A stretch of 64,000 nucleotides of DNA from Gammaproteobacteria bacterium (GCA_965243395.1 CBDEUS010000001.1:1120001-1184000); one strand, 5' to 3'; numbered from the stretch's first letter, positions 1 to 64,000 are shown. Made by a program: numbers and translations. Notes: a model not told the origin generated them from the sequence alone.

Positions 1-824
1 GCAACTTTTTCTGCCATATGATGCAAATAGATTTTTAATGTACTTTTATTTGTTGTATTCGGTGGCATAACTTTACCGTGACCTATCGACTTAGGCGCTG
101 CAACAATAGGCTGTAAAGGCTCCGGATCTAAGCCCTGAGCCATGTACCAAATCCGTCTGCCCGGGTTCCCAAAACGTCTTGCTAATTCTCCAATAGGCAA
201 TTTCTTCATATCGCCACATACATGTACACCACGATTTGTTAGAAATCTACCAATCCCTTTTGCAATACCACATAAATCCGTTACAGGTAATGTTTTGAGA
301 AATTCTTCTGATTCCCAAGGCGGTACAACAACATGTCCATCGGGTTTATCTTGTTTAGCTGCAACTTTAGCTGTAGTTTTATCTCCGCTAATACCAACAC
401 TGCAGGGCACTCCTCCTGCTTCATACACAGTATCTTTAATAAGCCTCCCTATATTTGCAGGATCACCATAAATATTTTGACAGTGAGTAAAATCTAAAAA
501 GGCTTCATCTACTGAAAATATCTCAATATCAGGTGTAATGTTTTGCAATGCAGACATAATATTAGTGGACACTTCTGCATAACGATAAGGCCTGGCTGGC
601 ACTTGAATCACATCAGGACATAGTTCTTTCGCGTACTTAATTCGAGTAGCTGTTTTTATCCCATAGGCTCTTGCTTCATAAGAGCAAGTAATAAAGCATG
701 TGCCAGTAAGCCCGTTTGTAATACCTATCGGCCGGCCGCGTAACTCCGGGTGATCATGTTGTTCGATGCTCGCAAAGAAAGCATCCATATCGATTAATGC
801 AATAGCACGCTCCCAATGTCTCAT
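1..824 (-). CDS. dinB: DNA polymerase IV (Y-family); 3' end runs off the window
   Basis: Not in the ORF track; translated by hand from ATG at 824: MRHWERAIALIDMDAFFASIEQ...CSYEARAYGI...FSVDEAFLD...AAKQDKPDG. These are the Y-family DMDAFFAS, SYEAR and S-x-DEA motifs. Starts 16 nt after the lexA stop. Confidence 0.95.
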   Translation of the reverse strand, partial: MRHWERAIALIDMDAFFASIEQHDHPELRGRPIGITNGLTGTCFITCSYEARAYGIKTATRIKYAKELCPDVIQVPARPYRYAEVSTNIMSALQNITPDIEIFSVDEAFLDFTHCQNIYGDPANIGRLIKDTVYEAGGVPCSVGISGDKTTAKVAAKQDKPDGHVVVPPWESEEFLKTLPVTDLCGIAKGIGRFLTNRGVHVCGDMKKLPIGELARRFGNPGRRIWYMAQGLDPEPLQPIVAAPKSIGHGKVMPPNTTNKSTLKIYLHHMAEKV

Positions 825-840
825 CGCCAGTCAACATGAG

Positions 841-1431
841 CTAGATATACATTCTTACTTGGCCCACTAATACACCTTGTATCGTTACACGATCAGTCGA
901 ATATTCTTTGGGCTGCATCGTTTTATTAGCAGGAATTAAACGAATAACATCGCGATTTGGGAATTTAATTCTTTTTAACGTTGCATTTTCACCATCAATG
1001 AGCGCTACAACAATTTGATTACTGCGTGCAGCACTTGCTTGTTCGATGACAACAAGATCACCATTACGAATCCCTTCATCAATCATAGAGTGACCTTTCA
1101 CTTGCAATACATAACGGTTGGGGCCACCTAATAAGTTTGCAAAATTAATCAATTCACGATTTTCAATCGCTTCAATGGGTTTGCCGGCAGCAATACGTCC
1201 TAATAGTGGTAATTCATCGCAATCAGGATGGCCTTCTAATTCGATACCACGGTGTTTTTGATGCCGGCGTATGTAACCCTGCTCTTCTAATGTAGATAAA
1301 TAACGGTGCACCACTCCTTTTGATTGAATACCTAAACCCGTAGCAATTTCAGTTAATAATGGTGCTTTGCGATGTTTGGCAATATATTCTTGAATAAAAT
1401 GTAGGGTGCTTTGTTCGCGTTCAGTCAGCAT
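841..1431 (-). CDS. lexA: SOS repressor LexA
   Basis: N-terminal wHTH, Ala-Gly cleavage site (GRIAAG), Ser (GHSM) and Lys (TLKR) dyad. Likely start is ATG 1431 (MLTEREQ) with GGAG upstream, not 1443. Confidence 0.95.
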   Translation of the reverse strand: MLTEREQSTLHFIQEYIAKHRKAPLLTEIATGLGIQSKGVVHRYLSTLEEQGYIRRHQKHRGIELEGHPDCDELPLLGRIAAGKPIEAIENRELINFANLLGGPNRYVLQVKGHSMIDEGIRNGDLVVIEQASAARSNQIVVALIDGENATLKRIKFPNRDVIRLIPANKTMQPKEYSTDRVTIQGVLVGQVRMYI

Positions 1432-1434
1432 AAC

Positions 1435-1480
1435 GTTCTCCATAAGTTCTCATCATAGAGAACTTATGGAGAACATTCAA
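1435..1480 (-). promoter_or_regulatory. lexA-dinB sigma70 promoter with two inverted 17-bp operator copies, each containing GTTC-N7-GTTC
   Basis: Minus strand reads TTGAAT (1480-1475), GTTCTCCATAAGTTCTC (17 nt), TATGAT (1457-1452), GAGAACTTATGGAGAAC. The two 17-mers are a perfect inverted repeat. Confidence 0.8.
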
Positions 1481-1944
1481 TGGGCTTGGCAATAATTTTT
1501 TTGATTACTTGCAAGATATTGTTCTATAAGCTTTTTTGCTAGTTGTTGCTCATCTTCTGTCAATGCATCATATTTCCCACGATGATTGCCTAAGTAAGAC
1601 CAGCCATAGCCCCAGCGATACCAGTTATAGAAATAAGGGCTGCCACCAAAACGCACGCCTTCGTACATCACTTTTGCTAACGATTCATCTTGTGTTTTTT
1701 CAAACACACATTGCTTAAGCTTACGATCTGCAAGTTCACGCTCTTCTTCTGTTCCTCCTTTCCAATACGCTAAGTCATGCTGAAAACAACATTCGCACCA
1801 ATCATCTTTGGTAATTAAAGAACTATCAGGAAAAAGAGAACAACCATCACTGGCAAACGGGCTTAGTTCTACGTCATTGCTACACGAAAAAATAGCGATA
1901 CAAAAGAAAAAATAAATCGAATAAGCGCTTATTTTGTTCTTCAT
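1477..1944 (-). CDS. Putative lipoprotein with a prokaryotic phospholipase A2-like motif
   Basis: Lipobox-like IFSC; SDGCS, CCxxHDxxY (CCFQHDLAY) and ADxxLxxCV motifs. Confidence 0.65.
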   Translation of the reverse strand: MKNKISAYSIYFFFCIAIFSCSNDVELSPFASDGCSLFPDSSLITKDDWCECCFQHDLAYWKGGTEEERELADRKLKQCVFEKTQDESLAKVMYEGVRFGGSPYFYNWYRWGYGWSYLGNHRGKYDALTEDEQQLAKKLIEQYLASNQKNYCQAH

Positions 1945-1963
1945 TTTTTACCTTTGAATATAT

Positions 1964-2040
1964 TGGCGCGCCCGGAGAGATTCGAACTCCCGACCACCTG
2001 GTTCGAAGCCAGGTACTCTATCCAGCTGAGCTACGGGCGC
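1964..2040 (-). tRNA. tRNA-Arg(UCG)
   Basis: GCGCCCGTAGCTCAGCTGGATAGAGTA-CCTGG-CT-TCG-AA-CCAGG-TGGTCGGGAGTTCGAATCTCTCCGGGCGCGCCA: 77 nt, CCA encoded, TATAAT upstream. Confidence 0.95.
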
Positions 2041-2094
2041 ACATCATAATTATAACGGGTTGCTAGATGTTTTCGATTAGCACAGTATCCATAT

Positions 2095-2571
2095 ATGGTA
2101 GATTCAACCCAGCATTACGCTAAATTTTTAGCCTTACTACAACTATTTTATCCGTCTTTATATAACCAAATTAGCGCCCTCTCTGAAAAATCGGATCTCG
2201 TGGAAGCAAATTTAATCTGCTCAAATAATACTCACTCTTTTCAAGCTATTGTCTACAGTGAAGGCATTACTAAAGACGGTGAATTGCTTGAAATTTATGC
2301 GGGTAAAGACTCAATAGCACCTTATTCATGGGATTGGCGTTGGGTATTCGCCCTAAAAATTTTATTTAACGGAAATATTGTTTTTCCAATTAAATTCAAA
2401 CAAAAAGTAATTGCGCTTCCTACAGGAAAGCATCCGCTTAGTAATGTATTTTTTAATATTTTGCAAGAAGAATTTAACAAAGAGATAATTGAAATCATAA
2501 AGTCTGCAAAACATAAAAACCTACCAATACGCGATGGTTTTATTGACTACTGTAAATCTATAAATATTTAA
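2095..2571 (+). CDS. Hypothetical protein
   Basis: 158-aa ORF filling the gap between the tRNA and the glpD stop; no motif recognised. Confidence 0.55.
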   Translation: MVDSTQHYAKFLALLQLFYPSLYNQISALSEKSDLVEANLICSNNTHSFQAIVYSEGITKDGELLEIYAGKDSIAPYSWDWRWVFALKILFNGNIVFPIKFKQKVIALPTGKHPLSNVFFNILQEEFNKEIIEIIKSAKHKNLPIRDGFIDYCKSINI

Positions 2572-2579
2572 AATAGTCG

Positions 2580-3761
2580 TTAACTAGGTTTGGAAAGTTT
2601 TAATTCTTTAGTATTTACTTGGTTTTTTGCTTTTGACAAAGAACCCTCAATATAACTCATCACATGCTCTGCAGTCGCGCGATAAGAGGTTAGTTTGCCA
2701 CCAAAAATGGATAATATTCTGGGTTTATGTTTCCGATCTCGATGATAAATTGTTTCACGTGAACGTTGGTTTGCATTTTTCTGGCTTCTTGGTAATACAC
2801 GTAATCCTGAAAACTTTTTATTGACTTCAAAATTTTGATCACGATACTTTGGGAAGTGCGAATAAAAAGTCTCCAGCAAATATTCTACTTCTTGATCTAA
2901 CGGAAATGTTTTCGCTGGATCATCATCAAAAATACTTTCTGTAGTTCCAATCATCGTTTCACCATACCAGGGCATCACGAATATTGGGCGTTGATCTTGA
3001 GGGCTTTCAATATAGAAAATAACTTCGCCTAATTGTAAGGGTAATATAATGTGTGTGCCTTGAACCAAGTCTACCTGGATATTTTTTTGTTCCGGATGAA
3101 CGCAATCTACTATATCTGATGCCCACGGGCCTGCTGCATTTACTACAACTTTAGTTATCACTTCATTTTTAATTCCTTGATCATCTATATACGCAATCTG
3201 ATTAGATTCATTATCTAAAATTATCTTGTTCACCTTTGCATTTAATATAAGCTCAGCTCCGAATTCTTGAGCTGAGTTCATTACTGATTGGGTTAACAAG
3301 CTATCATCAGTTTGTGCTTCATAATATTGATAAACTGCAAGCAGGTTTTCTTGCTTTAGTCCATGTAAAGAATCCCAATCTTGCTTGGGTATTTTTTTAA
3401 ATTGGGCATCTTTGCTTAGATTTCCCAGCAGCGCATATAAAGACAAACCAGCACGTATCATTAAAGGTGAGCGTTTAGAGTGCTTGTATATAGGAATATA
3501 TACCGGGGTAAGTTTGACTAAATCAGGAGCATTTTTAAGCAGGTAACTCCGTTCAATCAAGCATTCACGTACCAATGAAAATTCAAATTGTTCTAGATAG
3601 CGTAATCCCCCGTGTATGAGTTTACTTGAGCGAGAAGATGTACCTTCTGCCAAATGATCATATTGCTCAAGCAAGACCGTTTTGTATCCCCTTACTGCAG
3701 CGGCCTGCGCAACCCCAACTCCATGAATACCTCCACCTATAATCGCAACATCGTAACTCAT
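2580..3761 (-). CDS. glpD: FAD-dependent glycerol-3-phosphate dehydrogenase/oxidase (short form)
   Basis: IIGGGIHG FAD motif, GTSSRSSKLIHGGLRYLE, VVNAAGPW, GGKLTSYR. Confidence 0.9.
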   Translation of the reverse strand: MSYDVAIIGGGIHGVGVAQAAAVRGYKTVLLEQYDHLAEGTSSRSSKLIHGGLRYLEQFEFSLVRECLIERSYLLKNAPDLVKLTPVYIPIYKHSKRSPLMIRAGLSLYALLGNLSKDAQFKKIPKQDWDSLHGLKQENLLAVYQYYEAQTDDSLLTQSVMNSAQEFGAELILNAKVNKIILDNESNQIAYIDDQGIKNEVITKVVVNAAGPWASDIVDCVHPEQKNIQVDLVQGTHIILPLQLGEVIFYIESPQDQRPIFVMPWYGETMIGTTESIFDDDPAKTFPLDQEVEYLLETFYSHFPKYRDQNFEVNKKFSGLRVLPRSQKNANQRSRETIYHRDRKHKPRILSIFGGKLTSYRATAEHVMSYIEGSLSKAKNQVNTKELKLSKPS

Positions 3762-3764
3762 GTA

Positions 3765-4493
3765 TTATTTAAAATATTCTGAGTTGCTGAGCTTTACAAT
3801 ATCACCTGTTTCAATTAAATCCACACCTTGTTCTAACAATTCATAAGCAAAATTCGGATTACTAATATCGTACAAAGCCCATTTCCACGGACCATTCCAT
3901 AATTGATTGGGTTGGTTAATTTTTTTCACGTTACAAAATAGGTATTCTGGTTGTATATCTTTTGCTTCTTTAAAATATTTTTCATTATATTTTTTCAATA
4001 CATAACCAGTTGGTAATAATTGTTTGCTTTTTACATATCTGACAACACTAGATAAAAAAGAAATTATGATGATATTAAATATAGCATTCTCCTGGATATC
4101 TAATACACGATTCACTACCGTTTCTAACCCAAATTTCTCAATACTTTCTTTTTTAATTTCTACAAAAACATTTAATTTAGAATACTGATTCATAAGCTGA
4201 ATTATTTGTTCCAAACTTGGAATAAATAACAATTTTTTTTCGCCATCTAGATTCTTAGAACGCAGTAAAGAAATAGATTGTAATTCTTCAGCCTTCAAAT
4301 CCCAGACTTTACTATTAATACCCGTAGTTCGACTTAAACTCTCATCATGGATTACAATAGGCTCTAAATCTTTTGAAAACTGAATATCTAATTCAAGATA
4401 CTGAAACCCAAGCATTGCTGCTTTTTGAAAGGCAAGCGCACTATTCTCAGGATATGTCGTCATATCACCTCGATGAGCAATTAATCTATTCAT
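3765..4493 (-). CDS. Glycerophosphodiester phosphodiesterase (GlpQ/UgpQ family)
   Basis: IAHRG...PENS...ELDIQFSKD...HD motifs. Confidence 0.9.
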   Translation of the reverse strand: MNRLIAHRGDMTTYPENSALAFQKAAMLGFQYLELDIQFSKDLEPIVIHDESLSRTTGINSKVWDLKAEELQSISLLRSKNLDGEKKLLFIPSLEQIIQLMNQYSKLNVFVEIKKESIEKFGLETVVNRVLDIQENAIFNIIIISFLSSVVRYVKSKQLLPTGYVLKKYNEKYFKEAKDIQPEYLFCNVKKINQPNQLWNGPWKWALYDISNPNFAYELLEQGVDLIETGDIVKLSNSEYFK

Positions 4494-5917
4494 TAATGCA
4501 GCATTCCTGTAAATGCATTACGAAACAGCTTGTAACGCGATAATAGTGAGTTGTTTTCATTTGGATAAAAGTGTTTGCTTTCTAAAATATCCCAAACAGG
4601 CTTTTGCATTGCAAGCCAAGCAGCGCCTCGAGATGTAGCTTCTTTGAAATTAGACACAACAACATCTGCCTCGCATAGATCAGCTAAACACTGACACAAA
4701 TGCTCATCTTTGCTCATACCACCTGCAATTAATAATTGGTTGACTTCAACATCATGCATTCGCATTTTTTTAATGTTAATTGTAATTAAAAATGCAATAC
4801 TCTCCATCAATGCAGCCATACATTGATGAATAGAATAATCTTGATAATTTTTTTCAGATTGTAAAAATCCTGCTTGGATATCACTTCTCCAAAATGGCGA
4901 ACCCAAACCACCTATGGTATTTAAAAATATGGGTACATCTTCAACATTTTTCCATTCAATGGATTCTATTTCATTGATACCCCATTCTTCTTCTGCCCAA
5001 GTCATGGCGGCTCCCGCTCCATTTACGGTACCCTCTAAAACATACTCTTCTTCGCTTTCAGAGCTATAAGTAATACTGCTTAACAATTTAGAACTCAATA
5101 TTGGTCCTCGCTTACTTCTAGCTAATATAAAAGCACCCGTACCTATATTGACAAAAGCTGTATCATTCTCAAGCTTTCCATAACCGTAAACTGCACTATT
5201 TTGATCACCATTTACTAGCACCAAAGGATATTCTAGTTTTTTTACTTCGCCATATTTAAAGCTATTGGGTACAGGCTTGGGTAAATAGCGAGTATCAATA
5301 CAAAATGCAGTAAGCAAATCCTCATCCCATGTTTTTGTTTTTAAATTCCAAAGAAGTGTTCTATGAGCATTTGAAAAGTCTATAAAATTTGGTTGATGTT
5401 CAAGCAAATTGAAAATCAAATACGTCGCGAGCGGCCCAAATCTAAGCTGATCATTCTGTTGTTTATTTTTAACCGCTACATCGTTTTCTAGTAGCCACTG
5501 CAACTTAGATGCACCATAGTGAGGTGATAGCGGCAAACCTGTTTTTTGCTTGATAATGTCCTCTTGGAATTCAAAATTTTCTAATTTATTTTGTGTGCGA
5601 GTATCTAACCAACTTAATGCAGGTGTAATTGCCTCACCAGTCAACTTATCCCAGGCAATTACAGTGGAACGTTGCGTAGTTAAAGCAACAGAAATATTCG
5701 TTAAATTACTTTTCCTAATGAATTTTTGTGCTTCATCCAATACAGAGATACACGAATTTAAAATTTGCGTTCCATCTTGCTCGACTTGGAATGAATCACG
5801 ATAGTAGAGATCAACTTCTTGTTGAGATTTGAAAATTGCATTACCTAATAGATCATAGATAATCGCACGGGTGGAGTGAGTACCTTGGTCTACGACAATT
5901 ACATTTGACCAAGACAT
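4493..5917 (-). CDS. glpK: Glycerol kinase-like FGGY carbohydrate kinase
   Basis: DQGTHSTRA, TTQRST, GDQNSA, GTGAF, GLGSPFW motifs; lies in an operon with glpQ and glpD. Confidence 0.8.
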   Translation of the reverse strand: MSWSNVIVVDQGTHSTRAIIYDLLGNAIFKSQQEVDLYYRDSFQVEQDGTQILNSCISVLDEAQKFIRKSNLTNISVALTTQRSTVIAWDKLTGEAITPALSWLDTRTQNKLENFEFQEDIIKQKTGLPLSPHYGASKLQWLLENDVAVKNKQQNDQLRFGPLATYLIFNLLEHQPNFIDFSNAHRTLLWNLKTKTWDEDLLTAFCIDTRYLPKPVPNSFKYGEVKKLEYPLVLVNGDQNSAVYGYGKLENDTAFVNIGTGAFILARSKRGPILSSKLLSSITYSSESEEEYVLEGTVNGAGAAMTWAEEEWGINEIESIEWKNVEDVPIFLNTIGGLGSPFWRSDIQAGFLQSEKNYQDYSIHQCMAALMESIAFLITINIKKMRMHDVEVNQLLIAGGMSKDEHLCQCLADLCEADVVVSNFKEATSRGAAWLAMQKPVWDILESKHFYPNENNSLLSRYKLFRNAFTGMLH

Positions 5918-5929
5918 TTAGATACAGAA

Positions 5930-6523
5930 TTATACTTTTCTCTTGAGATAAAAAAACAATCGAATTCCGAGTAGTACAGCTAAAATAATAGCGTATATCA
6001 TCGGTTCACGTGTATCAATTTTTACCATCCACCAAAAATGCAGTACTGCAAGTATTGCAATTATGTACACCAAACGATGCAATTGAATCCATTTATATTG
6101 CAAACGTTCAACCATTTTATTCGTTGAGGTTACAGCAAGTGGAATAAGCAATATCAACGCAGAAAACCCTGCGGTAATAAAAGGTCGCTTAATTACATCA
6201 TCTATAATTTCACTAAAATCAAAAAACTGATCTAGCACCACATAGGAGGTCACGTGTGTACACACATAAAAGAATGCAAACAGACCAAACATACGTCGAT
6301 ATTGAATAATATTATTCCAACGAAAGATTCTAATTATCGGTGAAAATGCAAGTGTCAATAATAGTATACGTAAGGCCCAATCACCTGTATATCGATTGAT
6401 AGTTTCAATAGGATTAGCACCGAACCCTTCAGAATAGAAGCGATAAGCCAGCAATACCAAAGGCAATAACAATAATATAAAGAGTACGGGCTTAATTATT
6501 TTGCCCGATTTATTAGTTAACAC
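5930..6523 (-). CDS. msrQ: Methionine sulfoxide reductase heme-binding subunit
   Basis: RRMFGLFAFFY, KRPFITAG, LAVTS, WIQLHRLVY; follows msrP. Confidence 0.93.
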   Translation of the reverse strand: MLTNKSGKIIKPVLFILLLLPLVLLAYRFYSEGFGANPIETINRYTGDWALRILLLTLAFSPIIRIFRWNNIIQYRRMFGLFAFFYVCTHVTSYVVLDQFFDFSEIIDDVIKRPFITAGFSALILLIPLAVTSTNKMVERLQYKWIQLHRLVYIIAILAVLHFWWMVKIDTREPMIYAIILAVLLGIRLFFYLKRKV

Positions 6524-6558
6524 AGTTTTCTGGGTGTTTTATTCTAGTTTTATATAAG

Positions 6559-7524
6559 TTAGAAATTTTTCTTAAGATCCATACCTGTATATAAGCTTGC
6601 CACTTGGTCTCCATAGCCATTAAAAGGTAGTGTTTCTCGTTTTAAAAATTCTCCGATTCTTCGCTCTCGCTTTTGACTCCATCTTGGGTGATCTACTTCT
6701 GGGTTCACATTAGAGTAAAAACCATATTCTCTTGGGCCAGCAACATTCCAGCTTGTTGCAGGCTGCTCCGCCAGAAAGTTAATACTGACGATAGATTTAA
6801 TACTTTTAAATCCATACTTCCAAGGCACAACTAAACGCAAAGGTGCTCCATTTTGATTCGGCAACTCTTTACCATATAAGCCGACAGCTAAAATTGTTAG
6901 CGGATGCATGGCTTCATCAATTCGCAAACCTTCTCGATAAGGCCAGTCTAAAACACTTCGTTTTTGACCTGGCAAATTGTCAGGATCTAAAATAGTTTTG
7001 AATTCAACAAACTTGGCTTTAGAAGTAGGTTTAAATTTCTTCAAAATAGGTCCAAGCTCAATACCCACCCACGGAATTACCATTGACCAAGCTTCTACAC
7101 AACGTAAACGATAAATTCTTTCTTCAAGTTTTGCAGGCGATATAAAATCTTCTAAATCAAATTCACCTGTTTCTTCACACTCACCAGTAACCTCTACACT
7201 CCAGGGTTTAACTTTCAAGTGGTGCGCATTACGTTTTGGATCACCCTTATCTAAGCCTAACTCATAAAAATTATTGTAGCCCGTTACCGCATCAAAAGGA
7301 GTTAACTCATCTTTAGTGGAATATTCGCTTTTGCTGATGTTTTCAAAATTAATATCTGCAGATCCAACTACTGGCCACATGGCTAAAGAAGGTGCCAGAG
7401 ACATTGCAGTAATAGACGCAGAATTTTTTATAAATTTTCTACGTTCTTTGTATATTGCCTGATCGGTAACATCAGACTCGGTTAAATCCATAGGCTTTCG
7501 TACTTTTATCAACATGCTCATCAA
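6559..7524 (-). CDS. msrP: Periplasmic methionine sulfoxide reductase, Mo catalytic subunit
   Basis: Tat motif RRKFIK; [47 protein letters not shown]. Confidence 0.96.
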
Positions 7525-7658
7525 TGCCTTAGTAATCAGTTATTTATTTAGTATTAGAGTAAATTATATTGTAACGGTTCAGAGATTCATCCACCTTGCG
7601 TGCATAATCTTGTACTGTCCAGCCTAATAGACCGGACTTACGACTAATTAATGACCAA

Positions 7659-8030
7659 TCAGTTATTGGAAAAATATGAACTCAGTAGATCTACCAGTTC
7701 TTTAGGGTCAAATGGCTTCTCGAATACGCCTATTGCTCCATTTTGAATTGCAGTGTCTTTTACGGCTCCATACATAGCGGTGATAAATACAATAGGAATT
7801 ATAGCATTTTCATTGATTAATTTCTGTTGCAATTCAAGACCCGTCATACCAGACATATCTTGATCTAATACTAAAACGCCTTCACTGGGTTTAGGATGTG
7901 CTTCTATAAATGCTTCAGCTGAATGAAATACTTCAACATCATAACCACGTTTTCGTAATATCAAAGTGTGTGAATGACACACTATTCGATCATCATCCAC
8001 TAGATAAATTTTAGTTGCACTTGAAGACAA
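7659..8030 (-). CDS. Single-domain response regulator (FixJ-like receiver, no output domain)
   Basis: LVDDD, LDQDM phosphoacceptor, FITA, EKP. Confidence 0.85.
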   Translation of the reverse strand: MSSSATKIYLVDDDRIVCHSHTLILRKRGYDVEVFHSAEAFIEAHPKPSEGVLVLDQDMSGMTGLELQQKLINENAIIPIVFITAMYGAVKDTAIQNGAIGVFEKPFDPKELVDLLSSYFSNN

Positions 8031-8059
8031 TCTTGTTTCTCAGTATTTAATGTGAATGA

Positions 8060-8087
8060 TTAATGTAGTAATAGCTTACTACATTAA
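8060..8087. repeat. Perfect 12-bp inverted repeat upstream of the receiver gene
   Basis: TTAATGTAGTAA-TAGC-TTACTACATTAA. Confidence 0.6.
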
Positions 8088-8481
8088 ATTCATACATGCG
8101 CTCTTCATTTTTCTCACTCGATGATGTAGAAAATCTTAAATTAATCATTTTTCGCGTAAAGCGCGTTGTACAAGCACTCAGGAAGACCAAATTCGCATAA
8201 GATGGCCCATCATCCAATAGTAACTGAACTTAAATTTTATCTGAGGTTGCTTCTTCAAAAATTGCACTACTAGAAAGTACAACTTTCAATAACAAAGATG
8301 TGGTTAATATGCGTGATAGTGCAGTTTGAATTTTTTCATCCCAATTAAAATTGGATATACACTAAATTGAACATGGGCTAGATAGGACTATTTTAAACAG
8401 CTATGTTTCCTTGTTGAGGTTTTATATAAGTACGTTTTCACCAAGTTTAATACTCAACAAACAAAATTTCTTTCTTAATGT

Positions 8482-8509
8482 TGGGTAGCTAACCAAGGTT
8501 AGCTACCCA
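8482..8509 (-). terminator. Strong hairpin downstream of the beta-propeller gene (terminator or stabiliser)
   Basis: TGGGTAGCTAACC-AA-GGTTAGCTACCCA; no clear U-tract. Confidence 0.5.
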
Positions 8510-8567
8510 CACCCTTAGAAAGGGACCACTAAGATTGGATACTACTTTCTTTTATAAAGTAGATTTT

Positions 8568-10280
8568 TTACCAAGCAGCAATTCCAAAGCCACTACTTGG
8601 AATGTCAGAGTCTGCTTGAACTGGAGGATAGCGACCCTCTAATTGCAAGTCACCCACTCGGCAATCATCATCACCTGTTGGGTTACCAGCCATATCAAGC
8701 TTATCCCAAATCGTATCTTCACCTGCACAATCTTCAATGACTCTGTAAATTGCGATGGTTGTGAAACCACCTGGTGGATACAACCAATCACCTGAGCTAT
8801 TTTGTCCGATTGCAAATGGCACAGGAGTGTTCAATGCATAAAGATATTCAGTGTCCTTTGGATTTTGGCTAAGTGCTAGATCCAATCCACCTGCTTGATA
8901 CAAGAAATCTCTTTGATCGGGCTGAATTATTCCTCTGTCTCCATCGGTTGCTGGAGAGCTGGAAATTCTATGACGGAAGTTTTCCACTACACCAGAGAAT
9001 TGAGGCACACCATCAACAACAGTCACAGGTGGTCCACCGTCTTCCATAATACAAGTTGTTAAATCCATTCTACGAATAGAAATACCTGAGTTGAAGAAGG
9101 CTTGTGCATACACTGTACTGGTACGTGTTGAAATTTGTGACCAACATGTGTCATCACCAAGGTCAGGCTTGTTTGGTTGAATCCGAACTTTGGCACCAAA
9201 CTTGTTGACAGTAAATTGTGAAGTACCGCCTTGACCACGCTGTTGGAAACTACCATGCGTCATTATCACGCAGTCGTTAAAGTTTCGTCCTTTAACAGGC
9301 AATACAGAAAAACCAAAGTTATCATTACCGGAAGTTTCACTTACAACGGGGTTAGTGAAACGTGGAGCAATATCATCTGGGCTAGCTCCATCAAAGTTAT
9401 AACCTAACATTCTCGCTATACCTCTAGCGATACGAGAACGGTCTCGAATAGGAACACCCCTTCTATTTAACTTGATGACTTCCACGATATCATCTTCCGT
9501 ACCATTTCCTAACGCAAAGAAAGTATTACGTTGTGAAACAATCAACTGACGCCCTTCGTTCAAGAATGACATTTGCGCCGGATCACCGTTCTCGTCACGT
9601 GTAGGTCCATGCGCAATTCTTCGGAATGTACCTCTACGATTGTTAAATCTGTAAATCGTAAATGAAGTTCCTTCAAAATTTTCAATCTCTGGACGCTCGC
9701 CACAAGTAATACCTGTGGGGGCTAAGAAACCAACGGGTAAGCCTGGGCAACCGTTGAACTCAACTTCACCGCTACCGGCGTTGACTGTGGCCACTAAGTC
9801 ACGATTAATTCCGAACGCTCTTCGCGAATCGCGATCAACAGAACGTGGTTCTTGACCAACTGTTGATGCTGTATCAGTAAGTGTTACATCACATTTGTTA
9901 ACACGGAATGCAGAAACAGATCCAGCTAAGCTATCACTTGTAGGATCAAATCCAGCATTAATCATCATTACATACTGAGTTCCTCTATACTCTTTTACGA
10001 TTACAGAGAACTGACCTGATGTAACAATGCCGTCATCGTTACCATAGCCACCGGATTCTGCGCGCTGTACTTCTGTAAGAGTTCCATCTGATGCTCTTGC
10101 AAAAACAATCAGGCGGTTTTGCTGTGGATTACCATCATCATCACGCTTTACCCGATTTTCGTTTACATATACCGCGCCTTTGGTTAAGTCATAACCGCAG
10201 TCGCGCGCCATCACACCAGAAAATGGAGCTAATAGAAGCACCATTCCTAGCGATAGCATAATTGATATAGATATTTTCAT
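8568..10280 (-). CDS. Secreted lactonase-like beta-propeller protein
   Basis: GGAGG then ATG at 10280 (MKISISIMLSLGMVLLLAPFSGVMA signal peptide). AVYVNEN...LIVFARASDGTLT...SGGYG and NAGSG repeats are typical of the lactonase propeller family; ends FGIAAW; Cys-rich. Confidence 0.7.
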   Translation of the reverse strand: MKISISIMLSLGMVLLLAPFSGVMARDCGYDLTKGAVYVNENRVKRDDDGNPQQNRLIVFARASDGTLTEVQRAESGGYGNDDGIVTSGQFSVIVKEYRGTQYVMMINAGFDPTSDSLAGSVSAFRVNKCDVTLTDTASTVGQEPRSVDRDSRRAFGINRDLVATVNAGSGEVEFNGCPGLPVGFLAPTGITCGERPEIENFEGTSFTIYRFNNRRGTFRRIAHGPTRDENGDPAQMSFLNEGRQLIVSQRNTFFALGNGTEDDIVEVIKLNRRGVPIRDRSRIARGIARMLGYNFDGASPDDIAPRFTNPVVSETSGNDNFGFSVLPVKGRNFNDCVIMTHGSFQQRGQGGTSQFTVNKFGAKVRIQPNKPDLGDDTCWSQISTRTSTVYAQAFFNSGISIRRMDLTTCIMEDGGPPVTVVDGVPQFSGVVENFRHRISSSPATDGDRGIIQPDQRDFLYQAGGLDLALSQNPKDTEYLYALNTPVPFAIGQNSSGDWLYPPGGFTTIAIYRVIEDCAGEDTIWDKLDMAGNPTGDDDCRVGDLQLEGRYPPVQADSDIPSSGFGIAAW

Positions 10281-10328
10281 ATCCTCCCTCCTAGTAGTCA
10301 TAAGATACGAGACATGCAGTTGCGATCA

Positions 10329-10364
10329 TGCAAAGCAATCCGCAAATAACTTCATCACTGAAGT
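10329..10364 (-). promoter_or_regulatory. Candidate ANTAR-target tandem hexaloop hairpins
   Basis: Minus strand ACTTC[AGTGAT]GAAGT-TATT-TGCGG[ATTGCT]TTGCA; both loops have A1 and G4; adjacent to an ANTAR regulator gene. Confidence 0.55.
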
Positions 10365-10648
10365 GCATGCTTCATTTTTTTGAAATTTAGTTTTGATTGT
10401 TTAAGAACGTCGCCTTAATCAAATCTAACTAAATTTCATTTGCCACTGCGTAAACACGCAGCGAACAAAACTAAAATTCGTAGATTGATTCAGGCTGGTA
10501 CGAGGCCTGTAAGAATTGAAACGTCAAAGTTTTGGACGTTTGATGGCTCTTAATTGTATTAAGAGTAAAGAAATGGACTGTGTTTAGGTCCGTGAGTGAA
10601 TTTCAAAGATTTTGGAAATTACTCTTTTATGCTTATATTTAGCTATGC

Positions 10649-10677
10649 TTTATAGGCCAATAATGCAATTAAATCAA
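10649..10677 (-). promoter_or_regulatory. Putative sigma70 promoter for the beta-propeller gene, giving a ~360-nt leader
   Basis: TTGATT-17 nt-TATAAA on the minus strand. Confidence 0.5.
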
Positions 10678-10791
10678 GGACTAATCGACTTTTTTAGATT
10701 GAATTAAAATTCAATTTTGCGAAACTTGATAAATTTTAGTGAGTTACACCAAGATTTCTTAATTTACTTAAAGCACTTAGCTTAAATAAGG

Positions 10792-11415
10792 TTAATTTAA
10801 CTTGGCTTGGGATCGCTCAAACATATCGCCCGTAAAACGGTTTACATTGTCAATCGATTTCACTAGCTCGGAAGCGATCAAACCTACCTTTTTGCGTTGA
10901 TTTCGAGATTCTGTACGTAACATCTCAAATGCTTGATCACTACTGATGTTAAAGCGCGCCATAAGAATGCCAATCGCAATGCTTGTTTCACGCCCTTGCT
11001 GCAAAGCTATGTTTAATTGTGACTCAGTCTGTTTCAGTGACCTGATATCCTCTGCCCGTTGCATCGCTGACTCAATAGTAGGTAACACATGCTGTACATC
11101 AATAGGTTTGACTAAATATCCTAGTGCACCGGCATTAGCCGCTTCTGTGACAAACTCATCATCTGAATATGCAGAGAGAAATATACAAGAAACATCTGCT
11201 TTATCCCTGAGCTCCAGGGCAGCATCGACGCCTGAAATATCAGGCATTCTAAAATCCATAATGGCAAGATCAGGTTTGACTTCACAACCGATTTCTACAG
11301 CTTGCTTACCATTCTCTGCCTCTAAGACATCGAAATCATACTGACGCAGGTTTTTAGCTAGAGTAACCCGAATTACGCGGTCATCATCCGCGAGTAGTAT
11401 TTGTGCTTTAGACAT
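10792..11415 (-). CDS. REC-ANTAR response regulator (PdtaR/EutV-like)
   Basis: Receiver (LADDD, IMDFRMP, FLSA, YLVKP), coiled coil, ANTAR (IAIGILMARFNISSDQAFEMLRTESRNQRKKV). Confidence 0.92.
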   Translation of the reverse strand: MSKAQILLADDDRVIRVTLAKNLRQYDFDVLEAENGKQAVEIGCEVKPDLAIMDFRMPDISGVDAALELRDKADVSCIFLSAYSDDEFVTEAANAGALGYLVKPIDVQHVLPTIESAMQRAEDIRSLKQTESQLNIALQQGRETSIAIGILMARFNISSDQAFEMLRTESRNQRKKVGLIASELVKSIDNVNRFTGDMFERSQAKLN

Positions 11416-11597
11416 GCTTCTCCTCCAAGTAGCAGACCTAAATTATAATTTTTTTATAGTTATAAAGGATCTTCGTCCTTTTGCTTAACAAGTTTAACAG
11501 ACTTTAATTAAACTTGAATTTACTTTAATTAAATTTTAATTTTGCAATAATTAGCTATAATATTTCTTATTATTATTAATACTTTATCAGCTAATTA

Positions 11598-14500
11598 TCA
11601 TATTGCTTCTAGAATATTGAGCTCTGAAGCTAACATATTTAAAACAACCGGTGGGTAAAGTGTAAGCGTTGCTTTTACATAATTATCGACTTGTTCATAC
11701 TGTAACTCAGCACCTTCTGGTGGCATTAAAGACTGCACCATCCCTAGGCCCACACCCCCACTCTCCAAATTCTCATCAAAATCAAATGAGTCCAGTTTCT
11801 CAATGATATTGGCGACAGCGATCTCAACCTTGTCGTCTTGATTTTTTATTATTACTCGCACTCCATTTGAATCGACAGCTTCTACTGCACGATGCTTCAT
11901 TGCATTGGTGACTAATTCAGAAATAATAAGTGACACTGCTACGGTCTCTTCTTCCCATAACTCTAAATGCTCGGAATCTTCACACAGCACTTCAAAAGAA
12001 ATTTCTTGGGAAAATAATTTACTTGATGCTTGTGTTATACGACTAACAAGTTCAACCAAATTTACTAACCTATACTCAGAATCAATCATCAAATTATTAA
12101 CAATAGAAATAGTATCTACCTGGTTAATAGAAGTTACCAAAACATCACGAAGTTGAGGATACGTATCTAAATTGACTTTTAATAACCCAACGATTGCTTG
12201 TAAATTATTTTTAATACGATGTCGCATTTCACGACTGACTTCATCACGTTGCACCTTAATATGATCAAGCCTCTCTTGCTGGCTTGTACTACGCTGAGTT
12301 ATATCTCGACATAATATTCTCAGCTCTCGTGGCATACCTGCTTGAGCTTGGATCAAACGTAACCGTTGGTGAGTATTTATAAGATCACCCTCTTTTGTAA
12401 GCATTCGCACTTCCATTTCAAACTCATTCACTTGATCTTCAAAAACAACACTAAAGTGACGACTGGCACGACGAATATCATTCTCGTGAATCAAGTTCCA
12501 AATTGGTTTATGCAACAACTCATCTTTTTCATATCCTAAATATTCTGAGCAAAATTGATTCACGGATTGAATAATGCCGTTAGCATCAACTGAGAAATAC
12601 ATATCCGGTGCATTTTCGTATAAATCCTGCAATCTATTTTGACTTCGAAGCAATTGTTGTTCCATTTCAACGCGTTCACTAACATCATGAACAAGAGCCA
12701 AACATGTTTGGTTTGATTTAAATAAATTAGCCGATTTAGACGCTGCCCATTCTGTATGCTTAACTTTTCCTTCGGCATCCTGAATTTGCAAACTAAACTG
12801 GTTTTCATTTGCATCAGCTTCCAACATGTATTTATGCAGTTTATCTAAGGCTTCCTTCTGATTTGGGTGTTTTAATGGCCAGTGGTTTGGTGACTTCCCG
12901 AAGACTTCATTCTCACTCCAACCTAAAATTTGCCTGGCTTGTTCAGACCATCTTGTTATAGCGCCCTCAACATTCCATTCGATGATGGCCGTAGGAGAAT
13001 TTTGCAAATGCAGATCCAATGTTTGTTTGGCTTTTTCCTGTCTTTGTTCAGCAAATTGGCTTTGTAATCGATTTGATATCCACTCCGCCATCATCTGCAC
13101 ATACTGTATTTCACTGTCTGTAAATTCATCTGCACGTGGTTCAATACTAGAAAAATTTAAAGTGCCGTAAGGTCTATTATCCAAATACACTGGAGCACCA
13201 ATATAGGCTTCAAGCTGAAGTTCAGAATACGCGGGATGATGAACAATCTCAGTCTGCTTGGCATGCGCAAATCCCATTGCATTTCTCGATTCAATTAATA
13301 ACTGACAATAGGTCAACCCTAGTTCAAATTTATCACCTGATTGTATTTTATAAGATGATGATGTGGTGTGTACTTGCATCACAGTATAACGATCGCCCTC
13401 TATATAAGAAAAAATTCCACATTTCATATCTAAATGCTGACAACCACTTACTAGCAAACATTGTATTTGGTTATGTAGAGTGGTTTCTTCTACTGAAATA
13501 ATAGAATAAAAAGAATGTAAGGCATCTTCATTACGCCGTAATGCAATTTCAGCATGTTTACGTTTGGTAATATCCGCGGTCGTTCCAATCACTCGTAATG
13601 GTTTTCCATTTTCATCGCGTTCTAAAATTCGGCCACGATCATGCACCCATCGCCATTCACCTGACTTGTGTTTAAGACGATGTTCATGCTCATAAAAATC
13701 GGTATCACCTTGTATGTGAGCATTAAACGCATGTTTTGTTTCGTTTAAGTCATTTTTGTGAATCAAAGATTCCCATGGGTGCTTGTCATGCAATAGCTCT
13801 TCTTTTAAATAACCTATTAATTCATACCAGCGATCATCGAAATAAAATTCATCCTTACCTAAATCTATTTCCCATACACCATCTTGTGTACTTTCCAACG
13901 CAAGCTGTAAGCGTTGCTGCTGTTTGCGCACTTTCTCTGTGGCTTCGAATCGTCGTTGACGGTCTTTTTGATACAAATAAAACGCAATAACAACTGCAGC
14001 AAGAATCGCTAAAAACTTAAGCAGCCCGTTAAGAATGATATCTTTCAATCTTTCAGAGAATAACGTTGCATTATGAAGCGATACCACATCCCACTGTGTA
14101 CCACTAATGGAAGCCACTGCACCTACACGTTGCATATCATCGGGCTCTAAATAAACATCATTGACTAATTCTAAATCTGTGCCTGGAGTAGCTAATTCGA
14201 CAAACCCTGGTACATCTTGGCGCCACAGTACAAGCTGGTAATCAACATTTTGATGTTTGTAAAGTAGTGGTTGTACTAATTCAGGTGGAAAGCTAACACC
14301 GAAAATTCCAAGAAAATTATTTTTGTGATTCCAAGGAACAATAATATTGAAATGGTCATGCTCAGAATTACGATGCATTCGCACAGCGTACTCTATCTGA
14401 CTTTCACTGATTGACGGCAATAAATAAACTTCTGGTTTGTTTTGCTGTGTGCCATCCGAATCAATTATTAATTTGCCTTGCTTATCCCATATAAGAAAAT

Positions 14501-14927
14501 TAAGTGCATCAGGGTAGCTACTACTAATCTCACGATTAAGTATTCTAATTGCGGGAGAATCAGTCTTTTTACTTTGCTTGGCTTCATTTAGTAACTCAGT
14601 ATGATTCTCAGCAAACATACCCAGACTGTATTCCATCTGCTCAACATAATTCGCTATTTCATTAGCTGCAGACCATGATGAGCGCTGCATCAATTCTGTT
14701 TGAGACTTTTCGAATTGCGAGTAGTGCTCCCAACCACTCCACAGAAGCAAAGCTAAAACAACAGACAATAGGAACACTACAACTGAAAGCGGAACCCTTT
14801 GCTTAACAAAAGGTAACTTCGCAGTTGAAGCAAACCAAGTTTTGCTATCAGCCGAGATAACTCCTCCTTTACGGCAACCTCCCAACCAATGCGTTACTCT
14901 TATAATTCTTACTCGATGTACGAGCAC
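11598..14927 (-). CDS. Membrane sensor histidine kinase: periplasmic domain, PAS-GAF-PAS-PAS, HisKA_2
   Basis: Two TM segments; PAS/PAC (DGVWE...RWVHDRG...DIT); GAF (YIGAPV...YGTLNFSS); H-box EMRHRIKNNLQ; N-box ELVTNAMKH. Start uncertain. Confidence 0.9.
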   Translation of the reverse strand: MLVHRVRIIRVTHWLGGCRKGGVISADSKTWFASTAKLPFVKQRVPLSVVVFLLSVVLALLLWSGWEHYSQFEKSQTELMQRSSWSAANEIANYVEQMEYSLGMFAENHTELLNEAKQSKKTDSPAIRILNREISSSYPDALNFLIWDKQGKLIIDSDGTQQNKPEVYLLPSISESQIEYAVRMHRNSEHDHFNIIVPWNHKNNFLGIFGVSFPPELVQPLLYKHQNVDYQLVLWRQDVPGFVELATPGTDLELVNDVYLEPDDMQRVGAVASISGTQWDVVSLHNATLFSERLKDIILNGLLKFLAILAAVVIAFYLYQKDRQRRFEATEKVRKQQQRLQLALESTQDGVWEIDLGKDEFYFDDRWYELIGYLKEELLHDKHPWESLIHKNDLNETKHAFNAHIQGDTDFYEHEHRLKHKSGEWRWVHDRGRILERDENGKPLRVIGTTADITKRKHAEIALRRNEDALHSFYSIISVEETTLHNQIQCLLVSGCQHLDMKCGIFSYIEGDRYTVMQVHTTSSSYKIQSGDKFELGLTYCQLLIESRNAMGFAHAKQTEIVHHPAYSELQLEAYIGAPVYLDNRPYGTLNFSSIEPRADEFTDSEIQYVQMMAEWISNRLQSQFAEQRQEKAKQTLDLHLQNSPTAIIEWNVEGAITRWSEQARQILGWSENEVFGKSPNHWPLKHPNQKEALDKLHKYMLEADANENQFSLQIQDAEGKVKHTEWAASKSANLFKSNQTCLALVHDVSERVEMEQQLLRSQNRLQDLYENAPDMYFSVDANGIIQSVNQFCSEYLGYEKDELLHKPIWNLIHENDIRRASRHFSVVFEDQVNEFEMEVRMLTKEGDLINTHQRLRLIQAQAGMPRELRILCRDITQRSTSQQERLDHIKVQRDEVSREMRHRIKNNLQAIVGLLKVNLDTYPQLRDVLVTSINQVDTISIVNNLMIDSEYRLVNLVELVSRITQASSKLFSQEISFEVLCEDSEHLELWEEETVAVSLIISELVTNAMKHRAVEAVDSNGVRVIIKNQDDKVEIAVANIIEKLDSFDFDENLESGGVGLGMVQSLMPPEGAELQYEQVDNYVKATLTLYPPVVLNMLASELNILEAI

Positions 14928-15055
14928 TGCTTCTTTTATGAATTTTTATTAAGCAAGCTGTCTAATATACTTTAATACTGCTTATCGAATCTAATTAATA
15001 AATTTAATAGTTTTTGCTAATACCTGTTCAATCACTTTATTTATAGGTTGATCCT

Positions 15056-17347
15056 TTACCATTTAATTCCATGGTGCTCAATGGCTTTAATTTTGGCTTC
15101 TGAATTGCTCAATTCCGGAATATCTAATCCATCCAGCTTGTTACGTAATTCTTGTGTTGCTTCTCTTGCCTCAGATGCATTTCGAATTGCAGTAGGAGTG
15201 ATAAGAACGAGAAGCTCTGTGCGCTCAGATGACTTGGTTGTAGTACCGAACAATGGGCCCAGTACTGGTAAATTACGTAATCCTGGGACACCTATGTTGC
15301 CATCAGAATTTGTATCTTGAATAAGGCCCCCAAGTACAATTGTATCGCCACTCGGGACAGAAACTGAGGTGCTTACTTCACGTTGATCAATTGTAGGTGA
15401 ATCTATTGCAGATGAAGTCGTGGGATTTGCAGTACGTATATTTTGATAGATATCCATTACAACCGTACCATTTTGACTCACTCTGGGTGCTACTTGCAGC
15501 GTCACACCTGTTTCAACAAACTGAATAGTACTTGTCACTAAATCACTTGTACCCGTATTCGTAGATTCTGAAGTACGCACAGGGACTTGATCACCTACAT
15601 TTATTGAAGCCGTATGATTATCAAGCACCATTAATGACGGTGATGAAAGAACTTGCATCTTGTCATCTTGAGCAAGCGCACTTAGAACAGCTCGAACAAT
15701 TCCACCCGAATCTACTAATGAATAAGAAAATCCACCGTTTGTAGTCGCACCAATTAGTCCTGCATCTGCACCACCTACACCATCACCTAATCTACCAATA
15801 CCCGTATTTCCATCAATGTCATTATTTCTGAAAAACCACTGTGTTCCATATTCCAAATCACCTGTGAGTTCTACTTCTACAATAGTAGCTTCAAGCAATA
15901 CTTGTAATGGCGAAATATCTAAACGTTTAATTGCATCTTCTATGTCTTTATATTCTTCATTTGTGGCTTTTACTACCAAAGCATTATTTTCTTCATCAGC
16001 AATAATTTTAATTGGACTGTTATTATTACCACTTCCATTCGTTCCACTATTGAATGTATCTGAAGAAGAAAAACGTTCTGTATTAGGACTTAAACTTCCT
16101 GGCAGTGAAGCACCTGCACCAGTTGGAACACCTGCGCTTATTCCATCAGCATCGCCACTAATAAATCCAGAATCCGAATTACCAATACCAGAGCTTTGAC
16201 TCACTCCACCCGATAATCCAGGTGCTAGGGCAGCAGGATCTTGTCCTTCTTGCGTGGATACGTCCGCATCAAATAACTCCGACAATATTTGCGCTAAGTA
16301 TCCAGCACGTAAATTTTGTACAAAATATACGTGCAAGGTGCGTGCAATGGTGTTATCGACCCGATCTAAGCGATCGATCCACTGTGAAACCGTATTTAAA
16401 TAACGACGCTGTGGAGTTATAGCGAGAATTGCATTTAAACGTTCTATTTCAACAAAGCGTAAAATATCGACTTGTTTCTCTTGTCCACTAAAACCAAAAA
16501 TTGAATTTAATTCTTCTATAACTTTTTTAGCAGAAGATGAGGTCAATCTGAAAATGGCAGTAGACATCCCTTTGAATTGATCTACATCAAATATCTCCAC
16601 TGTATCCAGCATATTCTTTAATTCCGCCTGGGTACCCGAAACTAACAAAATATTTCTACCAGGATCTGTTTGGATCATGGCATTTTCACCTTGCAAGGAA
16701 CGCAGAACGTTTTTCATTTCTGTTGCTGAAATATACTGCAATGGCACAACAATAATTTGATAACCTTTTTGACGATCTAACTCATAAGAAGGCGTTACTA
16801 CACTACTTAAGCCCTCGCTGGCTGGAAGTATTTGAAAAATTCCTTCATTTTCAGCCAGTACCGCATTGTTAGCTTTGAGTATATTTTCCATCACGGGTAT
16901 CAATGCCTCTTTAGCCAATGGTCGACCCGTTTTAAGGCTGACCGTGCCTGTTACACGCTCATCAACCACATATGCACGACCCAACAAATCTCCAAGAATA
17001 GTCGCAGCAACCTCTTCAATGGGTGCATCTTGAAACATTAATGTGATATCACCAGTAGCACTATCGGATAAACCTGATGATCCAGGTCTTGCTGTAAACG
17101 TACCCGTTCCGGGATAAAACTCTGCAGCACGCTCTTCAGGTTTAGTAGGAGTATTAGATTCTCCATCTGCTGATGTAGCAGTATCAACTTCTATATTTTT
17201 TGTTGAAGTCTTAGCAACATCATCTACGCTAACTTCTGGCTGATTATTAGAAGAATTTGTTGTCGTGCAACCACTGAAAATAAAAACCAACGCTACAAAT
17301 ACAAAATGTAAGCATTTTTGAAAATCTGAAAGTTTGAATCTATTCAT
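15056..17347 (-). CDS. gspD: T2SS secretin, probably a lipoprotein
   Basis: Secretin C-domain (QVLLEATIVEV, SSPSLMVLDN, LGGLI, TELLVLITP); lipobox IFSGC. Likely start ATG 17347. Confidence 0.93.
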   Translation of the reverse strand: MNRFKLSDFQKCLHFVFVALVFIFSGCTTTNSSNNQPEVSVDDVAKTSTKNIEVDTATSADGESNTPTKPEERAAEFYPGTGTFTARPGSSGLSDSATGDITLMFQDAPIEEVAATILGDLLGRAYVVDERVTGTVSLKTGRPLAKEALIPVMENILKANNAVLAENEGIFQILPASEGLSSVVTPSYELDRQKGYQIIVVPLQYISATEMKNVLRSLQGENAMIQTDPGRNILLVSGTQAELKNMLDTVEIFDVDQFKGMSTAIFRLTSSSAKKVIEELNSIFGFSGQEKQVDILRFVEIERLNAILAITPQRRYLNTVSQWIDRLDRVDNTIARTLHVYFVQNLRAGYLAQILSELFDADVSTQEGQDPAALAPGLSGGVSQSSGIGNSDSGFISGDADGISAGVPTGAGASLPGSLSPNTERFSSSDTFNSGTNGSGNNNSPIKIIADEENNALVVKATNEEYKDIEDAIKRLDISPLQVLLEATIVEVELTGDLEYGTQWFFRNNDIDGNTGIGRLGDGVGGADAGLIGATTNGGFSYSLVDSGGIVRAVLSALAQDDKMQVLSSPSLMVLDNHTASINVGDQVPVRTSESTNTGTSDLVTSTIQFVETGVTLQVAPRVSQNGTVVMDIYQNIRTANPTTSSAIDSPTIDQREVSTSVSVPSGDTIVLGGLIQDTNSDGNIGVPGLRNLPVLGPLFGTTTKSSERTELLVLITPTAIRNASEAREATQELRNKLDGLDIPELSNSEAKIKAIEHHGIKW

Positions 17348-17736
17348 AAAAACCTTATGTTTAACAAGCAAACAAAGAATTGTTTGATAAACACCAAACA
17401 ATTACATAATTAAATGTAAGTTGTATTAAACACGATGGTTAACGCACAATTAATTGCACGCTACCTCCTCCAATATATTTATTATTTTCGATACTTAAGA
17501 GGCTATTGCTCTGAAGCTAATTGCACCAAATTAGTGAGGGCGGGGTCTGGGGCCGTAAAAGGTGCTTATTTATCAATTATTTGTCTACACGTTACGCGGC
17601 AGACTCTAAAGAGTCAATGGAAATCTAAAATACAGTATAAATCTTAAGGTTAAATTATTTTTATTGGGATTAAATAATCAGTGCTTTATTAGTGAGTTAA
17701 CTAAGGACTACAAACAAAGTAAAAAATTTTTAGATT

Positions 17737-18654
17737 TTAATCATCAAAAATTTTAGCGCCAAGAGCCTCTAATGCCCGTAATTCATCCTCTGTAATATCT
17801 TCATCATCATAAAAATCTTCATCATCAATTTCTAACGATGCATCTTCCCAGTCACCCAATAATTCATCGCCTAAATCACTGTAACCGCTATCTTCGTTAT
17901 AGCTAATATCTTTATCGTTTACTGCAGGTATTTTTATTGGTGATTTTCTTAACGAACTTCCCCCCGACTTAGTTTCACGTATTCTGGGCACTTCATTAAT
18001 ATTATCTGACTGACCCGTTTTCGTCTTATTGTTCCATGATTTACTCGTCACTTTTTGTTTTGGCAGATCTTCCGTATCACCATCCGCAGATCTCTGATAA
18101 GCACGAACCGCACTACTCGTTGTACGATTTATTTTACTTTTGTTTAATTGACTAATCAGCTTTGCTTGTTTTGCTTTACTACTCCCTTCAATAGGTGTGA
18201 CGAAAAGCTTATATTCTATTTCTGCATTTTGAAACTTCACATAATCAGATGATACTTCCGCAATTTTCCAATTTTTATAATTTTCCCCAACTTTTAATCT
18301 TTCCATCTGTTTTGCTTTTGTATCTGCAATAATTCCAACTTGCACGTCTGTACTTCTTGCAGTCCCTACTAAAATGAGATGTGATAATTCATTAACAGTA
18401 GTAACTTGACTTAGAGTATTTGAACCCGGCGCTGGAAACCGTCCTTTTACAAACAAAGGCCTTTGAGTGATTTCAGAATAATTTTCTATGTCACCTAATA
18501 ATCCAAATTGCGGTAGCTCGTAGTCAATGGATTTAGCAATATCTTTATCAGTGTTTGGTATATCTAATTCATTTGAATCCAGCGGGTAAGACATCACTTG
18601 ATAGGCAAATAGTGCTAACAATGCTAAACAAATTGTACTCAAGAATATCTTCAC
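17737..18654 (-). CDS. T2SS GspC/XpsN-like protein with an acidic C-terminal tail
   Basis: N-terminal TM, RPLF motif, LVGT..., lies between gspM and gspD; D/E-rich tail. Confidence 0.65.
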   Translation of the reverse strand: MKIFLSTICLALLALFAYQVMSYPLDSNELDIPNTDKDIAKSIDYELPQFGLLGDIENYSEITQRPLFVKGRFPAPGSNTLSQVTTVNELSHLILVGTARSTDVQVGIIADTKAKQMERLKVGENYKNWKIAEVSSDYVKFQNAEIEYKLFVTPIEGSSKAKQAKLISQLNKSKINRTTSSAVRAYQRSADGDTEDLPKQKVTSKSWNNKTKTGQSDNINEVPRIRETKSGGSSLRKSPIKIPAVNDKDISYNEDSGYSDLGDELLGDWEDASLEIDDEDFYDDEDITEDELRALEALGAKIFDD

Positions 18655-18663
18655 AATAACTTC

Positions 18664-19254
18664 CTAACTTGTCTCTTCCGCAGCCAAAAAACCTGACACA
18701 TCAAAACGGATATCTAAAGCTTCATCAGAATTATTAGAGTTCTGACTTCTAAAAGTAGTTCGATATCCTCTACCGATATTTATTTTGTCGATTATCAGCA
18801 CTGGAATATGGGCTTCAAGATCATATATGAAATTACGCAAACTACTTATATCTGCACGACAATGCACGGAAACTTTAATTTGACGTTCATCCAGATTTCC
18901 ACTGGTCACTGGTTGAGTGCTTAATATTTTAGCTCCATTACGAGTTAATACATCTTTGATTATTCCTTGTAATTCAGCAGAAATAATCGCGGCTTTACCA
19001 TGCTCAAAATAATATTCTTGTTCCTCATTGTATGCTTGCAACTTTGCTAGTTTGTTTGACAAACCTTTAGTTCTACCAGATATCGCTTTATATTGTGTTA
19101 GTCGATGTTGCAATGATGCAACCTCATCTTTAGTGCTGTTAAACACAGCATAAGCAGGTAGTATTACTAAAAATAATAAAAGCACTACTGCAAAAACAAG
19201 TACTGAAAGTGCAGCTAACTTATGTTTTGATTCTGGCATCTGTGGAATATTCAT
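18664..19254 (-). CDS. gspM: T2SS protein M (XpsM type)
   Basis: TM plus coiled coil; AELQ, LEAHIPVLIID; position in the cluster. Confidence 0.8.
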   Translation of the reverse strand: MNIPQMPESKHKLAALSVLVFAVVLLLFLVILPAYAVFNSTKDEVASLQHRLTQYKAISGRTKGLSNKLAKLQAYNEEQEYYFEHGKAAIISAELQGIIKDVLTRNGAKILSTQPVTSGNLDERQIKVSVHCRADISSLRNFIYDLEAHIPVLIIDKINIGRGYRTTFRSQNSNNSDEALDIRFDVSGFLAAEETS

Positions 19255-19266
19255 TATTTTTCTTAA

Positions 19267-20343
19267 CTATGAATTTACTTCACGCTTGATTTGCGCCGTT
19301 ATGGAATAACGCTCCAAGCCATCACCGCCACTTTGTGTGACTGGAGCTGCAAACCGAATATCATCAAACATTCCTGTTTGATCAATCACTGGAATCAATT
19401 CAGACGCTGACGCCGATAAACCTTGGATGGATAGCAGCCCTTCCTCCACACTTAAACGTTGAACATATGTGTGATCAGGCATCACTTGTGTTAATAAATT
19501 TAACATCTCAATGATACTGGGATTGTCCTCTTTAATATTAACTAAATACCCCACTTGATCTTGCATTTTTGAATATTCACTTTGTAACTTTTTTACTTTT
19601 TGTACCGTATGCTCCAAGCTCTCTAGCTCAGACGAAAGTTTATTAATATGAATATAATTAATCGCCAAAGGAGTTACCCCGGTTAAGATTAATAATCCTG
19701 CTGCTGCAGTTGCCAACCATTTGATAGATGAATTGTTATTTCTGTTAATACCTGCTTGTGAACGGAGTAAATTTACCCCACTCAAGTTTTGATCAGGATC
19801 ATCAGCATTAATAATATCAATGCTCTGTAGATGCACATTACTATTTTCAATTGCAGCAACAACAGGATTTAGAATTTCTTTTCTTATAACAATCAACAGT
19901 ACCCTAATGAGCTGTTTATCTTTAAAGCGCTCTTCAATACGATAATCAAAGTAGACATCTTCTTTATCAAATGGAGTATAGCGGTCCATTTCATACTGAA
20001 TCACTTCATATAGATTTTCTTCTGTATTAGCTGGTAATGATACCTGTCGTGTAAGCACTTCACTTTTATCAATATGTACATTTAATGCTAAGCTCTCTTT
20101 TGATGCTTCACTATTAAACAGTTCCTCTAACATTTGAGTTTTGTTTTCTTTTGACTGTTCAATATGTAGTAATAATTCATCACTGCTATTTAGAACTTGA
20201 AGCTGATCCGGATCTAATTTTAATAGTAAAGAATCTTTATTACGCCCAATGTTTTTATTTCTATCTCCAGGCAATAGCAAAAACAACCCCTCTGCCCACC
20301 AGATGAGTAATTCTTTTACGGACTGTGTAATTGAAGATAAAAT
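19267..20343 (-). CDS. gspL: T2SS protein L (PilN-domain, XpsL type)
   Basis: LTRQVSLP...EMDRYTPF...VYFD; C-terminal QGLSASASELI. Frame extends upstream through WWAEGL to an ATT at 20343 preceded by AGGA. Confidence 0.8.
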   Translation of the reverse strand: MLSSITQSVKELLIWWAEGLFLLLPGDRNKNIGRNKDSLLLKLDPDQLQVLNSSDELLLHIEQSKENKTQMLEELFNSEASKESLALNVHIDKSEVLTRQVSLPANTEENLYEVIQYEMDRYTPFDKEDVYFDYRIEERFKDKQLIRVLLIVIRKEILNPVVAAIENSNVHLQSIDIINADDPDQNLSGVNLLRSQAGINRNNNSSIKWLATAAAGLLILTGVTPLAINYIHINKLSSELESLEHTVQKVKKLQSEYSKMQDQVGYLVNIKEDNPSIIEMLNLLTQVMPDHTYVQRLSVEEGLLSIQGLSASASELIPVIDQTGMFDDIRFAAPVTQSGGDGLERYSITAQIKREVNS

Positions 20344-20417
20344 AGTATGTTCCTGTAGTTATAATTATTATGAATACTTTTGCAGATTATGGTGAAGCAG
20401 CAATTTTAGTTGCTAAT

Positions 20418-21245
20418 TTATCCCAACTTCCACCCTAATATTGCAAAAGGTTCAAACGTATTGCCTCTTTGTAATCGCACAATACATGTAATTGTTGTCG
20501 AGTATCCATTTGGATCTCTAGCATTAACATGCAATGTATAAATTAAACCCCCTGTTTCTGTAAAATAGTCAGTAGAAAAATCTTCACTTTGACCTGCATC
20601 AGTCACATTGTTGAGGGCATTTTTAACTATATTAGAAGCTAATGCAGTGTTGACACCTAAATCTTGTGCATGAATAGTTACATAAGGTTTAACTCTATTA
20701 AAAATCTCTGGTGTCATTCCAAGTAGAAGTGACAACTCATCAATACTATCAAACTCATCATCTTTAGATTCATACGCGAGCCCGTGAGCCGCATAATCCT
20801 GATCTTCTGCTCCATTTGCTCGCTTTAGACTATCCCGATCGCGCCAATCACCTATTGCGCCTGCAATTAATGCGCTGTTTTTGTCGTTTACACCAACTGC
20901 AATGAACAATGATTCTAATAAGTCTATTGGGGCCAGATTAATATCCACTTTCCCTGATTCATCCACAATGGATACAGATATTTTTACATCATCTATTTGA
21001 TAACTATAGTTTGGTTTTTTAATTATGTAGCCTTGCAGTTCATCACGACTAATTAGCTTATGTACACTTAACATTAAAGCACCTTCCGCTGCATGTTTAG
21101 TTTTAAAACTACTTACAACATTATTAGCCAAACTCAAACTGGCGCGAGCTTGGTATGAAACTGAACCAGCAATTACAGCTAAAAATGCTGTAATCCATAA
21201 TACGGTTATTAAAGCAAATCCCTTATGTGTACGATGCATAGACAT
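20418..21245 (-). CDS. gspK: T2SS minor pseudopilin K
   Basis: G|FALITVLW, DESGKVDINLA, DWRDRD, HhH-like ELSLLLGMT. Confidence 0.9.
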   Translation of the reverse strand: MSMHRTHKGFALITVLWITAFLAVIAGSVSYQARASLSLANNVVSSFKTKHAAEGALMLSVHKLISRDELQGYIIKKPNYSYQIDDVKISVSIVDESGKVDINLAPIDLLESLFIAVGVNDKNSALIAGAIGDWRDRDSLKRANGAEDQDYAAHGLAYESKDDEFDSIDELSLLLGMTPEIFNRVKPYVTIHAQDLGVNTALASNIVKNALNNVTDAGQSEDFSTDYFTETGGLIYTLHVNARDPNGYSTTITCIVRLQRGNTFEPFAILGWKLG

Positions 21246-21877
21246 TACGGTAAAACATAAGCTCCATATCTTGTTTCAACGATCAATGGTGGCCATTCAA
21301 CGGATTCAACAATTGGTTCAAGGGATATAGAAACTTTTGTTGGAAGTGCGCTTTGATTCAGCCAGTTTTTATACCAATTTAATACTCCGGTTTTTTTATT
21401 TACACCAAAGTACTCAAACTTAATATTTTTAACATTTTTAATTAATTTTACATCTCGTCCACTAAACCGCGCCTTGCCTGAAAAATAACTATTTGCAGGC
21501 AGATACCGTACGCTTAGATTCAATGCACCATTTTGTTTTTGCTTAAAAATTTCATAAATATAAAGATAATCATCTAAACCATATTGAGGAGAACGTGCTA
21601 GAAAGATCATCCTGTCTGCATCACCATTAAAATATTTATTTTTTGATTTATCTTCTTGAATGGGATAAAAAACAGCCTCACTTAGTACCTTACGCAAAAA
21701 ACGCTGTGCACTGACAACTTCATCTAGGTTATTTTGATGTTCATCAACTTTTGCCCACACCTTATTTCCAAAAGTAAACCCATTTACACACAGTGTTACT
21801 ACAATTGAAATGATGACAAGCGAAATCAGTAGCTCGATTAAAGTTAATCCCGATTGATGAAGTGTATGTTTATTCAT
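21245..21877 (-). CDS. gspJ: T2SS minor pseudopilin J
   Basis: QSG|LTLIELLISL; C-terminal W...LP...WP. Confidence 0.85.
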   Translation of the reverse strand: MNKHTLHQSGLTLIELLISLVIISIVVTLCVNGFTFGNKVWAKVDEHQNNLDEVVSAQRFLRKVLSEAVFYPIQEDKSKNKYFNGDADRMIFLARSPQYGLDDYLYIYEIFKQKQNGALNLSVRYLPANSYFSGKARFSGRDVKLIKNVKNIKFEYFGVNKKTGVLNWYKNWLNQSALPTKVSISLEPIVESVEWPPLIVETRYGAYVLP

Positions 21878-21882
21878 TTTTA

Positions 21883-22275
21883 CTAGGCACTTGCTAATCT
21901 GAAAGTCATTGTCTTTAAAGAACGCATACCTTTTTTACTTTTCCAAAATACATTCAACACAATTTGATACCGATTCACTTTTTCAATTGTGTTATTTGAT
22001 GCATCCAAAGCTTGAACCTCTAATTTCCAGTGATATCGGTTGTTATAAGCACCCTCACTCACGCTTGGCAATGTGTCTACTCTTATTCCGATTTCGGCCA
22101 GATGTGAATCTGCATACATAGACGCTTGAGCATAATCGTCTGCAAGACTAGAACCTTGTAATGCTGAGGAAAAAGCTTGATAGGCAACGCCGAGCGAAAT
22201 GGCCAACACTGATAGAGCCACCAGCGTCTCTAATAAGGTAAATCCATTTAAGTGTCTATATTTATTATTAACCAT
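21883..22275 (-). CDS. gspI: T2SS minor pseudopilin I
   Basis: G|FTLLETLVAL; position in the cluster. Confidence 0.85.
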   Translation of the reverse strand: MVNNKYRHLNGFTLLETLVALSVLAISLGVAYQAFSSALQGSSLADDYAQASMYADSHLAEIGIRVDTLPSVSEGAYNNRYHWKLEVQALDASNNTIEKVNRYQIVLNVFWKSKKGMRSLKTMTFRLASA

Positions 22276-22744
22276 GACTTAGTTCGACTTTGCCGGACAA
22301 CCATTCCACAACAATACGGTATGTTTTTTTCCCATTTGAAATATTAATTTCTCCGCCAGATGAACTGCCATCAGGTGCAAAGTGAATTTGTGAAATGTTT
22401 TTATTAGCTTTTAAATCCCGCGCAGAGAACATTTGCAAGTCCAGAGATGAATCTAAAGCTCTTTGGCGCTTGTTTCCTACTATCCAATAAATTCTTTTTT
22501 CATTATCCAATGCAAAAGAAACCTCTTTGCGTTTAGTAATTGCTGCTATCCGGGCTTGTCTTAATGTCACTAAAATATCTTGTGATGTGGCTTTTAATGC
22601 AGCGCTGGATGAAAGTCGGCTATAGGCCGTTGCCGAAATCGCCGTAATGCTGATTGCTATGACGAGTGTTATTAATAACTCAATTAGTGTAAAACCAGAG
22701 TAAGTACCATATGTATTATGTGATTTTAATTGCAAAGCATTCAT
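22268..22744 (-). CDS. gspH: T2SS minor pseudopilin H
   Basis: G|FTLIELLI; FAPDGSSSGG...WLSG. Confidence 0.87.
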   Translation of the reverse strand: MNALQLKSHNTYGTYSGFTLIELLITLVIAISITAISATAYSRLSSSAALKATSQDILVTLRQARIAAITKRKEVSFALDNEKRIYWIVGNKRQRALDSSLDLQMFSARDLKANKNISQIHFAPDGSSSGGEINISNGKKTYRIVVEWLSGKVELSHG

Positions 22745-22749
22745 TTACA

Positions 22750-23175
22750 TTAGTTCCAGCTAAATACATCCTGATTCTCTTTTTCTCCACCTTCCGCACC
22801 ATCTGCACCCAGGCTATAAATTTCATATTCAGCATTTCTACCGGGATAACGATAAAGATAATCTTTTTTCCACGGATCTTGCGGAACAAAATTCTTACGC
22901 AAATAAGGACCGTTCCAACCGTCTACACCGGCGGGTTGTTGCACAAGTGCTTGCAAGGTTTGCTCAGTAGTTGGGTAACGATTGGTATCAATTTTATACA
23001 TTTCCAATGCTGAAGAAAGTTCTTCGATTTGAATTTTGGCTGCTTTGGTTTTTGAGTCACCTAAACGTTTCATAACTTGTGGTCCCACTATTCCAGCAAG
23101 CAAGGCCAAAATCGCCACTACAACCAACAATTCAATTAACGTAAATCCTTTATGGGTCATATTATTTTTTATCAT
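22750..23175 (-). CDS. gspG: T2SS major pseudopilin G
   Basis: G|FTLIELLVV, YPTTEQ, WNGPYL, DPW, SLGADG. Confidence 0.96.
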   Translation of the reverse strand: MIKNNMTHKGFTLIELLVVVAILALLAGIVGPQVMKRLGDSKTKAAKIQIEELSSALEMYKIDTNRYPTTEQTLQALVQQPAGVDGWNGPYLRKNFVPQDPWKKDYLYRYPGRNAEYEIYSLGADGAEGGEKENQDVFSWN

Positions 23176-23191
23176 ACTTATTACTCTTTAA

Positions 23192-24412
23192 TTATGTCGC
23201 TAAGTCATTAATGCTCACCATGCCAAGCAAAATAGATACAATAATTCCTCCAATCATTACGCCCAGCAATATGATGATAGCTGGTTCAAATAAATTAACT
23301 ACTCTCTGCATGGCATTTGAAGTTTCTTTTTCATAAATTTCTGAGACACGTTTTAACATACTGTCTAACTCACCTGTTTCTTCGCCTACTTTAATCATTT
23401 GTAATGCTAAAGATGGAAATAAATTTGCATTACTTAACGTTTGAAACAAACTTTTGCCTTCTTTAAATTGCTCCATCGCTTTACTGATGTTCTCAAGAAA
23501 TAAACTATTGGAGAGATTAGCTTTAGCTATCGGAAGTGCTGATAACACTGGTACACCATTCGATAGCAAGCTACCTAAGCTGCTGGTGAATTTTGCGGTT
23601 TCATGCTTTACCAATAAATCACCAAAAACTGGAAGTCTCAAAAATCTCGCATCCCAAAATGCACGATATTTTGGGGATTTAAATAAGTATCGTAGTAATA
23701 AAATGAGTGAAATCAACGCAATAATAATTACCCACCAATAATTGCTAACGTAATCCGAAATATTTATTACTATTTTAGTAGCAATCGGCAGCAATTCTTC
23801 ATTACCTTCGAATAACTCAGTAATTTTAGGCACCACAAAAGTCATAATGATAAACAAAGATGCTATAGAGACTACAACCAATATCATTGGATAAATTAGT
23901 GATGAAATTAATTTATCACGCATGGTTTTAGCGCTCTCTAAATAAGCATGCATGCGAGATAATCCAATTTCTAAATTACCACTGGCTTCAGAAGCACGAA
24001 CCATATTTACATAGTAAGGGCTAAAAATTGTTTTTTGCTTCTCTAATGCACTAGATAAATCATTTCCAGATTCAACATCTTCTAATAAATTAGCTGACAT
24101 ATTGCGAACATTTTCGTGTTCCGAAAGATCTTTAAAAATACGTAAGGCATGATCAACAGGTAATTTAGCTTTTACCAATGTAGAAAGTTGTTCAGTAAAA
24201 GAAAGTAATTGGCTTGCTGTAATTGATTTTTTAGAGACTTTGAAATAATCGACTAATGCACTTCTTGATGTAGATTTAGCTTCTTTTGCATAAATTGGGA
24301 TGTAACCAGAATTTTGCAACCAATTAATTACTTCAGAATGATTACGCTCTTCACGCTGTCCTTCGAAGATTTTTCCCTCGGGAGTAGTCGCTTTGTATTC
24401 AAAATTTGGCAT
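23192..24412 (-). CDS. gspF: T2SS inner-membrane platform protein F
   Basis: Two T2SSF repeats (ASEASGNL, YP; VGEETGELD, EP). Confidence 0.94.
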   Translation of the reverse strand: MPNFEYKATTPEGKIFEGQREERNHSEVINWLQNSGYIPIYAKEAKSTSRSALVDYFKVSKKSITASQLLSFTEQLSTLVKAKLPVDHALRIFKDLSEHENVRNMSANLLEDVESGNDLSSALEKQKTIFSPYYVNMVRASEASGNLEIGLSRMHAYLESAKTMRDKLISSLIYPMILVVVSIASLFIIMTFVVPKITELFEGNEELLPIATKIVINISDYVSNYWWVIIIALISLILLLRYLFKSPKYRAFWDARFLRLPVFGDLLVKHETAKFTSSLGSLLSNGVPVLSALPIAKANLSNSLFLENISKAMEQFKEGKSLFQTLSNANLFPSLALQMIKVGEETGELDSMLKRVSEIYEKETSNAMQRVVNLFEPAIIILLGVMIGGIIVSILLGMVSINDLAT

Positions 24413-24427
24413 GATTTTTTAAAGAAC

Positions 24428-26125
24428 TTATGCATCCTGCGTGACACGAAGTATTTCTTCCAATGAAGTAACCCCTTGCGCAACTTTTTGTAACCCATCT
24501 TGATACATTGTTTTCATACCTTGCTGTAAAGCAGCATTTTCAAGTGTTGTGGCATCAGCGTGTTCAAGAATCAACTTTCGAATTTCATCAGTTATCATTA
24601 GCAATTCAAGAATACAAATTCGGCCACTGTATCCGGTATGATGACAGGCATCACAACCGCCATCGGCGACATACATATGTTCTGTCTTTACATCAGGCCC
24701 TAACTCATCCTTAATTTTTGCAGGCATCTCGGTTTTTGTTTTACATTCATCACATAAAACACGTACTAACCGTTGAGCAACAACTGCGTTTAGTGTAGAT
24801 GTTAATAAATAATCTTCTACGCCCATTTCCATTAAACGCGTAACACTGCTTGCAGAATCATTTGTATGTAACGTTGACAAAACCAAATGCCCTGTTAATG
24901 CAGATTGCACACAAATTTCTGCAGTTTCCAAGTCACGCATCTCACCAACCATAATTACATCGGGATCTTGTCGTACAATAGAGCGCAATGCATTTGCAAA
25001 TGTTAAGCCGATACTAGCCTTAGCTTGAATTTGATTTATGCCCTCTAGTTGGTATTCAACCGGATCTTCAACTGTAATGATTTTACGTCGCGGTTCATTC
25101 AATAAACTAAGTGCAGTATATAAAGTAGTTGTTTTACCACTACCCGTCGGACCTGTAAGCAAAATCATGCCATGCGGTTGACTCAATGCATTTATAAATT
25201 TGTCATGATCTCCTTGCTGGAACCCTAATGCTTTAAAATCCAATACGACAGATTCTTGATTAAGCAACCTCATAACCACGCTTTCGCCATGCATAGTAGG
25301 TACGGTGGAAATTCGCATGTCGAAATCACGACCCTGAATGCGATTACGAATTCTTCCATCTTGAGGTAAACGTCGTTCCGCAATATTTAACTTCGCCATG
25401 ATTTTAATTCTGGAAATCACTGCTGCTGCAAACTGACGTGGCGGAGACTCAACCTCTTGTAATACACCATCAATGCGATAACGTACTTTTAAGTCGCCTT
25501 CGAAAGGTTCAATATGAATATCAGATGCGCCCTGTTCGGCTGCACGTTGTATTATTAAATTAACTAAGCGTATAACAGGTGCTTCACTGGCTAGATCTTT
25601 TAATTGGTCCAGCTCATCATCTGAAATTTCGTCAACACTTACTTCATCTATAATTTGATTCATTTTGCTAGAATCAAGCCCTGATATTTGATTTATAACA
25701 TCATCAATATCAGACAATGTACCAATGCGAACTTCTATGCTTTTTCCCGTTGCAATCCGTATTGCATCCACAACATTTTGATCTAACGGGTCAGCCATAG
25801 CCAAAACGATCTTGTCATCATTTTGATCCAAAGGAACTGAAGAATTTTCTTTTAAAAACCGAGGAGAAATTGCACCATTCAAAATTGCTTCATTAGGATA
25901 TTCACTCCGTTGCACAACAGGCAATGCAAGAAGGCTACCTAATGCATCGGCAATATCTTTATCGCTCACTACACCTAAACGATTCAACATCGAAACAAAA
26001 GAAACATCCGGAGTTTCTTCCTGCATACGTTTAATTTTCGACAGATCAATGTCACGCAGTTTTGAACTGCGCTGCAGATAGTCCGCAATGTCCTCATTGG
26101 ACAAATTTGTAGCGATATTCGACAT
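24428..26125 (-). CDS. gspE: T2SS ATPase E (XpsE type with N-terminal extension)
   Basis: GPTGSGKTTT, ITVEDPVEY, RQDPDVIMVGEMRD, TGHLVLSTLH, CxxC Zn motifs. Confidence 0.96.
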   Translation of the reverse strand: MSNIATNLSNEDIADYLQRSSKLRDIDLSKIKRMQEETPDVSFVSMLNRLGVVSDKDIADALGSLLALPVVQRSEYPNEAILNGAISPRFLKENSSVPLDQNDDKIVLAMADPLDQNVVDAIRIATGKSIEVRIGTLSDIDDVINQISGLDSSKMNQIIDEVSVDEISDDELDQLKDLASEAPVIRLVNLIIQRAAEQGASDIHIEPFEGDLKVRYRIDGVLQEVESPPRQFAAAVISRIKIMAKLNIAERRLPQDGRIRNRIQGRDFDMRISTVPTMHGESVVMRLLNQESVVLDFKALGFQQGDHDKFINALSQPHGMILLTGPTGSGKTTTLYTALSLLNEPRRKIITVEDPVEYQLEGINQIQAKASIGLTFANALRSIVRQDPDVIMVGEMRDLETAEICVQSALTGHLVLSTLHTNDSASSVTRLMEMGVEDYLLTSTLNAVVAQRLVRVLCDECKTKTEMPAKIKDELGPDVKTEHMYVADGGCDACHHTGYSGRICILELLMITDEIRKLILEHADATTLENAALQQGMKTMYQDGLQKVAQGVTSLEEILRVTQDA

Positions 26126-26337
26126 GTCAGATAAGTTGAGCCCGTATTAAACAAATAGTGATGTTAAAAACTCACGCTATTTGCTTGATATTTCAGAATT
26201 ATTATTATTATTCTCGACTATAGAATCATAGTCTTGATGAGGGAAAATTAAAAATATTAGAATTAATTTTAATTATTTAATATAAAGTATTGAATTCAAT
26301 AAATAAAAACACCTTTTAAGCGAATAAACTAAATAAT

Positions 26338-27351
26338 CTATCGAACATTTAAGCGAAATAAATGACCTTGATAATCAAAAACAGCTCCATAGCGTGTGAT
26401 TTCCACTAACGCTAAGTCCTGTTGTAAATACTTACCTTCCGTATACATACCGCCATTTATTCGTATCCGACGCTGACTAGGATCTTCATGAAACATATGT
26501 ACTGATACATTGAAATCAGGAATTTGCTCTTGAATCTCATATGGAAGTTCGCCAAAACTGGGCACTCCTGTGCTAACAGCAGTTTTATGTGTGACATGAG
26601 CTTGCGGCTCTGACTGTAATAATGTTTCTTCTGTATGATTTATATTTGAATCAACAAAGCTAGCATTTCTAATCTCGACCAGGTCGTCATCGAAATCATC
26701 ATGAGGTGCATTTAATTCATTTAAAATTTCTTCATCGTGATGCTTTATCTCAGCTTCTGCCAAGTCAGAATAAATAGCAACAAGTTCTTGTTTTTTTGAA
26801 GCATCATTAATTTCGTTTTCAGCAGGCGGTTTTATTTCATAGAGAGGTTTAGAAATTTGAGATGTCTGTGGTGGGTTTTCTACTTGCTTACTTATTACTG
26901 GTTCCACCCTTTCTGCTAATATACTTTGCTGAGAATTGCTTATACTTTTTGCTTCTTTCACCAGAAAATCTTCATCTTCATTTATAATTTTGACCGCTTT
27001 TAAATCTGACTTATGAACGTTCTTAACAGGCACCATCTCGATATTACGTGTTAATGCCTTTGACTCTTCTGCTTGTGAATTATCTTCTTTTGCAATTAGT
27101 TCCTTATTGAAACTTTTTACTTCAGATAGCTGCTTCTCATACTGATGATCTTTATTAATAAAAAAATAAGTAGCTGTCCAAACTATCAGCGCTGTAAGAA
27201 TTATTCCTATTGAAAGCAACCACCAATGATTCCAATCATTCCCATCACGAGCAAAACCCTCCCCTTTATATTCAACAGATATCGATGGTACTTGTTGACC
27301 AAGTTTGCGCTCTCGTTCTGCTTTTTTAATGGAGTCTAAAATAAATGACAT
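26338..27351 (-). CDS. gspB: ExeB/GspB
   Basis: MSFILDSIKKAERER N-terminus; C-terminal SVHMF...RINGG GspB domain. Confidence 0.85.
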   Translation of the reverse strand: MSFILDSIKKAERERKLGQQVPSISVEYKGEGFARDGNDWNHWWLLSIGIILTALIVWTATYFFINKDHQYEKQLSEVKSFNKELIAKEDNSQAEESKALTRNIEMVPVKNVHKSDLKAVKIINEDEDFLVKEAKSISNSQQSILAERVEPVISKQVENPPQTSQISKPLYEIKPPAENEINDASKKQELVAIYSDLAEAEIKHHDEEILNELNAPHDDFDDDLVEIRNASFVDSNINHTEETLLQSEPQAHVTHKTAVSTGVPSFGELPYEIQEQIPDFNVSVHMFHEDPSQRRIRINGGMYTEGKYLQQDLALVEITRYGAVFDYQGHLFRLNVR

Positions 27352-27368
27352 TTGTCCATTCAGTATTT

Positions 27369-29153
27369 TTATTTAATTAAATATGGTGTATCAGTATCTT
27401 TATTATTAAAGTACATTTGAGTTACGGGGCCAACCACGCCATCAGATGGCAATTTATTAGCAATTTGGAAAGCACGCACCTGATCTACAAGCTCTTCGTT
27501 ATATATAAATGGGTTGATTGATGTTGGCTTGCGGCCTTGAAGTTTGGCAAGCTTTTGTTCAATGAGTGCTACTGCTTCACCTTCAAAACCTGGATTGATG
27601 TAACGCACACCTGCTTGCAAAGGCCGCCAAAGCATTTCAAATTGACCACTCCAGTTTTCTTCAACTTCTGCTATCGGCACCAGTTTATAATTGTCTTTAT
27701 TAGTGACAATTGCATAATCATCTTCAATAGATACTAAAACTATATAACTCGGTCCAAAGTGTTCATCCCTGCCTTTTAATAAAACAGGTCTATTAAGACC
27801 GATGACTTTTTGCATTGAACCAATTCCCTGGTAACACTGTAATTGATTATTTAAAGCATGCTCACAAGGATTAGAATCTTCGCTTGTATAATTTATTCCC
27901 CAGATTCTGAACAATTGCTTATAAGCCTTACCATAATTAGTAAGTTGCAAAGAATCGTCGACTTCTATGGTCTTAATATTTTCTTGATCCTTCGAAGCCA
28001 ATGTAGTTTTCTTAGATGATATATTTGTTGTCTTGGTCTTCTCGACAAAGTTAGCTGGTTTTTCTTTGATAAAAACAGTCTCTATTGCACTATTTGCTAT
28101 GCCCTCTTGTTGAACAATTATTTCTTTTTTATGTTTTTGTGGATTTTTATTTCGAGCTTTTGCATGCTCTCTAATTATTGGTTCTTTAGTTATACTTTCT
28201 TCGCTAACTTCATTTTCAACGCTCTCATTAAGAGAAATTAGCTTGAAATTATAGTTTTGATATGCAAAAACCGCTGTACCAGAAATTAATACTGCAAAAA
28301 TGCTTGCCGCCAAAGCCTTGGGAAACATATCGCTATTAGATGGTTCCCGATCAAAAACTTCCCTTGCTGATTGCTTGATTATTTTTGAAGTAATCTTTGG
28401 AGTACTTAATGTATAAGCACCCAATAAAACTCTGTCGCATAGAATATTGATTAAACGTGGCACACCCTTTGTAATTTTAAATATCTGCTTGATATTCGAT
28501 TCAGTGAATACTTTATGTCTGGCTCCAGCAATCGTTAAACGATGATTGATGTAGTAATTTGTTTCTTTTAGATTTAGCGGCCCAATATGAAAACGTGCCG
28601 TAATGCGTTGATTTACTTGCTCTAGCTCAGGTTTAGCGAGTAGTTCTTTTAATTCTGGTTGTCCGATTAAAATAATTTGCAGAAGTTTTTGCTCATTTGT
28701 TTCAAGGTTTGTAAGAGCACGGATATGCTCCAAGGCGTCAACACTTAAATTTTGCGCCTCGTCAATTACTAATACAGTATTTCTTCCTCTTGCATGCGTT
28801 TCTATAAGATATGTATTTATCTTTTTTACATATTCTTTAATGCTTGGCTGAAATGTAGAATATGAGAGCTTTAATTCATCACAGATTGAAGCCATTAATT
28901 CCATGGGTGAAAACTTGGGGTTAATTACAAAAGCGATATCCGTATTTTCTGGTAGCTGCTCAAACATACATCGACAGATAGTGGTCTTACCTGTCCCAAT
29001 ATCGCCCGTTAGGCAAACAAACCCGCCTTTACGAGTAATGCCGTAAAGCAAATGCGCGAGTGCTTCTTCATGCTGCTTACTTAAGAACAAGTATTTTGGA
29101 TTCGGAGCAATCGAAAAAGCAGACTCATCTATATTAAAAAAAGACCCATACAT
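27369..29153 (-). CDS. gspA: ExeA/GspA AAA ATPase with a peptidoglycan-binding domain
   Basis: MY..FF...AFSIAPNP, GDIGTGKT, IDEAQNL, GQPEL, GVPRLIN; C-terminal FQ...DGVVGP. Likely start MYGSFF. Confidence 0.92.
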   Translation of the reverse strand: MYGSFFNIDESAFSIAPNPKYLFLSKQHEEALAHLLYGITRKGGFVCLTGDIGTGKTTICRCMFEQLPENTDIAFVINPKFSPMELMASICDELKLSYSTFQPSIKEYVKKINTYLIETHARGRNTVLVIDEAQNLSVDALEHIRALTNLETNEQKLLQIILIGQPELKELLAKPELEQVNQRITARFHIGPLNLKETNYYINHRLTIAGARHKVFTESNIKQIFKITKGVPRLINILCDRVLLGAYTLSTPKITSKIIKQSAREVFDREPSNSDMFPKALAASIFAVLISGTAVFAYQNYNFKLISLNESVENEVSEESITKEPIIREHAKARNKNPQKHKKEIIVQQEGIANSAIETVFIKEKPANFVEKTKTTNISSKKTTLASKDQENIKTIEVDDSLQLTNYGKAYKQLFRIWGINYTSEDSNPCEHALNNQLQCYQGIGSMQKVIGLNRPVLLKGRDEHFGPSYIVLVSIEDDYAIVTNKDNYKLVPIAEVEENWSGQFEMLWRPLQAGVRYINPGFEGEAVALIEQKLAKLQGRKPTSINPFIYNEELVDQVRAFQIANKLPSDGVVGPVTQMYFNNKDTDTPYLIK

Positions 29154-29430
29154 ATTTTTTTTATATTTATAATTATCAGCAAACACAGAATCAAGAAGCC
29201 GAGGAATAGCCTCTTAATCATTAAGCTTATTTTTTGAGCTTACTCTTATAAAGAGCGTGTATTCAACCAACTAAGTGTAAGGTTGTTTAAGCTTATATGT
29301 ACGAATAATAGGAAATATTTATTAAGCTGGTGTGGCAAATGGAATTACATAACTGCTTTGCCGGTTGGAATAATCAATATATCGCTTCGAAATAGTAATA
29401 TTCAAGCCTAAACAGACTTATCAGTAATAA

Positions 29431-31788
29431 CTATGCCTGTTTAAAACGATTATCGATTTTACTTAATTCGAAGATAGCGGTTTCTTGAGATTTTATAATT
29501 AATTCATCAGCGGTTTTTGGTTTGCTGATAAAATAACCTTGCCCATAATCACAGTTTAAATCTTTAAGGATATTAAGCTGTTCTATAGTTTCAATTCCTT
29601 CTGCAACTATTTTTTTATTCAATGCCTTGCCCATGGAAATAATGGCTTTTACGATGGCACGCGATTCTTCATCGTTAGTTAAATCTCTAATGAACAGTTG
29701 ATCAATTTTGAGAGTTTGTGCTGGTAGTTTTTTAAGATAACTCAGCGAAGAATAACCCTTCCCAAAATCATCAATGGCAATTTCGATGCCGAGCTTATTA
29801 ATTTCTTTAAAAATAGAATAAGTACGGGGATCATCTTCTAGAAAAAGACTCTCGGTTAACTCAAATTCAACATTGGTTGTATGAATATCAAAATCATTTA
29901 GCCGAGACTCTATGTCATGAATAAAATTTTCATGACGTAACTGACGTGCAGATATGTTTATAGAAACTTTGGGTAAAGCTTTATAATCTTGCTGCCATAA
30001 TTCACATTGTCGAATCGTTTCTTTTATGACCCAATAACCCAACTCCACGATGTAACCATTATCCTCGGCATAAGCAATAAATTTATCTGGTCGAATTGGT
30101 CCTTTTTTACCATGATTCCATCGCAATAAAACTTCTGCCCCCGATATTTCTCCAGTTATTAGGTCCAGTTGAGGTTGAAAAACAGGAAACAATTCATTTC
30201 GTTCTATGGCATGGCGAAGATCGGCTTCTAATTCTGCCTTTTCCCAAACATCATCTTGCATTGAGTCCGCAAAGTTTACCAGGCGTTTGCGTCCCTGCTG
30301 TTTGGCTTTATACATTGCAATATCGGCCTTTTGAATTAATTCCTCAAAAGTGCGCCCATCTTTTGGAAATTCTGCAATACCTATGCTTGCGCCAATAAAA
30401 TGCTCGTAATTTTCAATATAAAAAGCAGCAGATAAATCCTGAATGATTTTCTCAGCTGCGCCATTTACACGCTGATGTTCTCCATAAATAGGCATAATAA
30501 CTACAAACTCATCACCGCCAAATCGAGAAAGAAAGTCATATCCGCTTACACAGTTTTTAATTCTATGGGATACCTCAACGAGCAACTTATCCCCAGTTGC
30601 GTGACCCTGTGTATCATTGATGACTTTGAAACGATCTAAATCGATAAATAGAAATGCAAATTTATCGTTCTCATTTTCTGACTTTTTAATAATAGCGTTT
30701 ATATAATCGTTCAGATGCTGTCGATTAGGCAATTTGGTTAAATCATCATAGTTGGCTTGATAGTGAAGCTTCCCTTGACGTTTTTTCAATTCATCTGACA
30801 TTACATTGAACGAATCACCTAGCGCCTGAAATTCATCATCACTATGGAATTGAACCTTTTCATCAAAGTTGTTGCTTGCTATTTTTTTAGTAACTTCTTT
30901 AAGCTTTTCAAGAGGTACGAGAATCCTTGAGATTTGATGCAAGGTTATCCAAGTTACGAGCAATATTGCTAAAATTAAGGATGGTAAAAGTATCTTTGCA
31001 AATGCATTTGAAGGGGCAAATAGCTTATTCAAGGGTTGAGCATAATAGATACTCCAACTTTCTGTTAGATACTTGCCATTGAGATATAAGTCCCATGATG
31101 CGACAGAATATCCATTTCTTTCATCATGAAAGGTAAAGATTGAGCTTGAACCACTATCGGATACTTCAAAATAATTTTTCGAATGTGAATAGAATTCTTT
31201 GCTAGAGCAGTTTAACGCGCCTAAATTCTGAATCACGATACAGGCATCTTCATAACCTGAAAAAATTTCATCTTCCCCAAATAAATAATCTTTATCAATT
31301 TTTGCACTGATCATATACGTTGAGCTTAATCCAGTTATCATTCGCGCCAAATTAACATCTAAATTATTTTCACTATCACGAGTAATAATAATTTTAGTGT
31401 TCCCCGAATTCATATGATTTACATCAGATAAACTCAAATTTGATGGGATTGGGCTGATTGATACAGAATTAATTGTGCTATTTTCCGTATAAATTTTTAA
31501 CGATTCATTATTTAAATCAAGAAGGCCTTGTGAATTTTTATCTTGCGTTTTAAATTGAATAAATCTTTTTAACTGATCTTCTGCAATTAATAGTCGATCA
31601 AATATGGCCATGCCATAGTTTTTTCCGGACGTTGCTAAATACTCATGAGTCTGCTTTTGTAAATGAGTGCTGACATAGTTATAGGAAAGAAACCCAACAA
31701 CGAAAACTGGAATGATGGAGGCAATGACAAATAATATAAATAATCGTCGTGCAACCCGACTGGTTAGGAAATTTAATGTGACTTGCAT
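29431..31788 (-). CDS. Membrane HAMP-GGDEF-EAL c-di-GMP enzyme
   Basis: Two TM segments, HAMP, SRFGGDEF, EVLLRW, DDFGKGYSS, AEGIE, QGYF. Confidence 0.93.
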   Translation of the reverse strand: MQVTLNFLTSRVARRLFILFVIASIIPVFVVGFLSYNYVSTHLQKQTHEYLATSGKNYGMAIFDRLLIAEDQLKRFIQFKTQDKNSQGLLDLNNESLKIYTENSTINSVSISPIPSNLSLSDVNHMNSGNTKIIITRDSENNLDVNLARMITGLSSTYMISAKIDKDYLFGEDEIFSGYEDACIVIQNLGALNCSSKEFYSHSKNYFEVSDSGSSSIFTFHDERNGYSVASWDLYLNGKYLTESWSIYYAQPLNKLFAPSNAFAKILLPSLILAILLVTWITLHQISRILVPLEKLKEVTKKIASNNFDEKVQFHSDDEFQALGDSFNVMSDELKKRQGKLHYQANYDDLTKLPNRQHLNDYINAIIKKSENENDKFAFLFIDLDRFKVINDTQGHATGDKLLVEVSHRIKNCVSGYDFLSRFGGDEFVVIMPIYGEHQRVNGAAEKIIQDLSAAFYIENYEHFIGASIGIAEFPKDGRTFEELIQKADIAMYKAKQQGRKRLVNFADSMQDDVWEKAELEADLRHAIERNELFPVFQPQLDLITGEISGAEVLLRWNHGKKGPIRPDKFIAYAEDNGYIVELGYWVIKETIRQCELWQQDYKALPKVSINISARQLRHENFIHDIESRLNDFDIHTTNVEFELTESLFLEDDPRTYSIFKEINKLGIEIAIDDFGKGYSSLSYLKKLPAQTLKIDQLFIRDLTNDEESRAIVKAIISMGKALNKKIVAEGIETIEQLNILKDLNCDYGQGYFISKPKTADELIIKSQETAIFELSKIDNRFKQA

Positions 31789-31795
31789 GACTTAC

Positions 31796-32284
31796 TTAAA
31801 AGTCTTCTGCAAAACCAATGAAGGAGCCGTCTCTTCCCCGTATGATATCGTCTTGTGATTTTTTTGTGATGATTTGTAGATTTGTTTCTCCATCTTCACC
31901 CTTACTGTATAAATCATAGTCTGAGTTTAATGGATTTAAATTTTTATCTTTACGTCTAAAGCCCGGAGGGTTCGTCGAATAGTTTAAATATTGATAGGGA
32001 TTTCCCCATGGATCCACCAAACTATCCATACCAATATCTGCGAGCGAATTAGGCAGCGCCTGATTATCCAAAAAATAGTCATCTAGCACTACTTCTATCA
32101 TGGCAATATCTTGGACTGCTTGTTGTGATTCTGCACGTTTACCATAATCTTGGTAGGCAGGTACGGCCACCATACTGATCACACCTATTACTGCTAAAGC
32201 AATCATTAACTCAAGAATAGTGACCCCCCAGATTTTGTATCGTCGGGCAGTACAATCCGAATTGAAATATAATTTCTTTTCCAT
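31796..32284 (-). CDS. Type IV pilin / GspG-like prepilin
   Basis: G|VTILELMIAL...VPAY, DPWGNPYQY, DLYSKGEDG, DDIIRGRDGSFIG. Confidence 0.85.
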   Translation of the reverse strand: MEKKLYFNSDCTARRYKIWGVTILELMIALAVIGVISMVAVPAYQDYGKRAESQQAVQDIAMIEVVLDDYFLDNQALPNSLADIGMDSLVDPWGNPYQYLNYSTNPPGFRRKDKNLNPLNSDYDLYSKGEDGETNLQIITKKSQDDIIRGRDGSFIGFAEDF

Positions 32285-32539
32285 AAAGAAATGTTCTTGT
32301 GTCTTCCGTGTATTATTAAAAAGTTTATATTTGAATACTTTAGCTTACTTTATCTGCCTATTTGCTTAGAAATTGAGTAGACACACAATATTAATGTAAT
32401 GGTAGGTTTACAAATAGACGAATGGTCTGAATTTCAGCATAAATGGCATTGTGTAAATTCATTTATAACTATCAATTTTTTATATGTAAAAATAAAACGA
32501 GATGCATATAACAAAATAACGGAGATATCAGAAAATTTA

Positions 32540-32650
32540 TCCGGAGATATTGATTCGTTTCATCCATGACATTCAATTCTCACTTGCGTCGCTAACGCAG
32601 CGCCCTAATTTACTGTCCTGCAAATTTGTCGAGTATGGGTTTTCATCCAT
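32540..32650 (-). repeat. tRNA-linked structured repeat, copy A (downstream of tRNA-Arg ACG)
   Basis: GGATGAAAAC...TCGACAAATTTGCAGGAC...; similar to the copy at 33056-33163. Confidence 0.55.
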
Positions 32651-32664
32651 ACCTTGGACAACAT

Positions 32665-32696
32665 AAAAAAGGTCTACTTTTTGAGTAGACCTTTTT
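32665..32696 (-). terminator. Intrinsic terminator of tRNA-Arg(ACG)
   Basis: AAAAAA-GGTCTACT-loop-AGTAGACC-TTTTT (bidirectional form). Confidence 0.85.
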
Positions 32697-32753
32697 GATT
32701 ATTAAGCATCGCTTCGCGATTATTAATTTGCGACTAATACCCAGTCGCATGTG

Positions 32754-32830
32754 TGGCGCGCCCGGAGAGATTCGAACTCCCGACCGCTCGGTTCGTAGCC
32801 GAGTACTCTATCCAGCTGAGCTACGGGCGC
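32754..32830 (-). tRNA. tRNA-Arg(ACG)
   Basis: 77-nt cloverleaf, anticodon arm CTCGG-CT-ACG-AA-CCGAG, CCA end; TATAAT plus GC-rich discriminator upstream. Confidence 0.97.
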
Positions 32831-32914
32831 ATAATTTGAAGCCGGCGATTATAACGAATAACCCGATTAGAATTACATATATTAATAGGTATTCGATATA
32901 CTCTCGTTCAAATC

Positions 32915-33005
<91 letters not shown>

Positions 33006-33044
33006 AAAAAGGAAAGGTCTTTTATTAAAAGACCTTTCCTTTTT
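33006..33044 (+). terminator. Intrinsic terminator of tRNA-Ser
   Basis: AAAAAGGAAAGGTCTTTT-ATT-AAAAGACCTTTCCTTTTT. Confidence 0.9.
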
Positions 33045-33055
33045 ATTAACAGGGT

Positions 33056-33163
33056 TGGGTGAGAACACTCGAAGGTTCGACAAAATTGCTTGGAGCAATT
33101 TTGAACATCGCCACAGGCGATGGCCCGAAGGGCAAAATACAGGGAAGTATTTTTGTAATCCCG
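33056..33163 (+). repeat. tRNA-linked structured repeat, copy B (downstream of tRNA-Ser)
   Basis: GGGTGAGAAC...GGTTCGA, four hairpins, then AATCCC. Confidence 0.6.
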
Positions 33164-33177
33164 AATAGATTACTTAA

Positions 33178-33393
33178 ATGAATACTCTTACACCTTTGCA
33201 AACTTTCCTGCTGGGAATTCTACAATTAGCAGTGGGTATAGGAATTTTATTTTTACCCTTGCATATTCATGTCATCGGGTGGGTATTAATTTTATTTGGG
33301 TCAATGACCATTTTCATTGCCATTTACTTATGGTTTAACGTCATACTTAACCGTGCAGCAACAAGATCTTCCGAAAAAAATCAGAATAATTGA
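33178..33393 (+). CDS. Small two-TM membrane protein
   Basis: 71 aa, two hydrophobic helices, polar tail. Confidence 0.55.
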   Translation: MNTLTPLQTFLLGILQLAVGIGILFLPLHIHVIGWVLILFGSMTIFIAIYLWFNVILNRAATRSSEKNQNN

Positions 33394-33484
33394 AACATCT
33401 ACAATGAATTTAAAGAAGTATTTAAATCAGAGATTAAACAGTTTGTATAAAGAGTGTTAAAAACTAACTATCGCAAATCAACAA

Positions 33485-33676
33485 TTAACCAGTTGACTCA
33501 TTCACATTAGTTTTTTCACGCTTTATGCGCTCATAGATTTCTTCACGATGCACTGCAACATCGCGTGGAGCATTTACTCCAATACGCACCTGATTACCCT
33601 TAACTCCTAACACTGTGACGGTTACATCATCACCAATCATCAGTGTTTCACCAACTCTCCTGGTCAAAATCAGCAT
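33485..33676 (-). CDS. csrA: Carbon storage regulator
   Basis: [16 protein letters not shown]...VRIGVNAP...VHREEIY. Confidence 0.98.
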
Positions 33677-33807
33677 TCCCGATCTCCTAGATAGTCCGTT
33701 TTTATTTTTATTTAGTTCACCAATGAAACTATCAACATTTACAGTTGATGATTTCTCCTATGGTTTCTCTCCTTACTAAAGCTGTTTTGTTATTATTAAC
33801 GTTGGCC

Positions 33808-35043
33808 CTATCCTTCCTCCATCGCTTGGCTTAGATCAAATGCCTCATGCAAAGTTCTAACTCCAAGTTCGAGATATTTCTCCTCAATCACCACTGAAAT
33901 CTTGATTTCAGAGGTCGAAATCATGAGGATATTTATCTTCTCATTGGCCAGAGCTTCGAACATTCTACTCGCAATTCCGGCGTGTGACCTCATTCCTACG
34001 CCAACAATTGACAATTTAACGATGTTTGGATCCCCTCCTACCTTGCCACCACCAAGCTTTTTAGCAGTATTTTCAAGTATTTTCAGTGCTTTATCATAGT
34101 CATTTCTATGAACGGTAAAAGTGAAATCAGTGGTGTCATTACTGCCTATATTTTGCACAATCATGTCAACTTCGATGTTTTCCGACGAAATTGGACCCAA
34201 AATATGCGCCGCCACGCCTGGCTGGTCAGGCACTTCTTTTATGGTCAATTGAGCCTCATCGCTATTAAATGCGATGCCTGAGATCAATGGATCTTCCATG
34301 CTGTCATCCTCATAGGTTATTAAAGTACCCGGACCTTCTTCAAAAGATGAAAGTACTCTTAGTGGTACATCATACTTACCTGCAAACTCAACCGCACGAA
34401 TTTGCAAAACCTTTGAACCTAAGCTAGCCATTTCTAGCATTTCTTCAAATGTAATTCTGTTTAATCTACGCGCATTTGGTTCAACACGTGGATCAGTTGT
34501 GTAAACACCATCGACATCTGTGTAGATTTGACATTCATCCGCTTTAACAGCTGCCGCTAATGCCACTGCAGTTGTATCTGATCCGCCGCGTCCGAGAGTT
34601 GTAATGTTGCCTTCGTCATCTACGCCTTGAAATCCTGCAACAACCACGACATTGCCATCATCTAATAATTTTTTAAGACGTTTCGCATCAATGTCCTGAA
34701 TACGGGCTTTATTGAACTTATTATCCGTACGAATATTCAGTTGCCCACCTGTGCAAGATACTGCATCATAATTCCTTTTTTGCAATGCCATCGAAAGTAA
34801 TGCAATGGTTACCTGTTCACCCGTTGATACTAATACATCTAACTCACGGCCAGAGGGGGTTTTTGTTTCCTGTACTTGTTCAGCCAAACCTATTAATCGG
34901 TTAGTTTCTCCGCTCATAGCCGATACCACTACTACAACTTGGTTTCCTTGTTTTTTTGTAGCAATTACTTTTTCAGCTACTGCTTCGATACGTTCAACCG
35001 TCCCGACTGATGTACCGCCAAATTTTTGTACAATTAGCGCCAT
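33808..35043 (-). CDS. lysC: Aspartate kinase
   Basis: VQKFGGTSV, TLGRGGSDTTAVA, two ACT domains. Confidence 0.97.
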   Translation of the reverse strand: MALIVQKFGGTSVGTVERIEAVAEKVIATKKQGNQVVVVVSAMSGETNRLIGLAEQVQETKTPSGRELDVLVSTGEQVTIALLSMALQKRNYDAVSCTGGQLNIRTDNKFNKARIQDIDAKRLKKLLDDGNVVVVAGFQGVDDEGNITTLGRGGSDTTAVALAAAVKADECQIYTDVDGVYTTDPRVEPNARRLNRITFEEMLEMASLGSKVLQIRAVEFAGKYDVPLRVLSSFEEGPGTLITYEDDSMEDPLISGIAFNSDEAQLTIKEVPDQPGVAAHILGPISSENIEVDMIVQNIGSNDTTDFTFTVHRNDYDKALKILENTAKKLGGGKVGGDPNIVKLSIVGVGMRSHAGIASRMFEALANEKINILMISTSEIKISVVIEEKYLELGVRTLHEAFDLSQAMEEG

Positions 35044-35137
35044 GCCTGATAGCTATCCCTGATAGTTTTGTTGCCTTTAGAGTTTTTATTAAAAAAATGA
35101 GCCGTGATTCTAATGATCAGGCCATAGTATTACTAGA

Positions 35138-37744
35138 CTAAAGATTGGCTCGAATCCAATCTGGCACTGACTTGAGAGCTGAATCAAGTTTTGCAGGATC
35201 ATTACCTCCAGCTTGCGCCATATCAGGGCGCCCACCTCCCTTACCGCCTACTTGTACCGCAACCGCATTAACCAAATCACCCGCTTTAATGCGGTTTGTT
35301 TGATCCTTGGTTACACCGGCTATTAAACTGACTTTACTACCATTACTCGTACCCAACACAATTGCAGCACTGCCAAGCTTACTTTTAAGTTGATCCAGGG
35401 TATCGCGTAATGACTTTGGATCCGCTCCTTCGATCTTTTGTGCGAGCACTTTAATACCTTCAATTTCAACGGCAGCACCTGCAAGATCACTTCCGGCTTG
35501 TGATGCCAGTTTAGTCTTCAATTGATCAAGTTCTTTTTCTAATGTGCGGTTTCGTTCAACTAGCTGAACAACTTTATCTTTAGCTTCGGACTTAGAGGAT
35601 TTAACGGCATCGGCGATATCTGCTAAACGATGTTCATTTTCTTTAATCCACTGTAAAGCACCTTCACCCGTTACTGCTTCGATTCGGCGAATACCTGAAG
35701 CAATTCCTGATTCAGAAATAATTTTAAAGATTCCAATGTCTCCAGCACGTTTTACATGAGTACCACCACAAAGCTCTACAGAAAAATCTCCAATTGAAAG
35801 TACACGAACCTCATCTCCATACTTTTCGCCAAATAATGCCATCGCACCTGCTTCCAATGCTTTATCTTTAGACATAATGCTTGCGGAAGCTTCAGTATTA
35901 AATCGAATTTGTTGATTCACAATATCTTCAATCTGTTGTAATTCTTTTTCACTAATGGAAGCATCATGTGAAAAATCAAAACGCAAACGATCAGGCGCTA
36001 CAAGAGAACCTTTTTGTTGTACATGTGTGCCCAAAACTTGACGAAGCGCCGCATGCATTAAGTGTGTTGCAGAATGATTCAGTACCGTGGCTTGACGATG
36101 TGCAATATCAGCTTGTGCATTTACCTTATCCCCAACCTTTAAAGTACCAGTCGCTAGTTTGCCAATATGCGCATGTGCGTTGCCTTGTTTTTGAGTATCG
36201 TTCACTTCAAATTTAGAATTTTCATTCGTGATAAAACCAATGTCGCCTACCTGGCCACCGGACTCAGCATAAAATGGAGTTTGATTGAGAATCACTAGTC
36301 CTGATTCATCTTGGTTAATTTCTTTTACACTTTTATTATCTACAAAAATTTCTTCAACGACTGCACTATCCTGAATATGTTCATAGCCCGTAAACTCGGA
36401 ACTTGTTTTAACTTCTATAGAAGCATCGTAATCAACATCAAATCGACTTGCCTGACGCCCACGCTCGCGCTGAGCTTCCATTTGTTTATCAAAGCCCGCT
36501 TGATCAATTTTTAAATTTTGTTCGCGAGCAACATCCGCAGTTAAATCTGCCGGGAACCCATAAGTGTCATATAACTTAAATACTGTTTCACCCGAAATTG
36601 TGTCGCCTTTCAAACCTTTAATATCATCTTGTAAAATTCGCATGCCTTGATGCAGGGTTTCATTAAAGCGTTGTTCTTCATTTTCTAAAACTTTTTCAAT
36701 ACGAGATTGAGCATCAATTAACTCAGCATAGGCTGAACCCATGTTATCCACTAAGGGTTGTACTAACTTATAGAAAAATGGCTCGGTGATACCTATCTTA
36801 TTGCCATGACGTGCAGCGCGACGAATGATGCGTCGCAATACATAACCCCGACCTTCATTTGATGGAATAACACCATCCATAACCAAAAAACTACATGAGC
36901 GTATATGGTCTGCTATTACGCGTAACGATGCTAATGAAGCATTCTTATCTTTCGCAATTTCTGCAGCGGTTTGAATTATCCCCGTAAATAAATCCGTATC
37001 ATAATTATTACTAACTCCTTGCATGATCGCTGCAAGACGCTCCAACCCCATACCTGTATCTACAGATGGCTTTGGTAATGGATTTAAATTATTTTGTTTA
37101 TCACGCTCATATTGCATGAAAACAAGATTCCAGATTTCGACGTAACGATCTCCATCTTCTTCCGGTGTACCGGGAGGGCCGCCTTGAACTTTGTCGCCAT
37201 GATCATAAAATATTTCTGTGCATGGACCGCATGGACCAGTATCTCCCATGGCCCAAAAGTTATCTTTCGCGCCAATGCGAGCAAGCTTGTTTGAATCTAC
37301 TTTTATTTCATTTAACCAAATATCAGCCGCTTCATCGTCTTCTTCAAAAACCGTGACCCATAACTTTTCTTCTGGCAAACCTACAACCTTGGTGAGAAAC
37401 TCCCAGGCATAATGAATCGCTTCTTTTTTAAAATAGTCTCCGAAACTAAAATTTCCCAGCATTTCGAAAAAAGTATGGTGCCTTGCAGTGTAACCAACAT
37501 TTTCTAGATCATTATGTTTGCCTCCCGCACGTACACAACGCTGGCTCGATACTGCACGTGAATAATTCGTAGCTTCCTTACCCAGAAAAACATCTTTGAA
37601 TTGCACCATGCCCGCATTGGTAAATAACAATGTAGGGTCATTTCCGGGCACCAGCGGGCTGGAAGGCACAACCTCATGGCCATGCTCTTTGAAGTAATTC
37701 AAAAATGCACTGCGAAGTTCTGAACTAAGTTCCATATTAGTCAC
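35138..37744 (-). CDS. alaS: Alanine--tRNA ligase
   Basis: [42 protein letters not shown]. Confidence 0.98.
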
Positions 37745-37792
37745 AACAGACGCTTCCTTTAGCGCCGTAGATAAAGTTTATGATCTGAAGGT

Positions 37793-38296
37793 TTACCCAA
37801 AATGGGCAAATGTTTTTTGGATTATATCACCAGTAAAGCCACGCGACTGAAGGAAACGCATACGTTTCGCCCGTTCATTGGCTGATTCTAATGCTTTTGC
37901 AGCAAACTTTTTTTCATAAGCTTGATAAGCCGTGTCTAACCAGATTTCATCGTTGAACTCGACAAAATCATCAACGAGCTCAGATGAAACTCCCCGTTGC
38001 TGAAGTTCCTGCTTAATTTTTAACGGACCATAACCACGATTGCGACGCATGTTTACATAACTTTCCGCATAGCGTTCATCACTTTGCAATCCTTCTTGGA
38101 TGAGCGTTTCCAATAACTCTTCAATTTCGATATCGGAAAAATCTTTCGCTTTAAGTTTTTGTGAAAGTTCCAGGCGTGTATGTTCACGCCTGGCTAAGAT
38201 ATCAAGAGCGGTATTACGTACAGAACGCTGCGACTTGTCAGAATTAGGCTTCAGTCGCTTCTTCCTTTTCCTGGCCTTCGAGTTCGGCTTCAGCAT
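37793..38296 (-). CDS. recX: Regulatory protein RecX
   Basis: [23 protein letters not shown]. Overlaps the recA end; start uncertain. Confidence 0.9.
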
Positions 38297-39305
38297 CCTG
38301 ATTTATATCTTCGTCACTCGGTAACAACTGCGCACGCAATTTTTCTTCAATTTCTTGCGCCATTTCAGGATTCTCTTTTAGATAAGCACGTGCGTTTTCC
38401 TTGCCTTGGCCGATACGTTCGCCATCATAGCTGTACCATGAGCCTGCCTTGTCTACCAAGTTATGTTCCACGCCCATATCGATTATTTCTCCCAAGCGTG
38501 AAATTCCCTCGCCATATAAAATTTCGAATTCTGCTTTTTTAAATGGCGGTGCAAGTTTATTTTTAACAACTTTAACACGCGTTTCATTTCCTAAAATTTC
38601 ATCGCCTTTCTTAATCGAGCCGATACGACGAATATCTAAACGCACCGAAGAATAAAACTTTAATGCATTACCACCGGTTGTAGTCTCCGGACTACCAAAC
38701 ATTACACCAATCTTCATACGAATTTGATTAATGAAAATCACCATCGTATTGGAGCGTTTAATATTGCCTGTAAGCTTCCGAAGCGCTTGTGACATTAATC
38801 GTGCTTGCAAGCCCATGTGCGAGTCACCCATGTCACCTTCAATTTCTGCTCGCGGCGTAAGTGCAGCAACCGAATCCACCACCACAATGTCCACCGCACC
38901 TGAACGGACCAACATATCTGTAATCTCCAGTGCTTGTTCACCAGTATCTGGTTGTGAAACCAGGAGATCATCGACATTAACGCCAATTTTTTCTGCATAG
39001 ACGGGGTCCAATGCATGTTCTGCATCTACAAAGGCTGCGGTTCCACCCTGTTTTTGACACTCTGCAATGGCTTGTAATGTAAGTGTCGTTTTACCTGAAG
39101 ATTCTGGACCGTAAATTTCAATTACACGACCTTTTGGCAAACCGCCTACACCAAGTGCAATATCCAAGGCAAGCGAACCTGTTGAAACTACTTCAATATC
39201 GCGAGCCGCAGTAGAATCGCCCAAACGCATTACTGCACCTTTGCCAAATTGTCTTTCTATTTGACCCAACGCGGCCACTAGTGCTTTTTTACGATTTTCG
39301 TCCAC
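38244..39305 (-). CDS. recA: Recombinase A
   Basis: [23 protein letters not shown]. Confidence 0.99.
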
Positions 39306-39388
39306 TGCTCACCTCTATAGTTATGAAAAGTTATTCTTACTTAATAATAGTGGCACATTCGAAGTGTTAAGAACACTTAGTAATTAAA

Positions 39389-39919
39389 TTAATCCTCTTC
39401 TAAAAACGAATGTGTCTTTAGCACATTATATCGAGTTGAATTTTCATGCGGAACTGACTCTAGTAAATGAAATTCTGTAGCGCGCCAAGTAATCGTAAAA
39501 GGTTTTTGTGGAAACTCTGCTTTGGGAACTTTTTTAAATAAAGTAATGTGAGGTTTATAAATACGATCATCAATTTTTGCACCACAACTTTCTGCTATAG
39601 ATTTTAGATGGTTAACCAACCTAATTAATTCTCTAGGATAAGAAGAACAGCCAAGCCACAATGTTTGAGAAGACTTAAAATATCCATATAAATCGAAACG
39701 CATCGAAAACGACTGAACAAATGTTTGCAACATCTTTTGTTCCAGACACTTACGTTCATTTGCTTCCAAATAACCTAAAAATTGCAAAGTAATATGCAGA
39801 TTATCTTTAGGTACAGGTCGCACACCTTTTATTATTGGAAAGGTTCTTGAATGCTCGATCAAATGTTGATGAGTATCCTCATCTGGCAACAATCCAAAAA
39901 ACAGTCGCTTTTTAGCCAT
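39389..39919 (-). CDS. thpR: RNA 2',3'-cyclic phosphodiesterase
   Basis: RLFFG and two HxT motifs (LHITL, PHITL). Confidence 0.9.
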   Translation of the reverse strand: MAKKRLFFGLLPDEDTHQHLIEHSRTFPIIKGVRPVPKDNLHITLQFLGYLEANERKCLEQKMLQTFVQSFSMRFDLYGYFKSSQTLWLGCSSYPRELIRLVNHLKSIAESCGAKIDDRIYKPHITLFKKVPKAEFPQKPFTITWRATEFHLLESVPHENSTRYNVLKTHSFLEED

Positions 39920-40394
39920 TCAGCCTCTCCAGTAAAAGCTTGATAGCTGCTTGAGCACTTTGTTCGCGTATCGATTGTCGATCCCCATGAAAATGATGTA
40001 ACACTGCTTGGACAGAATAATCCTTCTTTGATGTACCTATATATACAGTTCCTACTGGTTTTTCAGCCGTACCGCCACTAGGGCCGGCTACTCCTGTAAT
40101 CGAAGCACTCAAATCAGCATTGCTATGAGTCAGAACTCCCAAGGCCATTTGCTTGGCAACTTCTGCACTCACCGCACCATATTTATTAAGTACATTAGCT
40201 TCTACGTCTAACATTTTAATTTTAGAAGCATTACTATAAGTCACAAACCCGCATTCAAACCATTTTGAACTGCCGCTCAAGGCCGTGAATTGCTGTGCCA
40301 ATAATCCTCCGGTGCAAGACTCAGCTACTGCTACAGTTGAATTATTCGCGATCAATTGATTAGCCAACTGTTCGATTTGATCCTTATACGACAC
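39912..40394 (-). CDS. pncC: Nicotinamide mononucleotide deamidase (CinA C-terminal family)
   Basis: AESCTGG, GSS, GAVS, TGVAGP. Confidence 0.93.
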   Translation of the reverse strand: MSYKDQIEQLANQLIANNSTVAVAESCTGGLLAQQFTALSGSSKWFECGFVTYSNASKIKMLDVEANVLNKYGAVSAEVAKQMALGVLTHSNADLSASITGVAGPSGGTAEKPVGTVYIGTSKKDYSVQAVLHHFHGDRQSIREQSAQAAIKLLLERLNG

Positions 40395-40487
40395 CTATCG
40401 CGACTCCCCTTCCACTACATTAATTATTCTAATTATTTGGATACTAATTGAGCTGCCTAAAAAAGCGAACTTCGCTAGACTGCGATT

Positions 40488-43043
40488 ATGATCGCACGTC
40501 CCCCAATTAAACATACCCCCATGATGCAACAGTATTTACGCATCAAAGCAGAATATCCAGATATGTTGCTTTTTTACCGCATGGGCGATTTCTTCGAATT
40601 GTTTTTTGAAGATGCAAAAAAAGCAGCCAAGCTTTTAGATCTCACACTCACTTCCCGCAATAAAAACTCTGCTGAAGAAATTCCAATGGCAGGTGTTCCT
40701 GTACATGCAACGGAAGGATATTTAGCCAAACTTTTAAAACTAGGTGAATCTATAGCAATTTGTGATCAGATTGGCGACCCTGCAACAAGCAAAGGTTTAG
40801 TAGAACGTAAAGTCACTCGTGTAATCACACCAGGCACCATCATTGAGGAAGAACTATTAAATAAAAATAAAGAAAATTATTTACTTGCCATCCATATTGC
40901 ACAATCCGCCTATGGCATTGCTTATTTAGACTTAAGCTCTGGTAAATTTATTTTACAAAACTGTGTAACCATTCATGAACTTCATGACGAAATTGAACGT
41001 ATTCAGCCTGCAGAAATACTCATCTCAGAAGATGCTTTAATTAATGTTGATGACAAATTTGCTACACACACGATACCCGCTTGGCACTTTGAAATAGAAT
41101 CCTCAACCAATGCTTTATGCAAACAGTTTGGCACAAAAGATTTGAGTGGATATGGCTGTGATGAATTTCCATTAGCTATATCTGCCGCGGGAGCGGTACT
41201 GCAATATGTTAAAGATACTCAAAAAACTCAATTACCACACATTAGTGGTCTACAAGTCTCTCATCAAGATGAGTATCTCTCGATTGATAGTGTGACACGC
41301 AAAAACCTTGAAATCGAAGTTTCTTCACAAGGGGATGTCAAGCACAGCCTAATTAATGTGTTAGATAAAACAGCTTCAGCAATGGGTTCCCGATGTTTGC
41401 GGACTTGGTTGAATCAGCCGACACGTAATAAAGATATTTTGATTCAACGTCATGCCGCTATATCTGAATTTTTACATTTAAATAGTTATACAGAACTTCA
41501 TAGCCTATTGAGCAATATCAAAGATATTGAACGCATACGAAGTCGTATTGCTTTACAAACTGCACAACCAAGAGATCTGGAAGCACTTCGCACTACTCTG
41601 AAATACATACCGGATATTCAACATCAATTGAATTCATACAACAGTGAACTTTTGACTGAATCAGAAAAATTACTGCACAGACATGAAAACTTAACAAAGT
41701 TCCTTGAAGATGCTTTAAATGACGAATTACCCGCCTTGATACGCGATGGCGGAGTTATAAAAACCAATTACGATCAGGAATTAGATGAGCTACGTGATAT
41801 CAGCACTAATGCAAATCAATTTTTAATTGATTTAGAACAACAAGAAAAAGCTGCCACAAAAATTACAAATTTGAAAGTCTCATATAACCGCATTCATGGT
41901 TATTATATAGAAATCCCTCGCAGTCAAGCCGCTCAAGCTCCTGAACATTACACTCGCAGACAAACACTGAAAAATACTGAACGGTATATCACGCCAGAAT
42001 TAAAAAAGTTTGAAGATAACGTATTAAGTGCCAAAGAACGTGCCTTAAAGCGTGAAAAATATTTATACGATCAGTTATTGCAAAATTTATTAAATGAATT
42101 AAATCTTATTCAAAACTGCGCAAAAGCACTCGCTCAAGTTGATGCCTTGTCAAATTTAGCCGAACGAGCCGCTAACTTAAATTATATACAACCGGATTTC
42201 ACACAAGAGAATCTTATCAATATCGAACAAGGCCGACATCCTGTGCTTGAACAGGTTCAAAACGAGCCATTTACCGCTAACGATGCAAAATTAGATGAAC
42301 AACGAAAATTACTGCTTATTACCGGGCCAAATATGGGAGGCAAGTCTACCTATATGCGCCAAATTGCACTCATTACGTGGTTGGCTTATAGCGGTAGCTT
42401 TGTTCCTGCACAGGCATGTACTATTGGACCGATTGACGCAATCTATACACGCATCGGTGCATCGGACGATCTAAGCTCTGGCCGCTCTACTTTCATGGTG
42501 GAAATGACCGAGGCGGCAAACATTCTAAACAATGCTTCAAGCAAAAGCTTAGTATTAATGGATGAAATAGGTCGAGGCACAAGCACATATGATGGTTTAT
42601 CTCTCGCATGGTCTTGCGCAGAACACCTTAGCGAACATAATCAGTCTTATTGTTTATTTGCCACACATTATTTTGAGCTTACTCAACTCGCAGAATTATT
42701 TGATCGCATACATAATGTACATATTGATGCCATTGAACATAACGGAAAAATAATATTCTTACATGCCGTAAAAGAAGGCCCTGCAAATCAAAGCTATGGA
42801 CTACAAGTAGCACAGCTTGCAGGAATTCCAAAATCGGTTATCGCCACTGCTAAATTAAAGCTAAAGCTATTAGAAACACAAGAAGCTGAAAAAAAGCCCA
42901 GTGATAATCAACTTGGGTTAGCTCTTGAAGAAGAAAGTATCCATCCAAGTGTGGAATATTTAGAAAATATTGATCCTGACGAAATGAGTCCCAAAGAGGC
43001 ATTAGAAGTTATATACAAACTAAAGTCCTTATCTGATTCCTAA
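40488..43043 (+). CDS. mutS: DNA mismatch repair protein MutS
   Basis: [40 protein letters not shown]. Confidence 0.98.
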
Positions 43044-43168
43044 TCGTCTTATTATTTGGAAATGTATTTTAGTTTTGATCCCGTACAGACTTTTTACAAC
43101 TTTCTGCATATTTTCACATTCGCATATATTCCCTACAATTTCCTATATATCAATTAATAACTTTAAAT

Positions 43169-43513
43169 ATGACATTTTTAGTAACAGAACCATGTATTAA
43201 ATGTAAATATACGGATTGCGTAGAGGTTTGCCCGGTAGATTGCTTTCATGAAGGTCCTAATATGTTAGTTATCGATCCTGAAGAATGCATCGACTGTGCA
43301 ATGTGTGAAACAGAATGCCCTGTAGAAGCCATTGTGAGCGAAGATGATGTAACAGATGAACAACGAGATTTTCTTGAAATCAATGAGAAATATTCGGCGC
43401 AATGGCCTGTTATTACTAGCATGAAAGCTGCACCTGAAGATGCTGATGACTGGAAAAATGTCAAAGACAAACGGCAATATATTGAATCAACATCAACGAA
43501 TAAATCAGACTAA
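43169..43513 (+). CDS. fdxA: 7Fe ferredoxin
   Basis: [18 protein letters not shown]...[12 protein letters not shown]; follows mutS. Confidence 0.95.
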
Positions 43514-43536
43514 ATAACCATTTAGAGTAAATTTAT

Positions 43537-46443
43537 TTGCACACACTGAAAAATATTCAAATTACACATTACAGTCAAAATATTCTGACTGTTGTCAGTA
43601 AAGAGCTAATCTCACAATATCATCACCTCCTACCCGACTTTAGTGAGGTCACTATATTTTTGCCCAATCTGCTTGCGCAGATGCATTTACGCGAAGAAAT
43701 TCTGAACCAAGCAGGCAAAATTGGCTATGACGCGATTTTCCCTCCAGAAATCACAACACTTCAGTCATGGTGTCGCAAACAGAATACAAACAAAAAACCA
43801 GTGTTATCACAATATGCTCGTGAACTTATTTTAGTAGATGCCATTAAACAACAACCCGACTTGTTTGCTCATGCAAACCCATGGGGAATTGCTAATGAAC
43901 TTTTATCTTTATTTGATGCTATGTTGTTGAGCAATGTCAAACCACTAGACTTCAATACATATTATCAAGGTCATAAGCCAGATCTCACACATGCTTTACT
44001 GCATGAATCTGATCTTGTCAAAGTACTGTGGGAAGCTTGGCGTGAACAAACTAGTGATGAAAATTTCATTGACCCTGTAGAAGCATATGCGAGTGTCCTG
44101 AAAAGTGTAATTACCAGCAATGAAGATATTTTCTACTGTGTAGGATTAGATAAGCTCACTAACCTTGAATGTGATTTTCTAAACCGAATCAGTAAGGAAT
44201 CTGAAGTGCTATTTTACGCTTACGGTACTGAAGCTAATTTTAATAATAGAACTGACTTGTATTTAAAAAAGTATGTAAGCACTGAAACTCAAACAACAGT
44301 TATTGAAACTTCAGATAAGAGCCCATTTACAGTTCTTTTAGATACAGTGTTTGAGGTTAGTGATCAAAGCATTAAGCAACGCGCTGAGACATATATTGAA
44401 AATTATCCTGACGATTCATTTTCAAATAAATTAAATACATATAAAACGAATAAATTCGAACAACACTGTAATGCCATCGATATACAAATTCGAATTTGGT
44501 TACATGAGAATTTAAATAAAATTGGCGTAGTTACTACTGATCGTAAGCTTGCGCGAAGATTACGAGCAATACTTGAGCATGCAAATATTACTGTTAACGA
44601 TGATGCAGGCTGGGCGCTCGCTACAACAAGTGCAGCAGTAGTGGTTGAATGGTGGTTGCAATTAATAGAAGAACAATACCCTTCAAGACAGTTAATTGCA
44701 TTAGCAAAATCGCCATTTTTTCCTAAAAATGATCCTGATCTACATCATCAGGCTGTCAATTATTTTGAAAAAGAAATTATCCTTAAATTTAATATTCATA
44801 ATGGCATTCATCGTTATCGAAATGCTATTGAAAAAATTCAGAGCTCAAAAAATAATATTGATGAAAACATCCCTGACTATTTAATCGAACTGCTTGATAA
44901 ATTTGAAAATAGCTCACAGCTGTTAGCAAAACTTCATAGCTACGAAATCTACTCTCTACATTCGTTTATATATGAGCTTATTAATAGTCTGAAGCCTATC
45001 GGGATATATACACGCTTAAATCAAGACGATGCTGGCAAACAAATCATTGAATTGTTTAAAGATCAAATAAATCACTTTAAGTTGATCGATAACCATATGA
45101 ACTGGTCTGAATGCAGAAGATTTATATCTAGAATTTTTGATCAGCAAAACTATAAGCCGCCAAAGCAGAACAATTCAGATACACACAATGTTACATTTTG
45201 CAGCCTAGAACAAAGCCGTTTACAAAAATTTGATGCGCTAATTATTGCATCAGTGGATAAAGCTCATTTTCCAGGCACGGCAAATAATTATGTATTTTTC
45301 AATGAACAAGTTCGTTCGGAATTGGGCATACCTACATGGCGTGACGATCAGGCGAGATATCTGCACCAGTTTCGCTGTCTTTTAGATTCTGCTGAGAATA
45401 TTTTGATTACAGTACAAACAGAACGAAATGGTGAAAAAACAACACCTTGCCCTTGGTTAGAAGCAATAGAAACGTTTCACTATATGGCCTATGGCAAATC
45501 CTTATCCAATCAGCAATTAGAATATTTGGTTAACGATTCGCATAGTCAAGTGCAAAAAGAGTCAGAACTACCAAATCCAGAACCATCTGCCCAACCTAAT
45601 CCCATTCCCTTAGCTGAAATTAAGCCTAATCAAATATCAATTTCGGATTATCAAAGGTTAGTGGACTGCCCATACCAATATTTTGCATTAACTTGTTTAA
45701 AGCTTTTACCCACACAAGAACTGCAAGAAGAATTAACTAAGGCAGATTTCGGCAGTTTAGTACATCAATGCATTCATACATTTTTTGCAAAAGTACCAAA
45801 CTACCCCGATCCAATCACAGAAAAAATAACACAAGAAAACCGTGAACAATGCATTACTCAATTAAACGATATAAGTCAAAAAGTGTTTTCACAGTCAGAC
45901 AGCAGCCAAAATAATGAAGGTTTTCACAATCAACTATGGTTGCAAAGATGGCTAAGTTTAATTCCAAGCTTTATTGATTGGGAAATAAAAAGACAGTTTG
46001 ATCACAAACCTATGCTTCATGAAAAAAAAGTAGAATTAAATTTCGATAATGCAAATGTTTACGGTAGGTTAGACCGCGTTGATAAATCAACGGATGGATA
46101 TTCCATTATTGATTATAAGACCGGCCAAACACCTTCAAAAATTAGCGTCTTATCGGGAGAGCAAGTTCAATTACCCATGTATGCCTTATTAAATGATTCA
46201 GATGAAAATACTTCTACCAGGCAAGTTGAGTATGTATCTATAGGCGACAAGAATACGGTTAGAAGTATTGTAAGCATTAAAGAAAATGATCTGGATGAAC
46301 TTAAACAACAACATCTCGCGCGTTTACGTTCCTTTTTTGAAGACTTAAACAAAGATGTACCATTTACCGCACTTGCTAGTGATGAAACCTGTCAGCGGTG
46401 TGATGCATTTGGCGTTTGTAGGAAAAGTTTTTGGCAAAACTAA
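43537..46443 (+). CDS. addB: AddB-like PD-(D/E)XK nuclease with Fe-S cysteines
   Basis: DRKLARR...DDAGW, CPY, GRLDRVD...IIDYKTG, QLPMY, C-terminal CxxC...C. Confidence 0.8.
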   Translation: MHTLKNIQITHYSQNILTVVSKELISQYHHLLPDFSEVTIFLPNLLAQMHLREEILNQAGKIGYDAIFPPEITTLQSWCRKQNTNKKPVLSQYARELILVDAIKQQPDLFAHANPWGIANELLSLFDAMLLSNVKPLDFNTYYQGHKPDLTHALLHESDLVKVLWEAWREQTSDENFIDPVEAYASVLKSVITSNEDIFYCVGLDKLTNLECDFLNRISKESEVLFYAYGTEANFNNRTDLYLKKYVSTETQTTVIETSDKSPFTVLLDTVFEVSDQSIKQRAETYIENYPDDSFSNKLNTYKTNKFEQHCNAIDIQIRIWLHENLNKIGVVTTDRKLARRLRAILEHANITVNDDAGWALATTSAAVVVEWWLQLIEEQYPSRQLIALAKSPFFPKNDPDLHHQAVNYFEKEIILKFNIHNGIHRYRNAIEKIQSSKNNIDENIPDYLIELLDKFENSSQLLAKLHSYEIYSLHSFIYELINSLKPIGIYTRLNQDDAGKQIIELFKDQINHFKLIDNHMNWSECRRFISRIFDQQNYKPPKQNNSDTHNVTFCSLEQSRLQKFDALIIASVDKAHFPGTANNYVFFNEQVRSELGIPTWRDDQARYLHQFRCLLDSAENILITVQTERNGEKTTPCPWLEAIETFHYMAYGKSLSNQQLEYLVNDSHSQVQKESELPNPEPSAQPNPIPLAEIKPNQISISDYQRLVDCPYQYFALTCLKLLPTQELQEELTKADFGSLVHQCIHTFFAKVPNYPDPITEKITQENREQCITQLNDISQKVFSQSDSSQNNEGFHNQLWLQRWLSLIPSFIDWEIKRQFDHKPMLHEKKVELNFDNANVYGRLDRVDKSTDGYSIIDYKTGQTPSKISVLSGEQVQLPMYALLNDSDENTSTRQVEYVSIGDKNTVRSIVSIKENDLDELKQQHLARLRSFFEDLNKDVPFTALASDETCQRCDAFGVCRKSFWQN

Positions 46444-47060
46444 TGAAAGTAAATAATTTAATGCATCTATTGGCAGTAAGCCTTTTTATAGTTTCATGTA
46501 GTAATCCAAACAAACCTCATAATGCCTTAGCAAGTGACGCAACGATTTTAGCTTTTGGCGATAGTTTGACGTATGGTGTTGGCGCCAACAAAGGTGAAGA
46601 CTATCCGTCGTTATTAGCTTCTTTTACAAATTTGAAGGTTGTTAATGCTGGTGTTCCTGGAGAGATTAGCAGCAAAGGATTAAATCGCTTGCCTTCTTTA
46701 CTTGATCAGCACAAACCCGATTTATTAATTCTGATTCATGGAGGTAATGATATTTTGCGTAAACACCCACGATCAGAACTTAAAAACAATTTAACGGCTA
46801 TGTTTGAAGAGGCAACTTCACGTGACACAGCTGTGGTTGCGCTAGGGGTTCCTGAGCCTGGGTTATTCCTAAAAAGCGCAGATGTATACCAACAGCTAGC
46901 AAACGAAACAGATGTGCCGTTTCAATTAAGTTTATTACCCGAAATAATCGGTGACAGTGATTTGAAAGCAGATATGGTACATCCTAATGCTGAAGGCTAT
47001 CATGAGATGGCAAATGGAGTTCTTGAATTTCTTGAAGACCAAGGATTCATCGAAAACTAA
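46443..47060 (+). CDS. GDSL/SGNH arylesterase (TesA-like) lipoprotein
   Basis: FGDSLT, NAGVPG, GGND, DxxHPN; lipobox IVSC. Confidence 0.9.
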   Translation: MKVNNLMHLLAVSLFIVSCSNPNKPHNALASDATILAFGDSLTYGVGANKGEDYPSLLASFTNLKVVNAGVPGEISSKGLNRLPSLLDQHKPDLLILIHGGNDILRKHPRSELKNNLTAMFEEATSRDTAVVALGVPEPGLFLKSADVYQQLANETDVPFQLSLLPEIIGDSDLKADMVHPNAEGYHEMANGVLEFLEDQGFIEN

Positions 47061-47260
47061 TTGGCCGTTGCGAGAAGCAACTTTACGGCTACGACAATAA
47101 CTAAAATAAAAATAACCGTTAGCAAAAAGCCTACTAAAATAAATTGTGCAGGGTTGCCCTGTTGAAAATCTCGGCGGCGGTTTTTATCACTTTGCACACC
47201 AAAAAAACTGGCTAGCACACTTTTGATTGTATCTAGCAAAGTTGGTCTTCCATCTTCCAT
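47057..47260 (-). CDS. DUF2970-like small membrane protein
   Basis: SVLASFFGVQSDKNRRRDF...GNP signature. Confidence 0.8.
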   Translation of the reverse strand: MEDGRPTLLDTIKSVLASFFGVQSDKNRRRDFQQGNPAQFILVGFLLTVIFILVIVVAVKLLLATAN

Positions 47261-47387
47261 ATTCTCTCCCCAAGCATTTAGGAACTTGTCAATTGAAGAG
47301 GATTAGATAACTTTTAGATATATTCCGATAGGTATTAAACACACAGCTACTTACGGCTATTTCAAAAATATTAAACTAGATGGCCAG

Positions 47388-48371
47388 CTATGCTTCTTTA
47401 TCAGCTATTACCATACAGCGAAGAGGCGCTTGATAACCTTCAATAGTTAAGCTTGGATCATCTGGGTTGAGGGCTTGATTAAGAGAATATCGAGTCATCC
47501 ATTCTGTTTGGCGTTGTTCTTCTATAGTCGTCATAGTGATATCGACTACATTAATATTCTCAAATCCCGATTCAGTCAGCCACCTTTTAAGCAAGTTAAT
47601 ATTCGGAATCATCCAAACATTACGCATATTGGCATAACGTTCATTAGGAATAAGAATATCTGCATTTTCGTCTTCAATAATTAACGTTTCCAATATCAGT
47701 TGGCCGCCAGTAGTCAATAAAGAATGAATTTGCTCAAGGTGTATGTGAGGTTCTTGGCGATGATATAACACACCCATAGAAAATATCGTATCGAATGTAT
47801 TGTGAGATTCTGGAAACTCTTCTAATGAAAAAGGTAACACAAAAGATTTTTGTTCGATTGAGGAATACTTTTGCAGTGTGTGAAATTGAAAAACATAATG
47901 CCAGCTAGGATCTATCCCCAGCACTAGTTTTGCCGCCATACCTTGCATACGAAGTGAGTAATAGCCATTACCACAACCAATATCCAATACATATTTATCT
48001 TTTAAATTAATATAAGGTGCTACACGTGACCATTTCCAATCACTACGCCATTCCGCATCAATATGTACACCAAATATATTAATTGGGCCTTTTCGCCAAG
48101 GGCATAGTTCTTTGAGTTTTTTCTCAAGAGACTCTTTTTGCTGAGCAGATATATCCCCTTCTTGACCGATAGTGATTTCATTGCAGTTAAAATCTGATCG
48201 AGATGCTTTATGAAGAGGCAGTGATTCGAGAATCTCACACCAATCATTAAAATGACCATGTCGTGGGTTTGCATATTTTTCATCTAATAGATCAGTTATA
48301 TGCTTATTTATTTTCTCAAATTTAGATTCGTTTAAAGCTAATTTGAGCTTATCACGATCTGGTGCAATCAT
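47388..48371 (-). CDS. cmoB: tRNA U34 carboxymethyltransferase
   Basis: PWRKGP, IDAEWRSDWKW, LDIGCGNGY, SMGVLYH, RYANMRNVW. Confidence 0.95.
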   Translation of the reverse strand: MIAPDRDKLKLALNESKFEKINKHITDLLDEKYANPRHGHFNDWCEILESLPLHKASRSDFNCNEITIGQEGDISAQQKESLEKKLKELCPWRKGPINIFGVHIDAEWRSDWKWSRVAPYINLKDKYVLDIGCGNGYYSLRMQGMAAKLVLGIDPSWHYVFQFHTLQKYSSIEQKSFVLPFSLEEFPESHNTFDTIFSMGVLYHRQEPHIHLEQIHSLLTTGGQLILETLIIEDENADILIPNERYANMRNVWMIPNINLLKRWLTESGFENINVVDITMTTIEEQRQTEWMTRYSLNQALNPDDPSLTIEGYQAPLRCMVIADKEA

Positions 48372-49102
48372 TTTATTGCCAAATAAGTTACGAAATTTAA
48401 ATATTTTATCAATACCGAAACTTCAGAAAACCCTGAATGACGCAAACGATCAACATGCTGCTCATGAGTATCGCGAATTAATACATTCTCTAAAGATTCC
48501 CTCTTTTGGCTAATTTCAAGTTCACTGTAATCGTTTAGACGCTTGAAATTTTCATGCAATCTTTGCATCAGTTTATCTTCTTCTTTGTCTTGATAAGTAA
48601 TTTTTTCAGATAAAAGCAACGCACCGCCCGGATTCAAACCTGTATAAATTTTCTTTATTAAATCATTTCGTTTTGAGCGTTGGATAAATTGCAAAGTGTA
48701 GTTAAGAATTACAAATGAAGCATTTTTGATATCGATATTTGCAATATCACTCAAAATTACTTTGATCATTGCTTCCAGATCTTGGTTTACAATCCTTTCT
48801 TGTAACTGATTCACCATAGCATCTGAATTATCTACAGAATAAATTTGTATATTCTTATATATACTGGATTTAGCAATAGTGATTGATGCTTCACCAAGTG
48901 AGCATCCTAAATCATAAATATGAGTATTTTGTTGGAGGAATTGATTCGCAATGACGGGCAATAATTGATTCAAAGCTATGTAGCCAGGAACAGATCTCTT
49001 GATCATATCCTCGAAAACATTTGCTACATCCTCATCAAAAACAAAGTCGTTGACTTCATTTTTCTTATTAGCATATATGCGATCTTTTTCAGAGCGGCTC
49101 AA
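48368..49102 (-). CDS. cmoA: Carboxy-S-adenosyl-L-methionine synthase
   Basis: FVFDEDVANVFEDMIKRSVPGY, YDLGCSLG, NYTLQF, YSELEISQKR. Likely TTG start at 49102. Confidence 0.95.
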   Translation of the reverse strand: MSRSEKDRIYANKKNEVNDFVFDEDVANVFEDMIKRSVPGYIALNQLLPVIANQFLQQNTHIYDLGCSLGEASITIAKSSIYKNIQIYSVDNSDAMVNQLQERIVNQDLEAMIKVILSDIANIDIKNASFVILNYTLQFIQRSKRNDLIKKIYTGLNPGGALLLSEKITYQDKEEDKLMQRLHENFKRLNDYSELEISQKRESLENVLIRDTHEQHVDRLRHSGFSEVSVLIKYLNFVTYLAIK

Positions 49103-49115
49103 AACTATTTGAATA

Positions 49116-50759
49116 TTACTGTTCGGAAATATAACTATGTTCTCGTGTAGCGCGAAACTCAATATTGGGCCACTTTTCCACTGCCATTTGTAGGTTTACA
49201 CGAGTTGGTGCGATATATACCAATTCTTCGCCATGATCCAATGCAAGGTTTGTCTCTACTTTACTTTTAAACTTGCTAAGTTCTTTTGCATCCTCACAAT
49301 TAATCCATCTTGCGGTCTGGACATTCACGGCTTCAAATTTGCACTCAACATTGTACTCATGCTTTAAACGATGCTGTACGACCTCAAATTGCAAGACACC
49401 CACAGCGCCTAATATCAAATCATTATTCGTGATGGGTCGAAATAATTGAGTAGCACCTTCTTCACAAAGCTGTATAAGTCCTTTCAGTAACGCCTTCATT
49501 TTTAAGGGATCTTTTAATTGAGCGCGACGAAAAAGCTCCGGTGCAAAATTTGGAATTCCTGTAAATGCCAATTTCTCACCCTGTGTGAATGCATCACCTA
49601 TGCGAATGGTTCCATGATTATGCAAACCAATAATATCGCCAGGATAGGCACGATCCACTTGTTCACGTTCTTTAGCAATGAATGTTAATGCATCACTAAT
49701 TTTTACATCACGATTCAGGCGTACATGCTGTAGTTTCATACCTTTTTGAAAACTGCCTGAACATATACGTAAAAATGCTAAACGGTCGCGATGATTAGGA
49801 TCCATATTGGCTTGTATTTTAAATACAAAGCCTGAAAATTTTTCTTCATCAGCAGAAACATTCCTAGATTCAGAATCTGAATCACTCGTTTTCTGTACAT
49901 TGGCTTTCTGAACACTGGCTTCTCTAGGTTGAGGTGCTGGCGCATACTCGACGAATTTATCCAATAGCTCAGCTACACCAAAATTATTAATTGCAGAGCC
50001 AAAAAATACAGGCGTCATTTCTCCTTTTAGATAAGCATCTTGATCGAACTCATGACTCGCACCCTGCACAAGTTCAATTTCATCTCTCAGCTCTTGCGCC
50101 TGGTCCCCTAAAAGTTCATCCAAACGTGGATTATCCAAACCTTCAATCATTTCGCCTTGTTTTATTTTGCCTTTATGATTTGGATCATAAAGATGAACCG
50201 AATCGTTTATTAAATGAAACACGCCTTTAAATAATTTCCCCATACCAATTGGCCAAGTTATAGGCGCACATTTAATTTTTAAAACACTTTCAACTTCATC
50301 AAGCAGCTCAATTGGTTCACGACCATCACGATCAAGCTTATTAATGAACGTTATGATTGGTGTATCGCGCAAGCGACACACTTCCATGAGCTTAATTGTT
50401 CGTTCTTCAACACCTTTAGCGTTATCAATTACCATTAACGCAGAATCAACTGCTGTGAGAGTACGATATGTGTCTTCAGAAAAGTCTGCATGCCCAGGTG
50501 TATCTAATAAGTTTACTATTCGATCCTTATAATCAAACTGCATCACTGAACTTGTAATGGAGATACCTCGTTGTTGCTCCATCTCCATCCAATCGGAAGT
50601 TGCATGACGGGCAGCTTTTCTTCCTTTAACAGAACCGGCTAATTGAATTGCACCACTGAAAAGTAACAATTTTTCGGTAACCGTAGTTTTGCCTGCATCA
50701 GGATGCGAAATAATTGCAAAAGTCCGACGCCGGGCAGTTTGTTGTTGATGTTCACTCAC
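49116..50759 (-). CDS. prfC: Peptide chain release factor 3
   Basis: [26 protein letters not shown]. Confidence 0.98.
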
Positions 50760-50845
50760 GGAAAATAGACGAATTAAATAAACAAAGCGCGCGATTATAG
50801 CGAACCCTGAGAGGTTCCTATAGTACTCAAGAAGTAGGTTTTGTA

Positions 50846-50967
50846 TAAAACGATAGATTTTTTCTCAAGATGAAGCGTATTGTTTTCAAAAAACGGAGTT
50901 TACTAGCGAGAAAATGAGTATTTGCGAAAACAATACAACGAAATATTGAGGAAAAAGATACGTTTTA
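50846..50967. repeat. ~120-bp imperfect palindromic (MITE/ERIC-like) element
   Basis: TAAAACG...CTCAA...GTATTGTTTTC...GAAAACAATAC...TTGAG...CGTTTTA. Confidence 0.55.
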
Positions 50968-51429
50968 GAGAGATTTGGCGAGAATGACGGCGTCTTCCCT
51001 ACCCACTTTAGCAGGATAATAATCCCGCCTTATGCCTATTTCGTTAAATCCTTCAGAAAAATACAGCGACAATGCGTTTAAATTCGAGGGTCGTACCTCT
51101 AAAAAGGCGGTATCTGCTTTTCGCGCTTGAGCAATAATTAATAATTGATGCAAGAAACGGCGACCTATTCCTTGACCCTGTAGTTCTGGATCAATGCAAA
51201 TGTTTAAGATATGACATTCTTTTACTGCCAAAGACATTACTGCATAACCTGCAACATGATGATCAATTTCAATTACCCAGCATGAATAACCAAATCGCAT
51301 ACAGTCATGAAAAATTCCTTCAGACCAAGGAAAATCATAACTCTTGTTCTCTATATCTATGACCGCACGCAGATCATATTCCGTCATTAGACGGTAAGTT
51401 TCAGCGGGATAATCAAATACAGCACTCAT
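50965..51429 (-). CDS. rimI: Ribosomal protein S18 alanine N-acetyltransferase
   Basis: FPWS, HILNI, QGQGIG, FLEVRPSN, RRDYYP...EDA. Confidence 0.95.
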   Translation of the reverse strand: MSAVFDYPAETYRLMTEYDLRAVIDIENKSYDFPWSEGIFHDCMRFGYSCWVIEIDHHVAGYAVMSLAVKECHILNICIDPELQGQGIGRRFLHQLLIIAQARKADTAFLEVRPSNLNALSLYFSEGFNEIGIRRDYYPAKVGREDAVILAKSL

Positions 51430-51478
51430 AATGAAAAGTATAGATGATTATTTAATTGTAAGCTCAATAAAAATGTTA

Positions 51479-52207
51479 TTAGGCTGAATTTTCAGTCTGA
51501 AGTGAATACACCTGCATGGCAAATTTTAAGTCTTCCCATGCTTTACGCTTTTGTTGCGGGCTTCTCAATAAATAAGCTGGATGGTAGGTGGCAACCACAG
51601 GTATGCCAGTGTTTTGATACATGTATTGCTGGCCTCGCATTTTACCGATCGGTGTATCGGTATTCAGCAACGACTGAGCCGCAATTCTTCCAACAACTAA
51701 AATAATTTTTGGTTGAATAAGCTCAATTTGCTGTCGCAAATAAGAACTACAATGATTCACTTCATCTGCTTGTGGATCACGGTTATTTGGCGGTCTACAT
51801 TTCAAAATATTTGCAATAAATACTTCTTCACGAGCCAAACCCATAGCGCGCAACATACTAGTTAACAACTGACCGGCACGACCAACAAATGGTTCACCCA
51901 AACGATCTTCATCAGCACCGGGCGCTTCTCCAATGATTAACCACTCAGCAGCAGGATGCCCAACACCAAATACCGTTTGTGTGCGTGATCGATGCAAATC
52001 ACATAAAGTACATTCCGAAACAACTCTTTTTAACTCATCCAAACTTTGCGCAACTTTTATTTGCTCTTCGTCAAGTTGTTTTGAAACTACTTCATTATTA
52101 GTCGAAGCATTTTGTTCATCACTAACCTTCTCGATTACGGATTGATTAGAAACCCACGCCTGAATCCCCATCTGGTCTAAGTAGTAAAGACGTTTTTCCT
52201 CATTCAT
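51479..52207 (-). CDS. Family-4 uracil-DNA glycosylase
   Basis: [31 protein letters not shown]. Confidence 0.93.
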
Positions 52208-52243
52208 AACAAAACTATCAAAATGATTTACTACGTATGCGTT

Positions 52244-53788
52244 TTAAACATCATGTTGTGGATGCGCTCTTTCTTCTGGCACAACCAATTTATTTAAAGC
52301 ATGCAAATACGCTTTTGCAGAAGCCATTACGATATCAGTATCGGCGCCATGGCCGTTTACAATTCTTCCTGCTTTTTGAAGTCGTACGGTTACTTCCCCT
52401 TGAGAGTCTGTTCCGGTTGTAATGTTATTCACCGAATAAAGTTGCAATTGCGCCTGGCTATCAACTATATCTTCAATTGCACAAAATGTAGCATCAACAG
52501 GCCCGCCTCCAGTTGAAGTAGCTGATTTTTCACTCCCATCTACTGACAAAGTAATTTCCGCACACGGTTTTTTACCCGATTCAGAATGAGCCTTTAAGGT
52601 TACTAATTTACAATAATCATTATTCTCATAGGCACTATCGGAAACTAATGCATGTAAATCTTCATCATAGATTTCATGCTTTCGGTCTGCCAAATCTTTA
52701 AAATTAGTAAATGCATTATTCAACTCTTCTTCGGTATCAAAACTAATACCTAATTCATCCAAGCGTGTTCTGAATGCATTACGACCTGAGTGTTTTCCTA
52801 AAACTATTTTGTTTGCCGCCCAACCAACATCTTCTGCACGCATTATCTCGTAGGTTTCGCGTGCTTTTAGAACGCCATCCTGATGTATACCAGACTCATG
52901 TGCGAATGCATTTGCACCGACAATTGCTTTATTTGGCTGCACAGGAAAACCCGTAATCGTCGACACCATACGAGAAGTAGGAACAATTTGCGTAGTATCA
53001 AGATCCGTTTTGCAATCAAACACATCTTGACGAGTATGAACAGTCATTACCACTTCTTCTAAGGAAGCATTTCCAGCTCTTTCGCCTAAGCCATTAATGG
53101 TACATTCAACTTGTCTAGCACCGTGCAACACTGCAGAAAGAGAATTTGCTACTGCCAAACCTAGATCATTGTGACAATGCACTGAGAATATAGCTTGATC
53201 TGAATTTGGGATATTTTCAATTAGACGGCCTACCAAACTGCCGAACTGATGCGGAATGTTATAGCCCACTGTGTCGGGAATATTAATAGTATTCGCGCCT
53301 GCATTAATAACAGCCTCAATCACACGACATAAAAATTCAAACTCAGAACGCCCTGCATCCTCAGGTGAAAATTCAACATTATCTGTAAAACCACGCGCAC
53401 GTTTGACAGCAGCAATAGCTTGATCTACTACTTGATCTTCCGTCATACGTAATTTACTTTTCATATGAATAGGTGAAGTTGCAATGAAGGTGTGAATTCT
53501 TGCAGAGTTTGCTGCTTTAAGCGCTTCTCCAGCACGATCAATATCATTGTCCAGCGCACGGGCTAAACCACAAACAGTACTGTCTTTAACTGCACCTGCT
53601 ACCGCCTGAACAGATTCAAAATCACCAACACTTGCCATGGGAAACCCTGCTTCTATGACATCTACTTGCATACGCTCTAGTGATTTTGCAATCCTTACTT
53701 TTTCATCGCGTGTCATTGAGGCACCCGGGCTTTGCTCACCATCTCGCAACGTTGTATCAAAAATTATTAATTTATCCTTGCTTGCCAC
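52244..53788 (-). CDS. leuA: 2-isopropylmalate synthase
   Basis: [32 protein letters not shown]. Likely GTG start at 53788 after GGAG. Confidence 0.97.
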
Positions 53789-53958
53789 TTTTTTCTCCAA
53801 ATTCAATTATGAAATCATTTTTCATACCGCGTGGAATTAATTGAATTTTATAGAATCCGCTTGAAAAAATCTTTCAAGAACAAATCTATTAACCCGCTTA
53901 AGCGAATATGAAATAAAAAAATTGAGTGCGTAGAACCTCGCCAGGTATGGAATTGCCG

Positions 53959-54063
53959 CTAATGCGGCAGTAGGAGTAGAGATAGGAGTGCAGCAGCAGA
54001 TACTAAGGTAGCCAAACTAGCCCTAGAAAAAGTGCACAAAATTTTGAAAATTTTCCTATCCAT
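53959..54063 (-). CDS. Leucine-rich leader peptide of leuA
   Basis: MDRKIFKILCTFSRASLATLVSAAALLSLLLLPH*; Leu run CTC CTA TCT CTA CTC CTA CTG; hairpin TGCCGC-ATTA-GCGGCA over the stop. Confidence 0.7.
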   Translation of the reverse strand: MDRKIFKILCTFSRASLATLVSAAALLSLLLLPH

Positions 54064-54142
54064 AGGCTGGAATATATCGACTTCAGTATAAATATTCTAC
54101 TTATTTTTGGCTTAACGGCAGATTTTAGTCAAATAAGCCTAT

Positions 54143-54925
54143 CTATGATTCATTTTGGTTTTCATTTACCTCTTGAGCACGCTGCGGGCGCTTACGCTTA
54201 AGACGTAATAAATACGTGATGGGTCCGGACATTGCATATACTGCAAACAGGGCAAAAAATAATTTCGGCGTATCAATGGAAGCCAATATAAATCCAACTA
54301 CGATTGCAAGAAGAGCATAAAACGGTACTCGTTCCCCCGGGCTTACATCTTTGAAACTATAGTAACTAAAGTTACTCACCATTAAAGCACCGAGTATTAC
54401 CGTAATAATTAACGCAGGAATAGCAAAGTCTGCACGCGATAATTGCATATCGTGGCACACCCAAATAAAACCAACCATTGCTGCTGCAGCTGCTGGACTC
54501 GGTAAACCTTGAAAATAGCGTTTGCTGTCTTTACTGATACGCGTATTAAATCTTGCTAAGCGCAATGCTGCAGCAGCGGTATAGAAAAATGCCGCTAACC
54601 AACCAAGCTTAGACATTACTGGATAACCTTGAAAATGGATTAGCGCCCAGAAATACATTACCAGTGCAGGTGCGATACCAAATGACACCATGTCTGAAAG
54701 ACTGTCATACTGAGATCCAAATTCTGTACTCGTATGAGTTAAGCGCGCTACACGCCCATCAAACCCATCAAGTAACATGGCTACAACAATTGCAATAGCC
54801 GCTTGTTCAAAATTATCTGCTGTAGCTGCAATAATTGCATAAAACCCTGCAAATAAAGCTCCTGTGGTAAGCAGGTTTGGAAGCAAGTAAATACCTTTGC
54901 GGGGTTTGCGTTTTAATTCAGCCAT
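54143..54925 (-). CDS. pssA: CDP-diacylglycerol--serine O-phosphatidyltransferase
   Basis: LPNLLT, DGFDGRVAR...FG..YDSLSD, LRLARFN, FQGLPSP. Confidence 0.95.
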   Translation of the reverse strand: MAELKRKPRKGIYLLPNLLTTGALFAGFYAIIAATADNFEQAAIAIVVAMLLDGFDGRVARLTHTSTEFGSQYDSLSDMVSFGIAPALVMYFWALIHFQGYPVMSKLGWLAAFFYTAAAALRLARFNTRISKDSKRYFQGLPSPAAAAAMVGFIWVCHDMQLSRADFAIPALIITVILGALMVSNFSYYSFKDVSPGERVPFYALLAIVVGFILASIDTPKLFFALFAVYAMSGPITYLLRLKRKRPQRAQEVNENQNES

Positions 54926-54936
54926 ATTGTGATCTA

Positions 54937-55554
54937 TTATGAACGAGATTCATGTACAAATTCTGCCAATTTATCGCTTCCAGCGCGAACCGATTGTCCT
55001 GGCTTTATGGCTATATGGGCAGAAGTAGGTAAGTAAATCACCAAATTACAGGCAAACGCCATAAATCCACAACGCTGTCCCTGACCGAGACGGCCTCCTG
55101 TGCTTACTGAACATGTAGCGTGACGAAAAATAGATTTTAGATTTGCAGCCACAACTGCATCATCTTTTTCATCTGTTTGTATATGTATAGCAAGTTGTTC
55201 ATAAGTAGGCTCTGTAGGCGAGATGACCCATAAGTTTTGCACATTACCTTCAATTGGGCTGTGTACATTAAACTCACCAAGAGTCGCTTGTCGTAAATGT
55301 ATACATTTCGCTACACGCTGCATGTAGGGATCATAAGCTTCTTCGATATGCGTTACTTTTCCGTCAACCGGACTCACGATAGCTAAAGGTTTGGAAGGAA
55401 CTTTGCGACTGAAGTCGCGAAAGATAAATAGAAGCAAAAAATAAACAACCCAAATAAACCAAATGGATTGCAGTCCTAATTTATAGTGCGTATAGATTAA
55501 GATCACACCAATTGCAATTAAAACTATCCGAACCTCTCGTGCAATTGGAATCAT
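54937..55554 (-). CDS. psd: Phosphatidylserine decarboxylase-like protein with an atypical active site
   Basis: FRD, SPVDGKV, SPIEG, GQRCG...YLP; canonical FGS replaced by FAC. Confidence 0.7.
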   Translation of the reverse strand: MIPIAREVRIVLIAIGVILIYTHYKLGLQSIWFIWVVYFLLLFIFRDFSRKVPSKPLAIVSPVDGKVTHIEEAYDPYMQRVAKCIHLRQATLGEFNVHSPIEGNVQNLWVISPTEPTYEQLAIHIQTDEKDDAVVAANLKSIFRHATCSVSTGGRLGQGQRCGFMAFACNLVIYLPTSAHIAIKPGQSVRAGSDKLAEFVHESRS

Positions 55555-55595
55555 GATAGATTTATGACATTAACTCGTCATAAGAAAATTAAGTA

Positions 55596-56624
<1,029 letters not shown>

Positions 56625-56649
56625 TTAAAAAGTCTTAAGTATCTATTTA

Positions 56650-57150
56650 TTACATAGACTCTAATTTTAATACTTGTTTACCCGTTGCTATTCCAAGTGC
56701 ACCCGAACGCACTAGTTCTAGAATTGCATTCGAGGGTACTAATTTTATTGCGCGGTCAAGTTTTTCAGCCACTCCTGTGATTTCAACTACGACCGCACCA
56801 TCCGTTTCGTTTACGACTCTGCCTTTATATTCACCCGTTAACTGCTCAAGTACATCCTCAATTGATTTATCATCCTGTAGCTTTAAAAGCAGTACTTCTC
56901 TTTCAATATGCTCATCAGATGTCAGGTTTAGCACTTTAACAACATCTACAAGCTTATTTAGCTGATTTAGAATTTGTGCTATTACCTCGTCACTACCCCC
57001 TGTGACCACAGTTATACGAGAAACTGTAGAATCATCTGTTGGGGCAACCGTTAATGATTCAATATTGTACCCACGTGCTGAAAACAATCCTGAAACGCGT
57101 GATAGTGCTCCAGCTTCGTTCTCTAACAAAATTGAAATAATATGTCTCAT
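56650..57150 (-). CDS. ilvH: Acetolactate synthase small (regulatory) subunit
   Basis: MRHIISILLENEAGALSRVSGLFSARGYNIESL. Confidence 0.94.
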   Translation of the reverse strand: MRHIISILLENEAGALSRVSGLFSARGYNIESLTVAPTDDSTVSRITVVTGGSDEVIAQILNQLNKLVDVVKVLNLTSDEHIEREVLLLKLQDDKSIEDVLEQLTGEYKGRVVNETDGAVVVEITGVAEKLDRAIKLVPSNAILELVRSGALGIATGKQVLKLESM

Positions 57151-57184
57151 TAATCAATATAATTTTGCATTTATGTCAATACAG

Positions 57185-57221
57185 AAAAAAATGTTCTAGC
57201 CAAATGACTAGAACATTTTTT
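57185..57221 (-). terminator. Intrinsic terminator after tusA
   Basis: AAAAAAATGTTCTAG-loop-CTAGAACATTTTTT. Confidence 0.8.
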
Positions 57222-57290
57222 AATAACGAAGCGAGTAACTAAGACTGTTTAAGTCGTGACAAAGAACGCCACTAATACATTATTATTTTA

Positions 57291-57527
57291 TTACTTCTTC
57301 TTAATAAGAAAATAAAACTTGCCGTCATCTTCATTTGAATCAAGCAGTTCATTTCCTGTTTGATTTGAAAACGCTTCAAAATCTTTTACTGAGCCAGGAT
57401 CAGTAGCAATAATATGTAACACTTTGCCTGAATCCATTCCAGATAATGCTTTCTTAGCTCTTAATATTGGCAGCGGACAATTTAATCCACATGCATCTAA
57501 TTCTTGATCAAACTCAGCCATCAACAA
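57291..57527 (-). CDS. tusA: TusA/SirA sulfurtransferase
   Basis: LDACGLNCPLPIL...ATDPGS..DF. Confidence 0.88.
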   Translation of the reverse strand: MLMAEFDQELDACGLNCPLPILRAKKALSGMDSGKVLHIIATDPGSVKDFEAFSNQTGNELLDSNEDDGKFYFLIKKK

Positions 57528-57699
57528 ATACTCCTTGAAAATTCGTATGCAATATTAGCTTATGAGCGTCTAAGCCCAAAGCCAGAATAAAATATTATAA
57601 TATCATAATATTTTAATATATGGGAGATTAACGTGAATACAACCATACAATAAATACGGTATCTATATAAGCAAGTTTTAAGTGTAATGAACCGCTACA

Positions 57700-59211
57700 A
57701 TGATGCAAACGATTTGCTTCCAAGCCAGTCTTATCTGTATGCATAACAATAAAACCTCGACATTCAGAGTGATACCCCGATCTATTGGCTATAGCCTGAT
57801 CAGCTTGATACTTGTAATAAGCTCGAACATATCAATTGCCGAAGATAATCTGCCGGATATAGGTGGTGCAGCTAATGCTGCTTTAAGCATTTCAAAAGAA
57901 ATCGAGCTGGGGCAAATATTAATTGCTGAATTGCGTGGGCAATTACCAATCTCCAATGATCCAGAGTTGAGTCAATATGTTCACTCACTCGGTACTCGAA
58001 TTACTTCAGCAGGAGTCAATACAAATTTCCCCTTTACTTTTATATTAGTTAAAAACCCCGATATTAATGCTTTTGCGCTACCAGGCGGAATTGTTGCCAT
58101 CAATACAGGTTTATTAACATTGGGCGAACAAGAAAGTGAAGTTGCGAGTGTATTTGCTCATGAAATCGCACATATAACCCAACGTCATATCGCTCGTAAC
58201 TTTGCGAACGCAAAATCATTTAGCGTAATTTCTGCTCTCACTCTATTGGGTTCTATATTAGCCGCGGCCTATGGAGGCGGTGAACTTGGACAGGCAGCTA
58301 TTATTACTACACAATCTGGCTTACAAGAAAGACAGCTGGCTTATTCAAGAAGCTTTGAACAAGAAGCTGATCGAATTGGGATGCAATTTTTAGTTAGTGC
58401 CAATATTGATCCGCAAGGCATGCCTCTATTTTTTGAACGATTAAACAAACATTCTCAACTAAATCGAGGGCGAATCCCTGAATTTTTAAGTTCTCACCCT
58501 CTAACGACTAATCGCATCAGCGAATCTAAATTACGCGCGAATCAATACCAAGGCTCGTTTACTTCTAATACTATTCATTTTGATTACGCCAAAGCACGTA
58601 CAATTGCATTTACTACCAAACCACGACAATTAGTGGATCACTTTCAGAAAAAATCTAAGTCTGAAAATATAACCGATACTGAAATTTATACTTATGCTCT
58701 TGCACTCAGCCGTACAGGCAAAAATCAACAGGGTCTCCAGCAATTAAAACGCATCACATTAAATGCTGATAATGAGTTAACTATTAAACTTGCAAATGCA
58801 CAAATTCTTACCGTTGACGGTCAGTATGCTAAGGCTGAAGAATTATTAAAAAAATTGGAACAAATATATCCTTCTAACTCCTCAGTTATTTATTATCTTG
58901 CTGCTGCATTAATCGAAAACGGAAAAGCTCAATTAGCTTTACAAAAACTTGATCAACTAGACAATGTTGAACCTAAAAATCCTGCATTTGATAAATTAAA
59001 AGCCAAAGCTGCAAGCAAAGCGAATCAGCCATGGCGAAGTCATGAATCATTGAGTGATTACTATGCTGCACATGGACAATATGGAACCGCAATGGAACAT
59101 ATACAACTGTCATTACGTGCCCCAGGAATTGATGCCAGCTCTAGAGCAAGAGTAGAAGCTAAAAAGAATCAATTGCGTGAAGCACGCAAAAGACGCGACA
59201 ATTTTAAATAA
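57700..59211 (+). CDS. bepA: M48 metalloprotease with TPR (BepA/YfgC)
   Basis: LPDIG, INAFALPGG, HEIAH, EQEADRIG, SHP; divergent from tusA. Confidence 0.9.
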   Translation: MMQTICFQASLICMHNNKTSTFRVIPRSIGYSLISLILVISSNISIAEDNLPDIGGAANAALSISKEIELGQILIAELRGQLPISNDPELSQYVHSLGTRITSAGVNTNFPFTFILVKNPDINAFALPGGIVAINTGLLTLGEQESEVASVFAHEIAHITQRHIARNFANAKSFSVISALTLLGSILAAAYGGGELGQAAIITTQSGLQERQLAYSRSFEQEADRIGMQFLVSANIDPQGMPLFFERLNKHSQLNRGRIPEFLSSHPLTTNRISESKLRANQYQGSFTSNTIHFDYAKARTIAFTTKPRQLVDHFQKKSKSENITDTEIYTYALALSRTGKNQQGLQQLKRITLNADNELTIKLANAQILTVDGQYAKAEELLKKLEQIYPSNSSVIYYLAAALIENGKAQLALQKLDQLDNVEPKNPAFDKLKAKAASKANQPWRSHESLSDYYAAHGQYGTAMEHIQLSLRAPGIDASSRARVEAKKNQLREARKRRDNFK

Positions 59212-59216
59212 CTTTT

Positions 59217-59810
59217 TTAGAAGTAAGTCTTTGCAGTCTGGAGGCTATTCAGCAATTCATGATGTTGCTGCTGCAACTGGCTGCCAAGTGTGGACATTTG
59301 CTCTGTTATATTATCTTTTTCTGCAACTTCACTAGATGTCGCAGTAGTCGTTTTCACTTTACAATGCAGGTATTGGTATTTTTTTAATAAATAATTATTG
59401 TATAAAATACCATCAAGGAATGCTTTGCATTCGGTATAAAAACTACGAATTGCAATTCGCTCTTCTTGTGTAGGCAGCTTGTTGATTTCTGAAGTATCGC
59501 TTTGAAATTTATTAAAGACTTCTTCTGCACCACTCCAAAAAATAAATAAACCATTCTCGGCTTGACTCATCTCAAGCTTAGTAGAAATATCATTGCGGTA
59601 AGAGTTTAGGAATGTCGTAATATCCTGCTTATATTGTTCGCGTAGTGTTTGTATGCGCTTTAATTCTTCTCTATTTTTACGAACACGTTGTAAATTAACA
59701 TGAAATTTTTGCCAAACTTTCATTCCCCAAAGTACTAACAATAAAAATACAATGGCTACTAGTCCTGTTTTTAGATTTACAACAGATATGATCGAGTCGA
59801 CTGCATTCAT
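59217..59810 (-). CDS. Hypothetical membrane-anchored helical protein
   Basis: N-terminal TM plus predicted coiled coil; GGAG upstream. Confidence 0.6.
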   Translation of the reverse strand: MNAVDSIISVVNLKTGLVAIVFLLLVLWGMKVWQKFHVNLQRVRKNREELKRIQTLREQYKQDITTFLNSYRNDISTKLEMSQAENGLFIFWSGAEEVFNKFQSDTSEINKLPTQEERIAIRSFYTECKAFLDGILYNNYLLKKYQYLHCKVKTTTATSSEVAEKDNITEQMSTLGSQLQQQHHELLNSLQTAKTYF

Positions 59811-59959
59811 GACTCTTTTTACTCTCCAACTCCAATGGAAACAGTATTAATAACAAAAAAACAAATTGTTATTTACAGTTAATGCTGAACGGTCTATAAA
59901 TGACGATGAACGCGCTGATAAAACCAATACCCTTTTATAACATGCTGATTTATAAATAT

Positions 59960-61897
59960 TTAACGATTCATCCGATTATCAATAATATCATTGACTACGG
60001 ATGGATCTGCAAGGGTTGAAGTATCCCCAAGATTTTCAATTTCATTTTCAGCTACCTTGCGCAGAATTCTACGCATAATTTTTCCTGATCGTGTTTTTGG
60101 CAAACCTGGCGCCCACTGAATGATGTCGGGATTAGCAAAGGGTCCAATTTCTTTGCGAACGAGTTGTATTAATTCTTCTTTTAAATCATCTGAAGTTTCT
60201 ACACCAGCCATAGGTGTAACATAAGCATAAATACCCTGCCCTTTAATATCATGCGGATAACCGACTACTGCTGCTTCTGCAACTTTTGCATGTAACACCA
60301 GGGAGCTTTCCACTTCTGCTGTTCCTAACCGGTGTCCTGAAATATTTAATACATCATCTACACGACCTGTAATCCAGTAATAACCATCCGCATCACGTTT
60401 GCAGCCATCACCGCTAAAGTATTTACCTGGATATTGTGAAAAATAAGTATCAATAAAACGTTGATGATCACCATATACCGAACGCATTTGTCCTGGCCAG
60501 GGATGCTTCATAACTAAATTACCCTGACACTCGCCTTCGAGCTCATTTCCGTTTTCATCAACTATGGCAGGTTGAATACCAAAAAAGGGCTTACTGGCTG
60601 ATCCGGGTTTTAAATCAGTTGCACCTGGCAAGGGAGTTATCATGTGTCCACCCGTTTCCGTTTGCCACCAAGTATCAACAATTGGGCAACGTGAATCTCC
60701 TACTACATGGTAGTACCACTCCCAAGCTTCAGGATTAATTGGTTCACCTACGGTTCCCAACAAACGTAAACTTTTACGACTGGTTTTAGCAACGACGTCA
60801 TCACCCAAACTCATGAGTGCGCGTATTGCAGTGGGTGCGGTATAGAAGCTTGCTACATTATGTTTATCGCAAACTTGCCAAAAACGACTTCCGTCAGGAT
60901 AGTTAGGAACACCTTCAAACATCATGGTGATAGCACCATTACATAATGGTCCATACACTATATATGTATGTCCGGTGACCCAACCTACATCTGCTGTACA
61001 CCAATATACTTCACCATCATGATAATCAAATACAAATTTATGCGTGATGGCAGCATATAAAAGATAACCTCCCGTTGTATGCAAGACTCCTTTAGGTTTT
61101 CCGGTAGAACCTGATGTATACAAGATAAACATCGGATCTTCTGCGTCCATATGCTCAGGTTCACATTCTGTACTTATGTTGCTAATTAATTCGTGATACC
61201 AACAATCACGTGAGTCATGCCAGTCGATTTCACCACCAGTACGCTTTACAACAAGAACCGTTTTAACGTTTGGACATTCTTCTAGTGCCTTATCGGTATT
61301 TGCTTTAAGTGGTACTTTCTTTCCACCACGTACACCTTCATCAGCAGTGATTACGGTCTGACAATCCGAATCTAAAATTCGATCGCGCAAAGAATCAGGC
61401 GAAAATCCTCCAAATACAACAGAGTGCACTGCGCCGATACGTGTACATGCCAACATTGCATAAGCCGCTTCCGGAATCATTGGCATATAAATGCATACTC
61501 GATCGCCCTTTTTAACACCACGTGCTTTTAAAGCATTAGATAATTTGCAGACCTCTTCATGGAGTTGCTTATAAGTAATATGTTTATCATCTTTAGAATC
61601 ATCCCCTTCCCAAATAATCGCGGTTTGATCACCGCGTTTTTCCAAATGACGATCAATACAATTATAAGAAACGTTTAAACTCGCGCCCTCAAACCAACGT
61701 ATATGACCTTTGTGATAATCCCAATCTAAAACGTTGTCCCATTTTTTATACCAGCTTACAAATTCATTCGCTTGCTTTGCCCAAAATCCATCTGGGTCCT
61801 GTATCGATTCTTGATACATAGACTCATATTTTTCATTATCTATATGCGCAGTAGATGCTATTGAACTTGGAACTGGATAGATTTTATTGTCAGACAT
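59960..61897 (-). CDS. acs: Acetyl-CoA synthetase
   Basis: [33 protein letters not shown]. Confidence 0.98.
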
Positions 61898-61936
61898 TTT
61901 TATCCCTCCATTTTACTTATAGTTTTTTTATACATT

Positions 61937-64000
61937 TTATGCGGTTAATCTTAGATATAGCATGGGCAATCGCTCGGGTAAGCGATCAATATTATCAATT
62001 ACAGCTACATTTTTTCTTCCAAAGATTTTGTGTAGATAATTATCGCCTCCTGCATCTAAGCCGACACAAAATGTATCAATTCCTAATCGCGAATTAGATC
62101 GAACGACTTTACGAGCGTCTTCGACTAAATATTTTTTATCTTTAACATCAATATCAGATGGTTCACCATCAGAAATTACAAGCAACAATCTTCGATGTGT
62201 TCTTTGAAGCATTAAATCTCTTGCTGCATGACGCATTGCAGGACCCATACGAGTTGAAAGTTTTCCAGTTAATCCTGCTAAATACGCTCGTGCAGTTGAA
62301 TCATAGTCGGTGTTAAAATTTTTAATACGATAATAATGTACATCTTCCTTACCATCAGAACAAAATGCAGTAATAGCAAACGGATCCTTTAGTTCTGACA
62401 TAGCATAGGCTAATAAAGCAGTAGATTGAATTTCAAGTTCAAGTACGGATGATCCTGATTTAGGAATACGATCGTTGGTAGAATTTGAAATATCTAATAA
62501 AACCATAACCGAGAGATCACGATGTTTGCGTTCCGTAGTGCTATATATATGTGGATCAGGTATTTCCCCCATTCTTCGACTAATAATTGCATTAATACAA
62601 GCATCTAAATCTAAAGATTCGCCAATATTTTGATGATGCAAGCGTTCGGGCAAACTTACATTCGCTGATAGAATAAGATTTGTAATACGGTTAACTAAAT
62701 TCTGGTGGTTTTCTAATATTCGCTCGATTTTATATGCATCTCCAAAATCAGGAAAATACTCGACAACACATGTCCAGTTAGGTCGCTCTGTTCCTGTTAG
62801 ATAATCATATTCGGGGTAACGTACAGCAACTTCTGATTCACGTTGTTCTTGATCCGTACTTTCCCGTGCATGATATTGTTGTTCACTTTCTTCATCATTT
62901 TCCTCTCGTTCAGTGTCAGATTGTGAACTATCTTCCTTTTCTTCTTGTTCCATACGCATTGCTTCAATAAATATACCTTGATCATCTTCTTCTGTTCCTT
63001 GTTGATCACCAAAATCCCATAAACCCAAATTGTCATCACGATAAGGTGGTTCTACTACATACGTTTTTGCATTAAATTGTGCACGTAACTGCCCTAAATC
63101 ATTACCTAAAAGCACTCCAATTTTTCTGCACAAGGTTGGGTCTGACATATCATTCGATGGATCAAAAAACATATCCCGCCCCTTTTGTATCCAGCCATCA
63201 CCATCATGGTAATTTTCATCAATAAGTGCGCGTGCTAAGCGAGCGAGCAATAGAGGAACTAATTTAGGTCCATTTGATTTAGCAACATGAAACGGCAACC
63301 AAAGTTTATGTAAGCCTGGGAATACCTGCATAGCCAGATACTCAACTCTCGCATCTTCTAATAACGACACAAGTGCGACTTGTATAGGCTTAAGCTCACC
63401 TAATGGAAATCGCTTTGTTGAGTACACTAGATGCGCACCAACATGCGCAAGACCTGCACGAAATATATTTTCTGCCTGTTCGCCATGAAAGCCTGGAAAA
63501 ACTTCTGGCACTCTAACAACACCATTGGTAATTGATATTCTTCTTAATGAAAGCGGTGCAGTCGATGCAGGAAGATCACGAATGGGCGGGCGTAAATTCC
63601 ATAACGAAATTAAGTAAAGTTTCAGTCTCCGGTCTAAATCTGTATAAACTACGTCACCCGCCTCATGGCGAAACCATTTTTCTGATTCAGGATCCGTGAA
63701 TGAAAAATATTGAATTTGTCTTAATGTATCATCACCAGTTGAGCGTAAACCCGCTAATACCCATGATTTAAACTGGGTGGGTGTCAATGTAGTGACAATT
63801 TTCTGGGTGCGCTCTAAGACTGCTAAAACTGATTCGGGTGCTGATTGAATTAATTCTTCAATAGTATTAATCCATGCAATAAAAGAAGAGTAATTATGCA
63901 AATCATGTGCAGCAATGACTGCAGCTTTTGGCAGCAACTCAGCCGTTGCACGATTTACTTTAATTGCAGCCAGGGATACGGTTGCTGCTAGATTAATTGC
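61937..64000 (-). CDS. CbbO/NorD-type VWA domain protein; 5' end off the window
   Basis: EDARVE, YRDDN, YPEYDY, MIDAS DISNS, STRMGPAMRHA, LLVISDGEP. Frame stays open to 64000. Confidence 0.85.
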   Translation of the reverse strand, partial: AINLAATVSLAAIKVNRATAELLPKAAVIAAHDLHNYSSFIAWINTIEELIQSAPESVLAVLERTQKIVTTLTPTQFKSWVLAGLRSTGDDTLRQIQYFSFTDPESEKWFRHEAGDVVYTDLDRRLKLYLISLWNLRPPIRDLPASTAPLSLRRISITNGVVRVPEVFPGFHGEQAENIFRAGLAHVGAHLVYSTKRFPLGELKPIQVALVSLLEDARVEYLAMQVFPGLHKLWLPFHVAKSNGPKLVPLLLARLARALIDENYHDGDGWIQKGRDMFFDPSNDMSDPTLCRKIGVLLGNDLGQLRAQFNAKTYVVEPPYRDDNLGLWDFGDQQGTEEDDQGIFIEAMRMEQEEKEDSSQSDTEREENDEESEQQYHARESTDQEQRESEVAVRYPEYDYLTGTERPNWTCVVEYFPDFGDAYKIERILENHQNLVNRITNLILSANVSLPERLHHQNIGESLDLDACINAIISRRMGEIPDPHIYSTTERKHRDLSVMVLLDISNSTNDRIPKSGSSVLELEIQSTALLAYAMSELKDPFAITAFCSDGKEDVHYYRIKNFNTDYDSTARAYLAGLTGKLSTRMGPAMRHAARDLMLQRTHRRLLLVISDGEPSDIDVKDKKYLVEDARKVVRSNSRLGIDTFCVGLDAGGDNYLHKIFGRKNVAVIDNIDRLPERLPMLYLRLTA

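Follow-up and report, generated by a model that had tools for sequence, protein, structure and literature searches.

A conserved structured leader RNA between a REC-ANTAR regulator gene and the gene for a lactonase-like propeller in Gammaproteobacteria

The window described here is a stretch of 64,000 nt from a Gammaproteobacteria bacterium (GCA_965243395.1 CBDEUS010000001.1:1120001-1184000). On its minus strand lie, in the order of transcription, the gspD gene of a type II secretion system (T2SS), a gene for a sensor kinase with Cache, PAS, GAF, and HisKA_2 domains, a gene for a REC-ANTAR response regulator, a promoter, a leader of about 360 nt, a Shine-Dalgarno (SD) sequence, and the gene for a beta-propeller protein. 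The initial annotation had named the kinase, regulator, promoter, leader, SD, and a propeller of 570 aa, and all of these are present in the sequence. The comparisons cover 12 loci: the window and 11 relatives (L002-L012), with L002-L008 contributing the close leaders. When the triad of kinase, regulator, and propeller genes was looked for in other genomes together with covariation in the leader, the order of ANTAR gene, leader, and propeller gene was found conserved in all 11 loci that have upstream DNA. The kinase gene was found, adjoining the ANTAR gene, in 10/10 loci that reach far enough upstream, and gspD lies 5' of the kinase gene in the nine loci (9/9) that extend that far. Among relatives with the same gene order, the minimum identity is about 50% for the propeller, 60% for the ANTAR protein, and 41% for the kinase, and the order is kept although the domain make-up of the kinase differs between loci. 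The entire neighborhood, from the T2SS through REC2, is syntenic in the 12-locus comparison. A di-haem DHOR gene is present in relatives and absent from the window, where a tblastn search of 8031-8567 for a DHOR remnant gave no match. The locus is a conserved island in a clade of uncultured, low-GC Gammaproteobacteria.

The T2SS cluster starts with gspA (27369-29186, from the gsp gene annotation) and runs through its terminal gene, the secretin gene gspD (15056..17401, minus strand; Pfam Secretin, Secretin_N, and GspD N0). The sensor histidine kinase gene follows at 11598..14927 (minus strand; Pfam and translation). Its product begins with a weak dCache_1 match (24.7 bits, under the 45-bit cut-off) between two hydrophobic, probably transmembrane stretches judged by eye, and continues with PAS domains, GAF, a further PAS, HisKA_2 (39.9 bits; cut-off 22.3), and HATPase_c_2 (24.2 bits, under the 27.4 cut-off); the Pfam matches are PAS_3, PAS, GAF, HisKA_2, and HATPase_c_2. 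The GAF-PAS-HisKA_2 core is retained in the kinases of L009, L010, and L003. The N-terminal Cache/transmembrane part is missing in L009-L012, and a search for a Cache match in the kinases of L009 and L010, both shorter PAS/GAF/HisKA_2 proteins, found none. The extracytoplasmic signal proposed in the initial annotation may thus hold for the close group, which has the Cache part, but not for L009 and L010.

EutW, of the EutV/EutW system of Enterococcus faecalis, is a HisKA_2 kinase, and the mycobacterial kinase PdtaS has the domain order GAF-PAS-HisKA_2-ATPase. The window kinase is of this kind in that it combines HisKA_2 with an ATPase domain and its gene adjoins that of an ANTAR regulator, and the PdtaS core, which is the form of the L010 kinase (639 aa), is embedded in it. 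Unlike EutW, it has Cache, transmembrane, PAS, and GAF regions; unlike PdtaS, it carries an added N-terminal Cache/transmembrane/PAS part. The hydrophobic stretches around the weak dCache_1 match also set it apart from a soluble cytoplasmic sensor. Overall it is a PdtaS-like HisKA_2 kinase to which, in this subgroup, a periplasmic Cache module and further PAS domains have apparently been added.

The response regulator (207 aa; 10792..11415, minus strand) has the domain pair of the REC-ANTAR family, with Pfam matches to Response_reg (E 2.4e-25; 89.3 bits against a cut-off of 30.2) and ANTAR (PF03861; E 7.9e-12; 45.2 bits against 27.3). Orthologues, 60-88% identical, occur in all 11 of the related loci. 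Among solved structures its best matches are EutV (6WSH, E 3.8e-30) and the mycobacterial regulator PdtaR (Rv1626, 1S8N, E 2.2e-28), and both align across residues 5-185. RNA contacts were compared by aligning the protein to EutV and using the residue list of PMC8934654. Of the EutV contact residues given there, R168, N173, and R175 are retained, Y164, K143, and R177 are replaced by F, R, and K, and G, I, and S stand opposite the G4-contacting R142, K149, and E160. An altered G4 pocket was considered and dropped: relatives named NasT or PdtaR carry the same residues at these positions, so the residues are no mark of a special specificity. The window ANTAR domain also shares with those relatives the subfamily invariants R142, S145, R167, R171, R174, and K176. 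ANTAR regulators are widespread, and to our knowledge few of their targets are known beyond the metabolism of nitrogen, ethanolamine, and amides and, in mycobacteria, lipid and metabolic genes. Among the literature matches listed, none connects ANTAR with type II secretion or with a kinase of the Cache-HisKA_2 type.

The propeller gene (8568..10280, minus strand) encodes a secreted-type protein of 570 aa; the open reading frame spans 8568-10301, with the SD-preceded ATG at 10280. The SD, AGGAGGGAGGA (10282..10292, minus strand), ends 1 nt before this ATG and is as strong as originally described; the window and L003-L007 share the same block GACUACUAGGAGGGAGGAUAUG, from which L002 departs at one base. 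The N-terminus reads by eye as signal-like. The description of the protein as Cys-rich amounts to nine Cys; across the family eight of these never vary and the ninth hardly does. No Pfam family matches the window protein at threshold, and NCBIfam gives none either; the lactonase-like label rests on relatives, fold, and Atlas neighbors. Of the 57 relatives found, 16 carry a precomputed PF10282 assignment. An AlphaFold2 model (pLDDT 76.7, pTM 0.82) has its best Foldseek PDB matches in the 6-phosphogluconolactonase-like propellers 3FGB, 3SCY, 1RI6, and 6NAU (E 1e-8 to 1e-6, TM by target 0.55-0.68, identity 9-12%), and the ten best named Atlas neighbors all belong to the lactonase family (0.93-0.95). 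The modeled fold is a seven-bladed, lactonase-like beta-propeller, consistent with the initial annotation. It is shared with the PF10282 propellers (e.g., YbhE/Pgl 1RI6, PpgL 6IGB, and the Bacteroides proteins 3FGB and 3SCY), from which the window protein differs in its low identity, about 200 additional residues, nine conserved Cys, and a signal sequence; the likeness is one of fold and does not imply enzyme activity. The propeller may, as initially suggested, be a T2SS substrate; its gene is linked to the T2SS in 9/9 loci.

Transcription of the propeller gene is predicted to start near 10642, from a sigma-70-type promoter read in the sequence (10649..10677, minus strand) with a -35 element TTGATT at 10677-10672, a 17-nt spacer, and a -10 element TATAAA at 10654-10649. 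This promoter, recognized already in the initial annotation, is kept with its 17-nt spacer in all 12 leaders (L002 has TATAAC). It occupies the gap that separates regulator gene and leader, a placement shared with other arrangements of this type.

The 5' leader itself (about 360 nt; 10281..10642, minus strand) folds more stably than 100/100 shuffled sequences (z -4.22). Seven hairpins are predicted along it, all on the minus strand: H0 (10594-10624), H1 (10575-10591), H2 (10547-10565), H3 (10519-10541), H4 (10491-10509), H5 (10439-10469), and H6 (10382-10437). A three-way junction lies 3' of H6, closed by pairing of GCAUGC (10370-10365) with GCAUGU (10317-10312). The H0-H6 series recurs in single-sequence folds of all 12 leaders, and H1, H3, and H4 are found in 12/12 with compensatory changes. 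For H3-H4, two stems of 5-7 bp with 9-nt loops spaced 9-15 nt apart in every leader, six of 12 pairs are altered on both sides, and the covariation score is matched by 0/500 shuffles. Searched against Rfam with E up to 10, the leader gave only noise; the whole window, at gathering scores, gave three tRNAs. In 241 kb, neither a second copy of the leader (nhmmer) nor one of the H3-H4 module (covariance model) was found beyond the 12 known copies. With its recurrent hairpins, compensatory changes, and lack of an Rfam match, the hairpin-packed leader noted initially is a real, conserved structured RNA without an Rfam family. A short upstream reading frame at a conserved AUGARGCAUG was also considered and rejected, its length and start codon varying among relatives when inspected by eye.

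Such hairpins might serve the stability or processing of the mRNA with no dedicated regulator (e.g., as 5' protective stems, or with H6 as an RNase III site). The stems do stand one after another as independent units and are not arranged around a junction whose unpaired bases are conserved. In most leaders H6 forms an imperfect duplex that extends over some 56-70 nt, and no known riboswitch or leader family is matched. This explanation is nevertheless very unlikely: the position of each hairpin is kept, and the constant length of the H4 loop (exactly 9 nt in 12/12), together with partial sequence conservation in the loops of H1 and H4, points to recognition by a partner. It also leaves the linkage to the ANTAR pair unexplained.

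Within the three-way junction lie two tandem hairpins (10329..10364, minus strand), located by sequence and motif scan and matching the initial description in their hexaloops and 4-nt linker: hairpin 1, ACUUC[AGUGAU]GAAGU (10364-10349), and hairpin 2, UGCGG[AUUGCU]UUGCA (10344-10329). They extend from 84 to 49 nt 5' of the ATG and end 36 nt before the SD. An ANTAR site is defined, in PMC3369931 and PMC8164766, as two hairpins of at least 3 bp with A1/G4 hexaloops and a short linker, and the window pair fits this definition with 5-bp stems. Dual A1/G4 hexaloops with stems of at least 5 bp arise in 10/5000 dinucleotide shuffles of the leader and occur three times in 128 kb (both window strands). 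From this rarity, and from the position of the motif directly 3' of an ANTAR gene, it could be argued, as it was initially, that the pair is a working canonical ANTAR site, in this case one newly gained in the lineage.

The comparison makes that unlikely. Conservation of the A1/G4 loops had been set as a test of the recognition element, and the claim fails it: dual A1/G4 hexaloops are missing from the homologous position in 11/11 homologous leaders, though the regulators are 60-88% identical. The window motif falls in a hypervariable, indel-rich insert of the alignment, where the stem of hairpin 1 is conserved and its loop varies freely in length and sequence. At other positions a dual motif appears in just two leaders, L009 and L008, the latter alone among the seven close leaders and with 3-bp stems some 200 nt ahead of the ATG; no recurrent canonical dual site was found anywhere in the 12 loci (e.g., before the kinase or DHOR gene). 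In the thermodynamic ensemble the pairs of hairpin 2, drawn as above, have probabilities of about 0.01, and a rival hairpin, UUGCGG..UCGCAA, is more stable by 3.2 kcal/mol; both loops can shrink to tetraloops through an A-U pair. In the eut sites the linker measures 5-12 nt, longer than here, and one of 3 nt abolished induction (PMC3369931). As noted from the start, no terminator follows the hairpins: a scan of the minus strand across 8300-11700 predicts none. The pair overlaps neither a terminator nor the SD, and it thus offers neither mutual exclusion nor overlap with the ribosome-binding site; protein binding to 10329-10364 would have no obvious consequence. Because the hairpins are not conserved, hairpin 2 is disfavored, no terminator is predicted, and the SD is left uncovered, the classical mechanism, in which dual hexaloops compete with a terminator, is not supported.

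Single A1/G4 hexaloop hairpins occur beside or over the SD in eight further leaders, and a single hexaloop has been redefined as the minimal ANTAR site in PMC8934654. These hairpins are within chance expectation, as shuffling the last 100 nt produces one in 15%-24% of cases; the nine leaders with a single hexaloop near the SD represent about three of six independent lineages.

The reading preferred here has the neighboring ANTAR system act on the leader by a non-classical route, a tentative proposal that falls somewhat short of an even chance. The propeller operon would most likely be controlled after initiation, through the leader, to which the adjacent regulator, once phosphorylated, would bind. 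Should this link exist, regulation would affect translation or the stability of the RNA, or would use hairpins outside the canonical motif; the regulator-RNA contact, the direction of regulation, and the signal are inferred. The gene order in 11/11 loci, retained despite divergence in sequence and in kinase domains, argues for this reading, as do a rare structured leader directly downstream of the regulator gene, its hairpins conserved in 12/12, and a promoter placed between the two in all 12. RNA binding is, moreover, the only known output of ANTAR domains (PMC3369931, PMC8934654). At least 17 of 56 strong propeller clusters have a longest contig equal in size to that of one of the at least 120 ANTAR clusters listed. 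The rare dual hexaloop of the window and the single hexaloops near the SD of other leaders would also fit. The textbook ANTAR site is missing from the relatives, however, which leaves the proposed control unproven; the single hexaloops do not exceed chance, and the loops of H1, H3, and H4 (9-12 nt) lack A1/G4.

The main rival starts from synteny. Since the neighborhood is syntenic from the T2SS to REC2 in a sample of only 12 loci, none of them offering a natural instance of loss, the linkage of ANTAR gene and leader says little by itself, and regulators such as PdtaR have unlinked targets (10.1101/660928). The ANTAR pair may then be a mere syntenic neighbor with targets elsewhere, while a DNA-binding factor acts at boxes upstream of the promoter and general RNA binders, most concretely CsrA, act on the leader and SD. 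Invariant or near-invariant columns of the 12-sequence alignment do mark conserved boxes 5' of and over the -35 element in 12/12 loci (10671..10747, minus strand). They comprise GTAACTCACTAA (10747-10736), TTAGTCCTTGATTT (10684-10671), and, in the close group only, the palindrome TTGAATTTTAATTCAA (TGAAT-N4-ATTCA; 10714-10699). The window also has a csrA gene (33485-33676; PF02599, E 1.2e-26). Against the CsrA SELEX consensus RUACARGGAUGU (PMC4347634), the L009 leader scores 12/12, a value reached by none of the 1199 GGA-centered 12-mers of the window. A hairpin loop of L010-L012, lying 50-57 nt ahead of the ATG, contains UACA(A/C)GGACAGU, and the SD of every leader contains two or three GGA motifs. 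This rival, favored further by the lack of a conserved ANTAR motif, is doubtful but a serious possibility. The best CsrA-like 12-mer of the window and its close relatives scores an ordinary 8/12, at the SD, and about 12% of window GGA sites reach 8; GGA is not enriched in the leader (five observed against 3.6 expected). The boxes have no assigned transcription factor, and the rival leaves unexplained why a rare gene for an RNA-binding regulator precedes a rare structured leader in every locus. CsrA/RsmA-controlled leaders are thus matched in the GGA at the SD, the loop GGA of the distant group, and the presence of csrA, but in L009 alone by a strong consensus site.

The non-classical ANTAR route can also be set beside known systems. 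In NasR-nasF and NasT-type nitrate leaders of Proteobacteria, a regulator gene is followed by a separate promoter, a structured leader, and the regulated gene, and the window shares this layout. Those leaders, which control nitrogen-assimilation genes, place a hexaloop hairpin 5' of an intrinsic terminator, and neither element is conserved here; the window system has a histidine kinase as sensor and a propeller as candidate target. RNA substrates of NasR and AmiR are described in PMC3369931. The same source and PMC8934654 have EutV stabilizing dual A1/G4 hexaloops that compete with intrinsic terminators; here no terminator is predicted and no hexaloop pair is conserved. The window system resembles EutV/EutW in its REC and ANTAR domains and in a regulator gene that adjoins the candidate target leader, but its target is no eut gene. 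Mycobacterial ANTAR RNAs overlap start sites and act on translation, not on terminators, as described in 10.1101/660928; the window hairpins overlap neither the SD nor the start codon. The genes for the window kinase and regulator also differ from those for PdtaS/PdtaR in being adjacent to each other and beside a T2SS and a structured leader.

A more specific form of the preferred reading is rather unlikely: that the ANTAR regulators of the clade control the T2SS-linked propeller operon (with the di-haem protein in relatives) in a terminator-free manner, through conserved leader elements without A1/G4, such as H3-H4. If it were true, it would add a new mode of RNA recognition and a new class of output to ANTAR two-component systems, driven by a periplasmic Cache sensor. 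Confirmation of the ANTAR link would widen the range of signals and RNA features to be sought for these systems: this gammaproteobacterial case combines a membrane-bound Cache sensor, linkage to a secretion system, and a leader that lacks both a terminator and conserved hexaloops. Regardless of that link, the propeller family of 57 clusters, with a di-haem partner in relatives, awaits a function, and the leader of 360 nt stands out as a conserved, clearly defined structured RNA that lacks an Rfam family.

All features described here lie on the minus strand of the window, which has a GC content of 37.7%. A pseudopilin-like ORF (31796-32284) is followed by a HAMP-GGDEF-EAL gene (29431-31788) at the head of a complete type II secretion system (T2SS) cluster. 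The cluster runs from gspA (27369-29186) through gspB, gspE, gspF, gspG, gspH, two pseudopilin genes, gspK, a gspL-like gene, gspM, and one ORF without assignment to gspD (15056-17401). Next is a 1109-aa histidine kinase (11598-14927; Pfam and translation) in which a weak dCache_1 match between two hydrophobic stretches precedes PAS domains, GAF, PAS, HisKA_2, and the ATPase; its transmembrane segments and the signal peptide of the propeller protein were judged by eye. The 207-aa REC-ANTAR regulator (10792-11415; Pfam) is separated by 511 nt from the gene for the 570-aa propeller protein (8568-10280; ATG at 10280; ORF and translation). The initial annotation described these genes, the promoter, the leader, and the Shine-Dalgarno sequence (SD) correctly to the base.

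A single scan of genome contigs with a 26-sequence propeller profile yielded the 12 loci examined (L001-L012), all from metagenome-assembled genomes (MAGs) of uncultured Gammaproteobacteria, two of them binned as Thiotrichales. L001 is a contig of 2798 nt that carries a propeller at 77% identity and the beginning of a di-heme DHOR gene; its bin is labeled as an Acidimicrobiales MAG, probably through a binning error, as every other locus is gammaproteobacterial. The ANTAR gene lies 5' of the propeller gene in all 11 loci with upstream DNA, the kinase gene 5' of the ANTAR gene in 10 of the 10 loci of sufficient reach, and gspD 5' of the kinase gene in 9 of 9. The lowest identities across loci are 50% for the propeller, 60% for the ANTAR protein, 41% for the kinase, and 59% for GspD. 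A looser comparison, by the length of the longest contig, pairs at least 17 of the 56 strong propeller clusters with a cluster among the 120 ANTAR clusters listed. Gene linkage, one half of what the initial annotation had named as able to refute its proposal, is conserved in relatives. This linkage is suggestive rather than decisive because the entire neighborhood is syntenic, as far as a gene for a single-domain receiver and an MsrPQ-like gene pair. In the window, the receiver gene lies 3' of the propeller gene at 7659-8030, and the MsrP/MsrQ-like pair comprises Oxidored_molyb (6559-7524) and Ferric_reduct (5930-6523) genes; the receiver gene is kept in 10 loci (L002-L008 and L010-L012) and the pair in six (L002-L006 and L008). 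The kinases differ in architecture: those of L010 (5672-7591; 639 aa, GAF-PAS-HisKA_2) and L009 (1635-4022; 795 aa, PAS-GAF-PAS-HisKA_2) are without the Cache and transmembrane part. The extracytoplasmic signal that had been proposed for the kinase thus suits only the subgroup of the window.

The propeller gene is preceded by a leader of about 360 nt (10281-10642); at its 3' end is AGGAGGGAGGA, with a single base between this sequence and the ATG. The leader RNA is more stable than 100 of 100 shuffles (z -4.22), and single-sequence folds of all 12 leaders (that of the window and 11 homologs) give the same series of hairpins. H0, at the 5' end, varies in sequence; H1 is a GGAC/GUCC stem with a loop of 9-12 nt; H2 is found in the window and in L002-L008; and H3 is followed by H4, whose loop has exactly 9 nt in every one of the 12 leaders. 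H5 and then the long hairpin H6 complete the series. The close group, formed by the window and its near relatives, also has a three-way junction closed by GCAUGY/GCAUGU. H1, H3, and H4 are present in every leader with compensatory changes (e.g., CG to UA and UA to GC in H3; CG to UA, AU to GC, and GC to AU in H4). Across the 62-column alignment of H3-H4, 89.6% of cells pair and 6 of 12 pairs are altered on both sides. The covariation score was reached by none of 500 shuffles, and sliding the partners reduced pairing to 15-38%; these controls leave phylogenetic relatedness in, and the sample represents two to three deep lineages. The leader has no Rfam match, and neither nhmmer nor an H3-H4 covariance model found further copies in the 241 kb searched. 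It is a new conserved structured RNA, and a purely structural role for it is improbable. A possible short uORF (about 10363-10383; MKHALQ* in the window) begins at a conserved AUGARGCAUG; its counterparts in relatives have 6-25 codons, an AUG or GUG start, and no SD. The closing stem of the junction is a likelier cause of this conservation than a uORF.

The initial annotation proposed tandem hairpins at 10329-10364 as the binding site of the ANTAR regulator. In PMC3369931 and PMC8164766, ANTAR targets are defined as two hairpins of at least 3 bp with hexaloops carrying A1 and G4, joined by linkers of 5-12 nt in eut sites and 2-25 nt in actinobacteria; in these sources and in 10.1101/660928, the second hairpin rivals a terminator or overlaps the start region. 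The site at 10329-10364 has this shape, with 5-bp stems and a 4-nt linker, and chance seldom produces the dual motif (10 of 5000 shuffles; three in 128 kb). The site sits within the three-way junction, the most indel-rich part of the alignment. The stem of hairpin 1 is conserved and covarying, and its loop is free in length and sequence among relatives (AUCA, UUAAAAU, UUAU, UGG, GUUGGA). Against a rival hairpin, the pairs of hairpin 2 have a probability of about 0.01. No terminator is predicted 3' of the site, and the SD is 36 nt away. The dual motif is absent from the homologous place in all 11 homologous leaders and recurs nowhere else in the loci; loss of the loop A1 and G4 from homologs was what the initial annotation itself had set as refuting the loops. 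That this particular site works in the genome of the window, taken as a separate reading, is unlikely.

According to PMC8934654, a single hexaloop with G4 is the minimal ANTAR site. A single A1/G4 hexaloop hairpin, UCUU[AAUGUU]AAGA, lies just 5' of the SD in L003, L004, L006, and L007, and another, UUUC[AUGGGA]GGAG, lies over the SD in L009-L012. When the last 100 nt are shuffled, 15-24% of the resulting sequences contain such a hairpin, and the enrichment near the SD is not significant, the nine carrier leaders amounting to about three independent origins among six lineages. The closest solved relatives of the regulator are EutV (6WSH, identified as EutV in PMC8934654) and Rv1626. When the EutV RNA contacts listed in that source were mapped through the alignment, R168, N173, and R175 were retained, Y164 was replaced by F, and the three G4-binding residues aligned to G, I, and S. 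These regulator residues are invariant or common in relatives named NasT or PdtaR by their sources, so they are uninformative on specificity, and a special RNA specificity of the regulator was dropped from consideration.

The promoter, read from the sequence, consists of TTGATT (10677-10672) and TATAAA (10654-10649) separated by 17 nt, and both hexamers with this spacer are present in 12 of 12 leaders (TATAAC in L002). Conserved boxes at 10671-10747, GTAAC.YAYTAAT and TTAGTGCTTGATTT, are invariant across all 12 loci; the palindrome TGAAT-N4-ATTCA is confined to the close group. All of these, lying upstream of or over the -35 element, suggest that a DNA-binding factor acts at the promoter and are its likely site. 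The propeller operon might then be independent of ANTAR control, governed by such a factor, by CsrA on the leader, or by both; this is a real possibility, with a probability well short of even. A 63-aa csrA/rsmA gene (33485-33676; PF02599, E 1.2e-26), in the setting alaS, aspartokinase, csrA, and tRNA genes, indicates that the organism has a Csr system. L009 contains a 12-of-12 match (AUACAGGGAUGU, about 5252-5263) to the CsrA SELEX consensus RUACARGGAUGU, as given in PMC4347634, and nothing in the window scores as high. In L010-L012, UACA(A/C)GGACAGU, which includes an ACA-N-GGA core, occupies a hairpin loop about 50-57 nt 5' of the propeller ATG. Among the window and its close relatives the CsrA-like sites are ordinary, and the leader shows no enrichment of GGA. 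Control by CsrA or a promoter factor can coexist with ANTAR control.

The propeller protein has a signal-like N-terminus and nine cysteines, eight invariant and one nearly invariant within the family. Pfam and NCBIfam searches of the window's protein gave no match; 57 relatives are at least 42% identical, except for one weak match, and PF10282 is found in 16 of the 57. An AlphaFold2 model built from 26 sequences (pLDDT 76.7, pTM 0.82) resembles, by Foldseek, seven-bladed 6-phosphogluconolactonase-like propellers (3FGB, 3SCY, 1RI6, 6NAU, and PpgL 6IGB) at 9-12% identity, and all Atlas neighbors belong to the lactonase family. Because the structure matches and Atlas neighbors agree, "lactonase-like propeller" is a fair label for the fold. 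In 10 loci (L001, L003-L008, and L010-L012; e.g., L003 11024-13865) the propeller gene is followed by the DHOR gene (PF06537) and two small conserved ORFs. In L002 (10981-13377), a 798-aa ORF replaces the DHOR gene; about 140 aa at its N-terminus are DHOR-like, and the remainder forms a second propeller paralogue that shares 79% identity with the protein of the window. The ORF is not preceded by a second copy of the leader. The window is without the DHOR gene and both small ORFs, and 8031-8567 is about 540 nt of non-coding DNA with no DHOR remnant by tblastn. A redox role in the periplasm or at the surface is a plausible guess for the propeller, which is possibly a substrate for export via the neighboring T2SS.

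The initial interpretation is thus partly supported: the linkage and the leader are conserved, and the hexaloops and a terminator are not. Long, conserved, structured leaders are rare, as are response regulators for which RNA binding is the sole known output, and their adjacency in every locus argues for a link between them; the RNA element that defines the family and holds across phyla is absent, a point of about equal weight against a link. Action of the ANTAR pair on the leader by some route is a tentative reading, somewhat short of an even chance. The regulatory link and its mechanism are presumptive; the locus itself places a PdtaSR/EutVW-like system in a genomic context that is new.

Follow-up and report, generated by a model that had tools for sequence, protein, structure and literature searches.

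A 490-nt spacer between two minus-strand genes (10302-10791) in the 64,000-nt stretch of gammaproteobacterial DNA analysed here (the window) contains a row of short hairpins that are alike in structure and different in sequence, and the question raised by this locus is what kind of element such a row represents. We propose, with a probability of roughly 0.6, that the array makes up the 5′ half of a structured cis-acting leader and that the phosphorylated ANTAR response regulator encoded next to it most likely acts on this leader through a choice between two folds.

On the minus strand, the array opens with H1, the first hairpin of the leader (10594-10624, inner stem 10599-10620), followed by H2 with the stem GGAC/GTCC and a 9-nt loop (10575-10591), H3 with an 8-bp stem and, in the window, a 3-nt loop (10547-10565), H4 with the stem AAACGTC/GACGTTT and a 9-nt loop (10519-10541) and H5 with the stem CAGGC/GCCTG and a 9-nt loop (10491-10509), all of them recovered by folding and H2 to H5 also by alignment. 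Position 10471 is the centre of a weak CGAA...TTCG hairpin. The hairpin observation itself, first made in a sequence-only reading, is confirmed: the four hairpin strings quoted there are all found in the minus-strand sequence as written, and the regular spacing that it described holds, with centres 25-31 nt apart from H1 to H5 and the weak 10471 hairpin about 29 nt beyond H5. Its count of six hairpins stands for the window, where they are present beyond chance, but relatives have not kept the 10471 hairpin, which belongs to one strand of a long-range helix (strand A, below). Against 500 dinucleotide shuffles of the minus strand of 10446-10624, six hairpins of at least 4 bp compare with a shuffled mean of 2.19, a count of six being reached by 1 of the 500, and five hairpins of at least 5 bp compare with a mean of 1.30, a count of five being reached by none. 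Folding energies agree with this, since none of 200 shuffles was as good as the 153-nt array stretch on either strand (minus strand, -28.6 kcal/mol, z -4.92; plus strand, -43.1 kcal/mol, z -4.35); over 10446-10624 the corresponding values are -38.6 and -52.4 kcal/mol.

The leader is about 360 nt long, runs on the minus strand and lies between the gene for a receiver-ANTAR (REC-ANTAR) response regulator and the gene for a 570-aa beta-propeller protein. The regulator (10792-11415, minus strand) passes the Pfam cut-offs for both of its domains (Response_reg 2.4e-25, 89.3 bits against a cut-off of 30.2; ANTAR 7.9e-12, 45.2 bits against 27.3), and its best solved relatives are EutV (6wsh, 3.8e-30) and then Rv1626 (1s8n, 2.2e-28). 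Upstream of it, a sensor histidine kinase of 1109 aa (11598-14927, minus strand) combines Cache, PAS, GAF, PAS, HisKA_2 and HATPase_c_2 domains, and it adjoins the regulator gene in every locus whose contig extends far enough. We take the pair to be a two-component system of the PdtaS/PdtaR type, that is, a GAF/PAS kinase with HisKA_2 and a REC-ANTAR regulator. The domain make-up of both proteins matches such systems, and Rv1626 is the second-best solved relative, whereas the kinase found here is much longer, with Cache and additional PAS domains. The genes immediately upstream of the kinase gene (15056-22275, minus strand) are type II secretion genes encoding a GspD secretin and GspM-like and PilM/PilN-like proteins.

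Downstream of the leader, the propeller gene (8568-10280, minus strand, within an open frame of 8568-10301) probably encodes the 570-aa product and is preceded by a Shine-Dalgarno sequence, AGGAGGGAGG (10283-10292), the likely start codon being ATG at 10278-10280 (together 10278-10292, minus strand). The protein begins with a signal-peptide-like helix and matched no Pfam or NCBIfam family; its language-model neighbours are lactonase-type seven-bladed propellers (score 0.95), and its structural model, of moderate quality (pLDDT 66.8), has lactonase-like seven-bladed propellers as best fold match (E 1.9e-8, TM 0.65 by target). From the signal-like N-terminus and the fold, the product is predicted to be a secreted beta-propeller protein, and it could be a substrate of the adjoining type II secretion system. 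The propeller gene is followed on its 3′ side (5930-8030, minus strand) by genes for a CheY-like protein with a receiver as its single domain (7659-8030) and for an MsrP/MsrQ-like pair, of which one member (6559-7524) is a molybdopterin oxidoreductase and the other (5930-6523) a membrane protein resembling ferric reductases. Both receiver and oxidoreductase likewise follow the propeller gene in one other genome (G004, locus L023), where there is a tandem second propeller copy in a 798-aa open frame, 80% identical to the window's protein over residues 33-577.

Leader, propeller gene, kinase and REC-ANTAR regulator are inherited as one module. Among 14 same-genus genomes, 7 have spacer DNA with 67-79% identity, and a search of 26 more distant genomes gave no match. 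Kinase, regulator, spacer of about 500 nt and propeller gene follow one another in this order in 8/8 loci of the genus, and regulator, spacer of 400-500 nt and propeller gene are kept in 5/5 carrier genomes of three other genera. Among 56 genomes of the family, which are also the order-level sample, the propeller gene is present in 13, and an orthologue of the regulator (identity of 60% or more) was found in the same 13 only. Four further genomes, from another genus, have only an ANTAR paralogue with 41-44% identity; in the one paralogue locus examined, fxsA and groES/groEL follow and there is no comparable leader. A covariance model of H2-H5 (R1) gave one match in each of the 13 carriers, which is so by construction, the model having been built from these same leaders; the informative part of this search is that it found no extra copies in the 13 carriers and no match in the other 43 genomes. 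R1 matched a single place in the window's own 2.58-Mb genome (E ≤ 1) and had no matches in 150 other genomes sampled across the class. Repeated extragenic palindromes and CRISPR repeats were rejected as candidates on the grounds that the array occupies one place in this 2.58-Mb genome and its hairpins differ in sequence. Records of the carriers are titled as uncultured Thiotrichales or Gammaproteobacteria MAGs and, within the genomes searched, the leader occurs only in a single family of uncultured marine gammaproteobacteria. An Acidimicrobiales MAG includes a 2.8-kb contig (locus L028) that encodes a propeller protein with 77% identity, which probably reflects a binning error rather than gene transfer.

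We collected 18 distinct orthologous upstream regions as a leader set, five of them added by scans of species-representative genomes and metagenome contigs, and scored H2-H5 on a MAFFT alignment of these 18 leaders (378 cells, 23 pairs). Overall, 91.8% of the 378 cells were paired and 12 of the 23 pairs had changed on both sides. None of 500 shuffles matched the observed percentage of paired cells, the number of double-changed pairs, the number of double-changed cells or the covariation score, and 54 of 500 matched the observed count of further pair types. Slid-partner controls for H2-H5 gave 23-38% pairing. A model-fitted alignment gave 92.1% pairing, again with 12/23 pairs double-changed, and the covariation seen in both alignments upholds the earlier claim that structure is kept without sequence identity, which points to RNA.

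Individual hairpins vary in how they are maintained. Directly upstream of H2, an H1 hairpin is predicted in all 18 leaders from unrelated sequences, GC-rich in most relatives. The GGA/TCC pairs of H2 are invariant (18/18), its closing pair is C-G or U-G and its two outer pairs covary. H3 is present in 12 sequences, comprising the window's clade and its nearest relatives, and no counterpart could be aligned in the six sequences of the second clade; in most relatives it has a 5-bp stem and a 7-nt loop (7 nt in 10/12), with double changes at 3/5 pairs in the MAFFT alignment and 2/5 in the model-fitted one. H4 is paired in 18/18, two of its internal pairs switching from CG to UA and from UA to GC in six sequences, and H5 has 97.8% of cells paired and 3/5 pairs double-changed. 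Stems of H2-H5 measure 4-8 bp and linkers between neighbouring hairpins about 5-20 nt. Across the 18 leaders, the loops are 9-12 nt in H2, 9-10 nt in H4 and exactly 9 nt in H5 (18/18). Their first position is C in 16 (H2), 12 (H4) and 18 (H5) of 18 leaders and otherwise T, never A, and their fourth is a purine throughout, G in 4 (H2), 4 (H4) and 13 (H5) of 18 and A in the rest. The inner architecture that the sequence-only reading had picked out as common to four hairpins (an extra C, then CW...WG) proved peculiar to this genome, the inner pair being kept in 1/18 (H2), 7/18 (H4) and 3/18 (H5) orthologues.

The downstream half of the leader contains helices that exclude one another. RNAalifold, applied to eight sequences of the genus, proposed a 22-bp long-range helix, A:B, whose strand A (10474-10496, minus strand) takes in the H5 3′ arm and the 10471 hairpin. 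Inside A:B lies H6 (10440-10469, minus strand, with a GC core hairpin at 10446-10461), recovered in alignment folds. A long hairpin, B:C (10382-10437, with B at 10411-10437 and C at 10382-10405, minus strand), identified from pairing in 10 sequences, excludes A:B. Next come a P2-like hairpin with the hexaloop CATGCA (10359-10374, minus strand), the 3′ arm of which is the 5′ arm of hairpin T (ACTTC-AGTGAT-GAAGT, 10349-10364); T and the TATTTG after it (together 10343-10364, minus strand) are terminator-like but weak.

These helices were scored on 10 genus-level sequences. Pairing in A:B reached 93.6% of cells over 22 pairs compared with 31-51% for slid partners, and in B:C it reached 100% for the outer 9 bp and 96.6% for the inner 6 bp; H6 contained 26 G-U and 2 A-C cells. 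As complete folds, H5+H6+B:C+P2 was 94.7% paired and A:B+H6+T 92.9% paired (slid controls, 31-53%). Within the genus, A:B and B:C each have one double-changed pair, a slight covariation that is due to the sequence being so conserved. When seven full leaders were folded, the minimum-energy structure used A:B in four and H5+B:C in three, a split that would be expected of a bistable element. Further downstream, P2 had 82.5% of cells paired, and a scan of 12 sequences found a hairpin with the loop [CT]ATGNN, 5-10 nt after strand C, in seven; of the remaining five, two had been mis-anchored. Hairpin T had 90% of cells paired and 4/6 pairs double-changed in the 10 sequences, with a run of at least four T after it in 6/10. 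In thermodynamic models, enforcing A:B or H5+B:C shifted the balance of P2 and T in only 3/10 sequences. For the second clade, H5, an H6-equivalent hairpin and a 9-bp B:C of different sequence are predicted, B:C with double changes, together with a helix between CCCA..GGAA and the stretch that directly precedes the Shine-Dalgarno site and reaches into it; helix A:B could not be demonstrated in this clade.

Known ANTAR targets, as defined in two published accounts (PMC8934654, PMC8164766), are two stem-loops of at least 3 bp each that are joined by a linker of 2-25 nt and capped by hexaloops with A at position 1 and G at position 4; the second of them overlaps a terminator or a ribosome-binding site. 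The array resembles the ANTAR antiterminator RNAs (the EutV/eut leaders, NasR/nasF and AmiR/amiE) in lying in a 5′ leader beside an ANTAR regulator gene, in having adjacent stem-loops with linkers within 2-25 nt and in the logic by which the H5 3′ arm is shared with a competing helix. It is unlike them in having four to six hairpins rather than two, and in loops of 9-12 nt in H2, H4 and H5 (for H3, 7 nt in 10/12 sequences and 3 nt in the window) rather than 6 nt. The first loop position in H2, H4 and H5 is C or U and never A, and at the fourth position G prevails only in H5 (13/18). As to overlap with a terminator or ribosome-binding site, the H5 3′ arm overlaps A:B, which is not a terminator, and P2 overlaps the weak terminator-like hairpin in 7/12 sequences. 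Unlike in the antiterminator RNAs, A:B has no U-tract and is followed by the further alternative helix B:C, and any effect on termination or translation would therefore be indirect. For mycobacterial ANTAR proteins, the targets reported in PMC8164766 are dual hexaloops near ribosome-binding sites rather than a hairpin array.

The earlier suggestion of non-canonical ANTAR sites gains from the REC-ANTAR gene directly upstream, the co-occurrence in 13/56 genomes and the 9-12-nt loops with C at position 1, but the specific architecture by which those sites had been characterized is unconserved. As the array does not match the loops of ANTAR sites, though linked to an ANTAR system, we class the RNA as a non-canonical ANTAR-linked leader; the array is probably a new and unusual kind of target for the adjoining regulator. 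The link between protein and leader rests on genomic linkage, and binding is putative.

The regulator side shows little variation. The ANTAR domain is nearly invariant across both clades of orthologous regulators, and the target is therefore expected in an equally constant part of the leader. The RNA-contact residues of EutV given in PMC8934654 (Arg142, Lys147, Lys149, Glu160 and Met172) correspond to Gly, Ile, Ile, Ser and Arg in this regulator and in all aligned orthologues. Reading these differences as a sign of changed specificity was rejected, since a second ANTAR protein also lacks Arg142, Lys149 and Glu160 in a hand alignment. That protein, of 206 aa with a degenerate receiver-like N-terminus (G000:C1:1186500-1186661, locus L048), is encoded about 2.5 kb past the window's end in the same genome and, we presume, resembles NasT.

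Under the mechanism that we favour, the kinase would phosphorylate the ANTAR regulator, which would then bind the leader, most likely at H5 and a neighbour. We place the recognition site within that portion of the leader which is universally conserved (H2, H4, H5, H6 and B:C) because the hexaloop hairpins are not present in all 18 leaders and the ANTAR domain is near-invariant. Binding would tip the balance between H5+B:C and A:B, the latter consuming the H5 3′ arm, and the choice of fold, presumably turning expression on or off, would be relayed to a downstream platform that differs between clades. In the window's genus, this platform may be a hexaloop hairpin overlapping the weak terminator-like hairpin T, acting through weak termination, and in the second clade a helix that would mask the Shine-Dalgarno region. 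The wider claim, that there is a new class of ANTAR target in which a row of 9-12-nt loops (C at position 1, purine at position 4) tips bistable helices and is relayed to termination or translation, is tentative and less probable than not.

A different placement of the regulator, which we consider improbable but worth weighing, is that it binds hexaloop hairpins in the leader's 3′ half, the array being a folding or stability domain that protects the 5′ end and sets the choice between H5 and A:B. The candidates are P2, whose hexaloop has G at position 4 in 7 of the 12 sequences scanned and whose 3′ arm also serves the next hairpin as its 5′ arm; a dual A..G.. hexaloop of canonical appearance (10329-10364) formed across a 4-nt linker by hairpin T and a second hairpin found in a hexaloop scan (10329-10344, minus strand); and an AAUGUU hexaloop hairpin (UCUU-AAUGUU-AAGA) just before the Shine-Dalgarno site in six relatives of the genus. 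Six distinct dual A..G.. hexaloop pairs occur in the window's 128 kb, counting both strands, and about 0.02 are therefore expected per leader, which gives the pair in the leader some weight. None of the three candidates, however, is kept in all 18 leaders, and the dual hexaloop is not kept in orthologues, being unique to the window's genome. P2 and T were not found in a sequence from a neighbouring genus (G022), and no equivalent stood out in the second-clade folds. The regulator, unlike the hexaloops, is conserved throughout, and the P2 loop has C or U instead of A at position 1. Other A..G.. hexaloop pairs occur in the window at chance level, for example at 32989-33042 (minus strand), about 500 nt from the CsrA gene (33521-33676, minus strand).

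The leader might instead be a self-contained sensor, a riboswitch or the target of another protein, that merely lies beside a two-component system, its large loops binding a ligand or making tertiary contacts. Such a role would suit loops constrained in length and partly in sequence (H5, 9 nt in 18/18), a multi-helix architecture with two competing folds and the failure to match any known RNA family. Assignment to a catalogued family, envisaged earlier as a way of identifying the array, was not borne out: a cmscan search of Rfam 15 with 9800-11300 (both strands, E ≤ 10) returned six matches, the best at 22.2 bits against a gathering score of 80, all of them to unrelated eukaryotic or CRISPR models. 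Full-text literature searches found no description of this leader; related RNAs could be listed in the supplements of ANTAR target surveys. What makes a sensor doubtful, and less probable than binding at the 3′ hexaloops, is that leader and ANTAR regulator occur together without exception in the genomes searched, that ANTAR proteins act on RNA and that no covarying multi-way junction or pseudoknot was found. Loop-to-strand pseudoknots between the H2 or H4 loop and the U-rich strand before H6 were tried and rejected, the complementarities being A/U-rich and unconvincing by eye.

Direction of transcription bears on the remaining alternatives. In mRNA sense, a promoter-like element TTGATT-17-TATAAA (-35-like hexamer at 10672-10677, -10-like hexamer at 10649-10654, minus strand) is kept in 18/18 leaders some 45-60 nt ahead of H2; neither hexamer has more than one mismatch, and the spacer is always 17 nt. 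It is a putative sigma-70-like promoter, from which transcription would start at about 10642. A scan for consensus promoters and terminators listed nothing here, neither this element nor a terminator; it missed the element because the last base of the -10 hexamer is A and not the consensus T. Further conserved blocks lie after the stop codon of the regulator gene and upstream of the -35 element (10690-10747, minus strand), namely GTAACTCACTAAAA (10734-10747), an AT hairpin ATTGAATTTTAATTCAAT (10698-10715) and an A-tract (10690-10697), which may represent an UP element, an operator or the place where the regulator transcript ends. Within the array, wobble cells do not settle the strand (13 G-U and 18 A-C cells in 18 leaders, A-C mostly at helix ends). 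The helices H5, H6, A:B, B:C, P2 and T have 85 G-U and 8 A-C cells, which fits only minus-strand RNA.

On this evidence, we judge it very unlikely that the hairpins form a plus-strand small RNA antisense to the leader, of CsrA/Rsm type or an ANTAR sponge, with its own promoter and terminator. A Csr/Rsm-type RNA was considered first, because of the GGA motifs and the lower plus-strand energy, and dropped for lack of an Rfam match, a kept promoter or a T-run. The plus strand is indeed the more stable (-43.1 against -28.6 and -52.4 against -38.6 kcal/mol), contains several AGG/GGA motifs and has TTTTAT after the hairpin at its end, and there is a CsrA gene in the window; yet z-scores are alike on both strands, the GGA motifs mostly sit in or straddle stems, the last hairpin has no T-run in relatives and there is no match to Rsm, CsrB or any other Rfam family. 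The antisense or sponge idea of the sequence-only reading is further opposed by the mRNA-sense promoter-like element in 18/18 leaders, by the absence of a plus-sense promoter kept across clades on reading of the alignments and by the 85 to 8 ratio of G-U to A-C cells. In addition, the array is never found apart from the downstream gene in the genomes searched.

Two kinds of sponge invite comparison with the array. Like CsrB, RsmY and RsmZ, it is a regularly spaced row of short hairpins, but on the transcribed strand GGA lies in the H2 stem and in none of the loops, and the array goes with one particular downstream gene, has no Rfam match and keeps no independent promoter or terminator in relatives. 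With EutX/Rli55, the sponge for EutV, it would share the make-up of an RNA that bears ANTAR sites and could accommodate several regulator dimers; EutX (PMC8934654) is a separate small RNA with canonical hexaloops, whereas the hairpins here are within an mRNA leader and a separate transcript is not indicated. In second-clade leaders (L024, L025, L026, L043, L044 and L020), a hairpin with an AAGGA/CAGGGA loop stands before the Shine-Dalgarno site and is followed by GGGAGGAG. We take these two features to resemble the consensus of CsrA binding sites.

Least probable of all are DNA-level elements (palindromic operators, repeated extragenic palindromes or a mobile-element remnant), for although all the hairpins are palindromic as DNA and the sequence of some stems is conserved (GGAC/GTCC, CGTC/GACG), pairing survives double changes in 12/23 pairs, H1 keeps its structure alone, there is one copy per genome and G-U is tolerated on one strand only.

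The reading of the array as part of a cis-acting leader for the adjoining ANTAR regulator bears first on the catalogue of bacterial RNAs, as this leader is a well-supported structured RNA absent from Rfam. If the proposed class of target is true, it would be a multivalent, relay-type riboregulation not described for ANTAR proteins. The accepted ANTAR RNA signature is narrow, consisting of two hexaloops with A at position 1 and G at position 4, and target searches have been built on that signature. A leader so closely co-inherited with an ANTAR two-component system, but without this signature in its conserved part, would mean either that ANTAR recognition is broader than the current model or that ANTAR systems may be wired to long multi-helix switches.
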